Shown: piece by piece, positions 1-64,000 of the stretch
Layout: the number at the start of each line of letters is the position of its first letter
Position numbering within the stretch: position 1 is the first letter of the stretch
Made by a program: the position numbers and the translations under genes
Assembly: GCA_963801795.1 (NCBI GenBank)
Contig: CAWDFZ010000005.1
Span: 484,664 to 548,663 of the forward strand
DNA length: 64,000 nt
Reading direction: 5' to 3'
DNA from: Ilumatobacteraceae bacterium
GTDB lineage: Bacteria; Actinomycetota; Acidimicrobiia; Acidimicrobiales; Ilumatobacteraceae
The notes under the pieces: model-generated
Databases searched by the model: none
What the model saw: the letters and a program-made list of their open reading frames with translations, nothing else
What the model was told of the DNA's origin: nothing

Positions 1-1
1 G

Positions 2-88
2 GTCATGATCGACCAGTCGATGGTCGACATGTTCCGCGGCGGCCTGATCGCCCGCGGGTTCCGCCCGGCCGTGCATTCGCTGTCGTGA
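2..88 (+). CDS. 3' end of an upstream CDS, product unknown (partial)
   Basis: An open frame enters from the left edge: VMIDQSMVDMFRGGLIARGFRPAVHSLS*, with TGA at 86-88. It is too short to assign. Confidence 0.3.
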   Translation, partial: VMIDQSMVDMFRGGLIARGFRPAVHSLS

Positions 89-106
89 CCACGCTCAGCA
101 CGCGAC

Positions 107-1403
107 GTGCGCCCGATCCGTCGCGCCGACGGGCCGGTGGTGGCCGACGTCGCGGTTCCACCGTCGAAGAGCATCACGAACCGCGCCCTGATCTGTGCCG
201 CGCTCGTCGACGGCACGAGCGAGATCGTGGGCGTCGCGCCCGGCGACGACACGTCGGCGCTGATCGCCTGCCTCACCACCCTGGGGTGCGGGATCGGGAT
301 CCGCGAGACCGACGAGGGGACGTGCGCCGACGTCGTCGGCACGGGCGGCGTGTTCCCGCGCCGGCCGATCACGTTGCACGCCAAGCTCGCCGGCACCACG
401 TCGCGCTTCGTCACCGCGCTGGCGGCGCTCGAACGGCGGACCGTTCACGATCGACGGCGATCCGCCGCTGCGCAGCCGGCCGATGGAGCACCTGCACGAT
501 GCGCTCGTCGCCCTCGGCGCCACGGTCGAGCCGGGGGAGCGAGTGGGGACATCTCCCGGTCACGGTGTCGGGCCCGCTGCGCGGCGCCGACGCGGTGATG
601 ATGCCGGGCGACGTGTCGAGCCAGTACGTCACGGCCTTGATGCTGATCGCGCCCGCACGTTCCCGGCGGGCTGCATCTGTGGTTGTCGACGCCGCCCGTG
701 TCGGCGAGCTACCTCCAGATCACCAAGGCGGTGATGCGCGAGTTCGGCATGGCGCGACGTGGAGATCAGCGGCCGGCGGGTCGCGGTCCAGCCGGGCGTG
801 TACGAGCCGACCGAGTTCCGGGTCGAACCGGACGCCTCGTCGGCGAGTTATCCGCTCGCCGCCGCGGCGATGGTCGGCGGCGCCGTGTGCGTGCGCGGTC
901 TCGGGGCGGCGTCGGTGCAGGGTGACGCCCGGTTCGCCGAGGTGCTCGCCTCGATGGGGTGCGTCACGTCGACCGGCACCGACACGGTGGTGATGCGGCG
1001 CCGCGACACACCGCTGCGCGGGATCGACATCGACATGTCCGACATGTCCGATCTGGTCCCCACCCTCGCCGTGGTCGCGACGCAGGCGGTCACCCCGACC
1101 CGGATCACCGGGGTCGGTTTCATCCGGCGCAAGGAGAGCGACCGGCTCGGGCGATCTCGCCGACCGAACTCGCCAAGACCGGCGCATCGGTGATCGTCGA
1201 GGACGACGGGCTGCTCATCCGCCCGACCGACCTGCTCAACGGCGCCACACTCGACACGCACCACGACCACCGGTTGGCGATGGCGTTCGGGCTGCTCGGG
1301 CTCGTGGTCGACGGCATCGCAGTGTCGCGACCCTGCCGTCGTCTCGAAGAGCTGGCCCGGATTCTGGGACGCGCTCGACTCGATCCCGGCCCGTCACACG
1401 TGA
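107..1403 (+). CDS. aroA: 3-phosphoshikimate 1-carboxyvinyltransferase (EPSP synthase), frame-disrupted
   Basis: Motifs PPSKSITNRAL, GDVSSQYVTALMLIAP, EPDASSASYPLAAAA and DHRLAMAF are spread over ORF pieces 107..598, 483..734, 85..993, 683..925, 759..1193 and 959..1711 (at least 5 frame changes). The C-terminus, read by hand, is ...SKSWPGFWDALDSIPARHT* with TGA at 1401-1403. Confidence 0.9.
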
Positions 1404-2007
1404 CGCGGATCGCCGCGTTCGATCTCGACGGAACGCTCACCGACCGTGACTGCGTGGTGCCGTTCCTGCGGCGGGTGGCCGGCACGCCCCGGCTCGTCGC
1501 CGGCGTCGCCGCCCATCCGATCGACGTGTCGAAGGCGCTCGTCGGCCGCGACCGGGACGCCTTCAAGGCGCTCGCCACACGGGCCGCGTTCGCCGGCCGC
1601 CCGCTCGGAGTTCTGGAGCCGGCGCGCCGTCGAGTTCGCGGCGCTCGTCCACGGCGGCTGGTTGCGCACCGACACGCTGGCCACCCTGCAGGCCCACCTG
1701 GCCGCCGATGATCAGGTCGTGATCGTGTCGGCGTCGTTCGCGATCTACGTCGAGCCGCTCGCCGCGCTGCTCGGGGTGCATCAGGTGCTGGCGACGCGCC
1801 TCGCCGTCGGAGCGGACGGCCGGCTGACGGGCGAACTCGACGGCGCGAACTGCCGGGGCCCGGAGAAGGTGCGCCGCCTGCACGAGTGGCTCGACACGCG
1901 CGCACGGTGGACGATCCGCCGTCGAGGTCGTCGCCTACGGCGACTCGCCCGGCGACCGCGAGCTGCTCGCCGACGCCGACGAGCCCCACTGGGTCGGCAA
2001 GCCGTGA
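1400..2007 (+). CDS. HAD-IB family hydrolase/phosphatase (SerB-like), frame-disrupted
   Basis: GTG 1400 overlaps the aroA stop (GTGA). HAD motifs are AAFDLDGTLT (DxDxT), VIVSAS and YGDSPGDRELL. Pieces lie in 959..1711, 1446..2108 and a third frame ending ...DEPHWVGKP* at TGA 2005-2007. Confidence 0.8.
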
Positions 2008-2061
2008 CGCTGCGCGACAGATCACCGGATCGACGCACCCCAGCCGGTACCGTCGTCGGCC

Positions 2062-2936
2062 ATGTTCACGGCCCTGCTGCGCGAAGCGCAGGCCCAAGCA
2101 GTGGCTGAAGAACATCCTCGTGTTCGCCGCGCCCGGCGCGGCCGGCGTCCTCGATCAGCGCCACGAGCTGGTCCTCACGATCGTCACGTTCGTGGCGTTC
2201 TGCTTCGCCGCGAGCGGCATCTACTTCTGGAACGACCTGCTCGACGTCGACGCCGACCGGGTCCACCCGACCAAGCGCTTCCGGCCGATCGCGTCCGGCG
2301 AACTGACGCATCACCGCGGCCCGGGTCGCGGGCGTCGTGCTGCCACTGATCGGTCTCGGCTTGAGCGCGCTCACCGGACGGTGGCAGACCGTCGCCGTCG
2401 TCGCCCTCTACATCGTGACCACGCTGCTCTACACCGTCTGGTTGAAGCACGTCGCCGTGATCGACATCGTCACGATCGCCTCCGGGCTTCGTGCTGCGGG
2501 CCGCCGCGGGTGCCGTGGCCGTCGACGTGCCGATGTCGCGATGGTTCGTCCTGTGCATCACGTTCGGCTCGCTGTTCATCGTCATCGGCAAGCGCTACGC
2601 CGAGCTGATCGAGCTCGGCGAGGGCGCCGGCACCCGCGGCGACGCTCGAGGTGTACGACATCGGCTACCTGCGCATCCTGCTCGCGGTCAGCCTCGGCGG
2701 CGCCCTGCTCAGCTACTGCGTCTGGGCGTTCGAGACCGCCGCTGCTGTCGACCTCGGACCTGCCGCTGTACGAGTTGTCGATCGTGCCGATGTTGATCGC
2801 CCTGTTCCGCTATCTGCTGGTGCTCGAAACCGGTGACGGCGCAGCACCCGAGGAGGTCTTCTCCTCCGACCGGGTGCTGCAGCTCGCCGGGCTGTGCTGG
2901 CTCGTCGTCTATGGAGCTGCCGTCTATGTCTCATGA
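2062..2936 (+). CDS. Decaprenyl-phosphate phosphoribosyltransferase (UbiA family, Rv3806c-like DPPR synthase), frame-disrupted
   Basis: RPKQWLKNILVFAAP and NDLLDVDADRVHPTKRFRPIASG (NDxxDxxxD), with many TM segments. Pieces are 2062..2349, 1886..2608, 2337..2936, 2491..2796 and 2651..2836. Removing one base near 2091 restores ...LLREARPKQWLKN. The start is uncertain (ATG 2062, or GTG 2004 overlapping the HAD stop). Confidence 0.85.
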
Positions 2937-2987
2937 ACCGTCTCCGGCGACAACCGACCCTCGGGCGACCGTCCCGATCTGCCGGCG

Positions 2988-3718
2988 GTGATGACGCTCG
3001 TCGCCGACGTCGAGGGCTGGATGAGCCCCGGCCAGGCGGCGACGCTGTACGACTCGGCCACCCGCTGTCCCACCGGGCGGATCGATCGTCGAGATCGGCA
3101 GCTTCCGTGGCCGGTCGACGATCGTGCTGGCGTCGGCGGCCGCGCCCGACGTCGAGGTGATCGCCATCGACCCCCACGCCGGCAACGACCGGGGCCCGCA
3201 GGAGATCGACGGGTACGCCGCCGAGGCCGCCGACGACCACCAGGTGTTCCTCGCCAACCTGGAACGCGGCCGGCGTCGCCGATCGGGTGCAGCACCTGCG
3301 GATGTTCTCCGACGACGCCCTGACGTCGATCGTGCGACCCGATCGACGTGCTGTACATCGACGGCGCCCACCGGTACGCACCGGCGCTCGCCGACATCCG
3401 CAACTACGGGATCCGGGTGACCGACGGCGGCACGATGCTCATCCACGACTCGTTCTCGTCGATCGGCGTCACGCTGGCCATCGTGCGGGCGCTGGTGTTC
3501 GGCTCGACGTTCCGGTACGTCGGGCGATCGCGATCGATGACGATCTACCGGGCCGACCTGCGCCGCGTCGGGCACCGGGCGCGCCCGCAACGCCGCGCGC
3601 CAGCTCGCCCAGCTGCCGTGGTTCGCCCGCAACGTGGCGTTGAAGGTGCTCCTGACGCTCGGCGCTCGGCAAGGTGCTCGGTCGTCTCGGCCGGCCCGTG
3701 CCCGAGTGGCCGTACTGA
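2988..3718 (+). CDS. Class I SAM-dependent methyltransferase (Methyltransf_24-like), frame-disrupted
   Basis: LVADVEGWMSPGQAATLYD, VEIGSFRGRSTIVLA (Gly-rich SAM loop, read by hand), DVLYIDGAHRY and LIHDSF. Pieces are 2988..3323, 3124..3420, 3287..3643 and 3348..5153. The end is ...GRPVPEWPY* with TGA at 3716-3718. An earlier ATG at 2933 overlaps the upstream stop (ATGA) and may be the true start. Confidence 0.7.
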
Positions 3719-3767
3719 TTCGGTGGCCGTACGATTCGTCGACACGATCTGTAGCCTCGGGAGCCCT

Positions 3768-5139
3768 GTGAAGTCCGAACGCACCGCACTCGCCGGTTGG
3801 GGCGGCACCGCGCCCAGCGTGGCGACGGTGATCGACGTCCGCCCCGACGAGCTGGACGACGCCGGGGCGCTGCTGTCACAGATCGGTCCCCGCGGCGCCA
3901 TCGCTCGCGGCCTCGGGCGTTCGTACGGCGACCCGGCGCAGAACGGCGGCGGCACGGTGATCCGCCTCCAGCCGGGCGACGATCCGATCCGGCTCCACGC
4001 CGACACGGGCACGGTCACGGTCGACGCCGGCGTCAGCCTCGACGAGCTGCTGCGGGTGATCATCCCGCAGGGTTGGTTCGTGCCCGTGTCGCCCGGCACG
4101 CGCTTCGTCACCGTCGGCGGCGCGATCGCCAGCGACGTCCACGGCAAGGGCCATCACGTCGACGGCACGTTCGGCGCCCACGTCAGCGAGATCGAGATGC
4201 TGCTGGCCGACGGGAGCATGCGGACGATCACGCCGGCGTCCGATCCCGATCTGTGGTGGGCGACGATCGGCGGGATGGGCCTCACCGGGCTCATCCTGCG
4301 GGCCACGTTCGACCTGATCCCGATCGAGACCCAGCACATCCTGGTCGTCAACGAGCGGGTGCCGAACTTCGACTCGCTGCTCGAACGGATGGTCGCCGAG
4401 CGATCACCTCTACCGCTACTCGGTCGCGTGGATCGACCTGATCGCCACCGGGTCAGCAGCTCGGCCGGGCGGTGCTCGGCGCGGGGCAACCACGCCACGC
4501 TCACCGACCTGCGCGAGCACCACCCGCGTTCGGCGGCCGACCCGCTCGGCTTCGATCCGCCCGTGTTCCCCGACGTGCCACCCGGCGTGCCGAACGTGCT
4601 CAACCGGCACGCGGTCCGCGGCGTTCAACGAGGTCTGGTACCGCAAGACCCCGAAGATGCATCGCGGCACCGAGACGCTCACCGGCTTCTTCCACCCGCT
4701 CGACATGGTCGGGCGGTGGAACCGGCTGTACGGCCGGCACGGCTTCCTGCAGTACCAGTTCGTCGTGCCGTTCGAGGCGGTCGAGACGCTGCGCACCATC
4801 GTGGCCAAGGTGGCCGCCGGCGGCGATGCCGGATTCGTCAACGTGCTCAAGCGCTTCGGCGCCGAGAGCGGCGGCATGCTCAGTTTCCCCCAGCCGGGCT
4901 GGACGCTCACCGTCGACTTCCCGGCGGCGCCCGGGCGGCTGGCCGGCCTCCTCGACGAACTCGACCGGCTCGTGCTCGACGCCGGTGGGCGGCACTATCT
5001 CGCCAAGGACGCCACGGCCGGCCCGTCGATCATCCGCGCCGGTTATCCACGACTCGACGAGTGGAAGGCGGTTCGCGCGCGCGTCGATCCCGACGGCCGT
5101 TGGGCGAGCGACCAGGCGCGCCGACTCGACCTCTTATGA
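3768..5139 (+). CDS. dprE1: Decaprenylphosphoryl-beta-D-ribose oxidase (FAD, VAO-type), frame-disrupted
   Basis: GTG 3768 lies 5 nt after GGGAG. Motifs are LAGWGG, ARGLGRSYGD, TVGGAIASDVHGKGHH, FFHPLDMVGRWNRLYG and HYLAKD. The gene is read from the internal part of 3348..5153, a short double shift near 4390-4480, then 4657..5139. Confidence 0.9.
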
Positions 5140-5193
5140 CCGCGAAGCTCTGACCGCGAAGATCTGTACGCGAACCGACACGACAGGACCAAC

Positions 5194-5942
5194 GTGAACA
5201 ACGCCATCCAACAGCCCCAGACCATCCTCGTGCTCGGGGGCGGCAGCGACATCGCCCAGGCGATCGTGCACGAACTCGCTTCGCCCGCGCTACGGACCGT
5301 GATCCTCGCCGGCCGTCACACGCCGATCGAGCTGACGACGCCGCTCGATGATGCCGTCTCGGTCGTCTCCGTCGAGTTCGACGCCCTCGATCACGCCGGC
5401 CACGACGCGCTCGTGCGATCGATCGCCGACGAGCACGGCGACCTCGACGTGGTGATCCAGGCGTTCGGACAACTCGGTGACGACTCGGTGAACGACGACC
5501 CGGTGGCCGCCGCGGCGCTCGCCGAGGTCAACTACGTCGGCGCGGTCAGCTCGGGTCTGGCCGTCGCCGCGCCAACTCCGCACGCAGGGCCACGGGACGC
5601 TCGTCGTGCTGTCGAGCGTGGCGGGCGTCCGCACCCGCGCCTCGAACTTCGTCTACGGCTCGACCAAGGCCGCCCAGGACGCGTTCGCGACCGGCCTCGG
5701 CCACGCGCTGCACGGATCGGGCGCCAAGGTGCTCGTGGTGCGGCCCGGGCTTCATCCGCTCGAAGATGACCACCGGTGTCGCCGAGGCCCCGTTCGCCGC
5801 CGACGTCGACGTGGTCGCCGCCGCCGTGGCCAAGGGCCTGCGCAAGGGGAGCTCGGTCGTGTGGGCGCCGTCGATCCTGCAGGCGGTGTTCGGCATCCTC
5901 CGCTTCGCGCCGGCCCCGATCTGGCGCAGACTCGATCGCTAG
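5194..5942 (+). CDS. dprE2: Decaprenylphospho-2'-keto-ribose reductase (SDR), frame-disrupted
   Basis: It lies immediately after dprE1. Motifs are ILVLGGGSDIAQA (Rossmann) and SSVAGVRTRASNFVYGSTKAAQD (Ser...YxxxK). Pieces are 5194..5769 and 5606..5956, then ...ILRFAPAPIWRRLDR* with TAG at 5940-5942. Confidence 0.85.
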
Positions 5943-5974
5943 TGCTGTGCCGATGAGTTGGTGAGAGGGCGCCC

Positions 5975-8104
5975 ATGACGGTCGAACGGCAGCCGGCGCT
6001 CGACGGCGTGCGCGCCTTGGCGCTCGTGCTGGTGCTGTTCTTCCACGCCGGCTACTCGTGGATGCCGGCCGGGTACATGGGCGTCTCGGTGTTCTTCACC
6101 CTGTCCGGGTACCTGATCACCAACCTGCTGCTCACCGAGTTCGACGCGTCGAACGGGATCCGGCTCGGCACGTTCTACTCGCGGCGCTGGAAGCGGCTGC
6201 TCCCGGCCGGTTTGCTGTGCCTCGTCGGCATCGTGCTGCTGCGGTTCGCCGGTGCGTTCCGCGAGGTGCAACACCTGCGCGGCGACCTGACCGCGGCGAC
6301 GTTGCAGTTCTTCAACTGGACCGAGCTGTCGCGCGGAACGAGCTACGCCGACCTCTTCACCGCCTCGGCCGAGCAGCTGTCGCCCGTCAAGCACTACTGG
6401 TCGCTGGCGATCGAGGAGCAGTTCTACCTGCTGTGGCCCGTGGTCCTGTTGCTGCTCGCCCGTCACGCTCGCCGTCGGAACGTTTCGGTGCTCTGGCCGG
6501 TCGCCGCGCTCACCGCCGTGTTCGTCATCGCCGCGCCCGTCATCGGTCGGCTGTTCGGCCCGGATGCCGCGTACTGGGCGACGCCGGCCCGCTTCGGGGA
6601 GATCCTCGTGGGGGCCACGCTGGCCTGCGTGCTGCGTTCGCCATGGGCGTCCCGCCGTGCGCCGTCGGCACGTGTGGGGACGGCGCTCGCGGTCGGCTCG
6701 CTGGCGGTCATCGTGGCGTCGGCCGTGGTCCTGCCCTCCGACGGCGGCCCCGCGTTCGACGGTTGGCTCGGCCTCTTCGCGCTCGCCTCCGCCGGTCTGA
6801 TCGTCGGCCTGCAGGCACCCGGCCCGGTGCGTCGCGTGCTGTCGTGGCGCCCGCTCGTGCTGCTCGGACTGGTGAGCTACGGCGCCTACCTCTTCCACTG
6901 GCCGGTGTTCGTCCTGTTGTCGACTCGCGGTTGGTCGTTGTCGAACTCGCCGTCGTTCGTCGTCGCCGTGGCGATCACCCTGGGGTTGGCGGCGGTGTCG
7001 TACCGACTCGTCGAACACCCGATCCGGCTGCGGTCGTGGAGCCCCGGCCGCGTCGGTGGGGCCGCGATCGCGGCGAGCATCGCGACGCTCGTGGCCGTGT
7101 TGGTGGCACCGCCGTCGTCGGGTGGATTTCTCGTGGCCGACGAGGGTCTGCTCGATTCGGCCGCCATCCAGCCCGTCGCGCCATTCACCGAACTCGAACC
7201 GGTCACCGAACTCGAACCGGTCACGAACTCGCCGCCCGCCCACCTCGACGACCCTTCCCGCGGTCCCGACCCCGATCGCCGTCGCGGGCCGATCGCCCGG
7301 CCAGGGCGGCCCGGCCGTCGCCAGTGAGACCACGGGCCCGGCCACGACCTTGCACGACCGACGACCGTCCCGCCGACGAGTGGGCCGCTGGTCCCGCCCG
7401 CGTCCGTTCCGCTCCCGCTGACGCCGAACCGTCCGGTCCGGATCCTGGTCGTCGGCGACTCGACGGCGTTCTACGTCGGGCACGGTCTGGCACGTTGGGC
7501 CGTCGAGCATCCGGACCTGGCGCAGGTCGACCTGCTCTGGAGCCAGGGTTTCGGTCTCCTCACCGCCGGCACGGTCACGGCGTGGGACGGCACACAGTTC
7601 GCGCAGCGCTCGATCGAGGTGCTCGACGAGGACCTACCGGCCCAGATCGATCGCCTGCAGCCCGACGTGGTCGTGCTGATGACCACGATCGACGATGTCC
7701 TCGACCGCGTCTGGGATGACGCCGAGGGTGAGCTCTCCACGGAGGACGAGCGGTTCCAGACGCGCTTGCACCAGGCGTACCGCGATGCCACCGCGTCGAT
7801 CGTCGAGCAGGGTGTGCCGTCGGTCGTCTGGATCGTGCCTCCCGTGCCGGTCAGTTCCAGCACCGCGGTGGAACTGAACGACCCTGCGACGTTCGAGGCC
7901 CAGCACGAGGTCATCCGCCGCGTCGTGGAGGAATTCGCCCCGGCGACTTCGGCGGTCGAGCTCGACCGTTGGATGGTCGAGGGCGGCCACGCCACCGACG
8001 CGTCGTGGCGCCCTGACGGCACGCACCTCACCGAGGAGTCGGCAGCACTCATCGCCGAGCTGATGCTCGGCCCGACGCTGGTGAACACCGCCGTCGGCGC
8101 CTGA
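5975..8104 (+). CDS. Acyltransferase-3 (OafA/YrhL-like) membrane protein fused to a C-terminal SGNH/GDSL hydrolase domain
   Basis: The AT3 part is 5975..7327 (LDGVRALALVLVLFFH, SVFFTLSGYLIT, YGAYLFHWPV). A low-complexity linker follows with at least 1 frame change at ~7327-7420. The SGNH domain is in the frame of 7619..8104 (ILVVGDSTAFYVGH, WRPDGTHLTEE). The total of ~710 aa fits this architecture. Confidence 0.8.
7186..7221 (+). repeat. Perfect 18-bp tandem duplication inside the acyltransferase linker (encodes TELEPV x2)
   Basis: caccgaactcgaaccggt occurs twice in tandem, followed by a partial third unit, cacgaactcg. Confidence 0.85.
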
Positions 8105-8114
8105 CCGTTGATGA

Positions 8115-8150
8115 CCTGACCCCGCTTGATCGGTCAGTCAGCGGGGCAGG
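8115..8150. terminator. Hairpin between convergent genes (candidate bidirectional terminator)
   Basis: ccccgct (8120-8126) pairs with agcgggg (8140-8146), flanked by cctg/cagg. It lies between the stop at 8102-8104 (+) and the stop at 8138-8140 (-). There is no clear U-tract. Confidence 0.35.
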
Positions 8151-9863
8151 TCTTCGGGATCGACGTACAGCGGGTACTTGCCGGGGACGTCGGCCGGGCT
8201 CACGCCACCGCCGCCCTCGCACCGCTGGTACAGCAGGACGAGGTTCTCGTCGTACTGTTCCACGAGGCAGAAGTTGTCGGCGACCGCCTGGTTCGCCTCC
8301 TCGGAACGGTGGACCGCCGACGTGTTCGGTTCGATCCAGCCCGTCCAGAAGTTGGTCAGCACGAGGCAGTCGGCCGACTCGATGTCCTCGGCCAGCCCCG
8401 AGCCCGCGGTGTCGGCCAGGCCCGGATCCATCTCGATGAAGTAGGTGCGCCGGCACCAGTTCGGGGAACAGGTAGTAGAGGGCGACGTCGCTGTAGATCG
8501 TGCGGCTCAGATCGGCCGGGCCGACGACGATGCGGTCGCCCGGCTCGCTCAGCTCGTCGAGGTCGACGATCAGATCGTTGAGCGCCGCGGCGACGGTCGA
8601 GTGCGAACCAGAACCGGCGACCGTCACGTTCGACCTAGGAACGGCAGCGGCACGTCGCCGAACGAGACCCGGGTGTGCAGCAGGTAGTTGCGGTAGGTGA
8701 AGAACGGGGCGACCACGAACATCAGCACGCTCACGGCCACGACGCCGGCGACCTGGGCGACCCGTACCCGGCCCGGCCAGTGGCGCATCGTGATCTCGGT
8801 GATCGCCACGGCGAGCAGCGGCCACGAGACGACGGCCACCCAGGCCAGGTGCGTCGAGTCGGGTCGTTGGAGCGCCTGGGGCAGGATGCCGAGGCCGAGG
8901 AGCCCGGCCGACAGGAGGACGAACGTGCGCGGGGTCGAGTTGCCCCGGCGGCGCTGCCACCAGGCGACGAGCGGCACCGCGATGGCGATGATCACGACGG
9001 CGAAGAACCAGAGGAACAGCTGCTTGGACGCGTTCGAGCGCCGGGAAGCGCCACCACGGCGGCAGGCCTTCGGCGACCGCCTGCAGTGCGCCGTCGATCA
9101 TGTTCCACGACGGTGGTCGGGGGAGTTCGCGGCCGGCGCGGAGGCGGAACACCGGGTCGAGGAAGATCCCCTCGAACACGTTCCACGGCCCGGCGATCGA
9201 CGAGATGGACCCACATCGGGATCAGCCCGACGGCCGCTCCGATCAGCAGCGGCTTCCAGCGCCGCCGCCGATGGACCCAGACGGCGAAGAGGAGCGCGAG
9301 CGCCGATCGCCAGCACGATGTCGGGCCGGAACGTCAGGGCGATGCCGGCGAGCAGCCCGGCGATCACCCAGTTCGACGTCCGTCCGGTGCAGACGGCTCG
9401 CACGGCGAACACGATCGACCACAGGGCGAGCGCGAGCGCACCGTGCCAGGCCAGCGCCGACAGGCCGATCGGGGTCATGATCAGCACGGCCGTGATCCAC
9501 GCCGCGCCGACCGCCGCGACACGACCCCAGGCCCGCGTCAGCGCGTACATCGCCGAAGATGATCCCGAGGTGCTGGAGCAGGCCGAAGGTCCGTTCGGCC
9601 TCGAGCGTGTACCCGAAGACCCAGTACCAGAGGGCGAGCAGGTCGAGCGAGCCGGGCCCGTACAGGTGCAGGAAGTCGACGTTGGGGATCTTGCCCTGCT
9701 GCACCAGGCGGGGGAAGACGAGCATGAAGCCCTCTTCCATCGACGACCCGGTCGTCTGGAACAGGCCCTTCACGGGCAGGGCCACGACCGCCAGCACGGC
9801 GAGCGACGGCGAGCCCGCCGCGCCACGACCACCGCAACCGGCCACCGAGCACGAACGGCCCAT
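8138..9863 (-). CDS. Polytopic membrane protein, GT-C-like glycosyltransferase candidate, frame-disrupted
   Basis: Chained minus-strand pieces are 9243..9956, 9098..9550, 8049..9179, 8624..8995 and 8138..8431. There are many TM helices (LAVLAVVALPV, AAWITAVLIMTPIGLSALAW, LLSAGLLGLGILP) and a soluble C-terminus, ...NFCLVEQYDENLVLLYQRCEGGGG. I recognise no specific family. The start is uncertain (ATG 9863 or 9956). Confidence 0.55.
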
Positions 9864-9975
9864 CGGGAACGACGGTCGACGTCGACGTCGGATTGTTCGA
9901 GCAGGTCGGTCAAGCCCCGAGATGGTATCCAGCTCGACGCCGCCGATCCCGGCCACACGGCCTATCGTCGTGGCG

Positions 9976-11146
9976 ATGTCGGGACGCGGACCTGCAGTGG
10001 TACGTCGACGACCTCGTCGGCTCGGGCGTCCGGCGGGTCCACGTGCTCGCCTGGCGCGACCTCGACGATCCCGACGCCGGCGGGTCCGAGGTGCACGCCG
10101 ACGAGTTCATGCGCCGCTGGGCCGCCGCCGGGCTGGAGATCACGCACCGCACGTCGGCGGCGATCGGCCAACCGGCCACCGCACGACGCAACGGCTACGA
10201 CGTGGTCCGCCGCGGGAGCCGCTACACCGTGTTCCCGCGGGCCGATCGCCGGCGAGATCGACGCGGACGATGGGTCGCTACGACGCCATCGTCGAGATCT
10301 GGAACGGCGTCCCGTGGTTCTCGCCGGTGTGGCGCCGCACGCCGGGGATCACGTTCCTCCACCACGTCCACGGCCCGATGTGGGACCAGATCCTGCCCGG
10401 GCCCACTGGCCTCGTTCGGGCGGGCGCTCGAGGCCCGGCTGGCGCCGCCGTTCTACCGCCGCGGCCTGACGGTGACCCCGTCCGACGCCACCCGGGACGA
10501 GCTGCTCGAACTCGGCTTCCACCCCGATCGGGTCACGGCGATCCCCAACGGCACCGACCCGATGTTCAGCCCGGGCGGGCAGCAAGACGGCGAACCCGTC
10601 GATCGTCGCGGTCGGGCGCCTCGCACCCGTGAAGCGCTTCGAGCTGCTGATCGACTCGGCCGTCACCGCCCGCCGCACGCGTGCCCGGGCTCACGCTGAC
10701 GATCGTCGGGGAGGGGCCCGAACGCGACGCGCTGCGTCGACCTGGTCGACGCGGCGCGACGCCGGCGACTGGGTCCGCTTCGCCGGACGGGTCGACCACG
10801 CCGACCTCGTCGATCTCTACCGGCGCGCCTGGATCGTGGCCAGCGGCTCGCTCGCCGAGGGCTGGGGCCTGAGTCTCACGGAGGGTGCCGGCTGCGGAAC
10901 GCCGGCCGTGGCCACCGACATCCGCGGCCACCGCAGCAGCGTCGTCGACGGCGTCACCGGCATCCTCGCGCGCGCCCGACCGAGCTCGGCGACGCGAACT
11001 GGCCCGTGTCCTGCTCGACGACGCACTCGCGCCTGCGCCTCGGCCAGGCGGCGCTCGAACGGGCCCGCACGCTCACCTGGGACGCCTCGGCGCTCGGGAT
11101 CATCGAGGTCCTGCACCGCGGCGACGTGACCGGTCGGCTGACATGA
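9976..11146 (+). CDS. GT4-family glycosyltransferase, frame-disrupted
   Basis: VHVLAWRDLDDPDAGGSEVHA, PDRVTAIPNGTD, LTIVGEGPERDAL and EGWGLSLTEGAGCGTPAVATD (the GT4 E-x7-E region). Pieces are 9893..10699, 9559..10632, 10629..11129 and 10885..11763. The end is ...HRGDVTGRLT* with TGA at 11144-11146. The start is uncertain (ATG 9976 requires a shift). Confidence 0.8.
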
Positions 11147-11184
11147 CGGTCCGATGGCAACCGCCAGTAGGGTGTCGCACCGAT

Positions 11185-11920
11185 ATGCGCAGCGTGATCG
11201 TCCTGCCGACGTACAACGAAGGGGAGAACATCGAACCCTTCCTGCGCGCCGTCCGCAAGGCGGCACCGACCACCGACGTGCTCGTCGTCGACGACAACAG
11301 CCCCGACGGCACGGGCCGGATCGCGGAGACGATCGGCGCCGAACTCGACCGGATCGACGTGCTGCACCGTGCCGCCAAGCACGGTCTCGGCAGTGCCTAC
11401 CGGGACGGGTTCGCCCAGGTGCTCGACGGATCCGTACGACGTGGTCATCTCGATGGATGCCGACTTCTCGCACGACCCCGAGCAGCTGAGCGAGTTCATC
11501 CGGCTGGTCGCCGACGGTGCCGACGTGGTGATCGGCTCGCGCTACATCACCGGCGGCGGAACCACCGACTGGCCGGTCCACCGCCAGCTGCTGTCGAAGT
11601 GGGGCAACACCTACACCCGGGCGATCCTCGGTGTCGGTGCCCGCGACTGCACGAGCGGCTACCGGGCCTACCGGGCGACCTCGCTGGCCGCCATCGATCC
11701 CACCTCGACGTCGGCCGAGGGATACGCGTTCCTCACCGAACTCGTCCGCCGGCTCACCCGTGACGGCGCGACGGTGGTCGAGACGCCGATCATCTTCCGC
11801 GACCGGACCCGGGGCAAGTCGAAGATGTCGGGCCGCATCATCGTCGAGTCGATGATGCTCGTGACCGCGTGGGGCCTCCTCGACCGGTGGCGCCGGTTGA
11901 GCGGTCGCTTCCGCCGGTGA
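11185..11920 (+). CDS. Polyprenol-monophosphomannose synthase-like GT2 (Ppm1/DPM1 family)
   Basis: VIVLPTYNEGENI, VLVVDDNSPDGT, ISMDADFSHDP, VIGSRY and RDRTRGKSKMS. It is read from 10885..11763 (starting at ATG 11185) and then 11369..11920, with one frame change near 11430. Confidence 0.85.
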
Positions 11921-13841
11921 TGACCGACAGCGCATCGGCCGACACTGCGCCGGCGCGACCGCACCGGCGAGACTGGCCGACCGACGGTGCCGCACCGGGT
12001 CGACGGCGTCCGCCTGGCGCACGTCGCCCTGGATCACGATCGTGGTCGTCACGATCGCCGTCGCGCTGCCGCTGATCGTCGCCGTCGCCACCCTCTCCGG
12101 CCGGCGGTGGTTCCCGGTGCTCGACCTGGCGATGACCGAGTTCCGGGTGCGCGACGTCGGCGGGCGGCACACGCCGCTGATCGGGCTGCCCGGGCCGGAT
12201 CGGGACGTTCCCGGAACAGGGCAGCCACCCCGGCCCGATCAGCTTCTGGCTCGTCGCGCCCGGCTACCGGCTGTTCGGCAGCTCGGCGTGGGCGATGGAG
12301 GCCGCGACGGTGATGATCCAGATGGCCTGGATCGCGCGTGGCGCTGTGGATCGGTCACCGCCGGGCCCAACTGGCCGGCGTGCTGGTCGTGGCGGCGGTG
12401 ATCGCGGTGCTGCTGCCGCGGCTACGGGCTGGTGGTGCTGATCCAGCCGTGGAACCCGTACCTGCCGCTGATCGCCTGGATCGTCGTGCTGCTCGCCGCC
12501 TGGTCGGTGGTGTGCGGCGACCACATGATGCTCGTCCCGCTCGTCGTGGCCGCGTCGTTCGCCGCCCAGACCCACATCCCGTACCTGCTGATGGCCGGCG
12601 GCCTTGGTCTGTTCGCCGTCGCCGTCGTGCTCGTCCGCTGCTGGCGCAGCGACGATCGCCGGGCGTTCGTGCGGCCCCTGGCCTGGACCGGCGGTCTGTT
12701 CGCGGTGCTCTGGTTGGCGCCGTTGGTCGAGCAGATCCGTCACGATCCGGGCAACCTCCGCCAGCTGATCGACCACTTCACGTCGCCGACCGAGGACGTG
12801 ATCGGCTGGCGCATGGGCGGCAACGTCCTGCTGCGCCACCTCGATTTCGTCGACGGCTACCTCCGGCTGCTCACCGGCACCGATCGCTTCCTCCAGGTCG
12901 GCTTCGAACCCGACGGTCGCATCTGGCCGGGGGTGCTGCTGCTCGTCGCCTGGATCGCCTCGGTCGTCGTCGCAGTCCGGATGCGGCATCGCTCGCTGAT
13001 CGCGCTCGACACGGTGATCGGGGTGACGCTGCTGCTGTCGTTGGTGTCGATGGCCCGCATCTTCGGCATCGTCTGGTACTACCTCACGCTCTGGGCCTGG
13101 GGCACGACGACGCTCCTGATCGTCGCCATCGTGTGGACGGCGGCCACCTCGTGCATCGGTGCCTGGCACCGACGCACGACCTTGACCGTGCGGCGGGTGG
13201 CGATCGTCGGGTCGCTGGCGCTCGGTGGGTTGGTGATCGTGTCGATGGTGATCGTGGCACCGGGCACGGACCATCCGGAGGAGCGCCTCGGCGCGACGGT
13301 GGGCGCACTGCTGCCGGCGACGATCGAGGCCCTCGACGCCGGAGTCGGCGCCGCCGACGGTCGCGACGGCCGCTACGTCGTGCAGTGGAACGACGCCTAC
13401 TTCTTCGGGAGTCAGGGCTTCGGCCTCGTCAACGAACTCGAGCGCGCCGGCTTCGACGTCGGGATGTACGAGCCGTGGCACGTCCCGGTCACCTCGCACC
13501 GCGTGATCCCCGCCGGGCAGGCGACCGCCGAGGTCGTGATGGTCACGGGCGGGTTCGTCGACCAATGGCGTGGCCGACGACCGCGTGGTCGAGGTCGCCT
13601 CGTTCGACCCGCGTACCGACGCCGAGCGCGAGCAGTTCACGGCGCTGCGCGACGGATCTGATCGCCGATCTCGAAGCGAACGGTCTCGACGACCTCGTGC
13701 CGATCGTCGACACGAACCTGTTCGGGGTGCGCGTCGATCCCGCGGCTCTCGGAACGAGCTCGCGAGGATGCCGCCCGCCTGCTGCTCCTCGGTCAGGAGA
13801 CCGCTGTGTTCATCGGCCCGCCCGGGGTGGCGACGCCGTGA
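11920..13841 (+). CDS. Large polytopic membrane protein with a C-terminal soluble domain (paralogue 1), GT-C candidate, frame-disrupted
   Basis: ATG 11920 overlaps the Ppm stop (TGATG). Pieces are 11869..12075, 12042..12401, a hand-read stretch (SHPGPISFWLVAPGYRLFG), 12432..13661, 13570..15288 and 12338..14587. The end is ...ETAVFIGPPGVATP* with TGA at 13839-13841. It is homologous to the next gene. Confidence 0.65.
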
Positions 13842-15670
13842 CCACCGAGATGAGTGGGATCGTGGCACCGGCGGATACGTCGGCGTCCTCGGACGTGTCG
13901 ATCGACGATCGCGTGCGCCGGTGGGGATGGAAGGTCCTCGCGGCAGCGACCAGCTTCGTGATCCTGCTCTCGGCGGTCCGCGGCATCCGCCGCGGCTACG
14001 AGGCGATCGGCGACAACGCCCTGATCGAGATGCGCGGACGCGACGTGCTCACCGGCAACCATCCGCTGCTCGGCACCTGGTCGTCGGCCTCGATCAGCTC
14101 GAGCGTCGACGTCAACCATCCCGGACCGCTGCTGTTCGACGTCGTCGCACTCCCCGTGCGCCTGTTCGGTGGGGCGGTGGGCATCGCCCTCGCCATCGCC
14201 GCCCTCAACATCGCCGTCGTCTGGGCGGTCGGGTTCGTCACGGCGCGCACCGGCGGGCCGACCGCAGCGATCATCGCCCAGGTCATCACCGCCGGCCTCG
14301 TCTGGACGCTCGGGAGCGAGCTGCTCTACGACCCCTGGCAGCCGAACGTGCTGGTGCTGCCCTTCTGGCTCCTGATGTGCACCGTGTGGGCGGTGATCGA
14401 CGACGACGTCGTCCTGCTGCCGTTGGCGGTCGCCGTCGGCTCGTTCTGCATGCAGACCCACCTCGGCTATCTGTTCCTCGTGCCGATCCTGCTCGCGTTC
14501 GCGCTCGTCGTGGTCGTCCTGCGACGTCGGCGGCGGCGGTCCCGGACGGTTCCGCGACCTGCGGGCACCCGTTGCGGAACTCAGTGATCGTCGGTCTCGT
14601 GCTCTGGGCCCAGCCGCTGTGGGAGCAGTTCTTCAGCGCCGGCCAGGGCAACCTCGGCCGCCTGCTCACGGCCGGCACCGGCGGCTCGGAGGCGGCAGCG
14701 GAGAAGAGCACCACCGGCCTGTCCGTCGGCGTGCGACTGTTCAGCTCGGTCGTCGCCCAGGCCCCATGGTGGCTGCGCCCGGGCTTCGACACGTCGGTGC
14801 CGAGTTCGACGTGGATCGAGACGCCCGACGGGCGCGTGCTGTCGGCGCCCGATCTGGCCGGGCACGGGCGTCGCGCTCGTGGCACTGGTGCTGTTCGTCG
14901 CGGTGGTGGCGCTCGGTTGGGTGGCGGCCCGGCGCAGCGGACACGTCGCCATCGAGCGCGGGTACTGGCTCCTCGCGCTGTGCAGTGGCGTCGCCATGGT
15001 CACGTTGATCATCACGCCGATCGACGTGCTCGGACTGACGCCGCACAAGATCCGCTACCTGTGGATCATCGGGGCGTTCGCCACGTACCTGTTGGTGCTG
15101 TCGCTCCTGTGCGTGCTGCGCGCCGACGCGCGCCGCGGGGCGGTCGCCGGGCTCGCCGTGGTGGGTCTGGTCGCCGCGGTCGCCACGATCCCGGTCCACG
15201 CCAACGCCGCCGGACCGGTGTACTTCAGCGCCACGTACGACTCGATCGCCGACATCCGGTCGCAGGTGTCCGACTACTTCGCCCGTGACCCGCTCGCTCC
15301 GTCGGAGGTCCGGTTCGACGCCGGTGGGCTCGGGTTCGCCGAGCCGTACACGGCGCCGGTGATGGCGGAGTTGGCGGAGAGCGGGGTCGATCTCGTGGTC
15401 GACGACGTGCCGCTCAGCCGCCAGCTGGGCCCGCGGCGTCTCGCCACCGAGGAGGACAGCACGAACCGGCCCGTCGTGTTCGTCCGCGCCGGCGCCGAGG
15501 CGCTCGAGGAGCTCCCGGGCGTCCGGCGCATCGCCTTCCACGACGGCGACCGCACCCCGTTCACGCTGAACGACGTGACCGATCGGGCCGTCGGCGTGTT
15601 CATCAGCGACAACGGCATCGTGCCCGATCCGCTCGCCATCGGGGATGTTCCGGTCGAGGACGGGTCGTGA
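13838..15670 (+). CDS. Large polytopic membrane protein with a C-terminal soluble domain (paralogue 2), GT-C candidate, frame-disrupted
   Basis: GTG 13838 overlaps the upstream stop (GTGA). Pieces are the tail of 12338..14587, then 13570..15288 and 14879..15670. Shared blocks with paralogue 1 are NHPGPLLFDVVALPVRLFG vs SHPGPISFWLVAPGYRLFG, and LYDPWQPNVLVLPFW...SFCMQTHLGYL vs LIQPWNPYLPLIAW...SFAAQTHIPYL. Confidence 0.65.
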
Positions 15671-16809
15671 GCACGGCCAACGACACGCGCGTCGACATCG
15701 TGGTGCCCGTGTACAACGAGGAGGCGATCCTCGAGTCGAGCATCTGCCGACTACGTGAGCACCTGATCACGGGGTTCCCGTTCCGGTGGCGGATCGTCAT
15801 CGCCGACAACGCATCGACCGACGGCACCGCGGCGATCGCCACCAAGCTCTCGGGGACCGACGACCGGATCGTCCACCTGCACCTCGATCAGAAGGGTCGT
15901 GGGCGGGCACTCCGGGCGGCGTGGTCGAGTTCCGATGCCGACGTGGTCGCATACACCGACGTCGACCTGTCGACCGGCCTCACCGGCCTGCTCCCACTCG
16001 TGGCACCACTGGTGTCGGGACACTCCGACCTCGCCATCGGGTCGCGTCTCAGCTCGAGTTCGGTCGTCGCCCGTGGCCCGAAGCGCGAGCTGATCTCCCG
16101 GTGCTACAACCAGCTCCTGCGGCTGGTGTTCGCCGTGCGGTTCCGCGACGCGCAATGCGGGTTCAAGGCGGGCCGTGCCGACGTCGTGCAGCTGCTCCTG
16201 CCCGCCGTCGAGGACGAAGCCTGGTTCTTCGACACCGAACTGCTGCTGCTCGCCGAATACAACGGGCTGCGCGTCCACGAGGTGCCCGTCGACTGGATCG
16301 ACGATCCCGACAGCCGGGTCGACGTGCGCTCGACGGCGATGGCCGACCTCCGCGGCGTGCGGCGCATGGCGTGGCGCTTCTTCCGGGGCCGCGCCTCGGT
16401 CGACCTCGGCGAGCACGAACGAAAGCCCTTGGCCGACGACTTCGGCCGCCAAACGGTCACCTACGCCAGCATCGGCCTCGTCTCGACCGCGATCAGCCTC
16501 GTGATCTTCCTGCTGCTGCGCGACCAGATCGGCGCCGTCTGGGCGAACGTGGTCGGGTTCACCGCCACGGCGATCGGCAACAACTGGGCCAACCGGCGCT
16601 GGACGTTCCACCGGCGCAGCGACGAGGATCGCCGATGGCGGATGGTCACGACGTTCACCGTGTTCGCGATCTCGCTGCTCGTCACCTCGCTGGCACTGGC
16701 CGCCGTCGACGGCAACCCCACCGCCGAACTCGTCGTGCTGGCCATCACGTGGACGGCCGCGGCGATCTTCCGCTTTGTAGTGTTGCGGCAATGGGTGTAC
16801 CGCCGATGA
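15667..16809 (+). CDS. Bifunctional GT2 (polyprenyl-phosphate glycosyltransferase-like) / GtrA-family fusion protein
   Basis: This is an intact 380-aa ORF. GTG 15667 overlaps the upstream stop (GTGA). The GT2 part has IVVPVYNEE, IADNASTDGT, YTDVDLS and AQCGFK. The C-terminal ~120 aa carry 4 TM helices, typical of GtrA (LVSTAISLVIFLLL..., NNWANRRWTF). Confidence 0.85.
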   Translation: MSTANDTRVDIVVPVYNEEAILESSICRLREHLITGFPFRWRIVIADNASTDGTAAIATKLSGTDDRIVHLHLDQKGRGRALRAAWSSSDADVVAYTDVDLSTGLTGLLPLVAPLVSGHSDLAIGSRLSSSSVVARGPKRELISRCYNQLLRLVFAVRFRDAQCGFKAGRADVVQLLLPAVEDEAWFFDTELLLLAEYNGLRVHEVPVDWIDDPDSRVDVRSTAMADLRGVRRMAWRFFRGRASVDLGEHERKPLADDFGRQTVTYASIGLVSTAISLVIFLLLRDQIGAVWANVVGFTATAIGNNWANRRWTFHRRSDEDRRWRMVTTFTVFAISLLVTSLALAAVDGNPTAELVVLAITWTAAAIFRFVVLRQWVYRR

Positions 16810-18347
16810 GCTCGACGGGCGCGGCGGCCGGGAGCGGCGCGAAGGTCGGAGTCCTCGTCGTCGCCTACAACGCCGAGACGACGCTGCGGTGGGTGCTCGA
16901 CCGCATCCCGTCGCCGCTGCGCAGCGAACTGGTCGAAGTGCTCGTGATGGACGACCACTCGGGCGATGCGACGTTCGACGTCGCCCAGGACTACATCGCC
17001 GACGGCACCGACATCCCGCTCACGATCGTGCGGCACGAGGCCAACCTCGGCTACGGCGGGAATCAGAAGGCCGGGTACCGCTACGCCATCGACCACGGCT
17101 GGGACATCGTGGTCCTCCTCCACGGCGACGGCCAGTACGCGCCGGAGAAGATGCCCGACCTGCTGGCGCCGTTCGCCGACGATCGCGTCGACGCCGTGTT
17201 CGGCTCGCGCATGCTCGACCCGGGCGGGGCCCGCCGCGGTGGGATGCCCTGTACAAGTACGTCGGCAACCGGATCCTCACCCGCACCCAGAACGTGATCG
17301 CCGGGGTCCGCCTGAGCGAGTGGCACTCGGGTTATCGCGCCTATCGGGTGTCGGCGCTGGCCGACCTGCCGTTCGTCGGCAACAGCGACGGGTTCGACTT
17401 CGACACCGAGATCATCCTGCAGCTGCTCGGTTCGCACCGCCGGATCGTCGAGGTCCCGATCCCGACGTACTACGGCGACGAGATCTCGCGGGTGAACGGG
17501 ATCGCCTACGCCCGCGACATCGTCCTCGACACGGTCCGCCACCGCCTCGGGGAGGTCGGCTTCGGCCGCGGCGACCTCGGGCGCAAGGACGAGCCCTACG
17601 CGTACAAGCCGTCGCCCGACAGTTCGCACGGCATCGTCCTCGAACTCGTTCCCGACGACGCGCCGCTGCGGGTGCTCGACGTCGGGCTGCGGACCCGGCT
17701 GGGTGGCCGCCGAACTGCGCCGCCGCGGCCATCACGTCACGGGGGTCGACCTGATCGCCGACGAGGGCGTCACCGAGCGGACCGACCGCTTCTTCGAGGC
17801 CGACCTCGAGCAGGGTCTCCCCGACGCGGTCGGCGGCGGGTTCGACGTGGTGATCGCCGCCGACGTGATCGAACATGTCCGCAATCCGGACGAGCTGCTC
17901 GCCGACCTCGCCGGCCGGACGTCACGGACCGGGATGATCATCGCCAGCGTTCCGAACTTCGGCCACTGGTACCCGCGGGCACGGACGGCGGCCGGACTGT
18001 TCGACTACGACCAGCGCGGCATCCTCGACCGGACCCACGTGCGCTTCTTCACCCGGCGCAGCTTCCGGCGGGCGGTGGCCAACACCGGCCTGGTCACCAC
18101 CGCCGAGGAGTACGCCGGGCTGCCGCTCGACGTGCTCGGGGTGGAGGGCGCCGCGGGCACGTTCGTCGCGTTCGTCGATCGCGTGCTGCGCACCGTGTGG
18201 CCGACGATGTTCGCCTACCAGTTCGTCGTGAAGCTGGAGACGGCACCGGCGCTGCTCGAGCCCGTCGTGACGTCGCGTGACGGCGGCCGTACGTCGACGC
18301 GGCCGAGCAGCGCCGCGGCTTGTCGACCGCTGCGGTCGTCAACGTGA
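16806..18347 (+). CDS. GT2 glycosyltransferase fused to a class I SAM methyltransferase domain, frame-disrupted
   Basis: ATG 16806 overlaps the upstream stop (ATGA). The GT2 part has VLVVAYNAE, VMDDHSGD, LLHGDGQY and SGYRAY. The MTase part has LRVLDVG.., DVVIAADVIEHV and IIASVPNFGHWY. Pieces are the tail of 15786..17297, 16889..18280 and 17703..18347. The exact 3' end is uncertain (18280-18347). Confidence 0.75.
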
Positions 18348-20195
18348 TCACGGTCGTGGCCGTGTTGCTGTTCTGGCTCGTGTCGACGTCGTGGCAGCCG
18401 TGGAACCTCCTCGCCCGAGCCGGTTTCAGCGCCGACTTCTACGACGAGCAGGCGAGGGTGTTCCTCCGGGGCCGGCTCGCCGTCGACCCGCGGTTCCGGG
18501 GCCGGAGGGTTTCCTGATCGACGGCGGGACGTACCTGTACTACGGCCCGTTCCTGTCGTTGGTGCGGATGCCGTTCCAGCTGTTCGGCGACTTGTTCACC
18601 TCGCGCCTCGTGCGGCTGTCGATGCTCGTCGCCGTCGTCGTGCTGTGTCGCTGGTCGGCCCGCCTCGCCCGCGCCGCCCAGCGCACGTTCGGTTCGTTCC
18701 GGACCCGTCCCCAGACGAACCGAGCGGACGGGAAGCCGGTCGACGAGCGATGGGTCGTGGGCTTGTTCACGGCGGCCGTGGTGTTCTCGCCGGCGATCTT
18801 CGCCGCCGGGTGGATCAGCGTCTACAACGAGACCGAGCTCTGGGCGTTCACGCTGGCCATCGTGTCGGCCACGCTCGTATCGTGGAGTGGGCCGCCTCGC
18901 AGTTCACGTCGATCCGCCTGCTGATCGGTGCGATCGCTGCCGCGCTCGGCGGCGACATTGACCACGCGCCCCGATCGGGCTCGGCATGGCGTTCGCCATC
19001 GGCGTGTGTGGACTGGTGCTCGCCTGGCGGAACCGGACCGATCGCCGACCTGGCGGCACCCGTACGGCGATCCTGGCGATCGTCGGGGGACTGCTGCCAC
19101 TGGTCGCCCACGCGGCGGTGAACTTCGCCAAGTTCGGCACGCTCTTCTCGGTGCCCGGCGGTCGCCAGGTGCTCTCGTTGCAGGACCCGTCGCGGGCCGA
19201 CTGGTTCGCCGGGAACAACGACAGCTTCTTCTCGCCGCGGTTCCTGACCACCACCGTCGTGCAGTACCTGCGACCGGACGCGATCCGCTTCGAGCGGCTC
19301 GTACCCGGCATCCGGTTCGGCCCGGTCGCGCCGAACCGGGCGTCGTATCCGTTGCTCGGCAACACCCCCTCGTCGTCGCTGACACTCACGGCCACGCTGC
19401 TGTTGATCCTCGCCGTCGTCGGCGCTGTCTGGATCGTCCGCCGGCGAGCGCTCACGTGGGGGTTGGTCGTCGTGTGCACCGCTCGGCGGCGCGCTCCCGA
19501 CGTTCCTCATCGGCTTCCTCGCCCAGCGGTACCTGATCGACATGCTGCCGCCGCTCGCCGTCGCCGGATCGATCGGCGCGTGGGCGATCGGGACGTGGGC
19601 GGTGGGGCGATCGTCGGCTCGTTGGATCGCCGCCGGCGGCGTCGTGCTGGTCGTGTGGGGCGCCTGGGCGAATCTCTCGCTCGCCACGTGGACGCTCGAC
19701 CAGAAGTCACCGGGGTTCACCGAGCTGCGTTATCGGGTCGACGACGCCGTCTTCTCCGGCCCATCACCCGGCCTGATCTCGATCGAACCCGGCTCGCCGG
19801 TGGCCCGTGATGGCATGACGGCGGTCGAGATCGACCCGGATGCGGGCTGCACGGGTGTCTACACCGCCGAACAGGGTGTCTGGGTCGCCGTCGAGCGGGG
19901 ATCCGCACGTCAGGTGACCCAGACCGTGACCGCCGACCGGGTTCCGACCCCGCTCGCCGCCGGCGACGGGTGGGCCGTCGACCTCGACCTGTCCGACCCG
20001 GCCATCGCGCACGTCATCGTCACCGATGGGAGCGGTGCGGTGATCAGCGATCAGCCGGTGCCGAACTGGACCCCGCTCGAGGAGGACGAAGAACGCGACG
20101 TCACCGTGATCGTCGACCCGGTCACCAACACCTCGACGATCACCATCGACACGCGGCGACGCCGGCGACGAGGCCATGCTGTTCCTCCCCGGTGA
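18320..20195 (+). CDS. Polytopic membrane protein, GT-C-like glycosyltransferase candidate, frame-disrupted
   Basis: Pieces are 18320..18517, 18277..18924, 18645..19121, 18986..19810 and 19542..20195. Blocks include FYDEQARVFLRGRLAV, FLIDGGTYLYYGPFLSLVRMPF and many TM helices, with a soluble C-terminal region. Both ends are uncertain (start 18277-18320, end 20195-20281). Confidence 0.55.
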
Positions 20196-20282
20196 GCTCC
20201 TCGACCGCCGGTCCGCTCCGCTCCACCGCCGACTCGAACGGCGAGAGCCCCCTCTGCCGGCAGCTCCTCGACCGCCTCTGAC

Positions 20283-20334
20283 CCGAAAAATGCCGCGAAT
20301 CGTTCGCTCAGCGAGCGATTCGCGGCATTTTCGG
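20283..20334. terminator. 52-nt near-perfect palindrome (copy A of an interspersed element); candidate bidirectional intrinsic terminator
   Basis: ccgaaaaatgccgcgaatcg (20283-20302) pairs with cgattcgcggcattttcgg (20316-20334), with one bulge. The GC stem gccgcgaatcg/cgattcgcggc is followed by a U-run on both strands. It lies between convergent genes, and a related copy sits at 50945-50999. Confidence 0.6.
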
Positions 20335-20355
20335 GGATTTCGGGGATTTCGGGGC
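20329..20355. repeat. Three tandem 9-bp units (tttcgggga x2 plus tttcggggc)
   Basis: Read directly. The units extend the right arm of the palindrome up to 2 nt before the stop codon (20358-20360) of the ABC ATPase gene. Confidence 0.8.
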
Positions 20356-20357
20356 GG

Positions 20358-21204
20358 TCAGAGGATCTGGGAGAGGAAGCGCTTGGTGCGTTCCTCCTGG
20401 GGGTTGGTGAAGAAGTGTTCGGGCGTGCCGACCTCGACGATCTGGCCGGCCTCCATGAACACGACACGGTCGGCGACCTCGCGGGCGAAGCCCATCTCGT
20501 GGGTGACGACGACCATCGTCATGCCGCCGACGGCGAGGTCCTTCATCGTGTCGAGCACCTCGTTGATCATCTCCGGGTCGAGCGCCGACGTCGGTTCGTC
20601 GAACAGCATCACCTTCGGGTCGCATCGCCAACGCGCGGGCGATCGCCACCCGCTGTTGCTGGCCGCCCGACAGCTGACCCGGATACTTGCGGGCCTGCTC
20701 GGGGATCTTCACCTGGGCGAGCATCTCCATCCCGAGCTCCTCGGCCTTCGCCTTCGGCAGCTTGCGCACCTTGCGCGGGGCGAGGGTGATGTTGTCGAGC
20801 ACGCTGAGGTGCGGGAACAGGTTGAAGCTCTGGAACACCATGCCGGTCTCGCGGCGGATCTCGGCGATGTTGCGGATGTCGTTCGACAGCTCGGTGCCGT
20901 CGACCACGATGCGCCCCGCGTCGTGCTCCTCGAGCCGGTTGACGCAGCGGATCATCGTCGACTTGCCCGACCCCGACGGCCCGATCACCACGACCACCTC
21001 GGTCGTCGCCACCTTGAGGTTGATGTCCTTCAGGGCCTGGAAGTCGCCGAAGAACTTGTCGACGTGTTCGAGTTCGATCATCGGCGCGCCGTCGCCCGAC
21101 ATCGCCGTCGCATCGCTGAACACGGTGCCGGTCTGCTCGTCGCTCATGCCAATGTCGTCGCTCATCTCGTCCCCACTCATCTGGCCCCACTCACCCTGTC
21201 CCAC
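20358..21204 (-). CDS. Polar amino-acid ABC transporter ATP-binding protein (GlnQ/AapP-like), one frame change
   Basis: Walker [10 protein letters not shown], signature [15 protein letters not shown], Walker [12 protein letters not shown] and H-loop VVVTHEMGF. Pieces are 20308..21204 and 20358..20612. Several in-frame ATGs lie between 21204 and 21090, so the start is uncertain. Confidence 0.9.
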
Positions 21205-21218
21205 TCATTTCGACCGGC

Positions 21219-22504
21219 TCATCTCGTGCCGACGCCGAGCCGCCGTTCGAGGCGCTGGCTCTCCCGACTCATCGTGAACGCCACGATCCAGAACATCAGC
21301 GCGGCGAACGTGATCGTCTCACCGATCAATCCTTGCCCGCTGAACGCCTCCTGGGCGGTGATCGCCGCCGACACGTTCAGCAGCTCGAACAGCGCCATCG
21401 CGATGCCGGCCAGCGTCGTGTCCTTGAACAGCGAGATCAGCTGGCCGATCTGGGCCGGGATCACGTTGCGCAGTGCCTGCGGGAGCACGACGTACGCCGT
21501 CTGGCGCACCGGGGAGAGTCCGAGCGCCTTGGCCGCCTCGATCTGGCCGCGCGGCACCGACTGCAGGCCGCCGCGGACGATCTCGGCCATGTACGCCGCC
21601 GTGAACAGGGTGAACACGACGATCGCCCTCGTCGCCGTCGACGGTGCCAGGTTCGGCGGCACGAAGAACCCGAGCGCGACGTTGGCCAGCAGCAGCAGCA
21701 CGTAGAGCGGTGCGCCGCGGATGATCTCGATGTACACCGTGCACATCCAGCGCACGAGCGGCAGACCCGATCGCCGCCCGAGCGCGAGCAGCACTCCGAG
21801 CGGGAAGCACAGGATGATCGAGCACACGGCGAGGAACAGGTTGAGCAGGAACCCGCCCCACTCGTCGAACCCGACGGCGGTGACGACGTAGAGATAGAGG
21901 GCGAGCGGCACCGCGGCGAGCAGGAGCGACGAGCCCGATGCTCACCGCCCGGTTGGGCCGGCGGCGGCCGAGCCAACCGCCCGCGACCCTCGTCACCAGC
22001 GCAGCGGCGAGCGCCAGCCCGACCATGATCCACGGGCCCCGGTGTCCCCGCCAGCACGAGCAGGTAGACCACGACGAGCGCGAGCGCCCAGAACCGGCCG
22101 ACCAGGTCGGCCGCCCGCCGGCGCAGTGGGAGCCGTCTCGCCGTGCCGGTCCGGGCGCGCCGTCCGCTGATCGAGCCCGGCCATCAGCCCGGCCCACGCC
22201 GCCAATCCGACGACCGTCACGGCGAGCCGCAGGACGTGGGCCGGCGGGAAGCGCCCGATCATCAGCAGCTGGAGGTTGACGCGGATGATCTCCCACCGTC
22301 CGGTGAGGAACACGAACGTGAAGGTCTTGTACAGCACGACGACGGCGATCGAGCCGAACACGACCGTCAGCACGCCGTCGAGCGGGGTGCGGAACAGGTT
22401 GTGGCGGACCCACACGCCGGCGCCCGGGCGCGTGCGTCGGCCCGTCGATCGACCGGGGGCTGGATGACCGGTTCGGAACCGAGTTCGACGATGGCGTCGC
22501 TCAT
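21219..22504 (-). CDS. Amino-acid ABC transporter permease (AapM-like), frame-disrupted
   Basis: The intact C-terminal part is 21219..21911 (EAAKALGLSPVRQTAYVVLPQALRNVIP). The N-terminal part sits in the tail of 21993..23666 (WVRHNLFRTPLDGVLTVVFG). ATG 22504 (MSDAIVELG...) follows the upstream stop. Confidence 0.85.
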
Positions 22505-22513
22505 CGTTCGGCC

Positions 22514-23666
22514 TCATCGTTCGACCAGGGCCATCCGACGGTTGGCCACGTTGACGATGAACGACGTGACGAGCGACAGCGAGATGTACACGAGCATCGT
22601 CGAGCGCGAACACCGGCACGGCCGGTGATCCGTTGCCCACCGTCGTCTTGGCGACGAGGGTGAGGTCGTAGAAGCCGATCGCCGCCCCGAGCGAGGAGTT
22701 CTTGATCAGGTTGAGGTACTGGTTGCCGAGCGGCGGGATGGCGATGCGCATCGCCTGCGGCAGCACGACGAACCACATCTTCTGGAACCCGCTCAACGCG
22801 ACGGCGTCGGCCGCCTCGGCCTGACCGAGCGGGACCGCCTGGATCGAGCCGCGGACGATCTCCGCGATGTGGCTGGCGGTGTAGATCACGAGGGCGAAGA
22901 ACAACGCGAAGAACGACGGATCGACCCGCATCCCGCCCGCCGTGGCCCGCCCCTCGACGGCGGGCACGCTCCACGCGTAGCCGAACACGAACCAACCGAC
23001 GACCACGACGACGACGAAGCACGAGACCGCCCCACAGGCCGGATCGCGCCGGCGCGCCCGTGCGGTTCGACACCGATCTTCGCCACCGGGCCACCGCCCA
23101 CCACGAGGAGGCCGCCGATCAGCAGGATCAGGAGCAGCCCCCGCCCGCTGCCTCCGTCGTACCACGGCACGGCCAGGCCGCGGTTCGAGAGGATGACCAG
23201 CCCGAGGAAGTTCCAGGCCTCGTTGATGTTCGGGAACACGCCGAGGACGATGACGAGCAGGCCGGCGACGAGGAACAGGGCGAGCGGGATGTTGCGCACG
23301 ACCTCGACGTACACGGTGGCGATCTTGCGCACGATCCAGTTGCTCGACAGGCGACCGATCCCGACGAGCGTCCCCAGGATCGTCGCCGCGATGACCCCGG
23401 CGACACACACCCGCAACGTGTTCAACAGACCCTCGAACAGGGCGTCGCGCACCGGCGCACTCTGGGACAGCGAGTTGCCGGTGATCTGGAACGACGCCGG
23501 GTTGTCGAGGAAGTCGAAGTTCGTCGGGATGTTCGCCTCGCGCGGCGTTGGTCGTGTAGTTGCCGTACAGCCAGATGACGATCGCCGCCACGACGGCGAC
23601 GATCGCCAGCTGGACGATCCAGCGGATGACCCGGACGTCGCGCCACAGGGGCACGCGCCGGGTCAC
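22514..23666 (-). CDS. Amino-acid ABC transporter permease (AapQ-like), frame-disrupted
   Basis: The start of 21993..23666 reads MTRRVPLWRDVRVIRWIVQLAIV. 22886..23452 follows, then AEAADAVALSGFQKMWFVVLPQAMRIAIPPLGNQYLNLIKNSSL. The C-terminus, read by hand, is ...SFIVNVANRRMALVER* with its TGA codon occupying 22514-22516. Confidence 0.85.
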
Positions 23667-23687
23667 GCGTCGGGGTTGGGGTCGAGG

Positions 23688-24868
23688 TCAGCGGTACGGC
23701 GGCGAGTACATCAGGCCGCCATCGGTCCAGAGCGCGTTCACGCCACGCTCGAGGCCGAGCGGGGCGAGGTGCTGTTCGAAGATCTCGCCGTAGTTCCCGA
23801 CCTGGCTGACCACCTGGAAGGCGAAGTCGGGCGGCAGCCCGAGCCCCGGATCGAGCACGCCCTCACCTTCGACCTCGAGGCCGAGGAACCGTTGGATGTT
23901 GACGTCGGTGGTGTCGGCGAACGTGTCGACGTTCTCCGACGTGATCCCCAACTCCTCGGCCTGGATCGTGGCGAGGATCGCCCAGTTGACCGCCTGGGCC
24001 CACTGGCTGTCGCCGTCGGCGACGGCGGGCGTCAAGGGCTCCTTGGAGAACACCTCGGGCAGGATGGTCAGCGCCTCCGGGCCGTCGGGATAGGTCGATC
24101 GCAGCCCGGTGAGCTGGCTCGTGTCGGACGACCAGCCGTCGCACTGCCCGGCGACGAACGCCTCCTGGATGAGGTCGACGTCCTCGAACGGCCGGATCTC
24201 CCAGGTCACCCCGAGGCGGGCGGCCTCGGCCGCCGCGTTGCCCTTCGGTGGTGGTGCCCTGGGCGACACAGACGATCACGCCGTCCATGTCCTCGAGGGA
24301 GGCGAAGCCGCTGTCGGCGGCCACCATCATGCCCTGCCCGTCGTAGAACGTCGGTTGGAGGAACGTGGCCCCGTTCGACACCGTCACGGGTCGCGGTGAA
24401 GGTCGTGTTGCGGACCAGCACGTCGATCTCGCCGGACTGGAGGGCGGTGAACCGGTCGTCGGTGGCGACGTCGACCATCTCGACCGCGGTGGCATCGCCG
24501 AGCACGGCCGCCGCGATCACCCGGCAGAAGTCGGAGTCGAAGCCGACGTGTTCGCCGCTCGGATCGAGGGTGGCGAAACCCGGAAGGTCGTCGCGCGTGC
24601 CGCAGTTGAACGTGCCGGCGGCCTGAACGGCGTCGAGCGTCGATTCGGACGACTGCACCTCCTCGGCGCTGCCCTCGGCGGGAGTGCTCTCGGCGGGCGC
24701 CGCACTGCCGGCGACGGACTCGGCGGGTGCATCGGTGCCGGGCGCTTCGCTGCCCGCGACGTCCTCGGTGCTGTCGGAGCCGGAGTCGTCGTCGCTGGTG
24801 CACGCCGCCGTGCCGAGCACCGAGATCACGGCGAGTGGTAGGACGAATCGTCTGATGGACCTGGTCAT
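23688..24868 (-). CDS. Amino-acid ABC transporter substrate-binding lipoprotein (AapJ-like), frame-disrupted
   Basis: Signal peptide plus lipobox MTRSIRRFVLPLAVISVLGTAAC, then an acidic Ser/Ala/Glu linker and the SBP core. Pieces are 24206..24868, 23863..24495 and 23688..24269. Confidence 0.85.
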
Positions 24869-24924
24869 TGCCTCCCCTTCCTGGCGCCTTGCGACGCAGT
24901 TGCTGCTCCCGCCCAGCGCAGACC

Positions 24925-25632
24925 CTAGGTGCAGGGCTCGGTCGGGGCAACCGATTCAGCGGCCGATCCAGCGCCGTCCGTGGTGTTCCGCTGCTGGTCA
25001 GCGGCGAGATCCGTGGGATTCGGGAGCGGCGGGACGCGGGTGGCGTAGGAGTTCGGCTCGTCGGATCGCCGGAGGACGACCACGCCGACCACGTCACCCG
25101 CTCGGTCGACCACGGGCGATCCACTGTCACCGGGCCGCACCTCGGCCGCCAGCACGAGTGCCCGTCGTTCGTGGACCACGCCGGCGCTGACGTCGTCGAC
25201 GCGCAGGTTCACGACGCGTTCGACCGTCGTCGGCACGTCGCCGTCCGCGGCCACGATCGTCACCGCCGACGACACGCCGACCGGAGCCGGCAAGGCGTCG
25301 TCGATCGTGTCGAACCATCGGCGGGCGGCCTCGATCGTTCGATCGGGGGACGCGTCGGTCGCGACGAGCGCGAGATCCGTTGCGGCCGAGATGGCGACGA
25401 CGCGTGCCGCGCGACCGTCGACCTCCAGGCGCCGGAGCTGGTCGTCGACCACGTGGGCGGCGGTCAGTGCGACCCCGTCAGCGAGCACCGTGCCGACTCC
25501 GAGGCGCGGCTGGGGACGACCGCACGTCTGCGACTCGACCGTCACCACCTCCGGCGCGGCGCCGATCGGCGCGTCCGCGTCGGAACGGCCGCAAGCGACC
25601 AACACGATCGCGGCAGGGACGAGCAGGCCCAT
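24925..25632 (-). CDS. Trypsin-like (S1) serine protease lipoprotein
   Basis: This is the last 236 codons of ORF 24925..28470. ATG 25632 gives MGLLVPAAIVLVAC (lipobox). Active-site motifs are LTAAHVV (His) and GDSGSPVVDRAGDVVGVV (Ser). Confidence 0.7.
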   Translation of the reverse strand: MGLLVPAAIVLVACGRSDADAPIGAAPEVVTVESQTCGRPQPRLGVGTVLADGVALTAAHVVDDQLRRLEVDGRAARVVAISAATDLALVATDASPDRTIEAARRWFDTIDDALPAPVGVSSAVTIVAADGDVPTTVERVVNLRVDDVSAGVVHERRALVLAAEVRPGDSGSPVVDRAGDVVGVVVLRRSDEPNSYATRVPPLPNPTDLAADQQRNTTDGAGSAAESVAPTEPCT

Positions 25633-25670
25633 CAGCCGCCGGCCAACCGCCCGCCGATCGCGTCGCGCGG

Positions 25671-26835
25671 TCACAGTACGAGGATCGCGAGCCCCGACAC
25701 GGCGACCGTCGCGGTGAGCCAACCGATGGCCACTGTTCGGTGCGGGAACGAGTGCCCGGCGAACCGGCTGTTCGACGACGAGATGGAGGCCCGCGGCAAC
25801 GAGGCCCGCCACAGCGACCTTGAGCACGACGAGCCCCCACGACGACATCCCGGTGCGCTCGGGTGTCAGCACGAGGATCACCGGCCAGTGGACGAGGTAG
25901 ATCGAGTAGCTGGCGATGCCCACGGCCGCCAGCGGACGCCAGCCGAGCGCACTGGTGAGACGATTCGGGACGAGCAGCGACAGCACCAGCACGGCGCTGA
26001 CGAGCGAGAGCGCGCTGTAGCCACCGCGCAGGAGCCACGGTGGGTCGTAGTCGTTGGTGAGCGCGAGCACGATGATGGCGGCGAGCGCGACAGCGCCCGC
26101 GGGAGTAGACCACCGCTGCCAACGGTCGATGAGCGCCGGTCGTCGATGCAGGAGGATCGCCAGGCCGCAGCCGGCGAGGATCTCCCCGCCGCGCGTGTCG
26201 GTGCCGAACTCGAGCCGGTACTGCGGTCCGCTGATCAGGAGTTGGGCGGCGAGCGAACCGAACCAGCCGGCGACCACCGCGACCGTCAGCCAACGAATCG
26301 GGTTCCGGCTGCGCCAGCACAGCAGCACCGTGACCGTGAGCAGCACGTAGAACTGCTCCTCGATGGCGAGCGACCAGAACGGTCCGAGCGGCCCGACGAT
26401 CGTGCGGAGGAGCTCGTCGGCACCCGACCAGATCACGTACCAGTTCGTGTAGCCGTACACGCCGGCGAAGGCGTCGGAGGCGATCATGCCGGTCCACGCC
26501 CACGACGACAGGAGGACCACGACGGCGACGACGCACAGCGACGCCGGCCACAGCCGCTTCACCCGGCGCGCCCAGAACCGACCGAAGTCGATGGCGCCGA
26601 TCTGTCCGTCGGGAGCGCCCTCGCGCAGCAGGATGGTGGTGACGAGATATCCCGAGATGGTGAAGAACACCGACACCCCGATGAAACCGCCGGGAGCGAG
26701 CCCCGGAAGTCGTGACGTCGCGCCCGCATGGAACAGCACGACGAGCATGACCGCGATCGCCCGCAGCCCGTCGAGGGAGGGGTGGTAGCGCAGCCGCGTG
26801 GTCGTGGCGACCATCGCCACGTCCGACGCGGTCAT
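25671..26835 (-). CDS. Acyltransferase-3 family membrane protein (OafA-like, no SGNH domain)
   Basis: ATG 26835 overlaps the upstream stop (ATGA). Motifs are LDGLRAIAVMLVVLFH, SVFFTISGYLVT and SYSIYLVHWPV. After a frame change near 25750, a hand-read terminal TM segment, ...RTVAIGWLTATVAVSGLAILVL*, ends at the TGA codon occupying 25671-25673. Confidence 0.8.
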
Positions 26836-29800
26836 GGCGAACCTTTGGAACGATCGGGAAGGTTCGAACGGCGAGGGAGGCTCGACCTTCCGGGAATGAG
26901 CGCCGAGCACGTCAGCAACACCACGCCCAAGCAGTGTCCACGGGTGGAGCCACTCGAAGTGGACCGGAAATCCCGCGTTGGGGAACGGCCGGTCGCGGCG
27001 GACGACGAGGACGACGATGCACTGGGCGACGATCACGATCAGGAACCCGAAGACGGCGAGCAGACGTTGGCGGCGGAGGGCGTAGGCCACGAGCGAAACG
27101 GCGAGCGCGACGGCTCCCCACACCCAGCCGATCAGTACCGCACTCGCGACGGTGGCGATGATCACCGTCGGGACACGGACCGCTTCGGCACGCCAGCGCG
27201 ACGGCGGGAAGGGCCGTGGCACCGGCGCCGGCACGAGCGCGTCACCGTCTCGACGACGATCGGCGACGACCAGGACGATGCAGGCCAACACTCCCAGGAG
27301 CGAAGCGACGAGGGCGACGTTCAAGGTCCGCTGTGCGGTCCAGCGGAACGTGATGGTGGTCGGTTCGTCGGTCGGTCCGACGAACCAACCGTTCGCGTTG
27401 CCGTCGACGAGCGTCGGCGGGCCGAGCGACCCGGCGTCGTCCGATGCCGTCCACGCCGGGTTGTACCCCTCACCGAGCACCACCCAGCACCCTTGCGGAC
27501 ACGGCGACACCTCGACCGTCCGACCGGTCCGCGACGTCGAGGTGACCGTGACGGTGGGAGCGGGTGTCTCTTCGGCGGCCGCGCCGTCGTCCGGCTCGGC
27601 CAGGACGACCTGGTCGACGTGGAACCCCGACCCCGCGCCGGAGATCGACGTGCCGGAGATCGACGTGCCGGTGGTCGAGGTGACCGTGTGGGTTCCGGAG
27701 TCGAGTGCGACCACGGACGAATTGTCGCCGGTGCACAGTGTGGCGTCGATCGGCTCGCCGCGCAGGATGGCATCGGTCGATGCCGTGAACGACAGTCCGA
27801 CCGGCGCGCCGTCGACCTGCAACAGGTCGTCGCGGCACTCATCGACGTGATCGCCGGCCGGTGTCACGCCAGGTGACGTGCCGTCGAAGGTGATCTCCGA
27901 GATCGCGGCGGGCAGCAGGACGGCCTCGCCGAACCGCCGGTCGACGGTGGTCCTGACGTCGACTCCGGTGATCTCGATCGTCGCATCGCGCAGATCGATC
28001 GCGCGGGGGAGTGCCACGTCGGTGCCGGCCGGGTCGACGTCGAGATCGAACGATCCGGCCGGGTCGGAGATCCGGACCTGCGTGATCGGGCTGAACGTCC
28101 CGGCCGGCTGGGCGATCGCGATGGACTCAGCGGTGCCGTCGAGGGCGAGGTGCAGCGACGGCCCGACGGGTGAGCCGAACGGCGTGATCCACGACGTGTC
28201 GGGGTCGCCGTCGACGGCGGACGCCCCGCGGGCACCCGGCACACCCGTGAGGTGAGCCGTCGCCACGACCGGCTCGCCGAGCAGTTCGGCGAGCGCCGGG
28301 TCGTCCATGCGCTGGTCGGCGCGCAGCACGACACTCGTGTCGAACGCGGCATCGTTCGGCACCTCGAACTGCCGGCGCAGTGCCGGGCTCCGGATCGGAC
28401 CTCCAGCGGTCGGTCGGGTCGGTGCGGAGCCGAGTGAACACCATGCTGAGCGGAGTCGTGGCATCCGCACCGTTCATCGCCGTCGTGGCGTCGACCGGCA
28501 CCCGGATCATCTCGGTGGTCGGTTCGAGCCCGACGTCGATCGTGGCGAAGCCCACGCCGCCGACCGCTGTCACCGATCGGCGACACGTCGATCCCCGTGC
28601 CGGTGCCGGTGATCCGCAGCGTGATCCGGCTGCGGCGCCGTGGTCGGGTCGATGTCGATCCGCTGGCCGTCGCCGACGAGCGAGGATTCGTCGAGGGCGA
28701 TCAGCGTCGGGTCGCGATCGTCGACGGTCAGTTCGACTTCCGTGATGCGCCGCTGCCCGTCGACCGTGTCGGGCTGGCGCAGGGTCACGTGGTCGATCGG
28801 TTCGCTCACGTCGAGCACGATGGACTCGTCGAGCGCCGGCCCACGATCGCCGACGGTCCAGCTCGTCGCCGGGTCACCGTCGATCGCCATCACCGGACGG
28901 TGTTCGGGCAGGTAGGCGAACGGTTCGCCGTACGCGCTGGCGGTCGCGGTGACCGGCCCGTCCTGGATCGAGATGGTCTGCGTGTCGGGATCGTCGGTGT
29001 CGAACACGGGCAGCCGTTGGTCGCCGCTCTCGTAGCGCAGCACGCCCGCATCGTCGCCCGCCTCGGTGTAGCCCGTCACGTCCTGCGAGCTGCGCCAGTG
29101 GTGCGCACGGTCACGGTTCGAGTCGGTGACGACCACCCGCGTCGCGTTCGACACGGCATCGCTCGAGCGGCGTCACCGCTGAGCGAGGCGCTGTAGAGGA
29201 TCAGTTCCGATCCGTCGATCACGCCGGCGGCGGCGGCGTCGACGAGCCCGTCGCCGCTGCCCGACAGCACGACCACGGCGTCCTTCGCCCGGATCGTGGC
29301 CACCGGTGCGTCGACGCCGACCAGCGACACCGTGGCGAGCGGTTCACCGACGCGGGGGTCGCTGACGGACTGTTCGTCGACGACCGGGATCGCGCCGATG
29401 TTCGGTGCCGGTCTCGCCGAACCGCTCGGGCGGGAGCAGACCGGCGTCCGCCGCTCCGGCGCCGGTGAGCAGATCGTCGACGATCTCGGGTCGGGCGAGG
29501 CGGAAGCGGTCGAAGGCGACGTCGTCGGCCACCCAGATCGTGTCGACACCGAGCAGCCGGGCGACCGGCGCGATCGCATCGACGTCGACCACGCCGTCCT
29601 GGAACCGATCGTCCAGGGCGAACACGAGATCCATCGCCGCGGCGCTGCCGAGCGGCAACAGGTCGCGGGTGAGCAGCGGGCGCTCCGTCAGCGCCGGCAA
29701 CGGCTGGTCGACGGTGTAGCCCCAACGGAACGCACCGAACTCGCCGCCGGGCAACTGGAGGACCCGGTAGCCGGCGGGCAGCGAGTCGAGGTGCGCCGCG

Positions 29801-31176
29801 GCGTCGAGCCACGCCTGCGGCGGATCCTGGTCGCGTTCGAGTTGGGGGTCGACGAACCCGCCGTTGCGCAGCGACGGGAGATAGCCGACCGCCAGCAACG
29901 CGATCACGACCGCGCTCACCGCACCGCAGGTCCAAACATGTCGCATGGGGTCAGGCACTTCGCGACGTTGCACGCCGACGGCCCGGCAGTCGGATCGACC
30001 CGCAGGCCGCCACGAGCGAGGCCGCACTCAGGGCCGAGCCCGAACACGAGCACCGGCACGGCGCGGGTGCTGCTGCGCAACGCCAGCGCGAGCCCACCTT
30101 CGCCGTCACCGAGCAGCGACCGACATCAGCGGCGACGGATCGTCGATCGGGTGGACCCCGACGGCGAGCACCAGCCCCGAACCGATCAGCAAGGCGACGT
30201 AGCGGCGGTGCTGCCACGTCGTGAACACCAGGCCGCTCAGCACCACGGCGAGCAGGCCGACCCCGAACACGATCACCCGGGTGGACGCGAGGTAGTCGAG
30301 CGAGGCCGTCGTGGTGGCGCCGAACGCGTCGCGGATGTAGAACAGCCAGTAGCCCAGACCGCGCAGGACCTCCGTCGACGTCGACGTGAACGACACCGAC
30401 TCGAGCGACTCGGAGTAGGCGAGCACGTCGGCGCCGTGCTTGCCCTGGATCATCAGCATCGCGATCCACCACAACGACACGGCGATCGAGAGCACGGCCA
30501 CCTTCGCCGCGGTGGCGAGCGCCCGCCGCCACGTGATCGACCGTTGCCAGACGGCGTGGACGAGCCACAGCGCCGGTGCCGGGATGATCATCGCCAGCGC
30601 GGTGGCGTTGACCGCGCCGACGGTGAGCACCACGAGCGCCACGCCGGCCGCGAACCGCCATCGCCCGCGCTGCGCCGCGAGCACCGTGAGGCCGACGATC
30701 CACCCGAGCCCGGCGTACGGGAGGAGCAGGATCGACGTGCGCGACACGTAGGGGAGGATGTACGGCGAGAGCTGGTAGACGATCGCCGCGGCGAGCGCGG
30801 CGGTCGGGCCCGAGCCCGAGCAGCCGCGCCACCCAGCGCACGCCGAGGCCGGCGGCGAGGAGCAGCGTGCCGACCCAGAGTCGATGGGCGAGCCAGTCGG
30901 GGACGCCGATCGCGCTCGAAGAACCAGAACCACGGGCCCATCGGCCACAGGTAGGCGATGTGCTGGTGCGGCACCCACCCGGCGTACTGGCGGGGGTCGA
31001 ACGTGAACGTCGTTGTCGCCGAGGAAGCGGCCCGGGTTCAGGTACACGTAGAGCTTGGAGTCGGACGGCATCCGCCCCGGCGCCGCGGTGAGCGCGGGCA
31101 CGTACGCGAGGAGCACCAGCACCGCCACCGACACCGCCGACTGACGGCGGGCGAGCCACCGGCGGAACTCGTTCAA
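26832..31176 (-). CDS. AftD-family alpha-(1->3)-arabinofuranosyltransferase-like GT-C (DUF3367-type), ~1450 aa, frame-disrupted
   Basis: TTG 31176 overlaps the upstream stop (TTGA). The N-terminal polytopic domain has DSKLYVYLNPGRF, VYQLSPYILPYVSRTSILLLPYAGLGW and GLGYWLFYIRD. The large extracytoplasmic part has two discoidin-like repeats (AIDGDPATSW, AVDGDPDTSW), and TM helices close the protein. It is chained from 30106..31665, 29951..31159, 29344..30027, 29076..29579, 28570..29154 and 24925..28470. The last stretch, read by hand, ends at the TGA codon occupying 26832-26834. Confidence 0.8.
27638..27682. repeat. 15-bp tandem repeat inside the AftD-family CDS (encodes GTSIS x2)
   Basis: ccggagatcgacgtg occurs twice, followed by a diverged third unit, ccggtggtcgaggtg. 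Confidence 0.8.
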
Positions 31177-32224
31177 CGTGCCTCGGGCAGCAGGCTCGAC
31201 CAGCGCTTCACGATCGACAGCACGCCTTGACGGGCGCTGCGACGGTGGTGCGAGGCGCCGGCATCGTCGACCGTCGCCCGATTGGCGACGAACCAGTCGT
31301 AGCTCTGGGCGAACATGTCGGCGGTCGACCACGCCGGGCGTCCAGGCGAGGCTCCGCTGCAGGTGGTCGAGGTCGAACCACATCGACTTCGAGTACATCA
31401 TCCAGTGGTACGGCGCGAACGGGGAGATGCCGAGCGCGGCACTGAGCCGCATCCCGAGCGACGCCGGCGCCGCCGGCAGCGAGCGGACCGTGGCGCCCGT
31501 GCCGGCGTGCTCGCAGAGGTCGGCGAGCGTCTCGCGCATCGTGCCGAACCGGTCGGTGCCGACGTTGAAGATGTCGGGACCTTCGGTCGCCGCGGCCCGG
31601 ACGCACGCCTCGGCGAGATCGTCGGAGTGGACGAACTGGTACCGGTTGGTCCCGTCACCGAGCACGATCGGGTCGTACGCCGTCGGCGATCCAGTCGAAC
31701 AGGATGCCGAAGATGCCGAGCCGGCCGTGACCGAGGATCGTGCGCGGGCGCACGATCGACACGTCGAGACCGTCGCGGGCGGCGGCGAGGCAGGCCCATT
31801 CGGCGGCGAGCTTGGCGTGCCCGTACGCCTCCATCGGCGACGGCACCGTGGTCGGCATCACCGGGTTCGACTTCGGAACGCCGAACACCGCGCTCGACGA
31901 CGTGTGGATGACCTTGGCCACACCGGCCGCGGCGCTCGCACCGAGGAGGTTCGCGGTGCCGTCGACGTTGACGGTCCGCAGCAGTTCGGCGTCGCGGGCG
32001 AGCGGCACCTGGGCCACGTTGTTCATCACGACGTCGATGCCCTCGACCGCACCGCGCACGACCGCCATGTCGCGAACGTCGCCGCGCACGAACTCGACGT
32101 CGGACGGACGGTCGGACGCGTCGTTCAGGTCGAGCACGCGCACGCGGTTGCCGGGCGTGGCGAGGCGGGCGACGAGGAGCGAACCGAAGTACCCGCTGCC
32201 ACCGGTGACGAGGTAGCTCGTCAC
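31173..32224 (-). CDS. NAD-dependent epimerase/dehydratase (extended SDR), frame-disrupted
   Basis: GTG 32224 gives VTSYLVTGGSGYFG (GxxGxxG), and YGHAKLAAE is the YxxxK motif. Pieces are 31655..32326 and 30106..31665, then a hand-read ...SIVKRWSSLLPEAR* ending at the TGA codon occupying 31173-31175. Confidence 0.8.
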
Positions 32225-32237
32225 CGCTGCACGCCAA

Positions 32238-33320
32238 TCACAACTGAATGCCGTTCTCGATGCACCAGCGGATGCTGCGGCGCATGCCGTCGTACAACTC
32301 GACGGCGGGTTCGTAGCCGAGGTCACGGCGGGCGGCGTCGATGTCGACGGCGATGGTCTTGTTCATCTCGCCGAGCACGTGCAGCTGCTGGTACGTAGCG
32401 GCCGGAACCCTGCAGGACGCCGTCGAGACGTCTCGGCGACGTCGCCGGTGAACTCGGGGAGGCGGAACCGGTTGCGCTTCACGTCGGCGAAGCCCTCGTC
32501 GCGCGAGCGCGCGCCCGACCGTGTCGACGATCTCGGCCACCGTGTAGGGACGGGCGTCGGCGATCCACCAGGCGAGGCCGGCGTCGGTCGGGGTGAGCTC
32601 GGCCCGCACGATGCCGTCGACGAGGTTGTCGATGTAGACCATCGAGCGGCGCTGACCTCCGTCGCCGAACACCGGGAACCGGCCGGTCCGCACGAGGGTG
32701 AAGAACGTGGTCTGGCGGGCGGGTTGGTGCGGCCCGTAGAACCACGGCGGCCGCACCATCACGACGTCGAGCCCACGTTCGGCCGCCTCGAGCACCCGGA
32801 GTTCGGCCTCCATCTTCGAGCGCCCGTAGCCGAGATACGGGTGATACGGCTCGTCGTTGCGGAACGAGTCACGCCGTTCCGGGTTCGTGCCGAACGGGCT
32901 GTTCGACGACACGTGCACCATGCGCCGCACGCCGCCGGCCGCTGCACCGGCGAGCACGTTGACGGTGCCCACGTGGTTGACCTGCTCGAACTCGTCGATC
33001 GATGCCGGGTGGATGACGCCGGCGGCGTGCACCACGTCGACGGTCCCGGTCAGCCCCGCGAACAGCCGGTCGATCGTGTCCCGCCGGCTGATGTCGCCGA
33101 CCACGACCTCGACGGTCACATCGGCGCCCTCGGTCAGCGCGAGCAATCGCGCCTCGTCGTCGCGGTCGTGGACCAGGAGGCGGAGCCGTCCGCTGCGGCG
33201 CCGCTCGCCGTCGCCGGAGAACGCGGCGACCAGGCCGGTGCCGAGCCAACCGCCGGCACCCGTGATCACCGTCGTGTCCGGGAGTTCGATCGGGCCGGCC
33301 GGGCTCATGCCGTCCGTCAT
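32238..33320 (-). CDS. NAD-dependent epimerase/dehydratase (extended SDR)
   Basis: This is the tail of ORF 32238..34064. ATG 33320 overlaps the GMC stop (TGATG). Motifs are VITGAGGWLG and YGRSKMEAE (YxxxK). An Arg-rich stretch at ~32400-32520 suggests a compensated double frameshift. Confidence 0.8.
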   Translation of the reverse strand: MTDGMSPAGPIELPDTTVITGAGGWLGTGLVAAFSGDGERRRSGRLRLLVHDRDDEARLLALTEGADVTVEVVVGDISRRDTIDRLFAGLTGTVDVVHAAGVIHPASIDEFEQVNHVGTVNVLAGAAAGGVRRMVHVSSNSPFGTNPERRDSFRNDEPYHPYLGYGRSKMEAELRVLEAAERGLDVVMVRPPWFYGPHQPARQTTFFTLVRTGRFPVFGDGGQRRSMVYIDNLVDGIVRAELTPTDAGLAWWIADARPYTVAEIVDTVGRALARRGLRRREAQPVPPPRVHRRRRRDVSTASCRVPAATYQQLHVLGEMNKTIAVDIDAARRDLGYEPAVELYDGMRRSIRWCIENGIQL

Positions 33321-35108
33321 CACTTCGACCGCCGATCGGCGAAGCGGCGGGCGTTGCGGATCGCGACGGCCATCACCGACGCCTGCGGGTTCACACCGGG
33401 CGCATCCGGCAGCAGCGAGGCGTCGTTGACGTGGACGTTGCGCGCCCCGTGCACCGTTCCGAAGCTGTCGGCGGCGCAGCGCGCCGGCCGCTCGCCCATC
33501 GGCACGGTCGAGCACAGGTGGACCGTCATCACACTCGCCGACGACGCGGCGAAGGCGGTCGTCATCGCCGCGAGATCGGCACGGTTCCGGATGCTGGGGG
33601 CGTCGCGGAACGAGGGGTACACCTCGACGGCGTCGGCTTCGAGCATCAGCAGTGCGAGGCGGGCGAGGCCCTGGCCGAGGAGATGCCGGTCGCGTTTGGT
33701 GAGCCGGTACGTGACGATCGGGTCGCGGAGGCCCGGCACGGCCTGCACCCAACCACGGCCCTGGCTCGTGATCGCCGCGTAGTAGACGGCGATCTGCGGC
33801 CACTCGGTGATCGCCGCGCCGAAGGTCCGCCAGTTGTCGCTCAGGGCGAGGGCGATCAGTCCGGGATGGCTGGCCGAACCGCCGAAGGAGATGTCGGGCG
33901 AGAACTCCTTCACCTGGTGCACCGGCACGTCGTCGGGCACGTTCATCTCGGTGTCGAAGCGGGCCGCCAGCTTCACCGTCGGGTGGACGGCCAGCGTGCG
34001 ACCGACGCGGTGACGGAACCCGGCCCGTTGGAGGATCGCCGGGGTCTGGATGGCGCCGGCACACACGAACACGTCACGGAACGCGATCGTGACGGTGTTC
34101 GGCGTCTCGCCGCTGCGGTCGGTCAGCTCGGCGGTGACGGCCCGATCGCCGTCCATCACCAGGCGATCGAGACGATGCTCGACGAGCAGCCGCGCTCCGG
34201 CCCGCTGGGCGCGGGGGAGATACGTGACGGTCATGCTCTGGCGGCGACCGTCGACGGCGTTGCCCCGCTCGGGATAGGCCATCCACCGTGGGATCTCGTC
34301 GTGCTTCCAGCCGAGGCGCTCGGCACCGAGGCGGAGCTTCTCGCTCGGGGCGGTGTGCTCGCCGGGCACGGGTTGCACGCTGAGCGCCTGCTCCACCTCG
34401 TCGCAGATCGCCTCGATGTCGTCGGAGGCGAAGTCGGCGATCCCGTACTCGGTGCGCCACCGTTCCAGCGTCTCGGCCGGGGGACGCCGGTAGAGACCGC
34501 TGTTCACCTCGGTGCCACCGCCGGCGCAACGACCCTCGGTGTAGGCGATCGAGGGGAGTCCGAGGGCGACCGTGACGCCACCGGAGCGGTACTGGCGGTC
34601 CATCTGCTCCAGCGAGAACGGCACGACCGAGCCCTGCTCCACCCACGGCCCTTCCTCGACCACGATCACGTCGAGGCCGGCCTCGGCGAGGATCGCCGCC
34701 GTCGTGGCTCCGCCCGCGCCCGAGCCGATGATCAGGACGTCGCAGTCGTACCGGACCGGCGCGGTCACGACGAGGCTCCCGAGCTCGTCGTGGCCGGCCA
34801 CGTCTCCCACACGAACGCGTAAGCCGAGCGAACGGATGAGGCGCGGATACTCGGCGAGGAGGGGGAGCGGCTTCGATCCGACGAACGAGATCACCCGGTC
34901 GCAGGCCGACGATCCGGCTGATCGCGTCGAGCGTGAAGGCGATGACGACGACGCCGAAGCGGGTGAACGACGGAAGCACCGTGATGCGCCCTTCGATGAA
35001 CGCGATCGTCGTCGCGCGTCGCTGCGGATCGAGGTCGGGGAGGTCGATCGCGAGCAGCGCGTCGGCGAAGCGCCCCACCGGCGGAGAGATCGACGACGGC
35101 AGACGCAT
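33320..35108 (-). CDS. GMC-family FAD oxidoreductase with a ~140-aa N-terminal extension
   Basis: ORF 33320..35128 carries DVLIIGSGAGGATTA (GxGxGG), AGGGTEVNSG, VHPTVK and ...GARNVHVNDASLLPDAPGVNPQ. The N-terminal extension is in the frame of 34074..35216 (MRLPSSISPP...FGVVVIAFTLDAI, from ATG 35108), with one frame change near 34900. Confidence 0.8.
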
Positions 35109-35187
35109 GGGGTTCCGAATCGTAGCAATCAGGCCCTCCTGATCAGGTGCGGGCTTGATCTGGAGTGCGTCGATCAGGCCCGGTCGT
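35109..35187. promoter_or_regulatory. Lower-GC 79-nt spacer with a repeated GATCAGG-like motif and a small hairpin
   Basis: atcagg-ccct-cctgat forms a hairpin at 35128-35143. gatcagg occurs at 35141-35147 and 35172-35178, with a variant gatctgg at 35157-35163. The function is unknown. Confidence 0.2.
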
Positions 35188-35943
35188 TCAGGTCTCGTCG
35201 ACCGTCCGATAGGCACGCCGGCGACGCTTCAGGCTGACCATGTCCTGGACGCCCCAGATCGTGACGAGCCAGAACGCCTCGGCGATGATCGGCAGCCCCA
35301 TCTTCGATGCTCCGGCCACGCGGTCGGTGAAGGAGATCGGCACCTCGACGACGCTCAGGCCGGAACGCACCACCCGATACGTCATCTCGACCTGGAACCC
35401 GTATCCGCTCGCCTGGACACCGTCGATCCCGATGGCGCGCAACGTGTCGGTCCGGTAGACGCGGAAACCGGCGGTCGCGTCGTTGATCGCGAGACCCAGC
35501 ATGATGGCGACGTAGCGGTTGCCCCAGCGTGACAACCAGGTGCGCCGGTGGGGCCATCCGGTCACCGTGCCACCCGGGATGTACCTCGATCCGATCACGA
35601 GCGCGATGCCCCGCTCGGCGAGATCGAGCATCATCGGCAGCATCGACGGGTCGTGGGAGAGGTCCGCGTCGAGCTGCACCACGGCGTCGTACTGCTCGTC
35701 GAGGGCGATGCCGAACGCGTGCAGGTAGGCGTCCCCGAGACCGCGCTTGGCGTCACGCTCGATGATGCGCAGGGCGGGGTCGGCCGCGGCGAGTGCGTGC
35801 ACGATCGAGCGGGTGTCGTCGGACGACGCGTCGTCGACGACCAGCACGTCGGTGGTCGGCAACACGTCCCGCAACTCGCTGATGAGACGCCCGATGTTGT
35901 CGGCCTCGTTGTGGGTCGGCACGACGACGAGCGGGCGGATCAC
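35188..35943 (-). CDS. Polyprenol-monophosphomannose synthase-like GT2 (second Ppm1/DPM1-type paralogue)
   Basis: This is the C-terminal 251 codons of ORF 35188..37095. GTG 35943 overlaps the upstream stop (GTGA). Motifs are LVVVPTHNEADNI, VLVVDDASSDDT, QLDADLSHDP, VIGSRY and TDRVAGASKMG. Confidence 0.85.
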   Translation of the reverse strand: MIRPLVVVPTHNEADNIGRLISELRDVLPTTDVLVVDDASSDDTRSIVHALAAADPALRIIERDAKRGLGDAYLHAFGIALDEQYDAVVQLDADLSHDPSMLPMMLDLAERGIALVIGSRYIPGGTVTGWPHRRTWLSRWGNRYVAIMLGLAINDATAGFRVYRTDTLRAIGIDGVQASGYGFQVEMTYRVVRSGLSVVEVPISFTDRVAGASKMGLPIIAEAFWLVTIWGVQDMVSLKRRRRAYRTVDET

Positions 35944-37228
35944 GGAATCGCCCCGAACACCGCGTACAGCCCGGTGAGCACGGCGATGCCTGCACCGCCG
36001 AGCACGAGCGTCATGTCCCACCCGGTCGTGGCCCAGTCGAGCCGGTCGTCGGCATCGGCTGCGCCCTCTGCCAGCCCTGCGCTCGCTCGCTGCCGTTCCG
36101 GCCACCAGGCGGCGACGGCGATGATGAGCGGGAACGCGGTGATCAAGAAGCGGGGACGGGCCGTGACGGTCTGGGTCACCAGCATCAGACCGACGACGAC
36201 GGCGCGAGTACGAGGCCAGCACGGGATGCAGCCGGACCTTCCAGGCGCACCAGACCATCGCCACCAGCGCGATCATCGACACAGCGGTGAGGGCGTCGGT
36301 CGGCGACGACAGCGGGTGGATGAAGAACTCAGCGGTGTTCGACACCGCGGTGGCGCCGTAGCTCGTCCCTTCCGACCAGGCCTCGCGCTGGACGCGGAAC
36401 CACGCGCCCCGCTCGCCGGCCGTGTGGTCGACGTACAGCTGGAAGAGGATGAAGCCGAGTGGCGCCAGCACGACCGCCACGAGCGAGCCCCAGGCGCGGG
36501 TCCGGCGGATCGCCAGGAAGCTGGCGACCGCGCAGGCGGCCACGAGCGCCAGCCCGTTGGGTCTGGTGGCGGTGCCGAGCATCGCGGCGATGCCGGCGAG
36601 CCACCACTGCTCGCGGAGCAGGAACAGCAGACATGCCGCGGCGAGCACGATCAGGGTCGCCTCGGAGTACGTGAACGACAGCACGAAGCTGCCGGGGAAC
36701 ACGGCGAACAGCACCATCGCCCGGGAGGCGACGCGCACGCCGTACAGCTCCCGGGCGAGGAGGCCGACGAGCAGCACGGCAACGGCGCCGAGCACGAGGT
36801 TCAGCATGATCGCGGCGAGCGTGTCGCCGCCGGGGAGCACCACGTCGACGGCACGGGCGAGCCACGGATACACCGGGAAGAACGCCGCGCGCGCCTCGTT
36901 CTGGCCGTACGTGATGTTCGGCGGGATCGAGCTCGGATACCCGTCCCGGATGATCGCGAGGTACCAGCGGCCGTCCCACGACGTCAGCACCTCGGCGATG
37001 GTGTGCGCCGCGCTCGGTTCCTGCGGCGTCGACTCCGGCGAGCCGGGCGAGCTGGCGGCTGTCGACCACCATCTGTGCGGCGCGCACGCCGGCACCGGCG
37101 AGCACGCACAGTCGGGACACGACGTAGGCGATGAGCCCGACGATCATCGCGCGGTGCCAGTCGGTGAGGCGTCGCATCGGTGCGTCCGGGGTGGGCGATG
37201 GAGCGGTGGTCGTCGGTTCGGTCATCAT
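35940..37228 (-). CDS. GT-C membrane glycosyltransferase, PIG-V/Mannosyl_trans2-like, frame-disrupted
   Basis: Motifs are WDGRWYLAIIRDGY and FFPVYPWLAR, with ~9 TM helices. Pieces are 36329..37309 (MMTEPTTT..., ATG 37228), 35188..37095 (N-terminal two-thirds) and 35940..36185. Confidence 0.7.
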
Positions 37229-37232
37229 CGAT

Positions 37233-38209
37233 TCACCAGCGCGACATCGGCAGGATTCGTTGACGCGGACCGAATTTCGGGGCCCGGTGCCCGTGCCGCA
37301 ACAGGGCACGGATGACGCGGCCGCGCTGGCCGGCGTACGGCGACAGGAGTTCGAGCATGCGTTCGTCGGTGGCGCGGGCCTCGCCGGCGAGGGCGAACCC
37401 GATGACGTTCTTCAGGTGGTAGTCGCCGACGGCGACCGCGTCGGGGTCGCCCATCGCGGTCGCCGAGCACGGTCCCGACCGTCCACGCTCCGACTCCGGG
37501 CAGCAGCCGCAGCTTGCCGGCCGCGACATCCGGCGGCGAGGTCGGCCCATTCCCAGAGCCGGGCGGGATGCCGCGCGATCTCGACGAGGGCCATCGCCCG
37601 CTTGCGCTCGATACCGAGCGGATGGAACCACCAGGCCGGGCGGCCCAGCAGGCGTTCGGGCGCCGGCGGGAGGAGGAGCCCGGGGAACGGACCGGGCGCG
37701 GGCTCGCCGAGCTCGACGCACAGACGTCGCCACTGCCGATGCGCTTCGTGGCCGGTGATGCGCTGCTCGACGATCGTCGGGAGCAGCTCGTGGTAGAGGT
37801 TCGAGCTGGCACCGATCGCGACGTCACGCGACGCGTGCAGGGCTGAGGTGACCGTCGGCGACCACCCGGCGGTGTCGACGCCCGCGAGGCCGGTGTCGTC
37901 GCTGCCGAGCATCCGCGGGATGCGCCCGGCGAGCCACTCGCCTCCGCTCCCGTAGCTGTCGACGTCCCATCCGTCGCGGTCGGGGCCGTGACGGCTCCAG
38001 CGGACCCGGACCGTTCCGGGCCCGTCGGGGGTGAGCGTGGCGTGCAGGAACGTTCCCGAGGCGGTGCGGCCACGGCCGACCGAACGGAGCACCGTGGTGG
38101 GATCGGTCCGGCCGTGCCGGAACGGCGCCAGCGTGGCGGCGATCGAGGTGAACGGTGTGTCGAGCGGACTGAGCGCGGGCACCGGTGTGGGCAGAGCGAC
38201 CGCAGGCAT
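37233..38209 (-). CDS. DNA-3-methyladenine glycosylase II family (AlkA-like, HhH-GPD), frame-disrupted
   Basis: LLPGVGAWTVGTVLG is the HhH motif, and GDPDAVAVGDYHLKN carries the catalytic Asp region. Pieces are 37412..38494 (from ATG 38209), 37225..38271 and 37233..37733. Confidence 0.75.
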
Positions 38210-38269
38210 CCGGGCGACGGTACCAGCCGCGAATCGTCGCAACGAAGCACCATCAGCAACGATGCAGCC

Positions 38270-39075
38270 ATGTCCGAAGTGGAACGCCACGAACCACGCG
38301 CCGGTGTGGTGCAACTGACGCTGAACCGTCCGGATTCGCTGAACGCGATGACGACCGGGCATGGTGGAATCGCTGCACCGCCACCTCGACGAGATCGCCG
38401 TCGACCCGGTCGCCCGAGTGGTGATCCTCACCGGGGCCGGACGAGGGTTCTGTTCCGGGCTCGACCTCGGCGGGTACGGAGCGGCACCCGACACCGATCA
38501 CCTCGGTCCGACCCAACGCGGGCTTCGCCGTGCAGAAGCACATCGCCACCCTGATCCCGCACCTGCGCTCGCTCCCGCAGCCGGTCATCGCCGCGGTCAA
38601 CGGCCCGGCCGCCGGCGGGGGATTCGCCCTCGTCCTCGGCTCCGACGTGCGCCTCGCCGCCGAGTCGGCCAAGTTCTCGGCCGCGTTCATCAAGATCGGC
38701 TTGTCGGCGTGCGACATCGGCACCTCGTGGTTGCTCCCGAGGCTCGTCGGTGCGGCGCGATCACAGGAGCTGATGCTCACCGGCCGGGTGTTCGGTTCCG
38801 AGGAGGCGCTGCGCATCGGTCTCGTGATCGAACGCGTCGCCGACGCCGACCTGGCTGATCTCGCCCTCGCCAAGGCCGAACTGATCATGTCCAACACGCC
38901 GTTCGGGGTCGCGCTCACCAAGGAGGGGATGTGGACGGCCCTCGAGATCCCGGGCATGCAGGCCGCCATCGACCTGGAGAACCGTCAGCAGATCATGGCC
39001 TCCGCCACCGCCGACCACCGCGAGGCGATGAGGGCGTTCCTCGAGAAGCGACCGCCCGAGTTCCGCAACGCCTGA
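38270..39075 (+). CDS. Enoyl-CoA hydratase/isomerase (crotonase) family, frame-disrupted
   Basis: VVQLTLNRPDSLNAM, ILTGAGRGFCSGLDL, AAVNGPAAGGGFAL and EAMRAFLEKRPPEF. Pieces are 37988..38554 (from ATG 38270), 38361..38858 and 38530..39075. Confidence 0.85.
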
Positions 39076-39145
39076 GACTCGCAGGCGATGGCGATGTTGG
39101 GTCGATAGCGCCCCGCAACTACATCGCTGAGTCGCCCGCCGGCGC

Positions 39146-40181
39146 TCAGGCGTGCGGCGGTGACGGGGGAGGGGCTGATGGTGACCGCGGTCTCCACCGG
39201 GTGGTGGCAGGCCACGAAATGGCCGTCGCCCATCGACCGCAGTTGCGGCTCGTCGGTGCCGGCACAGCTCGTCGGCGTTCGGGCAGCGGGTGTGGAACCG
39301 ACAGCCCGACGGCGGGTTGACCGGCGACGGCAGCTCGCCGACGAGATCGGCCACCGAGTGATCGGCGATCGGGATCGGGCTCGGGGATCGACTCCAGCAG
39401 CACGTTCGTGTAGGGATGCGCCGGCCGGGCGTACAGGTCGTCGCTCGGCGCCACCTCGCACAGCTTGCCGAGGTACATCACCGCGACCCGATCGCTGATG
39501 TTCTTCACGACGGCGAGGTCGTGGGCGATGAACATCAACGTCAACCCGTACTTGATCTTGAGGTCCTCGAGCAGGTTGAGCACCTGCGCCTGCACGCTCA
39601 CGTCGAGCGCCGACACCGGCTCGTCGCAGATGATCATCGTCGGGTCGAGCACGAGCGCCCGGGCGATCGAGATGCGTTGGCACTGGCCACCGCGAGAACT
39701 GGTGCGGGCGGCTCTCGGCGGCGCGTTGCGGGTCGATGCCGACCGATTCGAGGATCGTCGTCGACGAGCGTCGCCGCGCTCGGCCGGCGTGCCGCGCTTC
39801 CAGATCTCGAGCGGTTCGAGCACGCTCTCGCGGACGGTCCGGCGCGGGTTGAGCGACGAGATCGGATCCTGGAAGATCATCTGGACCTTGGTGCGCGCCT
39901 CGCGGAGCTCGCTTCGACGTCAGCGTCGGTGAGGTCCTGACCCTCGAACACGACGATGCCCGACGTCGGCTTCGGGATCTGCATGATCGCCCGCCCGGTG
40001 GTGCTCTTGCCGCAGCCGGATTCGCCGACGATGCCGAGCGTCTCGCCGCGGCGCACGTCGAAGCTGATGCCCGACACCGCCTTGACGGTCACGTCGCGGC
40101 CGGTCTTGAACTCGACGACGAGGTCCTCGACGCGCAGCACGTTGTCGCCGTCGCGCAGGTGCGCCTTGCCGGTGCCGGCCA

Positions 40182-40182
<1 letters not shown>
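39146..40182 (-). CDS. Oligo/dipeptide ABC transporter ATP-binding protein (OppF/DppF-like), frame-disrupted
   Basis: Walker [12 protein letters not shown], ..[23 protein letters not shown], and the Opp C-terminal motifs [17 protein letters not shown] and GHFVACHH. Pieces are 39877..40299 (from ATG 40182), 39146..39880, 38761..39354 and 38985..39683. The true stop was not resolved (39076-39146). Confidence 0.8.
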
Positions 40183-41297
<1,115 letters not shown>

Positions 41298-41301
<4 letters not shown>

Positions 41302-42222
41302 AGTGCGGACTCCTTGACGTCGAAGTGGCTGCGGAGGCTGGTCGCCGGCGAAGTTGAGCGACAGCACGGTGAGGAACAGCACGAGGATCGGCGCGAACGC
41401 GATCCACGGTGCATCCTCGAGGTCGCTGCGTCCGGCACCGTTCTGGATCAGCTTGCCCCAGGTGATGCCCTTCTCGACCGAGAGCCCGAGGAACGCCAGG
41501 CCGCCCTCGGCGACGATCGCCACCGCCACGCCGAGCAGCGCGAGCGCGCTCATCGGGATCACGACGTTGGGCAGCAGCTCGCGCACGATGATGCGCGGGT
41601 GCTTGGCGCCGAGCGTGCGCGCGGCGAGCACGAACTCGCGGTCGGCGAACGAGATCGTCGTCGCCCGCGACACCATGCCGACCGGCGCGATCGCCAGGAT
41701 GCCGATCGTGAACGAGATCGTGAACAGGCTGCGATTGAGCAGCGAGGTGATCAGGATCGCCAGCACCAGCGCCGGGAACGACAGCAGGACGACGAAGCAC
41801 GAACGAGATCGACCGCGTTGAACCTGCCCCGGAAGTAGCCGGCGATCATGCCGAGCGAGCCGCCGACGAGCATGCCGAAGGCGATCGCCGCGAAGCCGAC
41901 GGTGAGCGAGATGCGGGCGCCCCAGATCGTGCGGCTGAACATGTCGCGCGACAGCTGGTCGGTGCCGAACCAGAACTCCCGACGAGGGCGCGTACGGCGG
42001 ACGTTCGCCGGCGACGACGTACGACTTCTCGGGGTCCTTGAGCGGCAGCCACGGCGCGAGGATCGCGGCGAGGACGATCAGGACGATGCCAGCCGACCGC
42101 GAGCCAGAACCCGAAACCGAGTCTCGGCGCCTCTGGCGGTCACGTCGGCGGCCGGCGTGCCGGCCGAGCTCGGCGATCAGGTTCTCCTGGTCGTGCTCCA
42201 TGTGGGTGGACATGTCGGTCAT
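41298..42222 (-). CDS. Oligo/dipeptide ABC transporter permease (OppC/DppC-like), frame-disrupted
   Basis: ORF 41200..42222 plus 41751..41942. Motifs are FADREFVLAARTLGAKHPRIIVRELLPNV and a hand-read end, ...LSLNFAGDQLRSHFDVKESAL*. Confidence 0.8.
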
Positions 42223-42231
42223 CGGCGACTC

Positions 42232-43193
42232 CTATCTCCGGACCCGTGGGTCGATGAGCGAGTAGACGAGGTCGACGATCAGGTTGAGGAAGACGAACGA
42301 CCGCCGAGACGATCATCACGATCGCCAGCACGACCGGGAAGTCCTCGCGGAGCACCGCTTCGACGATCGCCCAGCCGAGGCCGGGGATGAGGAAGATGCT
42401 CTCGACGACGAGCGCGCCGCCGATCAGCGCGCCGGTCGTGATGCGCGAACACGGTGACGAACGAGAACAGCGACGGCCGCAGTGCGTGTTTGAACAGGAT
42501 CGACCGGCGCGACACGCCCTTGGCCCGGGCGGTGAGGATGAAGTCCTCCTGCAGGGTGGTGATCAGGTCGGTGCGCAGCAGCCGCTGGTACACCGCCGCC
42601 GCCGGAATGGCGAGCGTCAGCGCCGGCAGGATCAGTTGGTGGAACCGTGACGGGAGCGGATCGTCGGCCTCGTACACGAGCGGGAACCAGTCGAGCTTGA
42701 TCGCGAGGAGGTACGAGACGATGATCGCCAACGCGAAGTTCGGGATCGGAGATCAGCCAGGAACGCCGCCGACCGTGGACACCTTGTCGGCTCTCGAGTT
42801 TGCTCTCGAGGCGGACCAACAGTGCCCACGGCAGGGAGATGACCAGCGCCATGAGTCTGGGCCATGACCACCAGCGACAGCGTTCGCGGGAGCCGTTCGA
42901 CGATCAGGTCGCGACGGGCGGCTGCCCGTCCTCGCTGAACTGCACGCCGAAGTCACCCTGGACGAAGCCGCCGAGCCAGATCACATAGCGAACGGGCAGC
43001 GGATCGTCGAGGTTGTACTCCTCCTTGGCCGCCTCGATCTTCTCCAGGCTCTCCGGGTCGTCCGTCGCCCGGCCGTCGGGCCGAGGATGTTGAACAACGG
43101 ATCACCCAGGACGTTCATCGCGCCGAAGGTCAGCATGCTGATCACCAGCAGGAGCACGATCGCCCCCCCGATTCGTGTGAGCCAGTATCTCAT
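42232..43193 (-). CDS. Oligo/dipeptide ABC transporter permease (OppB/DppB-like), frame-disrupted
   Basis: The start is MRYWLTRIGGAIVLLLVISMLTFGAM (42981..43193), preceded by GGAGGA. The EAA region is DFILTARAKGVSRRSILFKHALRPS (42279..42731). The typical end, ...DLVYSLIDPRVRR*, was read by hand, with the TAG codon occupying 42232-42234. Confidence 0.8.
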
Positions 43194-43220
43194 GGTGTTC
43201 GGGACTTCCTCCGGTGTCGA

Positions 43221-45045
43221 TTACTCGGACATCCAGATGGACGAGAACCAGTTGCGTCCGTTGCGACACGCAACGCAGCGGCACGTCCTCGGGCGACACG
43301 CGGTCGCAGACGCCGTGCACGTTCTCGGCGAACGCGTTCGACCAGAGCGTGTGCGGCGAGGAAGATGTACAGGTAGTCGTCGTGGATCATCTGCTCGACC
43401 TGCTTGTACAGCTCGACCCGCTCGGCCTCGTCCGTCGGTCGCCTGGGCCTGCGAGCAGCAGCTCGTCACGTGCTCGGTCGCAGAACTTCGGCCAGTTGAG
43501 CGAGATGCCGCCGACGGTGCGGCACAGGAGCCACACGTTGTCGAGCGCCGGATCCTCGGCGCCGAACTGACGCCACAGCACGACGTTGTACTGACCGAGC
43601 GCGGCTTCCTGGATGTGCTCGTCCTGCGGGAGTCGTCTGGACGGTCACGTTGAACGACTCGCCCCAACCCTGGATCAGGAGATCGGCCGTCTGGTCGAGC
43701 ACGACGGAGCCGGCGGGATACTGGAGCTCCATGTTGATCTTGCCGTCGGAGCAGTTCTCCGGGAACTCGCCGCAGTACTCGTCGGAGAGCACCTTCGCGG
43801 CCGCCGGGTCGTCCATCTCCATGGTGACGTCCGGGTTGTAGTACGGGCTCTCCGGGATGAACCGCTGCGTCGCCGGGCGCAACACGCCGAGCCCGATCAG
43901 GTTGAGGTAGTTCTCCTCCGGGGTGGCGAGCGTGAGCGCCTCGCGGGCACGGATGTCGTCGAACGGCGCCGACGCCCGAGTTGATCATGACGAAGCTCTC
44001 TTCGCCGGTCTCGTCCTTGACCTGCTGGATGCTCGGGTCCTCGTCGAGCTTCAGGATGGCGCCCGGGTCGGAGGTCTGCAGGGCGTTGAGGTCGCCCTCG
44101 AGCAGCAGCTCGGCGCGGGTGTCGGCGTCGGGCACCGGCACGAACTCGACGGCGTCGAGGTAGACCTCGCCGTTCCACCAGTCGTCGTTGCGGACGAACC
44201 GGGTGACCGAGTCGGGCGAGCGGCTGTCGAACACGAACGGTCCGGTGCCGACCGGCTCCTGGTTGAGCGTCGGATCGGCGAGCGCCGCGGCGAGCCACGT
44301 CGGCGACGACACGTAGCCGAGCTGGCCGGTGAGCGCGCCGGGGAAGAACGCGTTCGGCTCGAGCAGGTTGAACTGCGCGGTGAAGTCGTCGATCCGCTCG
44401 ATCGGCGCCGGTCTCGGGATAGAACGGCTTCACGGCGAGGCCGACGAGCGGGTCCTGCCGTCTGCGTCTCGAAGCTCTGGATGACGGCGTCGATCGTCAG
44501 CGGGCGTGCCGTCGTGGAACGTGATGCCCTGACGGATCGTCACGCACCCACTTCGAGAAGTCGCCGTCGAGCGGCTCGACCGACTCGGCGAGGTACGGAA
44601 CGGCCTTGCCGTCGACGTCCCAGGCGGTCAAGCGTGTCGAACACGGCGTTCGCCATCATCAGGCCGGGCGCCGACAGGGCGGACGACGTGGGGTTGAGAC
44701 CGTCGACGTCGGCTTCGAGGCCGTAGCGGAGCGTGCCACCCGGCACGGGGTCACCGACGTCGGTGGTCATGCCGATCTCGATGTCGCCTTCCTGCGACCT
44801 CGGTGTCGTCCGGCGCCTCGGTGCCGGCCGGCGCCTCGGTGCCGTCCGGCGCGTCGGTGCCGGCCGGTCGCGTCGGCCGTGGCGGCGTCCGACGTGTCGA
44901 CGACCTCGGTGTCGGCGGTCGTGTCGGCGGTCGTGTCGTCGCTCGCGTCGTCGTCGCTGCCGCCGCACGCCGCGGCGATCAGCGAGAAGCTCACGAGCGC
45001 AGCGAGCCCGTATTTGGTCGCTCGCCGGGATGATCGTGTTCGCAT
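43221..45045 (-). CDS. Peptide ABC transporter substrate-binding lipoprotein (family 5, OppA/DppA-like), frame-disrupted
   Basis: ATG 45045 lies after GGGGGAG. The lipobox is LVSFSLIAAAC, followed by an acidic Thr/Asp/Ala/Pro linker. Core blocks are GGTLRYGLEADVDGLNP, EPVGTGPFVF and WWNGEVYLDAVEFVPVPD. Pieces are 44767..45045, 44540..44968, 43897..44433, 43221..44312 and 43466..43885. Confidence 0.8.
44810..44881. repeat. Four imperfect 18-bp tandem units in the SBP linker
   Basis: ccggcgcctcggtgccgg / ccggcgcctcggtgccgt / ccggcgcgtcggtgccgg / a diverged fourth unit. On the coding strand they encode GTEAP/GTDAP-type repeats. A 12-bp doublet, gtgtcggcggtc x2, follows at ~44909-44932. Confidence 0.75.
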
Positions 45046-45440
45046 CTGTACTCCCCCAGAATCGATTCTTGCTGGTGCGTGACTGGCGTCACGCTGCGCG
45101 GGACCTTAGTCCCCGACTGCTCAGGCGTAAGCGGGAGAGAATTAGCGATCCGCGTCGAGAGCGGGCACGGAGTGGAATCCGTGCTGTCGACCTGCGTGGG
45201 ACACGACGCCGCACCCCGCAGCGGCTCGCCGCCGAGCCACCGCCGGACCGAGATCCTGCGACGCACGCCGGCGGTCGCCGCCGGCGGCCGGTGTACGCCG
45301 ACCCGACATCGGACTGTCGGTCTTCACCGCCACGTTCCTCGCCGCGGGGCTGCTGCTGCGACAGCGGCTGCCGCCACTGTCCGTACGTCTCGAACCGCGT
45401 GAACCGTGCGCGCGTGGCCCGGACGTCGATTGACGTTTTG

Positions 45441-45446
45441 TACAGT
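45441..45446 (+). promoter_or_regulatory. Possible -10 hexamer (tacagt, TANNNT) for a leaderless or near-leaderless transcript
   Basis: The hexamer ends 8 nt before ATG 45455, and there is no Shine-Dalgarno sequence between them. No properly spaced -35 is present. Confidence 0.2.
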
Positions 45447-45454
45447 CGCGGCTG

Positions 45455-46330
45455 ATGTCGCTGCTGCTGCCCACGTCGCTCGACGAGGCCGTCACCATGC
45501 TCGCGGAGCACCCCGAGGCTCTGGTGCTCGCCGGTGGGACCGACCTGATGGTCGAGATCAACGACGGTCACCGCCGCCCCGACGACGTCGTGATCGCGGT
45601 CAACCGGGTGCCCGAACTCCGATCGTGGCGGCACGACCCGGCCGCCGCCACGCTGACGATCGGCGCCGCGATCACCTACACCGAACTCCTGGCTGACCCG
45701 TTGGCCGCGGTTCTCGCCGGCGCTGGCCGAGGCGTCGCGTACGGTCGGTTCCCCGCAGATCCGCAACGCCGGCACGCTCGCCGGCAACCTCGGCACGTGC
45801 TCGCCCGCCGGCGACGCGCTTCCGGTGCTCGCCGCGCTCGATGCCACGGTCACGCTGGTGTCGGCCGCCGGCGTTCGCACCGTGCCCGTTCGGGAGTTCA
45901 TGGTCGGCGTGAAGCGCACGGCGATCGAGCCGGGGGAGTTGATCGTCGAGATCACCGTGCCGACCGCTCGCGGCTGGCAGGGCTACGCCAAGGTCGGGGT
46001 GCGCAACGCCATGGTCATCGCCGTCGCCAGCGCCTGTCTCGTGGTCGACGAGTCCGAGCAGCGGATCGCGCTCGCCCTCGGGTCGGTCGGCCCGACGATC
46101 ATCCGGTGCGCCGAGGCCGAGGCAGGGCTCGGCGCCGCGCTCGACTGGGCGACGATGACGGCCGCCGACGACGATCTCGTCGCGTTCGGGCAGCTGGCCG
46201 CCGCCGCCGCCCGCCCGATCACCGATCACCGCTCGAGCGCCGAGTACCGGCGCCACGCGGTCGGGGTGCTGGCGACGCGCCTCGCCCGGCGAGCCGTTGC
46301 CGCGGGCGACGATCGACGGTGGCGGCATGA
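45455..46330 (+). CDS. Xanthine dehydrogenase/CO dehydrogenase family, FAD-binding (medium) subunit, frame-disrupted
   Basis: LLPTSLDEAVTMLAEHPEALVLAGGTDLMVE, GYAKVGVRNAMVIAV and ITDHRSSAEYRRH. Pieces are 45455..46330 and 45825..46559. The stop at 46328-46330 overlaps the next ATG (ATGA). Confidence 0.85.
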   Translation: MSLLLPTSLDEAVTMLAEHPEALVLAGGTDLMVEINDGHRRPDDVVIAVNRVPELRSWRHDPAAATLTIGAAITYTELLADPLAAVLAGAGRGVAYGRFPADPQRRHARRQPRHVLARRRRASGARRARCHGHAGVGRRRSHRARSGVHGRREAHGDRAGGVDRRDHRADRSRLAGLRQGRGAQRHGHRRRQRLSRGRRVRAADRARPRVGRPDDHPVRRGRGRARRRARLGDDDGRRRRSRRVRAAGRRRRPPDHRSPLERRVPAPRGRGAGDAPRPASRCRGRRSTVAA

Positions 46331-46864
46331 CGGACTCCGACACGACGAATCCCGACACGACGGATCTCGTCGATCACTTCGTGCTCCACGTCAACGGCGT
46401 CGAACCGGGACGTCCACGATTCGTGGCTCGGCGAGAGCCTGCTCGACGTGCTGCGCGATCGGCTCGGGTTGGCCGGCACGAAGGGCGCGTGCGAGCAGGG
46501 CGAGTGCGGGTCGTGCAGCGTCCTCGTCGACGACGTGCTCGTGTGCTCGTGCCTCGTGATGGCGGCCTCCGCGGTCGGCCAACCCGATCGTCACGGTCGA
46601 AGGGCGTGGCCCCGGCGGGCTCGCCGTCCGACGTCCAGCAGGCCTTCGTCGACGCCGGTGCCGTGCAGTGCGGGTTCTGCACGCCGGGCCTGATCGTCGC
46701 CGTCCACGACCTCGCTCGATCGCGATCCGGCACCGACCGAGATCGAGATCCGCGAGCAGCTCGCCGGCAACGTCTGCCGCTGCACGGGCTACGGGCGGAT
46801 CATCGACGCGGTCCAACGGGTCAGCGTCGCCCGCGCCCCGTCCCGTGCGGGGTCGCCATCGTGA
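46327..46864 (+). CDS. (2Fe-2S)-binding small subunit of the molybdoenzyme, frame-disrupted
   Basis: GTKGACEQGECGSCSV, QCGFCTPG and CRCTGYGRI. Pieces are 46297..47361 (from ATG 46327) and 46448..46693, with the remainder read by hand. TGA is at 46862-46864. Confidence 0.85.
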
Positions 46865-49195
46865 CCACGATCGAACGCCCCGACGTCGTCGCTCCGGTCA
46901 CCGACCCCGACGGACGACTCGGCACGATCGGCACGTCGCCCACCCGGCCCGACGGCATCGCCAAGGTGCAGGGCACGTTCGCCTTCTCGTCCGACCTCTC
47001 CGCCGACGGGCTGTCTGTGGGGGGCGACGTTGCGGTCGCCGCATCCGTACGCCGCGGATCCGCGTCGATCGACGTGTCGCGCGGCGTGGAAGATCGCCGG
47101 CGTCGAGGCGGTCATCACGGCCGACGACGTGCCCGGCTCGATGTTCTACGGGCTGATCAGCCAGGACCAGCCGGTGTTCGCCTCCGACGTCGTGCGCTAC
47201 GTCGGCGAGCCGGTCGCCGCGGTCGCCGCCGATCATCCCGGAGACCTGCCGGCGGGCCCTCGCGGCGATCGTCGTCGACTACGAGCTGCTCGATCCGCTG
47301 CTCGACCCCGAGGCCGCGATCGACGGCAGCCATCCGCCGATCCACCCCGACGGCAACCTGATCCGTCACCAGCGCATCGTGTGCGGCGACCAGAGCGTCG
47401 ATCGGCGACGTCGTCGTCGAGGGCACCTACGAGATCGGCATGCAGGACCAGGCGTTCCTCGGGCTCGAGGCGGCGCTCGCCGTGCCCGATCCCGGCGGCA
47501 AGGGCGTCGAGCTGCACGTCGCCACCCAGTGGCTCCACGAGGACCGCCACCAGATCGCCGCCTGCCTCGGCCTGCCCGACGAGGCCGTGCGGCTCGTGCT
47601 CGGCGGCGTCGGCGGCGCCTTCGGGGCCCGCGAGGACATCAGCCTGCAGGTCCACACGTGCCTGCTGGCGCTGCGGCTCGGGCGGCCGGTGCGCATCGCC
47701 TACAGCCGGGCCGAGAGCTTCCTCGGCCACGTCCACCGCCACCCGGCGACGATCTGGATGCGCCACCACGCCACGACGCGACGGCGAGATCGTCAAGATC
47801 GAGGCGCGCATGGTGTTCGACGGCGGGGCGTACGCCTCCACGTCGTCGGCGGTGCTGATCAACGGCATCACGCACACCCAGGGCCCGTACCGCTGCGCCA
47901 ACGCCGTCGTCGACGGGTACGCCGTGCGGACGAACCACCTGCCGTGCGGGGCGATGCGCGGGTTCGGGGTCGTGCAGGCGTGCTTCGCCCACGAATCGCA
48001 GATGGACCGGCTGGCCGCCGCCTGCGGGCTCGATCCGGTCGAGATCCGCCTGCGCAACGCGATGCGCACGGGCGACCCGCTGATCACCGGTCAGGCCGTG
48101 GTGAACGTGGCGCCGGTCGAGCGGTGCATCCGCGACACCGCGGCGCTGCCGATGCCGACGGCCGTCCGGCCGACGGGACCACGTCATGGCGCTGCCGGGC
48201 GGCGCGGGACGCACCGCCGATCCGCGCCGACATCGTGCGCGGCGTCGGCTGGGGCGTGGCGATCAAGAACCTCATGTACTCCGAGGGCTTCGACGACTAC
48301 TCGACCGCACGGTGCCGGCTCGCCGACGGCGTGGCCACGCTGAAGTTCGCCACGTCCGAGGTCGGGCAGGGATTCGTCACGATCGCCGGGCAGATCGCCC
48401 GCGTCGATCCTCGGCGTCGACGAGGTCGTGCTCGACCGGATCGACACGCAGGTCGGCTCCGCCGGGTCGACGTCGGCGTCGCGGCAGACGTGGATGAGCG
48501 GGGGAGCGGTCGACGCCGCCTGCCGGGCGGTGCGCGAGCGGCTGTTCGAGCACGTCGGCGGCGGCGCACGGCCTCGACCCGCTGCGCCTCGCGATCGAGG
48601 GCACCGACGTCGTCGACGTCGTGTCCGGCTGGCGGCATGTCCGTCGCCGAGGCGACGCGCCGGGCGTCGCGTTCGACGAGACCGTCGAGTACCGCCATCC
48701 GCCCGACCGAGGACCTCGACGAGAACGGCCAGGGCAACTGCCACACGGCGTTCGCGTTCGTCGCCCACCGCGCCGTCGTCGACGTCGATCCGCGAGCTCG
48801 GCCTGGTGAAGGTCGTGCAGATGGCCACGGCGCAGGACGTCGGGCGGGCGCTGAACCCGCTGTCGGTGCACCGGCCAGATCGAGGGCGGCATCGCCCAGG
48901 GCCTCGGGCTGGCCGTGATGGAGGAGATCATCCAGATCGACGGCGTGATCCGCAACGGCAACTTCACCGACTACCTGCTGCCGACGTTCCTCGACATGCC
49001 CGACGTCGTGCGCGACGCTGATCGAGATCCCCGATCCGCACGCGCCGCTCGGCGCGAAGGGCGTCGGCGAGCCGCCGTGCATCTCGTCGACGCCGGCGAT
49101 CGTCGCGGCCATCCGTGACGCCCTGCGCCAGGTCGACGGCGTCGGCAAACCGCTCGACCCGCGTCCCCGTCCGCCCCAGCGACATCTGCCTGTGA
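46861..49195 (+). CDS. Molybdopterin-binding large subunit (xanthine dehydrogenase/aldehyde oxidase family), frame-disrupted
   Basis: GTG 46861 overlaps the upstream stop (GTGA). Motifs are PDGIAKVQGTFAFSSD, EIGMQDQAFLGLEAA, GGVGGAFGARED, MRGFGVVQ, GQGFVTIAGQ and PLGAKGVGEPPCISS. There are at least 6 frame changes across 46297..47361, 47030..48343, 47440..48918, 48186..48497, 48428..49021 and 48915..49118. The hand-read end is ...RPSDICL* with TGA at 49193-49195. Confidence 0.85.
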
Positions 49196-49326
49196 CGATC
49201 GCTCGGCACGTCGATGTCGGTCGACGTCGACGACATCGCGGTCGGCCGAGCGTCGCATGTCGCTGACGCTCGCCGGCGATCGTGCGCCGGATTACCGGTC
49301 GGTCGGCTGCGATAGCTTCCGACCGC

Positions 49327-49826
49327 ATGTCCGACGAGCGGGAGATCATGACGTGGGAGATGTTCGGGACGGCGTCCCGGGCGCTGGCGCAGGCGGTGGC
49401 CGACGACGGGTACGAGCCCGACATGGTGCTGGCGATCGCCCGCGGTGGGCTGCTGATCGGCGGGGCGATCGGCTACGCCCTGTCGGTGAAGAACGTGTAC
49501 ACGATGAACGTCGAGTTCTACACCGGCGTCGACGAGCGCCTCGAGGTGCCGCGCATCCTGCCGCCGGCGCCCGACTTCGTCGACGTGTCCGACGCCCAGC
49601 ATCCTGATCGTCGACGACGTGGCCGACACCGGCCACACGCTCGCGGTCGGTGCACGACTTCTGCGAGGGCAAGGTCGCCGAGGTCCGCACCGGCGTGCTC
49701 TACGAGAAGTCGCACTCGGTCGTGAAGTGCGACTACATCTGGAAGCGCACCGACCAGTGGATCAACTTCCCGTGGAGCGACAAGGACCCGGTCGCCAAGC
49801 GCGACTGGGCGGTCAAGGACGCCTGA
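49327..49826 (+). CDS. Purine phosphoribosyltransferase (type I PRT, xanthine/hypoxanthine-guanine-like), one frame change
   Basis: MSDEREIMTWEMFG..., IARGGLLIGG, and the PRPP loop ILIVDDVADTGHTL (read by hand after a shift near 49595). The end is ...PVAKRDWAVKDA* with TGA at 49824-49826. Confidence 0.8.
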
Positions 49827-49848
49827 ACCGACGCGACCTCCGCGACGT

Positions 49849-50933
49849 TCAGTGGCTGAACGCCTGGCCTTGCGCCCGCTTGAGGCGTTCGGCGAGGAGT
49901 TTCGGCGGGACGACACCGAGGAGACGGTCGTCGGACCACACGGTCACGATCGGACGCAGCGGGTTGATCCGGGGGAGCACGTCGGACAGCGCCTCGTCGG
50001 GTGTGGCCCGGGCAAGCTGGCTGAACGGCACCATCAGATTGGTCAGCATGATCATCGCCCGCCGTTCGGACGGCACGGCCCACAGCTGTTCCTCGAGCAC
50101 GAGGCCGTCGAGTTCGCCGTCGTCGCCCATCACGGCGACGGCACCGGCGCTACCGAGGCGCTGACGCTGCCAGATCATCGAGTCGGCGTCCATGTCGGTG
50201 CCGGCGTGGGCGACACCGAACCACGTGAGGTCGCCGACGGTCACCCCGTCGAGCTGCTCGGCGACGTACGAACGCCATGATCTCGGCGCGGGCGTTCATC
50301 GCGATGAACAGCCCGGTCAGGCCGAGGAAGATGCCCGGCATGCCGTTGAGCATCATGGCCAGCCCGATCGCCGGCCATCGCCCATCCGAGCACCCGTCCC
50401 GCCTGGCCGGCATCGCGCGCCGCCCGGTACTTGTTGCCGGTGCGCGCCCAGCGCCACGGCCCGCAGCACCCGCCCACCGTCGAGCGGTGCGCCCGGGAGC
50501 ATGTTGAACACGGCGAGCAGGAGGTTCACGAGACCGACCCACCCGAACACGGCCGACTCGAAGGCGATTCCGGCACCGAGCGCGACGCACGCCGATCAGC
50601 AGGCTCACCGCGGGCCCGGCGACGGCGATCAGGCCGTCGGCGCGTGGCGTGGGCGGTTCCCGGTCGAGCGACGCGACGCCGCCGAGCAGCCACAGGTCGA
50701 TCGACTCGGTCTGGACGCCGTACCGGCGGGCGACGAGGGCATGGCCGAACTCGTGGGCGATGATCGAGGCGAAGAAGGCGAGCGGTGGCGACGATGCCAC
50801 CGGTGAGGCCGAGGCTTCCGGCGAGCGTGGTGCCGAACAGCAGGACGATCAGCGCCATGCTCCAGTGCGCGCGCACCGGAATTCCGGCGTAGCGACCGAG
50901 CCTCAACGACCCACCGTTCATTGCCGTCGTCAA
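49849..50933 (-). CDS. Site-2 protease family (M50) zinc metalloprotease with a C-terminal CBS pair, frame-disrupted
   Basis: HEFGHALVA (HExxH), [13 protein letters not shown] and the CBS region 49849..50244. Pieces are 50526..50933, 50150..50800, 50353..50550 and 49849..50244. Confidence 0.8.
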
Positions 50934-50944
50934 CGCCTCACGAC

Positions 50945-50999
50945 CCCGAAAAATGCCCCGATTCGCCCGCTCAGCGATCGATTCACGGCATTTTTCGGG
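50945..50999. repeat. Copy B of the interspersed palindromic element (diverged)
   Basis: cccgaaaaatgcc (50945-50957) pairs perfectly with ggcatttttcggg (50987-50999). The inner part aligns with copy A (cgattcgcccgctcagcgatcgattcac versus cgaatcgttcgctcagcgagcgattcgc) but has lost pairing. It lies 34 nt below the stop codon at 51033-51035 and 11 nt upstream of the M50 start. Confidence 0.75.
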
Positions 51000-51032
51000 T
51001 CAAGCCGTCGATCTTCAGGACCTCGGCGACCA

Positions 51033-52613
51033 TCAGGACCGGTGTTCGAGGATGACGGTGGCGCAGTTGCGGCCGCTCGCGCCCCAGACGCCGGCGCCCG
51101 GGAAGGTCGCCGCGCCGGTGAGGTAGAGGCCCGGCGACGGCGGTCTCGTAGTTCGTGAGCTCGGGGTTCGCGTTGCGGAAGGCGGCGAGCGGGCCGCCGG
51201 CGAAGCTCGTGGCGTGGCCGGCCGGGAGGTGGAAGTCGCGCTCGTACACGTCGGGTGTCATCGCCCGCCAGTCGACGATCGAGTCGAGGAAGCCGGGCTC
51301 GCAGCAACTCCGACACGGCTTCCAGCCAGCGCCACGGCTCGGGCGAATCCGTCCACCCACCCACGACGGAGAACGGGGTGAACAGGACCTCGAGGCTGAA
51401 CACGTGCCGGCCGGCGGGCGCCATCGTCGGGTCGAGCAGGCGTCGGGACGTTGACGAGCATGCCCGGCCGGTCGAGCACCCGGCCCTCGGCCATCAGCGC
51501 CGCGCCCCGGTCGATGTCGGCCAGGCCGGGAGCGATCATCGTGGTCGGCCCGAGCGTGCGGTCGGAGCCGCGAAGCCGCGGGACGCGCGTCGACGATCGA
51601 CGTCGAGCTTCGACTCGTAGCCTTCGGCATGCGGGACGTCCGTCCAGCGCCGGACGAGATCGTCGGCGCGGTCGGCGGCGGGTTCTTCAGCCACCGCAGG
51701 AACGTGTCGTGCGGGTTGCACGCCGACACGACGATCGGCGCGTCGATCTCGGTGCCGTCGACCAGCCCGACCCCGCGTACCCGGTCGCCCTCGCACCGGA
51801 TCGAGTCGACCGACGCTCTTCGTCCGCACCTCGCCGCCCGCAGCCTCGAACGCCGATCGCAGGGCGCGCGGCACCTCGCCGCTGCCGCCGATCGGCCGCC
51901 CGACCCTGGCCGACGTGACGCATCGCGCAGGCCGAGCGCGCCGAGCCCGTGCCGGGCGTCTCCGGCGAGATCCCCCACACCATCGGGCCGGACATCGCCG
52001 CGGGGCCGCTGATGGCGTCGTCGTCGAAGAACGACCGCAGCACGTCGGCCGTCGACTGCGCCGGACCACCGCAGCAGCGTCGGTGCCCCGGCGAGACGGC
52101 GGCGGAGGGCGAGCGCCGTCAGGCCGCGCACCGACGGCGGTTCCGCGGCGGCCTCGAGGATCATGCGGATCGCCGGCATCGCGGCGCGGGCGTACCGGCG
52201 GTAGCCGTCGACCTGCGTCCGGCAGCACCTCGGCGATCGACGCGACGGTCTCGTCGAGGTCGTGATGGTGCGACCAGGCGACGCCGTCGCCAGCCGTCGC
52301 CCAGGTCATGTTGTGCTGCGCCGGATCGAGGTCGAGGTAGCGCAGGCCGTGGGCGGCGAGGTCGAGTTCGTCCATCACCGGCGTGGTGCGGAACGTGAGA
52401 TGGTCGCAGTTGCAGATGTTGACCGTCGCGCCGGCGAACTGCTCGCTGGCCGCCGTTCCGCCGACGTCGGCCCGGGCCTCGAGCACCAGCGTGCGCAGGC
52501 CGGCGCGGGCGAGATAGGCCGCGGTGACGAGGCCGTTGTGGCCTCCGCCGATCACGATGGCGTCGAAGTCGTCGCCCGTCCGGCGCCGCGGTCGTGGTTC
52601 TGGTCGCCGTCAT
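51033..52613 (-). CDS. NAD(P)/FAD-dependent oxidoreductase, phytoene desaturase (CrtI)-like family, frame-disrupted
   Basis: [33 protein letters not shown] (GxGxxG dinucleotide fold) and the C-terminal ...[31 protein letters not shown], read by hand. Pieces are 52161..52637, 51536..52555 and 50983..52179, with several shifts. Confidence 0.75.
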
Positions 52614-52669
52614 GACGTGCCCGCTTGCATCCGTCACAGTCTCTCGCGGCCAGGCTCCGACGGCCTAGC

Positions 52670-53469
52670 GTGGCGGTGTGTCATCCGCCATCACGTCGCC
52701 TCGACGAACTCCGGGCGCCCGACATCGCCCGCGTCCTCGACGACGCGGAGCATCCTCGTCCAGCCGCTCGGAGCGATCGAACAGCACGGCCCCCACCTGC
52801 CGTTCAACACCGACCTGCTGATCGCCGAGCGCGTGGCGACGGCCGCGGTGGAGCGGGTCGGCGAGGAGCTCGACGTGTGGCTGCTGCCGCCGCTCGCCTA
52901 CACGAAGTCGAACGAGCACGCCTGGTCGGCCGGCACGATCTGGCTGTCGGCCACCACGCTGCTGGCGGTGCTCGACGACATCGGTCGCTGCGTGGCGATG
53001 ACGCCGGCCCGCAAGCTCGTGTTCATGAACGGCCACGGCGGCAACTCCGCGCTGGTCGGCGTCGCCAACCGGGAGCTGCGCCTGCACCACGGCCTGATGA
53101 CGTTCCTCGCCCACCCGGGCGTGCCGCCCGACCAGGGCGGCCACTCACCGGCGGCCGAGCTCGGCATGGGCATCCACGGCGGGACCGACGAGACGTCGCT
53201 GATGCTGCACCTCGCGCCCGGAGCTGGTCGACATGTCGGCCGCCACCCGCAACGTCCCCGAGCAGCTCGCGGCCAACCGCTACGTCCGCTTCGGTGGCAG
53301 CGTCGGCTTCGGCTGGCTGTCGAACGACTTCGGGCCCGACGGCCACATCGGCGACCCGACGACGGCCACCGCCGAGCGCGGCGAGGAGCTGTTCGGCGCG
53401 GCGGTCGACGCGTTCTGCGCCGCCCTCGCCGAGATCGCCCCGTTCGAGCTCCCGATGAAGCCGGCATGA
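52670..53469 (+). CDS. Creatininase-family amidohydrolase, frame-disrupted
   Basis: LVQPLGAIEQHGPHLPFNTD, FMNGHGGN and GIHGGTDETSLML. Pieces are 52625..53458 (N-terminus), 52524..53483 and 53233..53469. The start is approximate (GTG 52670 or 52676). Confidence 0.75.
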
Positions 53470-53479
53470 CCGGTACGGC

Positions 53480-54754
53480 ATGAACACCGGCGACCTGCGC
53501 ATCGACATCGACCGCCTGCTCGGACGGATCGCCGAACTCGGCGAGATCGGCCGGATCGACGGGCCGGCGGGCGAGTGGGGCAACGCCCGGCTCGCGCTGA
53601 CCGACGACGACCGCGCGCGGCCGCGAGCTGGTGGTGTCGTGGATGCGCGACCTCGGCCTGAGCGTGGCCATCGACGCGATCGGCAACGTGTTCGCCACCC
53701 GGCCGGGCACCGACCCGCACGCTGCACCCGTGATGACCGGCTCGCACATCGACACGGTGCGCACCGGCGGCCGCTTCGACGGCAACCTCGGCGTGCTCGC
53801 CGGGCTGGAGGTGGTCGAGACGCTGGAACAGCACGGCATCGTCACCGAGCGCCCGTTCGTCGTGGCGTTCTTCACCGACGAGGAGGGCGCCCGATTCGCG
53901 CCCGACATGCTCGGCAGCCTGGTGTTCGCCGGCGGGATGCCGCTCGAGGTGGCGCTCGACGTCACCGCCGTCGACGACGGCGCCCGCCTCGGCGACGAAC
54001 TGGAACGCATCGGCTTCGCCGGTCCCTTGCCCTGCCCGACGGCCGCACCGCCGCACCGGTTCGTCGAGCTGCACATCGAGCAGGGCCCGATCCTCGAGGC
54101 CGAGGGCGTCGACATCGGCGTCGTCGAAGGGGTGCAGGGCATCTCGTGGACCGAATACGTCCTGCGCGGTCAGTCGGCCCACGCCGGCACGACGCCGATG
54201 CGGCTCCGACACGATCCCGGGCTCGTGGCCGCGCAGATCGTCGCCTTCGTCCGTGCGTTGACCGCCGAGATCGGGGGCGCGCAGGTCGGCACCGTCGGGC
54301 GGATCGACGTCCAGCCCAACCTGGTCAACGTCGTTCCATCGACGGCGTCGGTCACCGTCGACCTTCGCAACACCGACGAGACAGCGTTGGCCGAGGCAGA
54401 ACGGCGCTTGGACGGCCTTCGTCCAGCGGGTGGCCGCCGCCGAGGGGGTCACCGTCGAACGCCGCTCGCTCGCCCGCTTCGAGCCGGTCGACTTCGATCC
54501 CGACAATGATCGACTCGTCGAGGCCACGGCCCGTCGGCTCGGGACACTCCACACGCCGAATGCCGAGCGGCGCCGGACACGACGCACAGATGTTGGCCCG
54601 GCTCTGTCCGACCGCGATGATCTTCACGCCGAGTGTCGATGGGCTGAGCCACAACATCGCCGAGTACACCGAAGCATCCGACCTCGAGGCCGGCGCCAAC
54701 GTACTGCTCCACGTTGTGCTCGACCAACTCGGCGCAACCGACGATCCCGACTGA
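53480..54754 (+). CDS. M20-family Zn-dependent amidohydrolase (allantoate amidohydrolase / N-carbamoyl-L-amino-acid hydrolase type), frame-disrupted
   Basis: GSHIDTVRTGGRFDGNLGVLAGLEV, FFTDEEGARF, ELHIEQGPILE, GQSAHAGTTPM and SGAGHDAQ. Pieces are 53480..54754 (both ends), 53631..54509 and a short hand-read stretch. Confidence 0.8.
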   Translation: MNTGDLRIDIDRLLGRIAELGEIGRIDGPAGEWGNARLALTDDDRARPRAGGVVDARPRPERGHRRDRQRVRHPAGHRPARCTRDDRLAHRHGAHRRPLRRQPRRARRAGGGRDAGTARHRHRAPVRRGVLHRRGGRPIRARHARQPGVRRRDAARGGARRHRRRRRRPPRRRTGTHRLRRSLALPDGRTAAPVRRAAHRAGPDPRGRGRRHRRRRRGAGHLVDRIRPARSVGPRRHDADAAPTRSRARGRADRRLRPCVDRRDRGRAGRHRRADRRPAQPGQRRSIDGVGHRRPSQHRRDSVGRGRTALGRPSSSGWPPPRGSPSNAARSPASSRSTSIPTMIDSSRPRPVGSGHSTRRMPSGAGHDAQMLARLCPTAMIFTPSVDGLSHNIAEYTEASDLEAGANVLLHVVLDQLGATDDPD

Positions 54755-54775
54755 CGCCACTCCGACCACTGCCCG

Positions 54776-55973
54776 ATGCCCCTCCGCACCCCACCCTCCG
54801 ATGCCACCGACCGGCCGAACCTCGCGTTCCTCGCCGCGGGCGGGCTCATCGTGATCGTGCTCGGCGTCGGCTTCCTGAGCGCCGGGGGCGGCGGATCCTC
54901 ACCCGAAGCGCTCGGACCGGAGACCGCGCTGACGACGACTGTTGCTGGTCGATGCGGCCGCACCGACGACGACGCTCGAGACGACGACGACGGTTCCGAC
55001 CGTGCCGCCGCTCGCCGCGACGCTGGTGAAGGGCGCCAATGGCGACGACGTGGTCCGCCTCCAGGAGCGCCTGGCCGGTCTCGGGTTCCAGCCGGGTCCG
55101 GTCGACGGCCAGTTCGGCACCGGCACGCAGCAGGCGGTGTGGGCGTTCAAGAAGCTGGTCGGCAACGTCAACTGGAAGGATTTTGCCGCATCCGGTGACC
55201 AGACCTCGGTGACCGACGCACTGTGGCAGCAGATGAACGATCCGGCCTTCGCGATCGCCCCCCGGCGCCCGAACACCGGCAAGCACGTCGAGATCTACCT
55301 GCCGCTGCAGGTGTTGGCGTTGTTCGACGCGAACAACCAACCGATCTTCGTCACCCACATCTCGACCGGCGAGCTCAATCCCGACGGCACCGATGCGACG
55401 TTCTGCGAGGACGCCACGTACACGACCGACATCCGCGGCAACGCGCTGGCGGAGCCGGAGACGAAGGCGATCTGTGCCGAGTCGAAGACGCCGCCCGGTG
55501 TGTTCCGCCTGAAGCGGTACGAGGACGGCCAGCACGTCAGCCCGCTCGGGGGGATGAAGAACCCCTGGTACTTCAACTACGGCATCGCCATCCACGGGGC
55601 GCAGAACGTGCCCGACCACCCGGCGTCGCACGGCTGCGTGCGGATGAGCAACGGCCTGGCCGACCTGTTCCCGACGCTCGTCGAGAAGGGCAACGCGGTG
55701 TACGTGTGGGGCTACGACGGCCGCGAGCCCGAGGGGTACACGGAAAAGGAGTCGACTCCGTCGTTCAACCGGCCTGATCCGGACGCGACCACGACGACGA
55801 CGTCGACCACCACGATCCCGACGACGACCCTCGTGCCGACCACCACGGTCGCGCCGACCACCGCGGCGCCGACCACCGCCGCCCCGACGACCGCCGCACC
55901 CACGACGGTCGCGCCGACGACGGCAGTCCCCACGACCGCCGCCCCGGCCACCACCGTCGCCCCGCCGGTCTGA
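54776..55973 (+). CDS. L,D-transpeptidase (YkuD) with an N-terminal TM anchor, a PG-binding domain and a Thr/Pro/Ala repeat tail
   Basis: The TM anchor is LAFLAAGGLIVIVLGVGFL. The PG_binding_1 domain is GDDVVRLQERLAGLGFQPGPVDGQFGTGTQQAVWAFKK. The YkuD catalytic motif is IHGAQNVPDHPASHGCVRMSN. Pieces are 54776..55198 and 54942..55973. Confidence 0.85.
55851..55970 (+). repeat. Eight tandem 15-bp units encoding (A/V)PTT(A/V) pentapeptides at the transpeptidase C-terminus
   Basis: The units gcgccgaccaccgcg / gcgccgaccaccgcc / gccccgacgaccgcc ... run up to the stop at 55971-55973. Confidence 0.8.
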
Positions 55974-55994
55974 CCGACCCGCCCGTTCCGCACG

Positions 55995-56108
55995 TCGTTG
56001 CGGTGAGCGAGAGGCCCACCCCTCGGTCCGTTCGCTCACCGCTGGGATCAGGCCACTCGTTGCGATGAGCGAGCGGCCCACCCCTCGGTCCGTTGGCTCA
56101 TCGCTGGG
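55995..56108. repeat. Two tandem 52-nt hairpin units (62-nt period) in a convergent intergenic spacer
   Basis: Unit 1 (55995-56046) has the stem gcggtgagcga / tcgctcaccgc, a perfect 11 bp. Unit 2 (56057-56108) has gcgatgagcga / tggctcatcgc with 1 mismatch. The loops are near-identical: g(a/c)ggcccacccctcggtccgt. Confidence 0.8.
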
Positions 56109-56121
56109 TCGGGGACGCGGC

Positions 56122-56151
56122 GAGGGGGCGCCCCGTGTGGAGCGCCCCCTC
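56122..56151. terminator. Perfect 10-bp GC hairpin (gagggggcgc / gcgccccctc) downstream of both convergent genes
   Basis: Read directly, with a 10-nt loop. There is no U-tract, so terminator function is only inferred from position. Confidence 0.35.
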
Positions 56152-56190
56152 ACCGGTGTTCGGGAGTTCAGTTGTACGACGTGGTGTCGA

Positions 56191-57422
56191 TCAGAGACCG
56201 ATGCTCGGGTCGATGAACTGGTTGGTGACGATGTCGTCAGCCGTCACGCCGTCCTTCGGCGTGGCGCCCTGGGCCGTGTAGATCGGCACGGCGAGCTCGA
56301 TGAGCTCGTTCACACGATCGAGGTCGAAGTTGCCGACCGTGTCGTCGGGCCCGTTGGCCACGAGGCCGTCCTCCTTGATCGTGCTCGACGCCGTAGTCGG
56401 CCGTGCCCTCGGTGTAGGTCCAGCCGAAGTCCTCACCGAACCCGGCGACGGCGTCGAGGATGATCGCGTTGGTCCGGGCCGGGTCGTTGATGTAGTCGAT
56501 GCTCGCCTGCTGGATGATCGGCACGAGCTTCGTGAAGCAGGCGCTGAAGCGCCTCGATGTTCTCCGGCTTCGTGGCGATCGACTCGGCGTAGTTCTCCCA
56601 GCCGACGTCGTTGATGTACTCGTACTTGACGGGCTTCACCCAGTTCGGTCGAGCTCGTTCTCGTACAGGTACGGCTCGGCCGAGCCGAATCCCTGCTGGG
56701 CCGCCTTGCCCTCGTCGGCGATGAACAGGCTCGGATCGCCCTGTACGAGCCGTCGACCTGATCGACCGACAGGATGCCCGAACCGGTGAGGTAGTCCATG
56801 TACGCCGCGCCACCGAAGTAGCGGATCTTGACACCCTCGGTGCCGAGGTCGGCGATGCCCGTGACGTCCGGATAGGTCTCGGGATCCCACATGATCATCT
56901 GCGGGTTCTTCTCGAAGCCGGACTCGATGGCCACGGTCGGGAAGTCGCCGGAGAACTGGATCGCCTCGTCGGTGTAGACGTAGCCGAGGGTGATGGACGT
57001 CGTCCGTGTACATGATCTGGCGTGACCGGCGAGAAGTTCTGGGCCGCGCCGCCGGAGCGGATCTGGATCTTCACGCCGGTGTCGTTGCCGCCGGCGTCGA
57101 TCAGCGGGCCGGTGACGTAGGCCTTGCCGGCATCGATCTCGTAGCCCTCGCCGACCATCTGGTACAGGAAGCCGTGCTCGGCCTCGGGCATCCAGTCGGT
57201 CTGGATGACGACCGTGTCGGGGCAGTCGCCCGCGAGGCTCACGGCCTCGCCACTCGCTTCGGCCGCGGCGGTACCGGCCGTCGTGTCGCCGGTGGTACCC
57301 GCCGTGGTGTCGGCGGGCGCATCGGTCGTGCTCGAGTCGTCGCTGTCGCTGCCGCAGGCGGCGACCGCGAGCGAGGCCGCGAGGGCGAGACCGAGCAGCG
57401 AGGCGCTGCGTTGCTTGTTCAT
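56191..57422 (-). CDS. ABC transporter substrate-binding lipoprotein (NitT/TauT, NMT1/THI5-like), frame-disrupted
   Basis: ATG 57422 lies after AAGGAG. The lipobox is LALAASLAVAAC, followed by a Thr/Asp/Ala linker. Blocks are VVIQTDWMPEAEHGFLYQ and the conserved C-terminus in 56191..56934. Pieces are 56895..57446, 56636..57013, 56433..56834, 56237..56524 and 56191..56934. Confidence 0.7.
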
Positions 57423-57501
57423 GTTTGCTCCTTGTAGGGGGTTCACGCTGGCTGGAATCGGGGAGTTCGGGGAACTCCGATGGATGGGGGAGGAGGGCTC
57501 G

Positions 57502-58374
57502 TCACGAACCGGATTCGTCGTACCAGCGGCCGATGACGAGCTTGCGAAGCAGGCCGAAGAAGAAGAACACGACGATGCCGAGGACGCACGGCCACGATCA
57601 GGGCGCCGTACAGCTGGGGGAAGCGCGCCTTCTGGCGGAAGAGTTCGGCGACCACGCCGATGCCGGGCTTCTGCCCCGAGCGGAAGAACTGCTCGCCGAC
57701 GATGGCACCGATCACGCTGAGGCCGGCCGAGATCCGGAACCCGACGAAGATCGACGGCAGCGCGGCAGGGAACTGCAGCTTGGTCAGCCGGGTCCGACGC
57801 GACACGCCGCGCAGCGTGAACAGCTCGTGCATCGAGTGTCGACCGAGGTGAGCCCGAACAGCGTGTTGGTGACGATCGGGAAGATCGAGATCATCACGCA
57901 CACGAAGATGCGCGCGCCCATCCCGCCGCCGAACACCGAGTTGATCAGCGGCACGATGGCCAGCACCGGCAGGGCCTGGGCGGCGACGAGGTACGGGTAC
58001 ATCGACCGCTCCATCCACCGCGCCTGGGCCATCAGCGACGGCGAGCGCGATGCCGAGCACGATGCTGATCGACAGCCCGACCACGGCGGCGAACGTCGTC
58101 CAGGCGATGCCCGTGATGTACTGCTGGCGCACGACGGAGTCGAGGAAGCCCTGGTCGAACACGGTGGCCAGGGACGGCAGCAGGAAGCCGGGCTTGTCGA
58201 AGAACCGGCGCATGCCGTCGCGGTGGAAGTACTCCCACAGCAGGATGAACAGCACGAGGAACACCAGCGGTCCGACGATCGAGCTGACGAGCGTGCCTCG
58301 AGCGCCGCGGCCGGACGGCTTGACCGTCTCGTCGGCGCCGGGTCGGCACCGAGGGCGATCCCCGAACCCGCCAT
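57502..58374 (-). CDS. ABC transporter permease (NitT/TauT family), frame-disrupted
   Basis: LFILLWEYF..., LPSLATVFD and the EAA-like [31 protein letters not shown]. Pieces are 57784..58374 and 57443..58264. The hand-read end is ...[14 protein letters not shown], with the TGA codon occupying 57502-57504. Confidence 0.75.
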
Positions 58375-58435
58375 GACGGCGTCGACGCGCTCCTCGGAGG
58401 CAGACGTCCGCGTGTCAGGTCGTTGCCCACGGTGC

Positions 58436-59231
58436 TCATGCGTGGGCTCCGCGCAGCGCGTGGGAGATCTCGCCGCTCAGCTCGCCGAACGCCGGCTCGA
58501 AGCGCAGGTCGGGCACCCGGGGGTACTCGAACGGGACGTCGAACTCGCCGATGATCCGCCCGGGGCGAGCGCTCATCACGAGGATGCGGGTCGACAGGAA
58601 CACGGCCTCGCTGATCGAGTGGGTGATGAACAGCCCGGCGAATCGCTTGCGCATGAACAGCGAGATCACCTCGTCGTTCAGCCGTTCCCGGGTGATCTCG
58701 TCGACCGCGCCGAACGGCTCGTCGAAGAGGAACACCTTCGGGTCGAGCACGAGGCTCCGGGCCAGCGAGGCGCGCATCTTCATGCCGCCCGACATCTGCC
58801 GCGGGTACTTCTTCTCGTGCCCGGCCAGGCCGACGAGGTCGATGTTCTCCTGCGCCCGCCGCCGGGTCTCGTCCTTCGACAGGCCCTCGAGTTCGGCGAG
58901 CAGCTCGACGTTCCGCATGCACGGTGCGCCAGGGCAGCAGCGTGGCGTCCTGGAAGACGTAGCCGAGCCCGGTGCGGTCGATCGTGACCGACCCGGTCGT
59001 CGGGTTGGTCAGGCCCGAGGCGATCCGCAGCAGCGTCGACTTCCCGCAGCCGGACGGGCCGACGACGGTGACGAACTCGCCCGGGTGCACGTCGAACGTC
59101 GTCTCGTCGAGGGCGTGCGTGCCGTCGGAGAACGTCATCGACACGCCCCGGAACTGGAGCGCAGGGGTCGGCCTCGACTCGTCGGCGAGGATGTCGGTCA
59201 GCGGGAGGCCGGTCGGCGATGCTTCGGTCAT
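58436..59231 (-). CDS. ABC transporter ATP-binding protein (NitT/TauT family), one frame change
   Basis: Walker [12 protein letters not shown], signature [15 protein letters not shown] and Walker [12 protein letters not shown]. Pieces are 58032..60011 (from ATG 59231) and 58436..58918. Confidence 0.85.
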
Positions 59232-59233
59232 GG

Positions 59234-60011
59234 TCAGTGCATGATCATTCCACCGGTGACGTTCAACGCCTGTCCGGTGCAGTAGTCGGCGTCGCCCGAC
59301 GCCAGGAAGAGGGCCATCGCGGCCACGTCGGCCGGTCGGCGCAGGCGCCCGAGCGGTGACTTCGCCGACCACTCGGCGACCATCTCGGGCGTGCGGCGTG
59401 GCGGCGCCCATCTCGGTCAGCACGTAGCCGGGACAGATCGAGTTGACGGTGATCCCGTGGCAGCCCGAGCTCGACGGCCGACACCTGGGTGAGCGAGATG
59501 ACGGCGGCCTTCGACGCCGCGTAGTGCGCCTGGCTCGGCGGCGCCGACCTTGCCGCCCATGCTCGCCATGTTGACGATCTTGCCGCCGTCGCCCTGGGCG
59601 ATCATCGTGCGGGCGGCGACCTGGGTGGTCAGCAGCATCGCCCGGACGTTGACGGCGAAGATCCAGTCCCATTCGTCGGCGGAGATGTCGAGCAGCGGCG
59701 TGATGCGGAAGACGCCGGCGTTGTTGACGAGCACGTCGATGCCGCCGAGTTCGCCGATCGCGGTGTCCATCGCGGCCGTCGGTGCTCGCCGCGTCGTCGA
59801 GGTCGCACTCGCACGGCGGTTCCGCCGATCTCGTCGGCGACCGACTGCGGCCTCGTCGACGAGCCGGTCGAGGATCGGCGACGCGGGCGCCTTCGGCGGC
59901 GAACGCGGTGACGATCTCGCGTCCGATGCCTTGTGCTCCGCCGGTGACGACGACTCGAGCACTGGTGAAACGGAACGGTCGGCGACCGTCGCTCTCGCCC
60001 CTCATGACCAT
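59234..60011 (-). CDS. Short-chain dehydrogenase/reductase (classical SDR), frame-disrupted
   Basis: [31 protein letters not shown], and the hand-read end ...[16 protein letters not shown], with the TGA codon occupying 59234-59236. Pieces are 58032..60011 and 59417..59962. Confidence 0.8.
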
Positions 60012-60063
60012 GATCGCGCCATCCTAGATTGGTGACCGCGAGAGGCCCCGCTCGCGCCATCTG

Positions 60064-61270
60064 TTAACTCTGGATTTCGCCGATCGGGCGCCCGAATCGC
60101 AGGCGGATGCGGTCGGCCGGGCCCCAGCGCGATCGCCTCGCGCAACGTTGCGGCCCGGACGGCGATCAGGTGCGCCGGTGCGCCCGACGGCGACCGCCGG
60201 CGGCGGATGACCGAGCACGCAGGCCGGCGCCGCCGACACGGCCCGCCAGGCCTCGCTGGGGCGTGAGGTGGGCGGCCATGATCATCAGCCCGGCGGTCTC
60301 GAACGGGCAGGCGCGCCCGACCGGATTGAACGGGTCCTGCAGGTTGTCGGCACCGGCGGCGACGGTCGCGCCGGCCTCGCTGCAGGGCGGCGACGGCGGT
60401 CAGGCCGCGAGGCATCGGCGCGGTGCCGCGACCCTGGCAGGAAGAGGTTCGTGTGGGGCAGTGTGACGATGTTCACGCCGGCCGCGGCGACGAGCTCGGC
60501 GACGCGCCGCTGCTCGGCGTGCGGGCGCTGGCCGAGGCTCACGCAGTGGCTGGCGGTGGCCGGATGGGCGAACCCGGCGAGCACCGCACGGCACAGTTCG
60601 CTGAGCCCGTCGACCGTCGGATCGAGCGTCTCGTCGGTGTGGAGATCGACGCCGACGCCGAAGTCGGTCGGCGACGCCGAGCAGGACATCGGTCGCCGCA
60701 CCGAGGTCGTCGTCGAGATGCGGACACCCACCGACGAGGTCGGCACCGGCGGCCATCGCCTCGCGCAGCAGCGCCCGCTGGTCGGCGCCGCCGACGCCGG
60801 TCACCGGCCAGCCGCACAGGGCGACGATCTCGATCGAGATGAGGTCGCCGAGCCGTTCGCGCACGGCGACGAGGGCCTCGACGCTGCGCAGGCCGTTCTC
60901 CAAGGTGACGTCGACGTGGGTGCGGACCGCGACGTAGCCGTTGTGCGCCATCAGTCGGGCCGCCCGCTCGGCCCGTTCGGTGATGTCGTCGACCGTCGTC
61001 AGATGACGGCTCGCCGCCATCGCCTCGATCGCACCCATCAGATCGCCCGTCGGATTGGCGATGCGTTCGGCCAGGAACGCCTTGTCGAGGTGGGCGTGCG
61101 GCTCGACCGCGGCCGGCAGCGAGCAGCCGACCGTCGAGATCGATCACCTCGGCGCCCGACGTCGTGTGTCGGTCGTCCCGATCGCATCGATGAAGCCGTC
61201 GACCACGTGCACATCGGTGAGCACGTCGCTGCCCGTCGAGCCGGGCGTTCATGAGGAGCGTCGCGGGCAT
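60064..61270 (-). CDS. Metal-dependent amidohydrolase, cytosine deaminase-like, frame-disrupted
   Basis: MPATLLMNARLDG..., VAVRTHVDV, DLVGGCPHLDD, VDLHTDETLDP, HPATASHCVSLG and APAHLIAVRAATLREAIA. Pieces are 60539..61489, 60400..61038, 60285..60746 and 60002..60415. The TAA codon, read by hand, occupies 60064-60066. Confidence 0.7.
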
Positions 61271-61288
61271 GTGCGCGAAACTACGTCC

Positions 61289-62474
61289 ATGAGCGATCGA
61301 CCGGAACTGAAATTGGGCGCGTTCTTCTTCGGCGGGGTCGAGATGGACGATGCCGGCGCCGGCGCGCCCGCTCCGATGGACCGTCGGTTCTCGAACGAAG
61401 CCTGCTGGAAGGCCACCCTCGACTACGTGAACTCCGCCAAGGAGGCCGAACGGCTCGGGTACGACTCGTTCTGGACGACCGAGCACCACTTCCAGTACGA
61501 GGGCTACGAGGTGATCCCGAACGGCATCTGCTGATCTCCACGTGGATCGCCGCGCAGACCACGACGCTGCGGTTCGGTTCGATGTTCAACGTCGTGCCGC
61601 AGTGGAACCCGTTGCGTCTCGCCGAGGACTTCGCCACGCTCCACAACCTGTCGGGCGGCCGGGCGATGCTCGGCGTCGGTCGCGGCACCGTGCCCCGCGA
61701 GGTGCTGCACCTCAACGACAAGGGCGTGTCGATCGGGTCGCAGGACAACCCCGACCAGGCCGCCGACGATGCGTTCAACCGCGAGGTGTTCGAGGAGTCG
61801 ATGGAGATCGTGCGTCGCGCGCTGACCGAGGAGATCGTTCTCCTACCAGGGCAAACACTTCCAGATCCCGCTCCCCGGCATCCCCGATCGCGGCTCGACG
61901 GTGCAGGAGCTCACGCTCGTGCCGCGGCCGTTGTATCCGTTCGAGATCTGGCAGGCGGTCACGTCGCCGCCGACGCTCGACTACGTGCCCGTCGTCGACC
62001 ACGGCGCCGTGTTCTGGAACCAGCACTACTCGTTCATCAAGCGGTTCTGGGACCGTACGCCGAGAACTACGCGGCCGCCCACGACGGCCACGAGCTCGCC
62101 GATCACGAGAAGCGGATGCTGGTCGTGTCAACGTCCGGGTCGAAGACACGATGGAGCAGGCCCGGGCCTCGGCGCTCGCCGGCCACGACGAGTTCTGGAA
62201 GTTCCTCGGCCCGTACGGCTGGAGCCGCGGCTACATGGGTCCCGACGGCAAGCCGTCGGCGCCCGGCCTGATCCCGACGCTCGACGAGTCGATCGAGAAC
62301 AAGACGATGCTCGTCGGCCCGCCGGAACACGTCGCCGCCGAGGTGCAGTTCCTCCGCGACCTCCTCGGCTTCGACCACCTCACGATCTTCCCGCACCTGC
62401 TCGGCGACCCGTACAAGAAGGCCGACGAGCAGATGGCCCGCTTCGCCGAGGAGGTCGTGCCCCTCCTGTCGTGA
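61289..62474 (+). CDS. LLM-class (luciferase-like) flavin-dependent oxidoreductase, frame-disrupted
   Basis: AEDFATLHNLSGGRAMLGVGRG, FWTTEHHFQYEGYEVIPN and GPPEHVAAEVQFLRDLLGFDHL. Pieces are 61055..61534 (from ATG 61289), 61582..62271, 61901..62482 and 61542..62474. Confidence 0.8.
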
Positions 62475-62496
62475 ATCGGTGACCGGCGGTCGGCGA

Positions 62497-64000
62497 TCAG
62501 CCGCCGGCCGCGGAGCCGATCAGGGTTCGTGGGTCGGCCGCGCCGGCGAACATCCCGTCGGGTTCCACGACGATGGCATGGGCGTGACCGAAGCCGGAGT
62601 CCCAGGCGGCGCGGCTGGACGTGCGGTGGCCGAGGTCGGCGAGGTCACGGGCCCACGACTGCCGGAGCGTGCCCTTCGACCGACACCCCGATCCGGTCGG
62701 GCGCCGTCCACGTGTCGAACCCGGTGGCCGGACCGTGGAGCGCCCAGCGGCCGGCGTTGATCGCCGTCGCCGGTGACTGCCGGTGGCGGAAGAGCCGGGT
62801 GGCGACCTGCAGCAGGATCTGCGGCTGGGCGTCGCCGCCCATCGTGCCGAACACCGCGGCCAGGGCGCCCCGCCGGCTGGCGAGCGCGGGCGACAGCGTG
62901 TGCGGCGGTCGGCGACCGGGCGCGAGTTCGGCCGGGTGCCCCGCCGCGAGGTGGAAGCCGATCCCACGGTTGTGGAGGTTGATGCCCGTGGTCGGCTCGA
63001 CGAGGTGACTGCCGAAGCCCGACGCGTTCGACTGGATGAGCGACACCCCCATGCGGACGCCGGCGCGGTCGACACCGGCCGTGCAGAGATACGTGGTGTC
63101 GCCGTCGTTCGTCGGCGAACTGGCGCGTCGACGCTCGCTGCGGATCGACGAGATCGAGCCGGGCGTCGATCGCGGCGAGCAGCTGCCGCTCCGTCGGCGC
63201 CGTCGTGGAGGACGTCGGGCCGGTCGAAACCGGCCGCGGTGGCGGCCTCGATCAGGAGATGCGCCCACCGCGGGTCGTCCGGATCGTCGGGCAGGTCGAG
63301 GCGCTCCGCGAGGCGACAGCCCCCGAGGGTCAGATAGCCCTGCGAGTTCGGGCGCGATCGTGTGGAGATCGACACCGAACGCGCTCGTCGTGAGCGGCTG
63401 CTCCCACGTCGCCTGCGAGGTGGCGAGGTCGTCGGCGACGAACAGGCCGTCGCCGAGCTCGATGAGCCCATCGCCGAACGCGCCGCCGTAGAAGGAATCA
63501 CGCCCACCTCGCGCCAGTGCGGCGAGCGCCAGCGCCACGCCGGGGCGCCGGACGCGGGCTCCGGCCGGGTGGCCTGCTCGGCGAGCTCGGCCGAGTTGGA
63601 CGCGCGACGGCTGATCGAGCCGGCCGAGCGAGGCGACGAGCAGCGGGCTGGCCGGGAAGCCGTCGGCCGCCAGCGCCCTCGCCGGTGCGAGGAGCCGCTC
63701 GATCGGCAGGCTCCCGAAGCGGGCATGGAGTGCCATCCACCCGTCGACGCATCCCGGCACCGTGACCGACCGGACGTCGAGCTTGAACGGCATCGCGGAC
63801 AGGCCCTCGGCGCGCATCGCCGCGGGATCCGCGCCCGAACCCGCCCGTCCGCTGGCGTTCAGCGCCACGACCTCGGTCTCTCCAGCCGGGTCCTCGCGGT
63901 GGACGATGGCGAACAGGTCGCCGCCCATGCCGCAGAGGTGCGGCGCCGTGACGGCGAGGACGGCGTTCGTGGCGATCGCGGCGTCGACGGCGTTGCCGCC
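62497..64000 (-). CDS. ggt: Gamma-glutamyltransferase (Ntn hydrolase), 5' end outside the window, frame-disrupted
   Basis: GGDLFAIV, the nucleophile region GDTTYLC, FGTMGGDAQPQ, and the end ...GAADPRTLIGSAAGG*. Pieces are 62645..63928 and 62497..63726. The coding frame continues to the right edge. Confidence 0.85.

Follow-up and report, generated by a model that had tools for sequence, protein, structure and literature searches.

A probable Acidimicrobiia operon for a polyprenyl-phospho-D-arabinofuranose donor, with an embedded methyltransferase and frames probably broken by insertion errors

What do the genes that follow aroA in a contig of an Ilumatobacteraceae bacterium encode, and are they genes or pseudogenes, given that positions 1400-5942 hold no intact ORF as sequenced? 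The window analyzed here (the whole stretch of 64,000 nucleotides) carries on the + strand, directly after aroA, a HAD-IB hydrolase, a UbiA-type phosphoribosyltransferase, a methyltransferase, DprE1 and DprE2, a run in which the original prediction recognized a complete decaprenyl-phospho-arabinose (DPA) donor pathway. Such a pathway would yield lipid-linked arabinofuranose for building cell-envelope sugars.

Gene order and broken reading frames

The features discussed below are the following.

98-1403, +, aroA (EPSP synthase), upstream neighbor of the HAD gene (Pfam PF00275; tblastn with the intact L003 protein); seven insertions, at 428, 540, 652, 751, 1146, 1160 and 1327
1400-2007, +, HAD-IB hydrolase, ~201 aa, proposed polyprenyl-P-5-phosphoribose 5-phosphatase (TIGR01490; PF12710); two insertions, at 1625 and 1899
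2062-2936, +, UbiA-type polyprenyl-phosphate 5-phosphoribosyltransferase (DPPR synthase, predicted Rv3806c orthologue), 289 aa (NF008978; PDB 8J8J); five insertions, at 2089, 2307, 2484, 2638 and 2743
2988-3718, +, class I SAM-dependent O-methyltransferase (Methyltransf_24, MeT1/COMT-like) (PF13578; PDB 6G7D); five insertions, at 3075, 3267, 3334, 3562 and 3664
3768-5139, +, predicted DprE1 orthologue (FAD-dependent polyprenyl-P-ribose 2′-oxidase), 455 aa (NF053785; M. tuberculosis DprE1 structures); four insertions, at 4400, 4450, 4480 and 4623
5194-5942, +, predicted DprE2 orthologue (SDR 2′-keto reductase), 248 aa (NF053786; PDB match to M. tuberculosis DprE2); two insertions, at 5571 and 5747
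5975-8104, +, AT3 acyltransferase (5975-7327) and SGNH domain (7328-8104), which share a frame and are separated by a single TGA (PF01757; PF19040)
about 8150-9975, -, polytopic GT-C-fold glycosyltransferase, convergent with the operon and weakly matching PMT_2 (PF13231; tblastn; synteny)
28592-31320, -, AftD-type arabinofuranosyltransferase homologue, GT-C super-domain and following periplasmic region (PF11847; 6W98)

A search of the three + frames recovered the Pfam domains EPSP_synthase, HAD, UbiA, Methyltransf_24, FAD_binding_4 with ALO, and adh_short in this order, all on the + strand, in agreement with the predicted co-directional run. The predicted GTGA overlap with aroA is also there: read directly, the junction at 1400-1403 combines the aroA stop TGA (1401-1403) with the HAD start GTG (1400-1402). 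The operon genes are separated by ~30-55 bases or overlap, and terminator-like sites are no more frequent than by chance. The order aroA-HAD-UbiA-(MT)-DprE1-DprE2, where MT stands for the methyltransferase, is common to ~60 Acidimicrobiia loci, ~30 of which also have the convergent GT-C gene, and this is the usual arrangement in Acidimicrobiia MAGs, at a core-genome site after tyrA-aroA that is conserved across the whole class. The layout does differ from that of Mycobacterium tuberculosis, as had been claimed, but with so many loci sharing the order it is not peculiar to this contig.

Within the block, the coding phase shifts by +1 every 70-950 bases. Since each gene is interrupted in the window as given, these could be true pseudogenes, that is, an arabinose-donor pathway and its aroA neighbor decayed through real frameshift mutations, and seven of the insertion sites recur in L081, an independently assembled strain 97.6% identical to the window. 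We consider decay very unlikely. Alignment of positions 1-5942 to three relatives revealed 25 one-base insertions private to the window (18 from HAD to DprE2, 25 including aroA), with no private deletion and no nonsense substitution, and deleting the inserted bases yields six full-length ORFs with no internal stops, 85-96% identical to those of the relatives. The bias runs through the entire window, housekeeping genes included: phase jumps of +1 number 83 there, those of the other class 33. Moreover, L081 carries 16 private insertions of its own, and we read the seven shared sites as a context-dependent systematic error. The two sequences differ by 82 synonymous and 33 nonsynonymous changes, a dN/dS of 0.14, which indicates purifying selection and is too low for genes that had been evolving neutrally from before the two strains diverged. 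Because only insertions occur, in a contig-wide pattern, and because their deletion restores the ORFs and dN/dS is low, we conclude that the frames were broken by single-base insertions that a long-read-type assembly introduced in error, and that the genes themselves have not decayed.

Enzymes of the predicted donor pathway

We scored the core enzymes as frame-repaired proteins against the curated NCBIfam equivalog cut-offs. UbiA reaches 331 bits against NF008978 (cut-off 207), DprE1 564 bits against NF053785 (cut-off 500) and DprE2 269 bits against NF053786 (cut-off 250). For all three, the closest solved structures are the M. tuberculosis enzymes: UbiA aligns with Rv3806c (PDB 8J8J) over residues 5-286 at E=3e-59, with NDxxDxxxD and HPTKRFRPIA conserved; DprE1 aligns end to end with the M. 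tuberculosis DprE1 structures (E=5e-126); and DprE2, which carries YGSTK and GGGSDIAQA motifs, has M. tuberculosis DprE2 as its sole PDB match below 1e-10 (E=3e-48). Judged by sequence, with catalytic motifs retained, the three are orthologues of Rv3806c, DprE1 and DprE2, and with three equivalog cut-offs passed and M. tuberculosis proteins as best PDB matches, the prediction of a complete donor pathway is borne out, for polyprenyl-phospho-arabinofuranose.

The HAD-IB hydrolase had been regarded as an extra enzyme. The corrected protein scores 127 bits against TIGR01490 (cut-off 98) and 3e-38 against PF12710, and it displays the motifs FDLDGT, VSAS, GPEK and GDSPGD. It adjoins UbiA in 63 loci, none of which (0/63 checked) has a HAD-UbiA fusion, and at E<=0.001 it does not match the HAD portion of NF006088, a model for fused HAD-UbiA proteins. 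A HAD phosphatase paired with a UbiA-type polyprenyl-phosphoribose synthase has been described (Kelly et al., PNAS 2024, PMC11127046). By analogy with these HAD-family phosphoribose phosphatase modules, we propose that the hydrolase is not an addition but the expected stand-in for the Rv3807c phosphatase, as its functional analogue.

Based on these results, 1400-5942 is in all likelihood an Acidimicrobiia operon for polyprenyl-phospho-D-arabinofuranose, with frames broken by assembly error and not by decay. In the model that we infer, chemical steps, lipid carrier length and acceptor glycan included, the HAD-IB hydrolase would take off the 5-phosphate in the role of Rv3807c, DprE1 would oxidize C2′ of the lipid-linked ribose, and DprE2 would reduce the 2′-keto intermediate to arabinofuranose. 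The donor would then be flipped across the membrane and used by GT-C glycosyltransferases; no flippase candidate is found in the operon. In the literature we found neither biochemical nor chemotaxonomic support for the presence of arabinofuranose in Ilumatobacteraceae, and for a cultured member of the Acidimicrobiia (family Iamiaceae) rhamnose, ribose, mannose and galactose are listed, arabinose not being reported (PMC12263773).

Candidate users of the donor and the embedded methyltransferase

The original prediction saw no emb/aft-type genes next to the block and, from missing arabinosyltransferases, argued for a non-classical glycan. This premise is wrong, as a GT-C gene lies adjacent and an AftD homologue exists. 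The PMT_2-type GT-C gene is 2.2 kb downstream of dprE2 and likewise frameshifted by errors; it matches PF13231 at 2.5e-7 in the intact L003 orthologue and at 9e-5 in the window pseudo-translation, with no sequence match in PDB. A GT-C gene next to dprE2 is conserved in many Acidimicrobiia, and the one found here is a candidate user of the lipid-linked pentofuranose. It lies beyond the AT3-SGNH insert (PF01757 5e-29, PF19040 3e-7, and a weak SucT match of 86 bits), which is, by its domains, a predicted OafA/SucT-type glycan O-acyltransferase and is strain-variable, being present in L001 and absent in L002, L003 and L081. The AftD homologue, 23 kb from the operon, covers profile positions 4-653 of 661 of PF11847 (E=1e-81), aligns over ~800 residues with M. 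abscessus AftD (6W98; E=4.5e-39) and probably extends into 26.9-28.5 kb. It sits inside a large glycan locus with genes for GT2, GT4, GT-C and GtrA proteins, acyltransferases and sugar epimerases. Both the convergent gene (8.1-10 kb) and the AftD homologue (28.6-31.3 kb), within this 30-kb envelope-glycan locus, could use the donor. The Emb, AftA, AftB and GlfT2 families were not detected in 8-38 kb, and the product may be other than classical arabinogalactan or LAM.

The methyltransferase matches PF13578 at 3e-20; its alignment with PDB 6G7D (E=1e-9) includes the DGxH and HD motifs, and its start may lie further upstream, overlapping the UbiA end. An AlphaFold model of its 92%-identical homologue P0001 (pLDDT 86) has MeT1, a sugar 1-O-methyltransferase (PMC9883506), as best fold match (E=1e-13, TM 0.75). 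From synteny and fold, we take it that the enzyme works at the cytoplasmic face and most likely O-methylates either a sugar of the arabinofuranose-donor pathway or what the pathway produces.

In a rival reading, the methyltransferase would act on the lipid-linked pentofuranose on the cytoplasmic side, so that an O-methyl-pentofuranosyl phosphopolyprenol is exported, or it would methylate and cap the final glycan, the outcome not being plain arabinofuranose. Consistent with this, in most Acidimicrobiia loci the gene is flanked by those for the synthase and DprE1; it is under purifying selection (dN/dS 0.15-0.24), has a sugar O-methyltransferase, MeT1, as its closest characterized relative and encodes a conserved C-terminal helical tail of ~45 aa, a possible contact with the membrane or with another protein; SAM, besides, is found only in the cytoplasm. 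Yet ~10 loci have the operon without this gene, so the core pathway can do without it; the annotation of the family is no more than generic, the substrate is putative, and gene neighborhood by itself can mislead. We regard this rival reading as unlikely. Extremely unlikely, in our view, is a use of the cassette in tailoring a secondary metabolite instead of an envelope glycan, as in the arabimalamide gene cluster, where an actinomycete natural-product cluster contains a compact DPPR synthase/phosphatase/DprE1/DprE2 cassette with a membrane glycosyltransferase (PMC13110770). The 8-38 kb region showed no scaffold genes, whether NRPS, PKS or other; the neighbors are the glycosyltransferases, acyltransferases and epimerases listed above, and the operon keeps its position after tyrA-aroA class-wide.

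Comparison with known systems

Apart from the embedded methyltransferase, the block adds one more ordinary case to a system already known. Its synthase, oxidase and reductase are orthologous, at full length, to those of the M. tuberculosis DPA pathway (Rv3806c UbiA, Rv3807c phosphatase, Rv3790 DprE1, Rv3791 DprE2), with 204, 425 and 168 bits, respectively; the predicted chemistry from PRPP to lipid-linked arabinofuranose is the same, and an AftD homologue is again present. In contrast, the window has one operon where M. tuberculosis has two loci, a HAD-IB phosphatase in place of the PAP2-type Rv3807c, an embedded O-methyltransferase, and no GtrA-type Rv3789 gene adjoining dprE1, besides the Emb, AftA and AftB families undetected in 8-38 kb; Thr replaces Cys387 in its DprE1, which retains Lys418, and its host belongs to the Acidimicrobiia, not the Mycobacteriales. 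M. hassiacum MeT1 (PDB 6G7D, 6G80), a methylmannose-polysaccharide 1-O-methyltransferase, is the best sequence and fold match of the embedded enzyme, but the two are only ~26% identical, and the window enzyme differs by its extra C-terminal tail and a quite different gene context.

The three-component pentofuranose glycosylation systems of Citrobacter youngae O1/O2 and of P. aeruginosa pilin D-Araf (Kelly, Duong, Nothof, Lowary, Whitfield, PNAS 2024) likewise combine a UbiA-type polyprenyl-phosphoribose synthase with a HAD-family phosphatase and a GT-C transferase encoded nearby, with auxiliary DprE1/E2 epimerases where Araf is the product. They differ in that the HAD part is fused in C. youngae ORF15 and a separate gene here, that the block lacks their MATE or SMR flippase gene, and that the window has a GT-C with a weak PMT_2 match, a Gram-positive-type host and an additional methyltransferase. 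The arabimalamide Araf1-5 cassette (Angew Chem 2026) shares the compact set of DPPR synthase, phosphatase, DprE1, DprE2 and membrane glycosyltransferase, but it lies in an NRPS/PKS cluster and has a PRPP synthetase, whereas the window operon is part of a core-genome envelope-glycan locus and has a methyltransferase.

Reading frames and probable insertion errors along the contig

The original prediction placed a complete decaprenyl-phospho-arabinose (DPA) donor pathway in one co-directional block at 1400-5942, joined to aroA (98..1403). Using Pfam on the three forward frames, we recovered EPSP_synthase, HAD, UbiA, Methyltransf_24, FAD_binding_4 with ALO, and adh_short, which is the predicted gene list in the predicted order, and the stop of aroA overlaps the start of the HAD gene in a GTGA at 1400-1403, as had been described. 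Gene content and order thus hold, but no gene is intact as sequenced, each domain match being split across frames. G+C is 70% in the window, and tracking of third-position G+C shows that the coding phase shifts by +1 every 70-950 bases in 1-5942, a stretch in which no ORF is both long and of normal codon bias. Over the whole 64 kb there are 83 phase jumps of +1 versus 33 of the other class, real gene boundaries being counted among the latter.

The nearest relatives are Ilumatobacteraceae MAGs, class Acidimicrobiia. In a four-way alignment of 1-5942, the window alone carries 25 single-base insertions, and it has no private deletions; once these 25 bases are deleted, aroA, HAD, UbiA, the methyltransferase (MT), DprE1 and DprE2 are all stop-free from end to end. 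The related locus L001 is collinear with the window at 90% nucleotide identity, and all six genes are uninterrupted, GTGA junction included, in the contig L003, which comes from a short-read assembly. We also compared the window with L081, a second, separately assembled strain that is 97.6% identical to it and carries 16 private insertions, 7 further sites being common to both. Real frameshifts inherited from an ancestor at the shared sites would imply neutral evolution of the genes since the two strains split; instead, 82 synonymous and 33 nonsynonymous differences were counted (dN/dS = 0.14), and true pseudogenes were rejected on this ground. We conclude that the frame breaks most probably represent consensus errors of a long-read-type assembly, insertion-biased and partly context-dependent, rather than gene decay.

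Insertion errors occur about once per few hundred bases over 1-64000, and housekeeping and transporter genes are hit as much as the flagged block. Because the errors are contig-wide, ORF lists for the window are unreliable, and the main value of this analysis is a warning that ORF-based calls on this contig should not be trusted unless they are frameshift-tolerant.

The predicted donor operon and its counterparts in related genomes

Family and structure tests were done on corrected proteins, i.e., translations obtained after deletion of the window-private insertions.

Genes of the block at 1400-5942 (+ strand), in order, with their best family and structure matches
HAD hydrolase: TIGR01490, 127 bits (cut-off 98); best solved relative 3FVV, an uncharacterised protein, E=1e-7; four HAD motifs present
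UbiA-type synthase: NF008978, 331 bits (cut-off 207); best solved relative Rv3806c (8J8J), E=3e-59; NDxxDxxxD kept
MT, 2988..3718: no NCBIfam match; Pfam Methyltransf_24 (PF13578), E=3e-20; best solved relative MeT1 (6G7D), E=1e-9; DGxH and HD motifs shared
DprE1: NF053785, 564 bits (cut-off 500); best solved relative Mycobacterium tuberculosis (Mtb) DprE1, E=5e-126; Lys418 kept, Cys387 replaced by Thr
DprE2: NF053786, 269 bits (cut-off 250); best solved relative Mtb DprE2, E=3e-48, the sole strong PDB match; Gly-rich and YxxxK motifs present

In both NCBIfam and PDB matches, UbiA, DprE1 and DprE2 group with DPA enzymes rather than with their paralogues. The UbiA synthase aligns over its full length to 8J8J (residues 5-286 versus 17-299), and the region of its Asp-rich motif reads NDLLDVDADRVHPTKRFRPIA, compared with NDVRDVEADREHPTKRFRPIA in Rv3806c. 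It thus has the features of an Rv3806c-type decaprenyl-phosphate phosphoribosyltransferase and is predicted to transfer ribose-5-phosphate from PRPP. DprE1 matches both FAD_binding_4 (PF01565) and the ALO-type C-terminal domain (PF04030), and the equivalent of Mtb Lys418 lies in YLAKD (YTAKD in Mtb), while the SDR motifs of DprE2 are GGGSDIAQA (Gly-rich) and YGSTK (YxxxK). The equivalent of Mtb Cys387, which is the covalent benzothiazinone site and sets drug sensitivity, not activity, is the Thr of the motif PGWTLTVDFP (~4930-4940). Across 66 related loci, Thr occupies this position in 45, Ala in 16 and Cys in 5, all five Cys cases being Pseudonocardiaceae, such that most of these DprE1 proteins carry Thr or Ala where benzothiazinones covalently bind Cys.

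The HAD protein displays catalytic motifs I-IV (FDLDGT, VSAS, GPEK, GDSPGD), and its gene adjoins that of the UbiA synthase in 63 loci, often abutting or overlapping it. Fusions of the two, sought as Rosetta-stone evidence, were found in none of these 63 loci, and the fused HAD-UbiA model NF006088, the UbiA half of which does match the window synthase, gave no match to the HAD protein at E<=0.001. Polyprenyl-phosphoribose synthases are known to pair with a HAD-family phosphoribose phosphatase, which in ORF15 of Citrobacter youngae is fused to the synthase; systems that make arabinofuranose have DprE1/E2-type epimerases in addition, and the last component is a GT-C enzyme (Kelly et al., PNAS 2024, PMC11127046). 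By analogy with these systems, the presence of a HAD gene in the operon would have an explanation that is already published, with the difference that the window HAD is a separate gene abutting the synthase, whereas that of C. youngae ORF15 is fused to it.

The layout had been presented as a departure from that of Mtb. When 80 related loci were searched by tblastn with the corrected proteins, the order aroA-HAD-UbiA-MT-DprE1-DprE2 appeared in ~50 Acidimicrobiia loci and the same order minus MT in ~10 further loci, so that it is not unusual. Six Pseudonocardiaceae loci are Mycobacterium-like: dprE1-dprE2 stand by themselves, and ubiA lies at another place. An actinomycete natural-product cluster likewise holds a compact DPA cassette (PMC13110770); a secondary-metabolite cassette was rejected here, as no scaffold genes were seen in 8-38 kb. 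Within its class the flagged block is typical, and it represents a known pathway in ordinary form, on an error-rich contig.

Some loci carry inserts between MT and dprE1. When checked for a flippase or transferase, those in L010, L014 and L077 turned out to hold unrelated genes (a cupredoxin-like lipoprotein, a cation antiporter and a NuoF-like protein), and no ORF in L059 was listed as qualifying. The MT-dprE1 spacer of L003 bears a 63-base insert (~9040-9125, corresponding to window 3724) that resembles a direct duplication of a ~30-base unit (TTCGTTCTGGCCCCGTCCCC.AACGCACGGG) and is absent in the window, L001 and L002. A promoter and terminator scan returned no promoter-like sites and 3 terminator-like sites versus 1.9 expected by chance.

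Glycosyltransferases and acyltransferases around the operon

The interpretation attached to the block combined the identities of the donor-pathway enzymes, which are upheld, with the premise that no arabinosyltransferase genes lie nearby, which fails: both an AftD homologue and a convergent GT-C-fold protein are present.

Genes neighbouring the operon
5975-7327: AT3 acyltransferase, followed in the same frame by an SGNH domain (7328-8104), with one TGA between them in a Pro/Gly/Arg-rich linker
~8150-9975, convergent with the operon: GT-C-fold polytopic protein, weak PMT_2 match
12402-13658, ~13831-15662 and ~18511-20150, + strand: three large polytopic membrane proteins, no Pfam or NCBIfam match
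28592-31320, - strand: AftD homologue, PF11847 E=1e-81 (profile positions 4-653 of 661); solved AftD 6W98, E=4.5e-39
35191-37143, - strand: GT-C and GT2 fused protein, single intact ORF
Other genes past the convergent GT-C: a GT4; three GT2 (one fused to GtrA, one followed by Methyltransf_23); an amino-acid ABC transporter
Other - strand genes: two sugar epimerases/dehydratases and a GMC oxidoreductase

A GT-C transferase is thus probably encoded with the system, since the convergent PMT_2-type gene at 8150-9975, which gave no PDB sequence match, has a conserved polytopic counterpart converging on dprE2 in ~30 loci. The AT3-SGNH insert (5943-8166) that separates it from dprE2 is found in the window and L001, while L002, L003 and L081 (97.6% identical) lack it; AT3 and SGNH may be either one OafA/SucT-like protein interrupted by an erroneous stop or two genes.

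The AftD homologue has a full GT-C_AftD domain and resembles the solved AftD, which points to a predicted transferase of this family; AftD homologues beyond Mycobacteriales have already been noted in the literature. It runs into a 1182-codon stop-free frame (24928-28473, - strand) that also holds a second AT3 domain (SucT-like, 66 bits) and a MarP-type serine protease domain, and gene boundaries in 24928-31320 are possibly blurred by insertion errors. In the ORF at 35191-37143, a polytopic GT-C-like region (weak PMT_2, GT87) forms the N-terminal part, and the C-terminal GT2 domain is like those of polyprenyl-phosphate hexose synthases. The three large polytopic proteins, for which, as for the AftD-like protein, NCBIfam offers no name, are candidate GT-C-type transferases or polymerases of uncharacterised kind.

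Translations of 8.1-38.2 kb gave no Pfam or NCBIfam matches to Emb, AftA, AftB, AftC or GlfT2. A dedicated flippase (MATE, SMR or GtrA type) was sought in 1400-10000 and none was found, the sole GtrA domain found in the window being that fused to a GT2 at ~15.7-16.8 kb. Inspection by eye of 39000-64000 showed two peptide-type ABC transporter sets, a molybdopterin (xanthine/CO dehydrogenase-like) enzyme, amidohydrolases and a gamma-glutamyltranspeptidase-like protein, and Pfam confirmed an M20 peptidase and an L,D-transpeptidase; these transporters and catabolic enzymes have no visible link to the glycan locus.

The embedded methyltransferase and a proposed pathway

Homology and synteny suggest a pathway in which the synthase would attach the ribose-5-phosphate of PRPP to polyprenyl phosphate, the HAD enzyme would strip the 5-phosphate, and DprE1 with DprE2 would epimerise C2' to give polyprenyl-P-arabinofuranose. 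After flipping, GT-C enzymes would transfer arabinofuranose to an envelope glycan, a possible later target of O-acylation by AT3-SGNH enzymes.

The embedded, putative O-methyltransferase is conserved; a homologue search returned only close relatives with generic annotation. Its 92%-identical homologue P0001, modelled by AlphaFold (pLDDT 86), has M. hassiacum MeT1 as its closest fold (E=1e-13, TM 0.75), followed by cation-dependent COMT/MycF-type O-methyltransferases. In methylmannose polysaccharide synthesis, MeT1 acts as a sugar 1-O-methyltransferase (PMC9883506). The class I SAM fold of the model, the DGxH and HD motifs and the likeness to MeT1 argue for a MeT1/COMT-like cation-dependent O-methyltransferase. 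Unlike MeT1, the window MT ends in a C-terminal tail of ~45 residues (3580-3718), which forms three short helices and is highly conserved, with many invariant residues (QLPWF...GRPxPxWPY), and which may be a membrane-binding or partner-binding element. As the enzyme needs cytoplasmic SAM, its target is probably a nascent sugar or one carried on lipid, on the inner side of the membrane, and the absence of the enzyme from ~10 loci indicates an accessory step.

A broader proposal, which we consider rather unlikely, is that Acidimicrobiia build a D-arabinofuranose envelope glycan and that, before export, a membrane-associated MeT1-like enzyme either O-methylates the pentofuranose on its lipid or caps the arabinan. 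Our literature searches found nothing on Acidimicrobiia and DprE1, no arabinose data on Ilumatobacter cell-wall sugars and no chemical evidence for arabinose in Ilumatobacteraceae, and no arabinose has been reported for one cultured member of another Acidimicrobiia family. Ilumatobacteraceae and related Acidimicrobiia are abundant in soil and water, and their envelopes are almost unstudied; their usual gene set includes a complete predicted pathway to the arabinofuranose donor, together with an AftD homologue and several further GT-C enzymes. To our knowledge, no arabinan has been described in this deep-branching class of Actinomycetota, and we know of no O-methylation step in any characterised DPA pathway. 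D-Arabinofuranose glycans may thus date back much further, and occur much more widely in Actinomycetota, than publications on mycobacteria imply and, were the proposal true, the ancestral form in actinobacteria could be the single operon with its HAD phosphatase, from which the split mycobacterial loci would be derived.

Follow-up and report, generated by a model that had tools for sequence, protein, structure and literature searches.

Seven co-directional genes (G1–G7; Table 1) occupy positions 9976–20281 in our frame-corrected reading of the window, by which we mean the whole 64-kb stretch of DNA analysed, which comes from an uncultured actinobacterium resembling Ilumatobacter. Pfam searches of the frame-corrected translations agree with the domains that an initial annotation had assigned to these genes, and direct reading of the sequence recovers all four of the stop/start overlaps it had described: TGATG between G2 and G3 (TGA at 11918–11920, ATG at 11920), GTGA between G3 and G4 (G4 GTG at 13838, G3 TGA at 13839–13841) and again between G4 and G5 (G5 GTG at 15667, G4 TGA at 15668–15670), and ATGA between G5 and G6 (G6 ATG at 16806, G5 TGA at 16807–16809). 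The 38-nt spacer reported between the GT4 and Ppm genes is also present (G1 stop at 11144–11146, G2 ATG at 11185), and the start of G1 (MSGRDLQWY) agrees with that of its orthologue in the relative L081. The last junction, which had been left open, is most likely a fifth overlap, GTGA at 18267–18270, once one surplus base just upstream is left out of the reading (CCCGTCGTGACG in the window, a motif shared with L001 and L082). Among relatives, the 4-nt overlaps are kept at G3/G4 in seven of eight loci and at G4/G5 in all four, and the G6/G7 GTGA is kept in the 11 closest loci.

In high-GC operons, stop and start codons commonly overlap by 1 or 4 nt. The overlaps seen here indicate tight packing and, probably, translational coupling but nothing rarer, and the "stoichiometric assembly line" proposed initially asks more of overlapping codons than they can show. 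The operon does not end at 20195, as first proposed, but at 20281: the final ~30 codons of G7, split over two other frames, match the C-terminus of its orthologue. A long, GC-rich hairpin between G7 and the convergent gene for an ABC-transporter ATPase (RNA fold −50 kcal/mol, z = −8.0, equalled by 0 of 200 shuffles) is a probable bidirectional terminator at the operon's 3' end, and terminator-like sites within the operon are not in excess (three versus 2.1 expected from shuffles). We regard G1–G7 as a single, tightly packed operon and infer that its genes are co-transcribed.

Table 1 Features of the operon and its surroundings, with positions in the window.
Feature	Position	Strand	Basis
DPA (polyprenyl-P-arabinofuranose) pathway block	2060..5942	+	NCBIfam on L081 orthologues
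UbiA-type polyprenyl-phosphate phosphoribosyltransferase	2084-2927	+	
Methyltransf_24	2926-3732	+	
DprE1	3768-5139	+	
DprE2	5194-5942	+	
Acyl_transf_3 + SGNH membrane acyltransferase	5975..8104	+	Pfam on L081 orthologue
M0, divergent polytopic protein	8138..9956	-	~9 hydrophobic segments; 19 nt from G1 start
G1, cytoplasmic GT4 glycosyltransferase	9976..11146	+	Pfam Glycos_transf_1 66.5 bits, Glyco_transf_4 58.7 bits
G2, soluble GT2, Ppm1/DPMS-like putative polyprenyl-phosphate hexose synthase	11185..11920	+	Pfam Glycos_transf_2 107.9 bits
G3, GT-C fold membrane glycosyltransferase (predicted), unnamed family	11920..13841	+	AF2/Foldseek of orthologue
G4, full-length G3 paralogue (predicted GT-C)	13838..15670	+	hhalign, BLASTP
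G5, GT2 (GtrB/DPMS/ArnC-like) fused to 4-TM GtrA-family domain	15667..16809	+	Pfam
G6, DPMS-like GT2 fused to class I SAM methyltransferase	16806..18270	+	Pfam
G7, GT-C fold membrane glycosyltransferase (predicted), second unnamed family	18267..20281	+	AF2/Foldseek of orthologue
GC-rich long hairpin	20276..20345	.	Between convergent G7 and ABC-transporter ATPase gene

Single-nucleotide indels occur about once per 400–500 bp throughout the window, and G5 is the sole intact ORF among the seven genes; the other six together carry ~24 internal frameshifts (at least five in G1, one in G2, ~six in G3, two in G4, three in G6 and at least seven in G7). Because the window copy is so full of frameshifts, protein-level work used corrected translations or orthologues. 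Interruption of six of seven genes, with 86 single-base indels relative to L081 inside the operon, is what a decaying pseudogene set, non-functional in its host, would look like, but we consider it extremely improbable that the shifts are real. Indel density is equal over the entire window, including aroA, an ABC transporter and DprE1, third-position GC stays at ~0.9 on either side of every shift, and more than 100 one-base gaps in coding DNA between two ~89%-identical sequences point to consensus errors. Since orthologues are intact in relatives (L081, L002 and short-read contigs), the frameshifts are assembly errors, not marks of pseudogenes.

The GT2 domains of G2, G5 and G6 all resemble polyprenyl-phosphate glycosyltransferases of the DPMS/ArnC type, and NCBIfam matches of these enzymes include AglJ, dolichyl-P-hexose transferase, PpgS and ArnC. 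The closest solved relative of G2 is the P. furiosus dolichol-P-mannose synthase (5mlz, E 1.9e-33), with ArnC next; G5, with Pfam scores of 81 bits for Glycos_transf_2 and 49.2 bits for GtrA_DPMS_TM (cut-off 26.1), has DPMS and ArnC as its PDB relatives. In G6 (Glycos_transf_2 71.7 bits, Methyltransf_23 63.1 bits), residues 1–208 match 5mlz (E 1.2e-11) and the methyltransferase matches 3cc8 (E 2.3e-17). The two types of polyprenyl-phosphate-sugar synthase recognised initially, G2 and G5, are upheld, but the count was too low: the GT2 of G6 is also closest to DPMS, giving three putative donor synthases and three GT-Cs. Searches for TM segments in G2 and G6 found none, and because both are without a membrane segment, that they reach polyprenyl phosphate is an assumption. 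The GT4 encoded by G1 has only generic NCBIfam GT4 matches, all far under cut-offs.

The polytopic proteins G3, G4 and G7 had been assigned to no named family, and Pfam searches of the frame-corrected translations of all three, as well as NCBIfam searches with G3 and G7, returned no family; in Pfam they lie outside GT87, GT83, GT39, GT53 and AftD. AF2 models of close orthologues of G3 (P0001, 88% identical, pLDDT 86.5) and G7 (P0125, 86% identical, pLDDT 89) nevertheless matched GT-C enzymes only, at probability 1.0, among the best 10–20 Foldseek matches: ArnT, AftA, EmbA/B, AglB, STT3 and AftD for G3, which also matched Pmt4, and PglB, ArnT, STT3, AglB, DPY19 and AftA for G7. Acidic residues are invariant directly past TM1 in all three proteins, namely D76, E81 and D86 in G3, the first and last Asp of GDNALIELRGRDV in G4 (across alignment A4) and D65 of FSADFYDEQA in G7, where Q67 is likewise invariant and conservation of D62 and E66 is 90% or higher. 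Catalysis would fall to a conserved Asp of this first external loop, a role assigned by position, not superposition.

Judging from their sequences, G3 and G4 are full-length paralogues (BLASTP 31% identity, E 3e-14; hhalign of A1 versus A4, probability 99.9%, E 2e-31, 507 columns), and G4 has ~10 hydrophobic segments. Ten of 42 G3-family members weakly match PF10131, and some match the GT-C clan families PTPS_related and PMT_2. The family of G7, large and distinct from theirs, has no Pfam model; the protein combines ~10–11 TM segments and a helical loop after TM1 with a lectin-like, C-terminal beta-sandwich domain. The folds modelled for the G3 and G7 orthologues, the acidic loops and the conservation support G3, G4 and G7 as GT-C transferases and agree with the earlier proposal that they use the lipid donors of the neighbouring GT2s.

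The gene neighbourhood is kept across Acidimicrobiia. Of 58 informative metagenomic loci, 56 carry homologues of G6 and G7 no more than 3.5 kb apart, a linkage that persists down to 27% G7 identity, and G2–G3(–G4) is a recurrent block. G5 homologues (50–55% identity) occur across Actinomycetota and stand beside PMT_2+YkcB_C GT-C genes in nine of nine cases tested; in some relatives G5 is not beside G4, and G6 is absent from L002. One-to-one pairing of donor and transferase is firm for G6–G7 alone.

Genes beside the operon, absent from the initial annotation, give the strongest hint of which polymer is targeted. Upstream, UbiA, DprE1 and DprE2 make up, by sequence criteria, a complete pathway to DPA, an arabinose donor known best from the tuberculosis bacillus: the L081 orthologues exceed NCBIfam equivalog cut-offs (NF008978, 331 versus 207; DprE1, 559 versus 500; DprE2, 267 versus 250), and the window copies, though frameshifted, are 77–97% identical to them. 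The three genes keep their linkage in relatives further removed. Positions ~1437–2003 hold a HAD phosphatase-like gene. The L081 orthologue of the acyltransferase scores 86.8 bits for Acyl_transf_3 and 30.7 bits for SGNH (window copy 79% identical). M0 is probably a fourth GT-C, its orthologue matching PMT_2 below threshold (E 9.6e-5, 23.1 bits versus a cut-off of 26.1), and it remains beside DprE2 in L004, L008 and L010. An AftD-like gene is also within the window, and G7-like domains occur in fusion with GT-C_AftD and with Acyl_transf_3; faulty gene calling could account for those with AftD.

We consider it fairly likely that the operon serves to build or decorate a glycan of the cell envelope at the membrane's outer face, most likely with three lipid-carried sugar donors made inside and three membrane enzymes of unnamed families attaching the sugars outside. 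At the cytoplasmic face, G2, G5 and G6 would each use a nucleotide sugar to glycosylate polyprenyl phosphate, and the methyltransferase domain of G6 probably methylates its own lipid-linked sugar or product. The donors would be flipped across the membrane, with GtrA as the sole flippase candidate, and the paralogous G3 and G4 would then move the sugars onto an acceptor, as would G7, which is unrelated to them; the identities of these sugars and the assignment of donors to GT-Cs are putative. G1 would act in the cytoplasm, most likely on a lipid or primer acceptor. From the linkage to the DPA pathway, the fourth GT-C-like gene and the AftD homologue, we take a wall polysaccharide or lipoglycan that contains arabinose to be the most likely target.

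Protein O- or N-glycosylation, in which G2 makes polyprenyl-P-mannose and the GT-Cs glycosylate secreted or membrane proteins (cf. actinobacterial Ppm1/Pmt and PglB/AglB), seems unlikely to us. G2 is strongly DPMS/Ppm-like, the oligosaccharyltransferases PglB, STT3 and AglB, with DPY19, head the G7 Foldseek list, and Pmt4 is among the G3 matches; however, membership of the PMT/GT39 or STT3 Pfam families was not found, the C-terminal domain of G7 is lectin-like, not peptide-binding, G7-like domains are fused to AftD, and six glycan enzymes adjoin the DPA pathway, the AT3-SGNH acyltransferase and the AftD homologue. It is quite improbable that the polytopic proteins are not glycosyltransferases but different membrane proteins, whether GT-C-shaped or unrelated, such as WaaL/Wzy-type polymerases or ligases, or transporters, with the GT2s passing sugar straight to a soluble or lipid acceptor. 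TM-scores to solved GT-Cs are modest (0.3–0.5), sequence profiles found no match in the PDB, and both WaaL and MFS transporters turn up further down the Foldseek lists, but the transporters reach probabilities of at most 0.2 (TM ~0.1), the GT-Cs fill the head of each list, the conserved acidic residues fall exactly in EL1, GT-C clan families are matched within the G3 family, and the genes consistently adjoin those of DPMS-like GT2s.

The arabinogalactan and LM/LAM machinery of mycobacteria and corynebacteria includes UbiA–DprE1–DprE2, the GtrA protein Rv3789, AftA–D, Emb, Ppm1 and MptA/B. The present locus resembles it in the DPA-pathway equivalogs directly upstream of the operon, the AftD-family GT-C in the window, and the operon's Ppm1-like GT2, GtrA domain and PimA/PimB-class-like GT4; for G3, AftA and Emb rank with the best structural matches. 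Unlike in that machinery, G3, G4 and G7 fall outside the GT-C Pfam families named above, and homologues of Emb, AftA, AftB and AftC were not recognised in the operon. The literature searched yielded no description of Acidimicrobiia envelope glycans, though AftD homologues are already listed for Ilumatobacter nonamiensis. The PpgS (Rv3631)/Rv3632/Rv3779 system of M. tuberculosis likewise combines a GT2 polyprenyl-P-sugar synthase, a GtrA-like protein and a GT-C, the first two of which G5 resembles in fused form. The initial comparison with LM/LAM or PpgS assembly holds for this logic but not for orthology: G2, G5 and G6 score 54, 31 and 51 bits against the PpgS equivalog, far under its cut-off of 370, so none of the three is a PpgS orthologue.

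Actinobacterial GT2-GtrA proteins paired with PMT_2/YkcB_C (cf. B. subtilis YkcC/YkcB) are 50–55% identical to G5 and, like it, adjoin a large GT-C, but the neighbour of G5 is G4, which has marginal profile similarity to PMT_2/YkcB (hhalign probability 16–30%). Three-component periplasmic glycan modification is known from GtrA/GtrB/GtrX, ArnC/ArnEF/ArnT, CsbB/GtcA/YfhO and pentofuranose systems (Kelly et al. 2024, PMC11127046). As proposed for the operon, polyprenyl phosphate receives its sugar from a GT2 or UbiA-type enzyme, flipping is presumably the task of a small GtrA/SMR-type membrane protein, and a GT-C transfers the sugar outside the cytoplasm; GtrB-like and GtrA domains are both present in G5, and G7, with its TM count, post-TM1 helical loop and C-terminal beta-rich domain, parallels the GT136 enzyme ORF12 as described (PMC11127046). 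The operon differs in concatenating three putative donor synthases, one of them (G6) fused to a methyltransferase, with three GT-Cs of no curated family and one GT4, in having one GtrA domain for three putative donors, and in its host, a Gram-positive member of the Acidimicrobiia, not an O-antigen producer. We read it as a multi-module variant, in Acidimicrobiia, of the known logic of lipid donor plus GT-C.

Pfam searches matched the domain content initially proposed for the seven plus-strand genes at 9976–20281 (G1–G7): a GT4, a GT2, a GT2-GtrA protein, a GT2-methyltransferase and three unnamed membrane proteins (G3, G4, and G7). Four stop/start overlaps and the gap between G1 and G2 lie exactly where the initial annotation had placed them (see table), and identical overlaps are seen again in relatives. 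The G6/G7 junction, which had been left undecided, is most likely a GTGA overlap as well: its motif CGTCGTGACG is shared with the related loci L001 and L082, where it forms such an overlap, and in the window one extra base just upstream hides it. There are therefore five consecutive overlapping junctions. The operon end needed revision from 20195 to 20281, the final codons, in two other frames, matching the orthologue C-terminus. Overlaps of 1 nt and 4 nt are ordinary in high-GC operons; they are a sign of closely packed, probably translationally coupled genes and not of a special stoichiometric device.

G1–G7 may share one transcript, on the indirect evidence of their common strand, the five overlaps and single 38-nt gap, the number of terminator-like sites inside the operon (no excess over shuffles), and a terminal hairpin. 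This hairpin (20276–20345, −50 kcal/mol, z = −8) follows the operon end, between the convergent G7 and ABC ATPase genes. After it come three tandem copies of GGGGATTTC, the stretch reaching 20360. A promoter scan found no sigma-70-like site, a result of no diagnostic value in this phylum. The start codons of G1 and of the divergent polytopic gene M0 are 19 nt apart, and both promoters must therefore lie inside neighboring coding sequences, or the mRNAs must be leaderless.

Features of the operon junctions and flanking genes
Feature	Position	Strand	Basis
EPSP synthase (aroA)-like	1–1400	+	By eye from translation; frameshifted; left window edge
HAD phosphatase-like, UbiA-type polyprenyl-phosphate phosphoribosyltransferase, Methyltransf_24, DprE1, DprE2	1437–5942	+	L081 orthologues of UbiA-type, DprE1 and DprE2 above NCBIfam equivalog cut-offs
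M0, polytopic, 603-aa-class	8138–9956	−	Sub-threshold PMT_2 match
G1/G2 junction	38-nt spacer	+	Read from sequence
G2/G3 junction	TGATG 11918–11922	+	Read from sequence
G3/G4 junction	GTGA 13838	+	Read from sequence
G4/G5 junction	GTGA 15667	+	Read from sequence
G5/G6 junction	ATGA 16806	+	Read from sequence
AftD-family GT-C	within 24925–31857	−	PF11847 94.5 bits; weak CBM_AftD match
GT-C-GT2 fusion, 651 aa	35188–37143	−	Weak PMT_2 and GT87 matches; C-terminal Ppm-like GT2

Single-base indels break the reading frames of both strands of the window (G+C ~70%) at a spacing of about 400 bp, leaving a handful of long ORFs across positions 1–64000 and, within the G1–G7 region, a sole intact ORF at 15667–16809. 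On either strand the GC3 signal shifts from frame to frame at intervals of a few hundred bases, and a codon-usage Viterbi tracker returned ~170 frame segments across the 64 kb. ORF-based readings of the window therefore need frame correction, and protein-level analyses used frame-corrected translations or orthologues. Coding DNA is ~88–89% identical to that of the closest public relatives, L001 (an Ilumatobacteraceae MAG) and L081, and single-base gaps against these two exceed 100 per 9–16 kb. The indels fall mostly outside homopolymers, with surplus bases chiefly G or C. Since so many gaps are in excess at this level of identity, intact orthologues are present in L081, the related locus L002, and short-read metagenome contigs, and housekeeping genes of the window are frameshifted to an equal degree, we read the frameshifts as probable consensus errors of a long-read-type (unpolished-looking) assembly. 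A decaying pseudogene cluster, the other reading of broken frames, ranked below the main one: the same orthologues and housekeeping genes speak against it, and we consider it highly improbable.

The best solved relative of all three GT2 proteins is dolichol-P-mannose synthase (DPMS, 5mlz; E = 1.9e-33 for G2, 3.3e-9 for G5, and 1.2e-11 for G6), and ArnC also matches G2 and G5. Because all three are closest to DPMS, G2, G5, and G6 are counted as three putative lipid-donor synthases in the operon, beside three polytopic glycosyltransferases of the GT-C type (GT-Cs) and a generic GT4. NCBIfam matches to AglJ, dolichyl-P-hexose transferase, PpgS, and ArnC were all far below equivalog cut-offs, which rule out PpgS, AglJ, and ArnC orthology. 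The likeness to the PpgS (Rv3631)/Rv3779 system noted in the initial annotation thus survives as a shared logic but fails as orthology, with scores against the PpgS equivalog (NF058614, cut-off 370 bits) of 54.3 (G2), 31.5 (G5), and 51.2 bits (G6). The GtrA domain of G5 was recovered clearly (PF04138, residues 266–377, 49.2 bits vs. cut-off 26.1), and NCBIfam gave nothing for G1 beyond generic GT4.

The suggestion that the three membrane proteins are GT-Cs gained support from structural models and a conserved acidic loop. Hydropathy indicates 8–10 hydrophobic segments in G3, G4, and G7 (a GT-C membrane domain is expected to have roughly 8–13 TM helices), in agreement with AF2 helix maps of two orthologues. 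The AlphaFold models are of these orthologues rather than the window proteins: P0001 (88% identical to G3, pLDDT 86.5) and P0125 (86% identical to G7, pLDDT 89). Foldseek against the PDB placed ArnT first for P0001 (E = 4.7e-6, TM 0.46/0.53), with further matches to AftA, EmbA/B, AglB, STT3, AftD, ALG12, and PglB; for P0125 it placed PglB first (E = 4.9e-5), then ArnT, STT3, AglB, DPY19, and AftA. Top matches of both were GT-C enzymes only, transporters appearing later at probability ≤0.2. G4, a full-length paralogue of G3, is counted as a GT-C through that homology. In the loop after TM1, D76, E81, and D86 of G3 (LDLAMTEFRVRDV) are invariant in 42 sequences, D54 and D64 of G4 (GDNALIELRGRDV) are invariant in its family, and in G7 (FSADFYDEQA) conservation across the family is complete at D65 and at least 90% at D62 and E66. 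These acidic residues, placed relative to TM1 from the models in the first extracytoplasmic loop, are candidate catalytic residues. Adjacency to DPMS/ArnC-like GT2 genes leads us to infer that the donor of G3, G4, and G7 is a polyprenyl-(pyro)phosphate-linked sugar. That these membrane proteins are not glycosyltransferases at all, an alternative also ranked below the main reading, is in our judgment quite unlikely.

The initial view of the membrane proteins as fitting no recognized family was borne out against Pfam and NCBIfam, which returned no above-threshold family for G3, G4, or G7; in Pfam, PMT/PMT_2 (GT39/GT83-like), GT87, STT3, GT-C_AftD, and PTPS_related gave no match above the gathering threshold to G3, G4, G7, or the orthologues P0001 and P0125. 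Among the 42 G3-family sequences, 10 match PTPS_related (GT-C clan; best E = 4.5e-6) and three match PMT_2 weakly; the G7 family produced a single GT87 match (E = 0.37) against Pfam GT-C models. Searching the PDB by sequence profile with the G3 and G7 families gave nothing meaningful. In profile–profile comparisons the G3 and G7 families were unrelated (probability 0.5%), as were M0 and the G7 family, and G3/G4 showed only marginal similarity to PMT_2/YkcB GT-Cs; because these comparisons were null or marginal, placement of G3, G4, G7, or M0 in a named family was dropped. G3 has more than 1,400 homologues, nearly all from Ilumatobacter/Acidimicrobiia sources (one named ‘ArnT family glycosyltransferase’ by NCBI), including P0071 of cultured I. 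nonamiensis. G7 homologues are all annotated ‘hypothetical’. The G7 family is large, a set of 1.84 billion proteins containing 1,585 of its representatives at E ≤ 1e-10. The G7 model ends in a C-terminal beta-sandwich with weak lectin-like matches.

Neighborhood conservation was evident: L001 and L081 retain the entire G1–G7 order, parts of which are found across Acidimicrobiia, with G2-G3(-G4) as a recurrent block. Each GT2 abuts a GT-C in the conserved adjacencies G2/G3, G5/G4, and G6/G7. Of 80 metagenomic loci that have a G7 homologue (27–78% identity) as their anchor, 58 were informative, and in 56 of these a GT2-methyltransferase gene lies within 3.5 kb of the G7 homologue. Homologues of G5 adjoin PMT_2+YkcB_C GT-Cs in all nine cases tested (Streptomyces, Amycolatopsis, Nocardia, Mycolicibacterium, Frankia, and others). 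G6 is absent from the locus L002, and G5 is missing from L088-type loci, which carry another methyltransferase-GT2-GT-C module. Because G5 is absent beside G4 in these loci, one-to-one pairing (G2-G3, G5-G4, G6-G7) is offered only as a suggestion; the lineage seems to exchange such modules in and out. The extra module (methyltransferase, GtrB-like GT2, and G4-like GT-C; L088 4927–8451, minus strand; also in L089, L090, L092, L095, and L132) lies between G4 and G6 in reverse orientation, at the missing-G5 site. Several other arrangements involve the G7 family: its GT-C domain forms the C-terminus of ~2,000-aa proteins starting with GT-C_AftD (2,175 and 2,005 aa) and is also fused behind Acyl_transf_3 (P0475, P0493, and P0457 in the representative library), and an AT3 gene lies between G6 and G7 homologues in L100, L107, L109, L116, L122, L128, and L135.

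Genes flanking the operon point to arabinose. The L081 orthologues of three upstream genes exceed NCBIfam equivalog cut-offs (UbiA-type 331 > 207, DprE1 559 > 500, DprE2 267 > 250), and the frameshifted window copies of the pathway genes are 77–97% identical to the L081 orthologues. With the HAD phosphatase-like and Methyltransf_24 genes, they give this member of Acidimicrobiia a complete donor pathway of the polyprenyl-P-arabinofuranose (DPA) type. The Citrobacter system (PMC11127046) has a HAD phosphoribose-phosphatase domain, of which the separate HAD gene here is reminiscent. Beyond DprE2 are an AT3-SGNH acyltransferase and then M0. In distant relatives M0 and DprE2 remain neighbors, making M0 a candidate arabinofuranosyltransferase. 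Downstream of the operon, past an amino-acid ABC transporter, lie an AftD-family GT-C, an epimerase, a GMC oxidoreductase, and a GT-C-GT2 fusion that appears to combine transferase and donor synthase in one chain; its GT2 part is 47% identical to G2. Adjoining or continuous with the AftD-family gene is an uninterrupted 1,182-codon stop-to-stop frame comprising an N-terminal region without assignment, Acyl_transf_3, and a trypsin-like protease domain, where frameshifts blur gene boundaries. Ilumatobacter nonamiensis AftD homologues were already listed in the AftD structure paper.

Overall, the initial interpretation was largely right and the finding is real. The operon is best read as a string of modules, built of lipid-donor synthases and GT-Cs, that would act on an arabinose-containing envelope polymer. 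We tentatively propose, as a possibility short of even odds, that Ilumatobacteraceae/Acidimicrobiia make a wall polysaccharide or lipoglycan containing arabinofuranose along a path that parallels that of Mycobacteriales but relies on different enzymes, using two previously unrecognized GT-C families and with the conserved GT2-methyltransferase and G7 as a new two-gene module, in which a sugar would be methylated on polyprenyl-phosphate and then transferred outside by a GT-C with a lectin-like domain. Protein glycosylation instead of envelope polymer synthesis was ranked below the best reading, and we regard it as unlikely.

Acidimicrobiia abound in the communities of soils, fresh waters, and the sea, and our literature search found nothing on their envelope glycans and nothing usable on DprE1 in Acidimicrobiia or Ilumatobacter wall sugars. 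Ethambutol and benzothiazinones target DPA-dependent arabinan synthesis in mycobacteria, and an independent version would inform the evolution of that pathway. The cluster offers specific genes to test, namely those for three lipid-donor synthases, four candidate GT-Cs, a DPA pathway, and a homologue of AftD, and homologues in cultured Ilumatobacter species make experiments feasible. Its most original elements are two GT-C families, defined here, that lack a curated Pfam/NCBIfam model, and the strikingly conserved GT2-methyltransferase/GT-C pair.

The same module logic recurs in Gtr, Arn, CsbB/YfhO, PpgS/Rv3779, and pentofuranose three-component systems (PMC11127046), but the operon is orthologous to none of them. 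By homology, all parts of a Gtr-type three-component system are present, namely GT2s (G2, G5, and G6), a GtrA domain (G5), and neighboring GT-Cs. G7 can be likened to CAZy GT136 (Kelly et al.) by architecture only, as that family is described in PMC11127046.

Follow-up and report, generated by a model that had tools for sequence, protein, structure and literature searches.

A conserved GMC flavoprotein and two-SDR module in a probable Ilumatobacteraceae envelope-glycosylation gene run: a possible non-homologous analogue of DprE1/DprE2

What a flavoprotein and two extended SDRs might be doing between a candidate polyprenyl-phosphate-hexose synthase and an AftD-like GT-C is the question raised by a minus-strand gene run in the window analyzed here, i.e., a 64,000-nucleotide stretch of contig CAWDFZ010000005.1 (Ilumatobacteraceae bacterium, assembly GCA_963801795.1). 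An earlier note, made from the sequence alone, delimited six genes at 26832-37228 and suggested an oxidation/re-reduction route to an unusual lipid-linked sugar donor. Upon rereading the sequence, the shared minus-strand orientation and all five junctions were found exactly where that note had placed them: GTGA at 35943-35940 holds both the GT-C stop and the GT2 start; the GT2 stop (TGA, 35190-35188) is followed by a 79-nt spacer (35187-35109) that leads to an ATG at 35108; TGATG at 33322-33318 joins the GMC stop to the SDR2 start; a 13-nt gap (32237-32225) separates SDR2 from SDR1; and TTGA at 31176-31173 joins the SDR1 stop to the AftD start. The six genes are thus there, but the operon extends beyond 26832, where the ATGA at 26835-26832 serves as the AftD stop and the start of a gene for an Acyltransferase-3 family membrane protein (25655-26835, minus strand, end approximate). 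The whole run might best be explained as a single operon whose products glycosylate a cell-envelope glycan outside the cytoplasm, drawing on sugar donors linked to polyprenyl phosphate, an explanation to which we would give about an even chance.

Among the six genes, only the GMC core and GT2 are intact ORFs in the window. Three reading frames each are needed to follow the GT-C (frameshifted near 37030 and at 36206), SDR1 (at ~31678 and ~31335) and a small ORF upstream of GMC (near 34902 and 34825), and at least three, with out-and-back shifts inside one frame, to follow AftD, which is broken by at least ten 1-nt indels; SDR2 carries three compensating 1-nt insertions at 32391-32508, and the acyltransferase gene reads through into the next gene because a frameshift removes its stop codon. 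A 5-way alignment over 21.5 kb revealed 56 window-private insertions (51 of 1 nt) and 11 private deletions, distributed along the entire 21.5 kb and not confined to the cluster. As orthologues of all the cluster genes are intact in close relatives (L002 and L107-L109) and the indels are spread stretch-wide, those of the window read as assembly/sequencing errors and not as gene decay. That the cluster is truly decaying here, its frameshifts being real and its genes pseudogenes, seems very improbable: no fewer than 17 of the frameshifting indels private to the window fall between 26.9 and 37.1 kb, and an independent assembly (L020) has some of the same 1-nt indels (e.g., at 34902), but at 38-44 kb the neighbouring genes, among them those for an ABC transporter, are at least as rich in indels, the out-of-frame segments retain 90-100% amino-acid identity to intact relatives, and the similar noise seen in L020 has no counterpart of that kind in L001, L002, L003 and L107.

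The protein families named in the earlier note were borne out by Pfam for the GT2 (Glycos_transf_2), the flavoprotein (GMC_oxred_N and GMC_oxred_C), the two extended SDRs (both Epimerase-family) and the AftD-like protein (GT-C_AftD). The small GT-C (35940-37228, minus strand), described there as PIG-V-like, is instead PMT_2-like, its 393-aa orthologue scoring 32.7 bits against PMT_2 (Pfam GA 26.1) with an additional weak match to GT87, and with no PIG-V model at E ≤ 0.01 in the Pfam search. Its intact L002 orthologue matches the window in the three frames mentioned (tblastn), and its start is uncertain, 37135 being the equivalent of the L002 start; it shows ~8 TM-like segments, and L107-L109 have it as a called gene of 411-436 aa. 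The adjacent GT2 (35188-35943, minus strand; 251 aa, with no TM segment; Glycos_transf_2, 99 bits) is a candidate polyprenyl-phosphate-hexose synthase of the DPMS/Ppm type, with P. furiosus Dol-P-Man synthase (5mlz, 2.3e-26) as its best PDB match, followed by ArnC and GtrB (1e-6 to 1e-7), and with AglJ, Dol-P-hexose transferase and PpgS as its top NCBIfam models, all sub-cut-off.

What had been taken for an N-terminal hydrophobic extension of the GMC protein proved to be a distinct conserved gene of ~113 aa (34765-35108, minus strand) starting at the ATG at 35108, whose stop overlaps the GMC start in the GTGA at 34768-34765. It is called as a gene of its own (113-133 aa) in relatives, the 113-aa ORF of L002 matches it across its three frames, and it is found in 72/80 Acidimicrobiia loci. 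Comparison using hhalign matched it to the N-terminal extensions of ~600-aa GMC homologues (95.8% probability, E 6.9e-9), natural fusions of the small subunit and GMC, and 7/8 of its split orthologues from other phyla score above the Pfam threshold for PF13618 (Gluconate_2-dh3). The Ilumatobacteraceae ORF has no direct Pfam match, and for it the assignment to the gluconate-2-dehydrogenase small-subunit family, suggested by these comparisons, is transitive. The catalytic subunit (33320-34768, minus strand; 482 aa) starts with a GTG inside the small gene's stop overlap, scores 121 bits for GMC_oxred_N and 66 bits for GMC_oxred_C, and is 94% identical, without gaps, to its L002 orthologue. Its AF2 model (pTM 0.77, pLDDT 69) has the fructose dehydrogenase large subunit, C-glycoside 3-oxidases, choline oxidase and the FAD-GDH gamma-alpha complex as top Foldseek matches, all at E-values of ~1e-20, at which sugar, choline and sterol oxidases are not separable by fold match. 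A choline- or cholesterol-type oxidase, which the earlier note had held to speak against its own proposal, does not fit the protein, as the scores lie far under the cut-offs (60-77 bits against 605-732, and 35 against 850).

Judged by sequence and model, the flavoprotein is predicted to be of the two-subunit sugar-dehydrogenase type, and GMC/small-subunit sugar dehydrogenase families oxidise sugar hydroxyls. Gluconate 2-dehydrogenase, fructose dehydrogenase, the Burkholderia FAD-glucose dehydrogenase gamma-alpha pair and glycoside 3-dehydrogenases share with it a GMC-type catalytic subunit and a PF13618-family small subunit. The known membrane-bound FAD sugar dehydrogenases are periplasmic, with a Tat signal on the small subunit, are usually coupled to cytochrome c, and serve respiration or catabolism; the module discussed here, by contrast, has no space for a Tat signal upstream of the small-subunit domain and no cytochrome gene, is obligately paired with two SDRs, and stands in a glycan-biosynthesis context. 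The missing Tat space, together with the absence of TM segments from GMC, SDR1 and SDR2, fits a cytoplasmic location.

Both SDRs retain GxxGxxG and YxxxK (the SDR2 motifs being read from the L002 orthologue). SDR2 (32238-33320, minus strand) scores 95 bits for Epimerase, with OleD as its best NCBIfam model (96.7 bits; cut-off 580). SDR1 (31173-32224, minus strand), 94% identical to its L002 orthologue over a three-frame match, scores 138 bits for Epimerase in its intact orthologue and 106 bits for its best NCBIfam model, HpnA (cut-off 368), and is the best conserved of the four module proteins (43-60% identity in other phyla). Ordinary UDP-hexose 4-epimerases or dTDP-sugar enzymes, the identities deemed damaging in the earlier note, are not what these proteins resemble: GalE (cut-off 262 bits) reaches 72 bits, and RmlB (cut-off 365 bits) 55-59.

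The conserved unit is the small subunit, GMC, SDR2 and SDR1. The trio GMC+SDR2+SDR1 is present in 70/72 Acidimicrobiia loci with enough flank, in 11/19 loci of a Verrucomicrobiota-dominated set, and, within a Binatia/Deltaproteobacteria/Myxococcota set of 26 loci (two of which, L133 and L134, show a single SDR), in all those whose contig continues past SDR1. The unit also occurs in Verrucomicrobiota, Binatia, Myxococcota, Eremiobacterota, cyanobacteria and rhizobial symbiosis plasmids; the order GMC-SDR2-SDR1 is preserved across phyla, and GMC and SDR2 are naturally fused in P0148. The co-occurrence of GMC, SDR, Ppm and AftD, which the earlier note had put forward as a check, holds strongly for GMC and the SDRs, and not for the set as a whole: AftD is present in 34/55 loci, and GT2, which at 47/55 Acidimicrobiia loci either immediately precedes the module within the operon or is divergent from it, is not typical outside Actinomycetota. 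GT4 is a neighbour in 28/55 loci.

AftD is accordingly a lineage-specific neighbour of the redox module. The AftD-like protein (26832-31176, minus strand; about 1420 aa) scores 94.5 and 66 bits for GT-C_AftD in its window fragments and 288 bits in the intact L002 orthologue, and matches M. abscessus AftD (6w98) over its full length (2e-44). It shares with the mycobacterial and corynebacterial proteins a GT-C domain at the N-terminus, carbohydrate-binding modules, and TM helices at the C-terminus; unlike those (Mycobacterium and Corynebacterium, i.e., Mycobacteriales), its host belongs to Acidimicrobiia and its gene is coupled to an acyltransferase and a redox module. The translationally coupled Acyl_transf_3 gene (102 bits) has a 392-aa counterpart in L107 that likewise overlaps AftD by 4 nt.

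The commonest partner outside Actinomycetota is not GT2 but a HAD+UbiA fusion (12/33 non-actinobacterial loci; NF006088 at 616-633 bits, with decaprenyl-phosphate phosphoribosyltransferase as the next-best family). YfhO-type GT-C proteins were seen in 8/33 of these loci, and Acyl_transf_3 and LPG_synthase_TM in 3/33 each; Lnt, LuxC/LuxE and LPG_synthase_TM are lipid-related neighbours at some loci. Many Binatia and delta-type loci had no HAD-UbiA within 10 kb, nor were DprE1-/DprE2-like genes found over that distance in the non-actinobacterial loci. No GT2 is present in the rhizobial pNGR234a and pRCCGE531b loci, which comprise HAD-UbiA, SDR2, a polytopic protein of 658 aa, SDR1, a transporter of the SMR family, the small subunit and GMC. 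The HAD-then-UbiA order of this partner is that of ORF15, a characterised polyprenyl-phosphoribose synthase (PMC11127046), and the plasmid carrying the module of Rhizobium sp. CCGE531 (CP032687.1) appears among the candidate three-component pentofuranose systems in SI Fig. S12 of that work. The Citrobacter youngae O1/O2 systems described therein likewise combine HAD(PRP)+UbiA(PPPRS) with a flippase (SMR or MATE), a GT-C and an extended SDR whose substrate is a lipid-linked pentose, whereas the window operon has GT2 where HAD-UbiA stands, and AftD-like and PMT_2-like GT-Cs. The epimerases described are a single SDR (ORF13) or DprE1/E2 (Kelly et al. 2024, PMC11127046), and a GMC flavoprotein or its small subunit is mentioned in neither the text nor the SI text.

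As the module core recurs in many phyla beside lipid-linked ribose enzymes, it probably provides an undescribed route from one lipid-linked sugar donor to another. Genome context, from which the chemical steps and substrate are deduced, makes it about an even proposition that the module is a non-homologous DprE1/DprE2 analogue that oxidises and then re-reduces a polyprenyl-P-sugar. Working on the cytoplasmic side of the membrane, the four proteins would turn this sugar into a stereoisomer: the two-subunit flavoprotein would oxidise a secondary ring hydroxyl to a ketone (the DprE1 role), SDR2 would reduce it with NAD(P)H from the opposite face (the DprE2 role), and SDR1 might invert a second centre alone, like ORF13 of Citrobacter youngae, or be a second reductase. 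Once flipped to the other side of the membrane, the product would be a substrate for the AftD-like and PMT_2-like GT-Cs, and the AT3 protein would finally O-acylate the glycan. The logic would be that of DprE1/DprE2 (Mycobacterium; NoeH/NoeO in Azorhizobium), i.e., flavoprotein oxidation of a polyprenyl-P-sugar hydroxyl and NAD(P)H-dependent SDR reduction with inversion, and the surroundings are also alike (UbiA-type phosphoribosyltransferase, phosphatase, small flippase, GT-C transferases including AftD). DprE1, however, is a VAO-type protein (FAD_binding_4 + ALO), non-homologous to GMC with its Gluconate_2-dh3-like small subunit, and DprE2 is a classical SDR of ~254 aa, unlike the two extended SDRs of ~350 aa. 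The oxidise/reduce idea of the earlier note is thus supported by the flavoprotein type, the GMC+SDR2 fusion and the three-component pentofuranose context, while the conserved unit and the substrate differ from those it had put forward.

With HAD-UbiA phosphoribosyltransferase as the commonest synthase neighbour outside Actinomycetota, polyprenyl-P-ribofuranose (or -arabinofuranose) is a more likely substrate than the hexose of GT2. The earlier version, in which the module epimerises GT2-made polyprenyl-P-mannose or -glucose into a donor for the AftD-like or PMT_2-like GT-C, seems unlikely: the frequency of GT2 next to the module in Acidimicrobiia, the presence of its orthologues (42-44% identity) close to the trio at two loci from Deltaproteobacteria/Binatia, its kinship with Dol-P-Man synthase, and the frequent use of hexoses by sugar-dehydrogenase-type flavoproteins all speak for it, but the trio mostly lacks GT2 and has HAD-UbiA outside Actinomycetota, the self-contained rhizobial loci do without it, and GT2 and the PMT_2-like GT-C are explicable as a separate two-component pair. 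Furthermore, L131 carries GT2 and HAD-UbiA together, so GT2 is no replacement for the latter.

It is quite improbable that the module acts, instead of on the sugar, on a lipid, be it the carrier or some other membrane component (e.g., polyprenol to polyprenal, with two reductions giving an alpha-saturated dolichol-like carrier), even if net reduction suits one oxidase and two reductases better than epimerisation does, polyprenyl phosphate is used by all the conserved partners, lipid-related genes adjoin at some loci, and the best models for the SDRs (OleD, HpnA and SdmB) act on lipids; those models are all sub-threshold by a wide margin, the small subunit and fold matches indicate sugar dehydrogenases and not alcohol oxidases, a likeness of GMC to long-chain alcohol oxidases was supported by none of the tools tried, and no conserved carrier kinase or phosphatase lies alongside. 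Highly doubtful, too, is a role of the SDRs as nucleotide-sugar enzymes feeding a cytoplasmic glycosyltransferase step, with GMC serving separately: their NAD-dependent epimerase/dehydratase superfamily, nearest solved structures (including UDP-glucose 4-epimerases and dTDP-glucose dehydratases, E 1e-15 to 1e-24) and frequent GT4 neighbour would suit it, but both fall well below every curated nucleotide-sugar equivalog cut-off, the conserved gene order and the GMC+SDR2 fusion tie them to GMC, and the partner synthase takes PRPP, not a nucleotide sugar (PMC11127046).

Several observations sit uneasily with the pentofuranose epimerisation preferred here: the adjacent synthase in this lineage is a DPMS-like GT2, with UbiA/DprE1/DprE2 25-30 kb away; many Binatia and delta-type loci are without a nearby HAD-UbiA; the second SDR is surplus to one-centre epimerisation, which requires a single reductase, and an oxidase with two reductases is equally compatible with net reduction; and the canonical enzymes of the Gluconate_2-dh3 type work in the periplasm and serve respiration. 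The likeliest substrate would nevertheless be the polyprenyl-P-ribofuranose or -arabinofuranose made by the classical decaprenyl-P-arabinose module of the window (1700-5933, plus strand), located by tblastn with L033 UbiA, DprE1-like (Pfam FAD_binding_4 + ALO) and DprE2-like queries, and consisting of a UbiA-type phosphoribosyltransferase (~1700-2930), a DprE1-like (3561-5136) and a DprE2-like gene (5194-5933), all frameshifted. If this is true, the module would furnish a second pentofuranose donor.

The genes at 26832-37228 on the minus strand, proposed in an earlier note as a lipid-sugar epimerisation module, are best understood as including a redox module (a small ORF, a GMC flavoprotein and two extended SDRs, SDR2 and SDR1) that would tailor a polyprenyl-phosphate-linked sugar, and we infer this function, like every chemical step within it, from family membership, gene fusions and the conserved neighbourhood. 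Pfam searches returned the families already named for this strand, i.e., a GT2, the GMC flavoprotein, two SDRs of the Epimerase family, a GT-C_AftD and a small GT-C, and every junction quoted for them was found in the sequence at its coordinates. What had been described as an N-terminal hydrophobic extension of the GMC protein, in turn, proved to be the separate small ORF, which starts with the ATG at 35108 and whose TGA overlaps the GTG of the GMC gene at 34768-34765. The gene order as called in well-assembled relatives (L107-L109) is GT-C (PMT_2), GT2, small ORF, GMC, SDR2, SDR1, AftD and an Acyl_transf_3 acyltransferase, the last of which closes the order in L107 and L109, L108 having a divergent GT2-GtrA gene instead; the junctions are mostly 4-nt overlaps, and the called lengths are 113-124 aa for the small ORF, 481-482 aa for GMC and 1402-1440 aa for AftD. 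In the 79-nt spacer between GT2 and the small ORF, the window alone carries a 16-nt insertion (at 35166); the spacer is shorter in the relatives (e.g., 20 nt in L107). The upstream 361-codon frame at 37415-38497 had no Pfam match and was not counted as part of the operon.

Reading these genes directly from the window, which has a G+C content of 70%, is complicated by frameshifts. The closest relatives are metagenome-assembled genomes of Ilumatobacteraceae (Acidimicrobiia), the amino-acid identity of their GMC proteins being 97% for L020, 94% for L002 and 93% for L001, and tblastn with the intact L002 proteins placed the small GT-C, SDR1 and the small ORF in three reading frames each and AftD, which no single ORF of the window spans, in at least three, leaving only GT2 and the GMC core intact. 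At 24925-26835 on the minus strand, the Acyl_transf_3 gene, the Trypsin_2-like protease gene next to it and the end of AftD form one 1181-codon ORF because frameshifts remove the stop codons; the acyltransferase and protease genes are separate in L107. A five-way DNA alignment of the window with L020, L002, L001 and L003, covering 21.5 kb, contained 56 insertions (51 of them of 1 nt) and 11 deletions private to the window, which amounts to about one private 1-nt indel per 320 nt at 23284-44774 when compared with the four related assemblies; among these 1-nt events insertions predominate, and they show no association with homopolymers. Such noise is shared in kind by L020 (55 private events), L002 having 16 private indels and L001 12, of which only about 12 shift the frame and almost none are of 1 nt, and L003 having 34, half of them in-frame and all but three longer than 1 nt.

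That the frameshifts are real and the cluster consists of pseudogenes is extremely improbable and was rejected: a few 1-nt indels, such as the one at 34902, are indeed common to the window and L020, but the private ones are distributed along the whole aligned stretch rather than being specific to the cluster, and are densest outside it, in the ABC-transporter genes at 38-44 kb. As the shifted segments retain 90-100% amino-acid identity to the relatives and the indels are window-wide, we conclude that they are assembly errors rather than signs of cluster decay, and this noise probably extends to the entire window, beyond 23284-44774. Some of the frameshifting 1-nt indels (34902, 37030, 38358 and others) also occur in the independent assembly L020, which would not be expected of random errors; these reflect either a systematic fault in base calling or genuine changes in the lineage. 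ORF-based readings of this window are unreliable.

The flavoprotein is a GMC enzyme by both Pfam domains (GMC_oxred_N at 121.5 bits against a threshold of 23, GMC_oxred_C at 65.8 against 24.6), its N-terminal FAD motif of the GxGxxG type (GSGAGG) is invariant in the alignment, and H431 (motif HLCST.PMG) and N474 (PGVNPQ), invariant in 24 sequences, may correspond to the catalytic pair (His plus His/Asn) of the C-terminal domain in this family. The possibility raised earlier that it is a choline- or cholesterol-type oxidase found no support in NCBIfam, with 60-77 bits against BetA cut-offs of 605-732 and 35 against 850 for cholesterol oxidase. The top Foldseek matches of its AF2 model (pLDDT 69) were the fructose dehydrogenase large subunit, C-glycoside 3-oxidases and the FAD-GDH gamma-alpha complex, a ranking that is not discriminating, as sugar, choline and sterol oxidases were not separated by it; sequence searches of GMC, SDR1 and SDR2 against solved structures gave distant, generic matches only.

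Seven of the eight split small ORFs of other phyla exceeded the threshold of Pfam PF13618 (Gluconate 2-dehydrogenase subunit 3) with 25-47 bits against 23.4, the matches covering almost the entire model, and the small ORF of the window lineage, which had no direct Pfam match, is tied to this family via hhalign only (95.8%, E 6.9e-9), through the homologous N-terminal extensions that make some GMC homologues about 600 aa long; the small-subunit profile matched nothing significant in the PDB. A PF13618 small subunit agrees with the top Foldseek matches of the GMC model, and enzymes of the gluconate 2-dehydrogenase, fructose dehydrogenase and FAD-GDH type oxidise sugar hydroxyls. The likeness to the gluconate 2-dehydrogenase-type enzymes has its bounds: in those the small subunit bears a Tat signal and is usually accompanied by a cytochrome c subunit, whereas here the domain of the small ORFs begins between residues 5 and 45, leaving no space for a Tat signal, the RRxF motif is absent from these ORFs and no cytochrome gene was found among the conserved module neighbours. 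A long-chain alcohol oxidase, considered because the N-terminal extension suggested a likeness to long-chain fatty-alcohol oxidases, was unsupported in PDB searches, the extension proving to be a Gluconate_2-dh3 domain.

SDR1 (349 aa) and SDR2 (371 aa) are both extended SDRs of the Epimerase family, and an action on nucleotide sugars, which the earlier note had regarded as an equal option, is very improbable: their family membership aside, both fall well short of the NCBIfam cut-offs for GalE (72 bits for SDR1 and 31 for SDR2 against 262) and RmlB (55-59 against 365). One GMC homologue (P0148) is a GMC-SDR2 fusion. As for the glycosyltransferases, an intact AftD orthologue matches GT-C_AftD (PF11847) at 288 bits and can be aligned over its full length with M. 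abscessus AftD 6w98 (residues 8-1410, 2e-44), the window copy matching in fragments, and the gene belongs to the AftD-family GT-Cs. The best PDB match of GT2, a candidate polyprenyl-phosphate mannose/hexose synthase (DPMS/Ppm1/GtrB type), is an archaeal Dol-P-Man synthase (5mlz, 2.3e-26), with AglJ, Dol-P-hexose transferase and PpgS far below their NCBIfam cut-offs; the small GT-C, formerly called PIG-V-like, had no PIG-V (Mannosyl_trans2) match at E<=0.01 and exceeds the Pfam threshold of PMT_2. In the Ilumatobacteraceae relative L108, the gene convergent to AftD (17768-18919, minus strand) joins a GT2 with a GtrA-like TM domain, and its product could serve this system as a further synthase of a lipid-linked donor or as a flippase.

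Conservation of the linkage, suggested as a check, is pronounced. Among 80 Acidimicrobiia loci, the GMC-SDR2-SDR1 trio is present in 70 of the 72 with enough flank and the small ORF in 72 of the 80, while the 55 loci with full flanks contain GT2 in 47 cases, AftD in 34, a PMT_2-like GT-C in 33, a GT4 in 28, a DprE1-like gene in 18 and a UbiA gene in 12. In an exhaustive search, GMC homologues with E<1e-30 formed 955 clusters, and the loci retrieved with these distant proteins, from Verrucomicrobiota, Acidobacteriota, cyanobacteria, Eremiobacterota, Binatia, Deltaproteobacteria and Myxococcota, retain the trio at 38-60% identity. Outside Actinomycetota, no DprE1- or DprE2-like genes were found within 10 kb, and the gene immediately upstream of GMC in most Verrucomicrobiota loci encodes a HAD+UbiA fusion matching NF006088 at 616-633 bits, the second-best family being decaprenyl-phosphate phosphoribosyltransferase, whose cut-off is exceeded by a stand-alone UbiA in locus L097. 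Clustered neighbours of 33 trio loci comprise HAD-UbiA (12), YfhO-family GT-C (8), Acyl_transf_3 (3) and LPG_synthase_TM (3), and unannotated proteins with 10-12 TM segments adjoin the module in most of the remaining non-Actinomycetota loci. Some YfhO-family neighbours are fused to a sulfatase/LtaS-like domain; in two deltaproteobacterial loci (L124 4818-8528, L131 13562-15712) such GT-Cs are fused or adjacent to these domains beside the module, and the acceptor may accordingly be a polymer that resembles teichoic acid or contains phospho-glycerol. An Lnt (apolipoprotein N-acyltransferase) gene directly follows SDR1 in two Verrucomicrobiota loci and one unclassified locus (L081 14070-15737, L105 and L086); Ppm1 of mycobacteria has an Lnt-like protein as its fusion partner or neighbour, and by this analogy the arrangement may not be a coincidence.

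Calling the module a second one was apt, as the same window holds a classical decaprenyl-P-arabinose set on the plus strand, comprising frameshifted genes for a UbiA-type phosphoribosyltransferase (about 1700-2930), a DprE1-like (3561-5136) and a DprE2-like protein (5194-5933), followed by an Acyl_transf_3 acyltransferase (5957-7324), an SGNH protein (7328-8101), a polytopic membrane protein (8186-9800, minus strand), a GT4 (9983-11116) and further polytopic membrane proteins (11979-13832 and 13538-15505). The two sets differ in kind: DprE1 is a VAO-type protein with FAD_binding_4 (PF01565) and ALO (PF04030), whereas the module flavoprotein matches GMC_oxred_N and GMC_oxred_C only, and DprE2 is a classical SDR of about 254 aa directly after DprE1, unlike the extended SDRs of the module.

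The module is also found on rhizobial symbiosis plasmids, i.e., pNGR234a (299625-307690, adjoining nodS) and pRCCGE531b, where SDR1, an SMR transporter, the small ORF and GMC are divergent from a 658-aa polytopic protein, SDR2 and HAD-UbiA, with no GT2 in either module locus; the locus on pMLa of M. japonicum is cut by an IS110 element. In NGR234 only a few kb separate the module from nodS and from an IS21 element, the latter listed as nod-box 13 regulated (PMC10970691). The noeCHOP arabinosylation genes were considered and rejected as this module, being of the classical DprE type. In Citrobacter youngae, undecaprenyl-P-ribofuranose is made by ORF15, whose N-terminal part is a HAD phosphatase and whose C-terminal part is a UbiA-like synthase; the pentofuranose is then put on the glycan by a flippase and a GT-C, and auxiliary epimerases set the pentose added, the SDR ORF13 giving Xylf and DprE1/E2 giving Araf (Kelly et al. 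2024, PMC11127046). This three-component arrangement (PPPRS with a PRP (HAD) domain, flippase and GT-C in one locus) is matched by the orthologous rhizobial and Verrucomicrobiota loci, while the UbiA gene of the window lacks the HAD domain and is at a distance of 30 kb, and none of the operon genes was identified as a flippase. CP032687.1, a plasmid with the rhizobial module locus, is among the candidate three-component pentofuranose systems in SI Fig. S12 of that paper, whose legend speaks of "multiple different epimerases" in some of them, neither the text nor the SI text mentioning a GMC enzyme or oxidoreductase; lyxofuranose, according to the same authors, is missing from all solved glycan structures (PMC11127046). 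Our literature searches found nothing on GMC enzymes with polyprenyl- or decaprenylphosphoryl epimerisation, or on the NGR234 y4n genes, nor did the literature searched contain an account of these enzyme families in such a role, of the small subunit, of the pairing of the SDRs or of so broad a distribution.

Under redox tailoring of the lipid-linked sugar, the two-subunit flavoprotein (small subunit and GMC) would yield a keto-sugar, the ketone would be reduced with inversion by SDR2, which is occasionally fused to the flavoprotein, and SDR1 might perform a second inversion or reduction; that the carrier lipid itself is modified instead is quite improbable. A pentofuranose substrate is favoured by the partner that recurs across phyla and by the rhizobial loci being self-contained, which leaves the hexose proposed in the earlier note less favoured, the adjacent GT2 of the window lineage keeping that version alive. 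A tentative and rather unlikely extension is that the module, widespread and not homologous to DprE1/DprE2, is the counterpart of that pair and makes a lipid-linked donor of some pentofuranose that is not arabinofuranose: with the second SDR, the oxidase/reductase pair could invert two centres of polyprenyl-P-ribofuranose, giving a lyxofuranose donor, or one centre, giving a xylofuranose donor.

To our knowledge, only two enzyme solutions exist for lipid-linked sugar epimerisation, DprE1/DprE2 and the single SDR ORF13, and DprE1 is a major tuberculosis drug target. Were the module a third, built from different protein families in at least seven phyla, it would broaden what is known of the chemistry behind extracytoplasmic glycosylation, imply new envelope sugars in soil and freshwater bacteria that are abundant but have been little studied (Ilumatobacteraceae, Verrucomicrobiota, Binatia) and provide a function for an unannotated gene set beside nodS on the symbiosis plasmid of NGR234, a genetically tractable model rhizobium. 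Should the donor indeed be other than arabinofuranose, new pentofuranose glycans would be expected in Acidimicrobiia, Verrucomicrobiota, Binatia, Myxococcota and in bacteria with rhizobial symbiosis plasmids.
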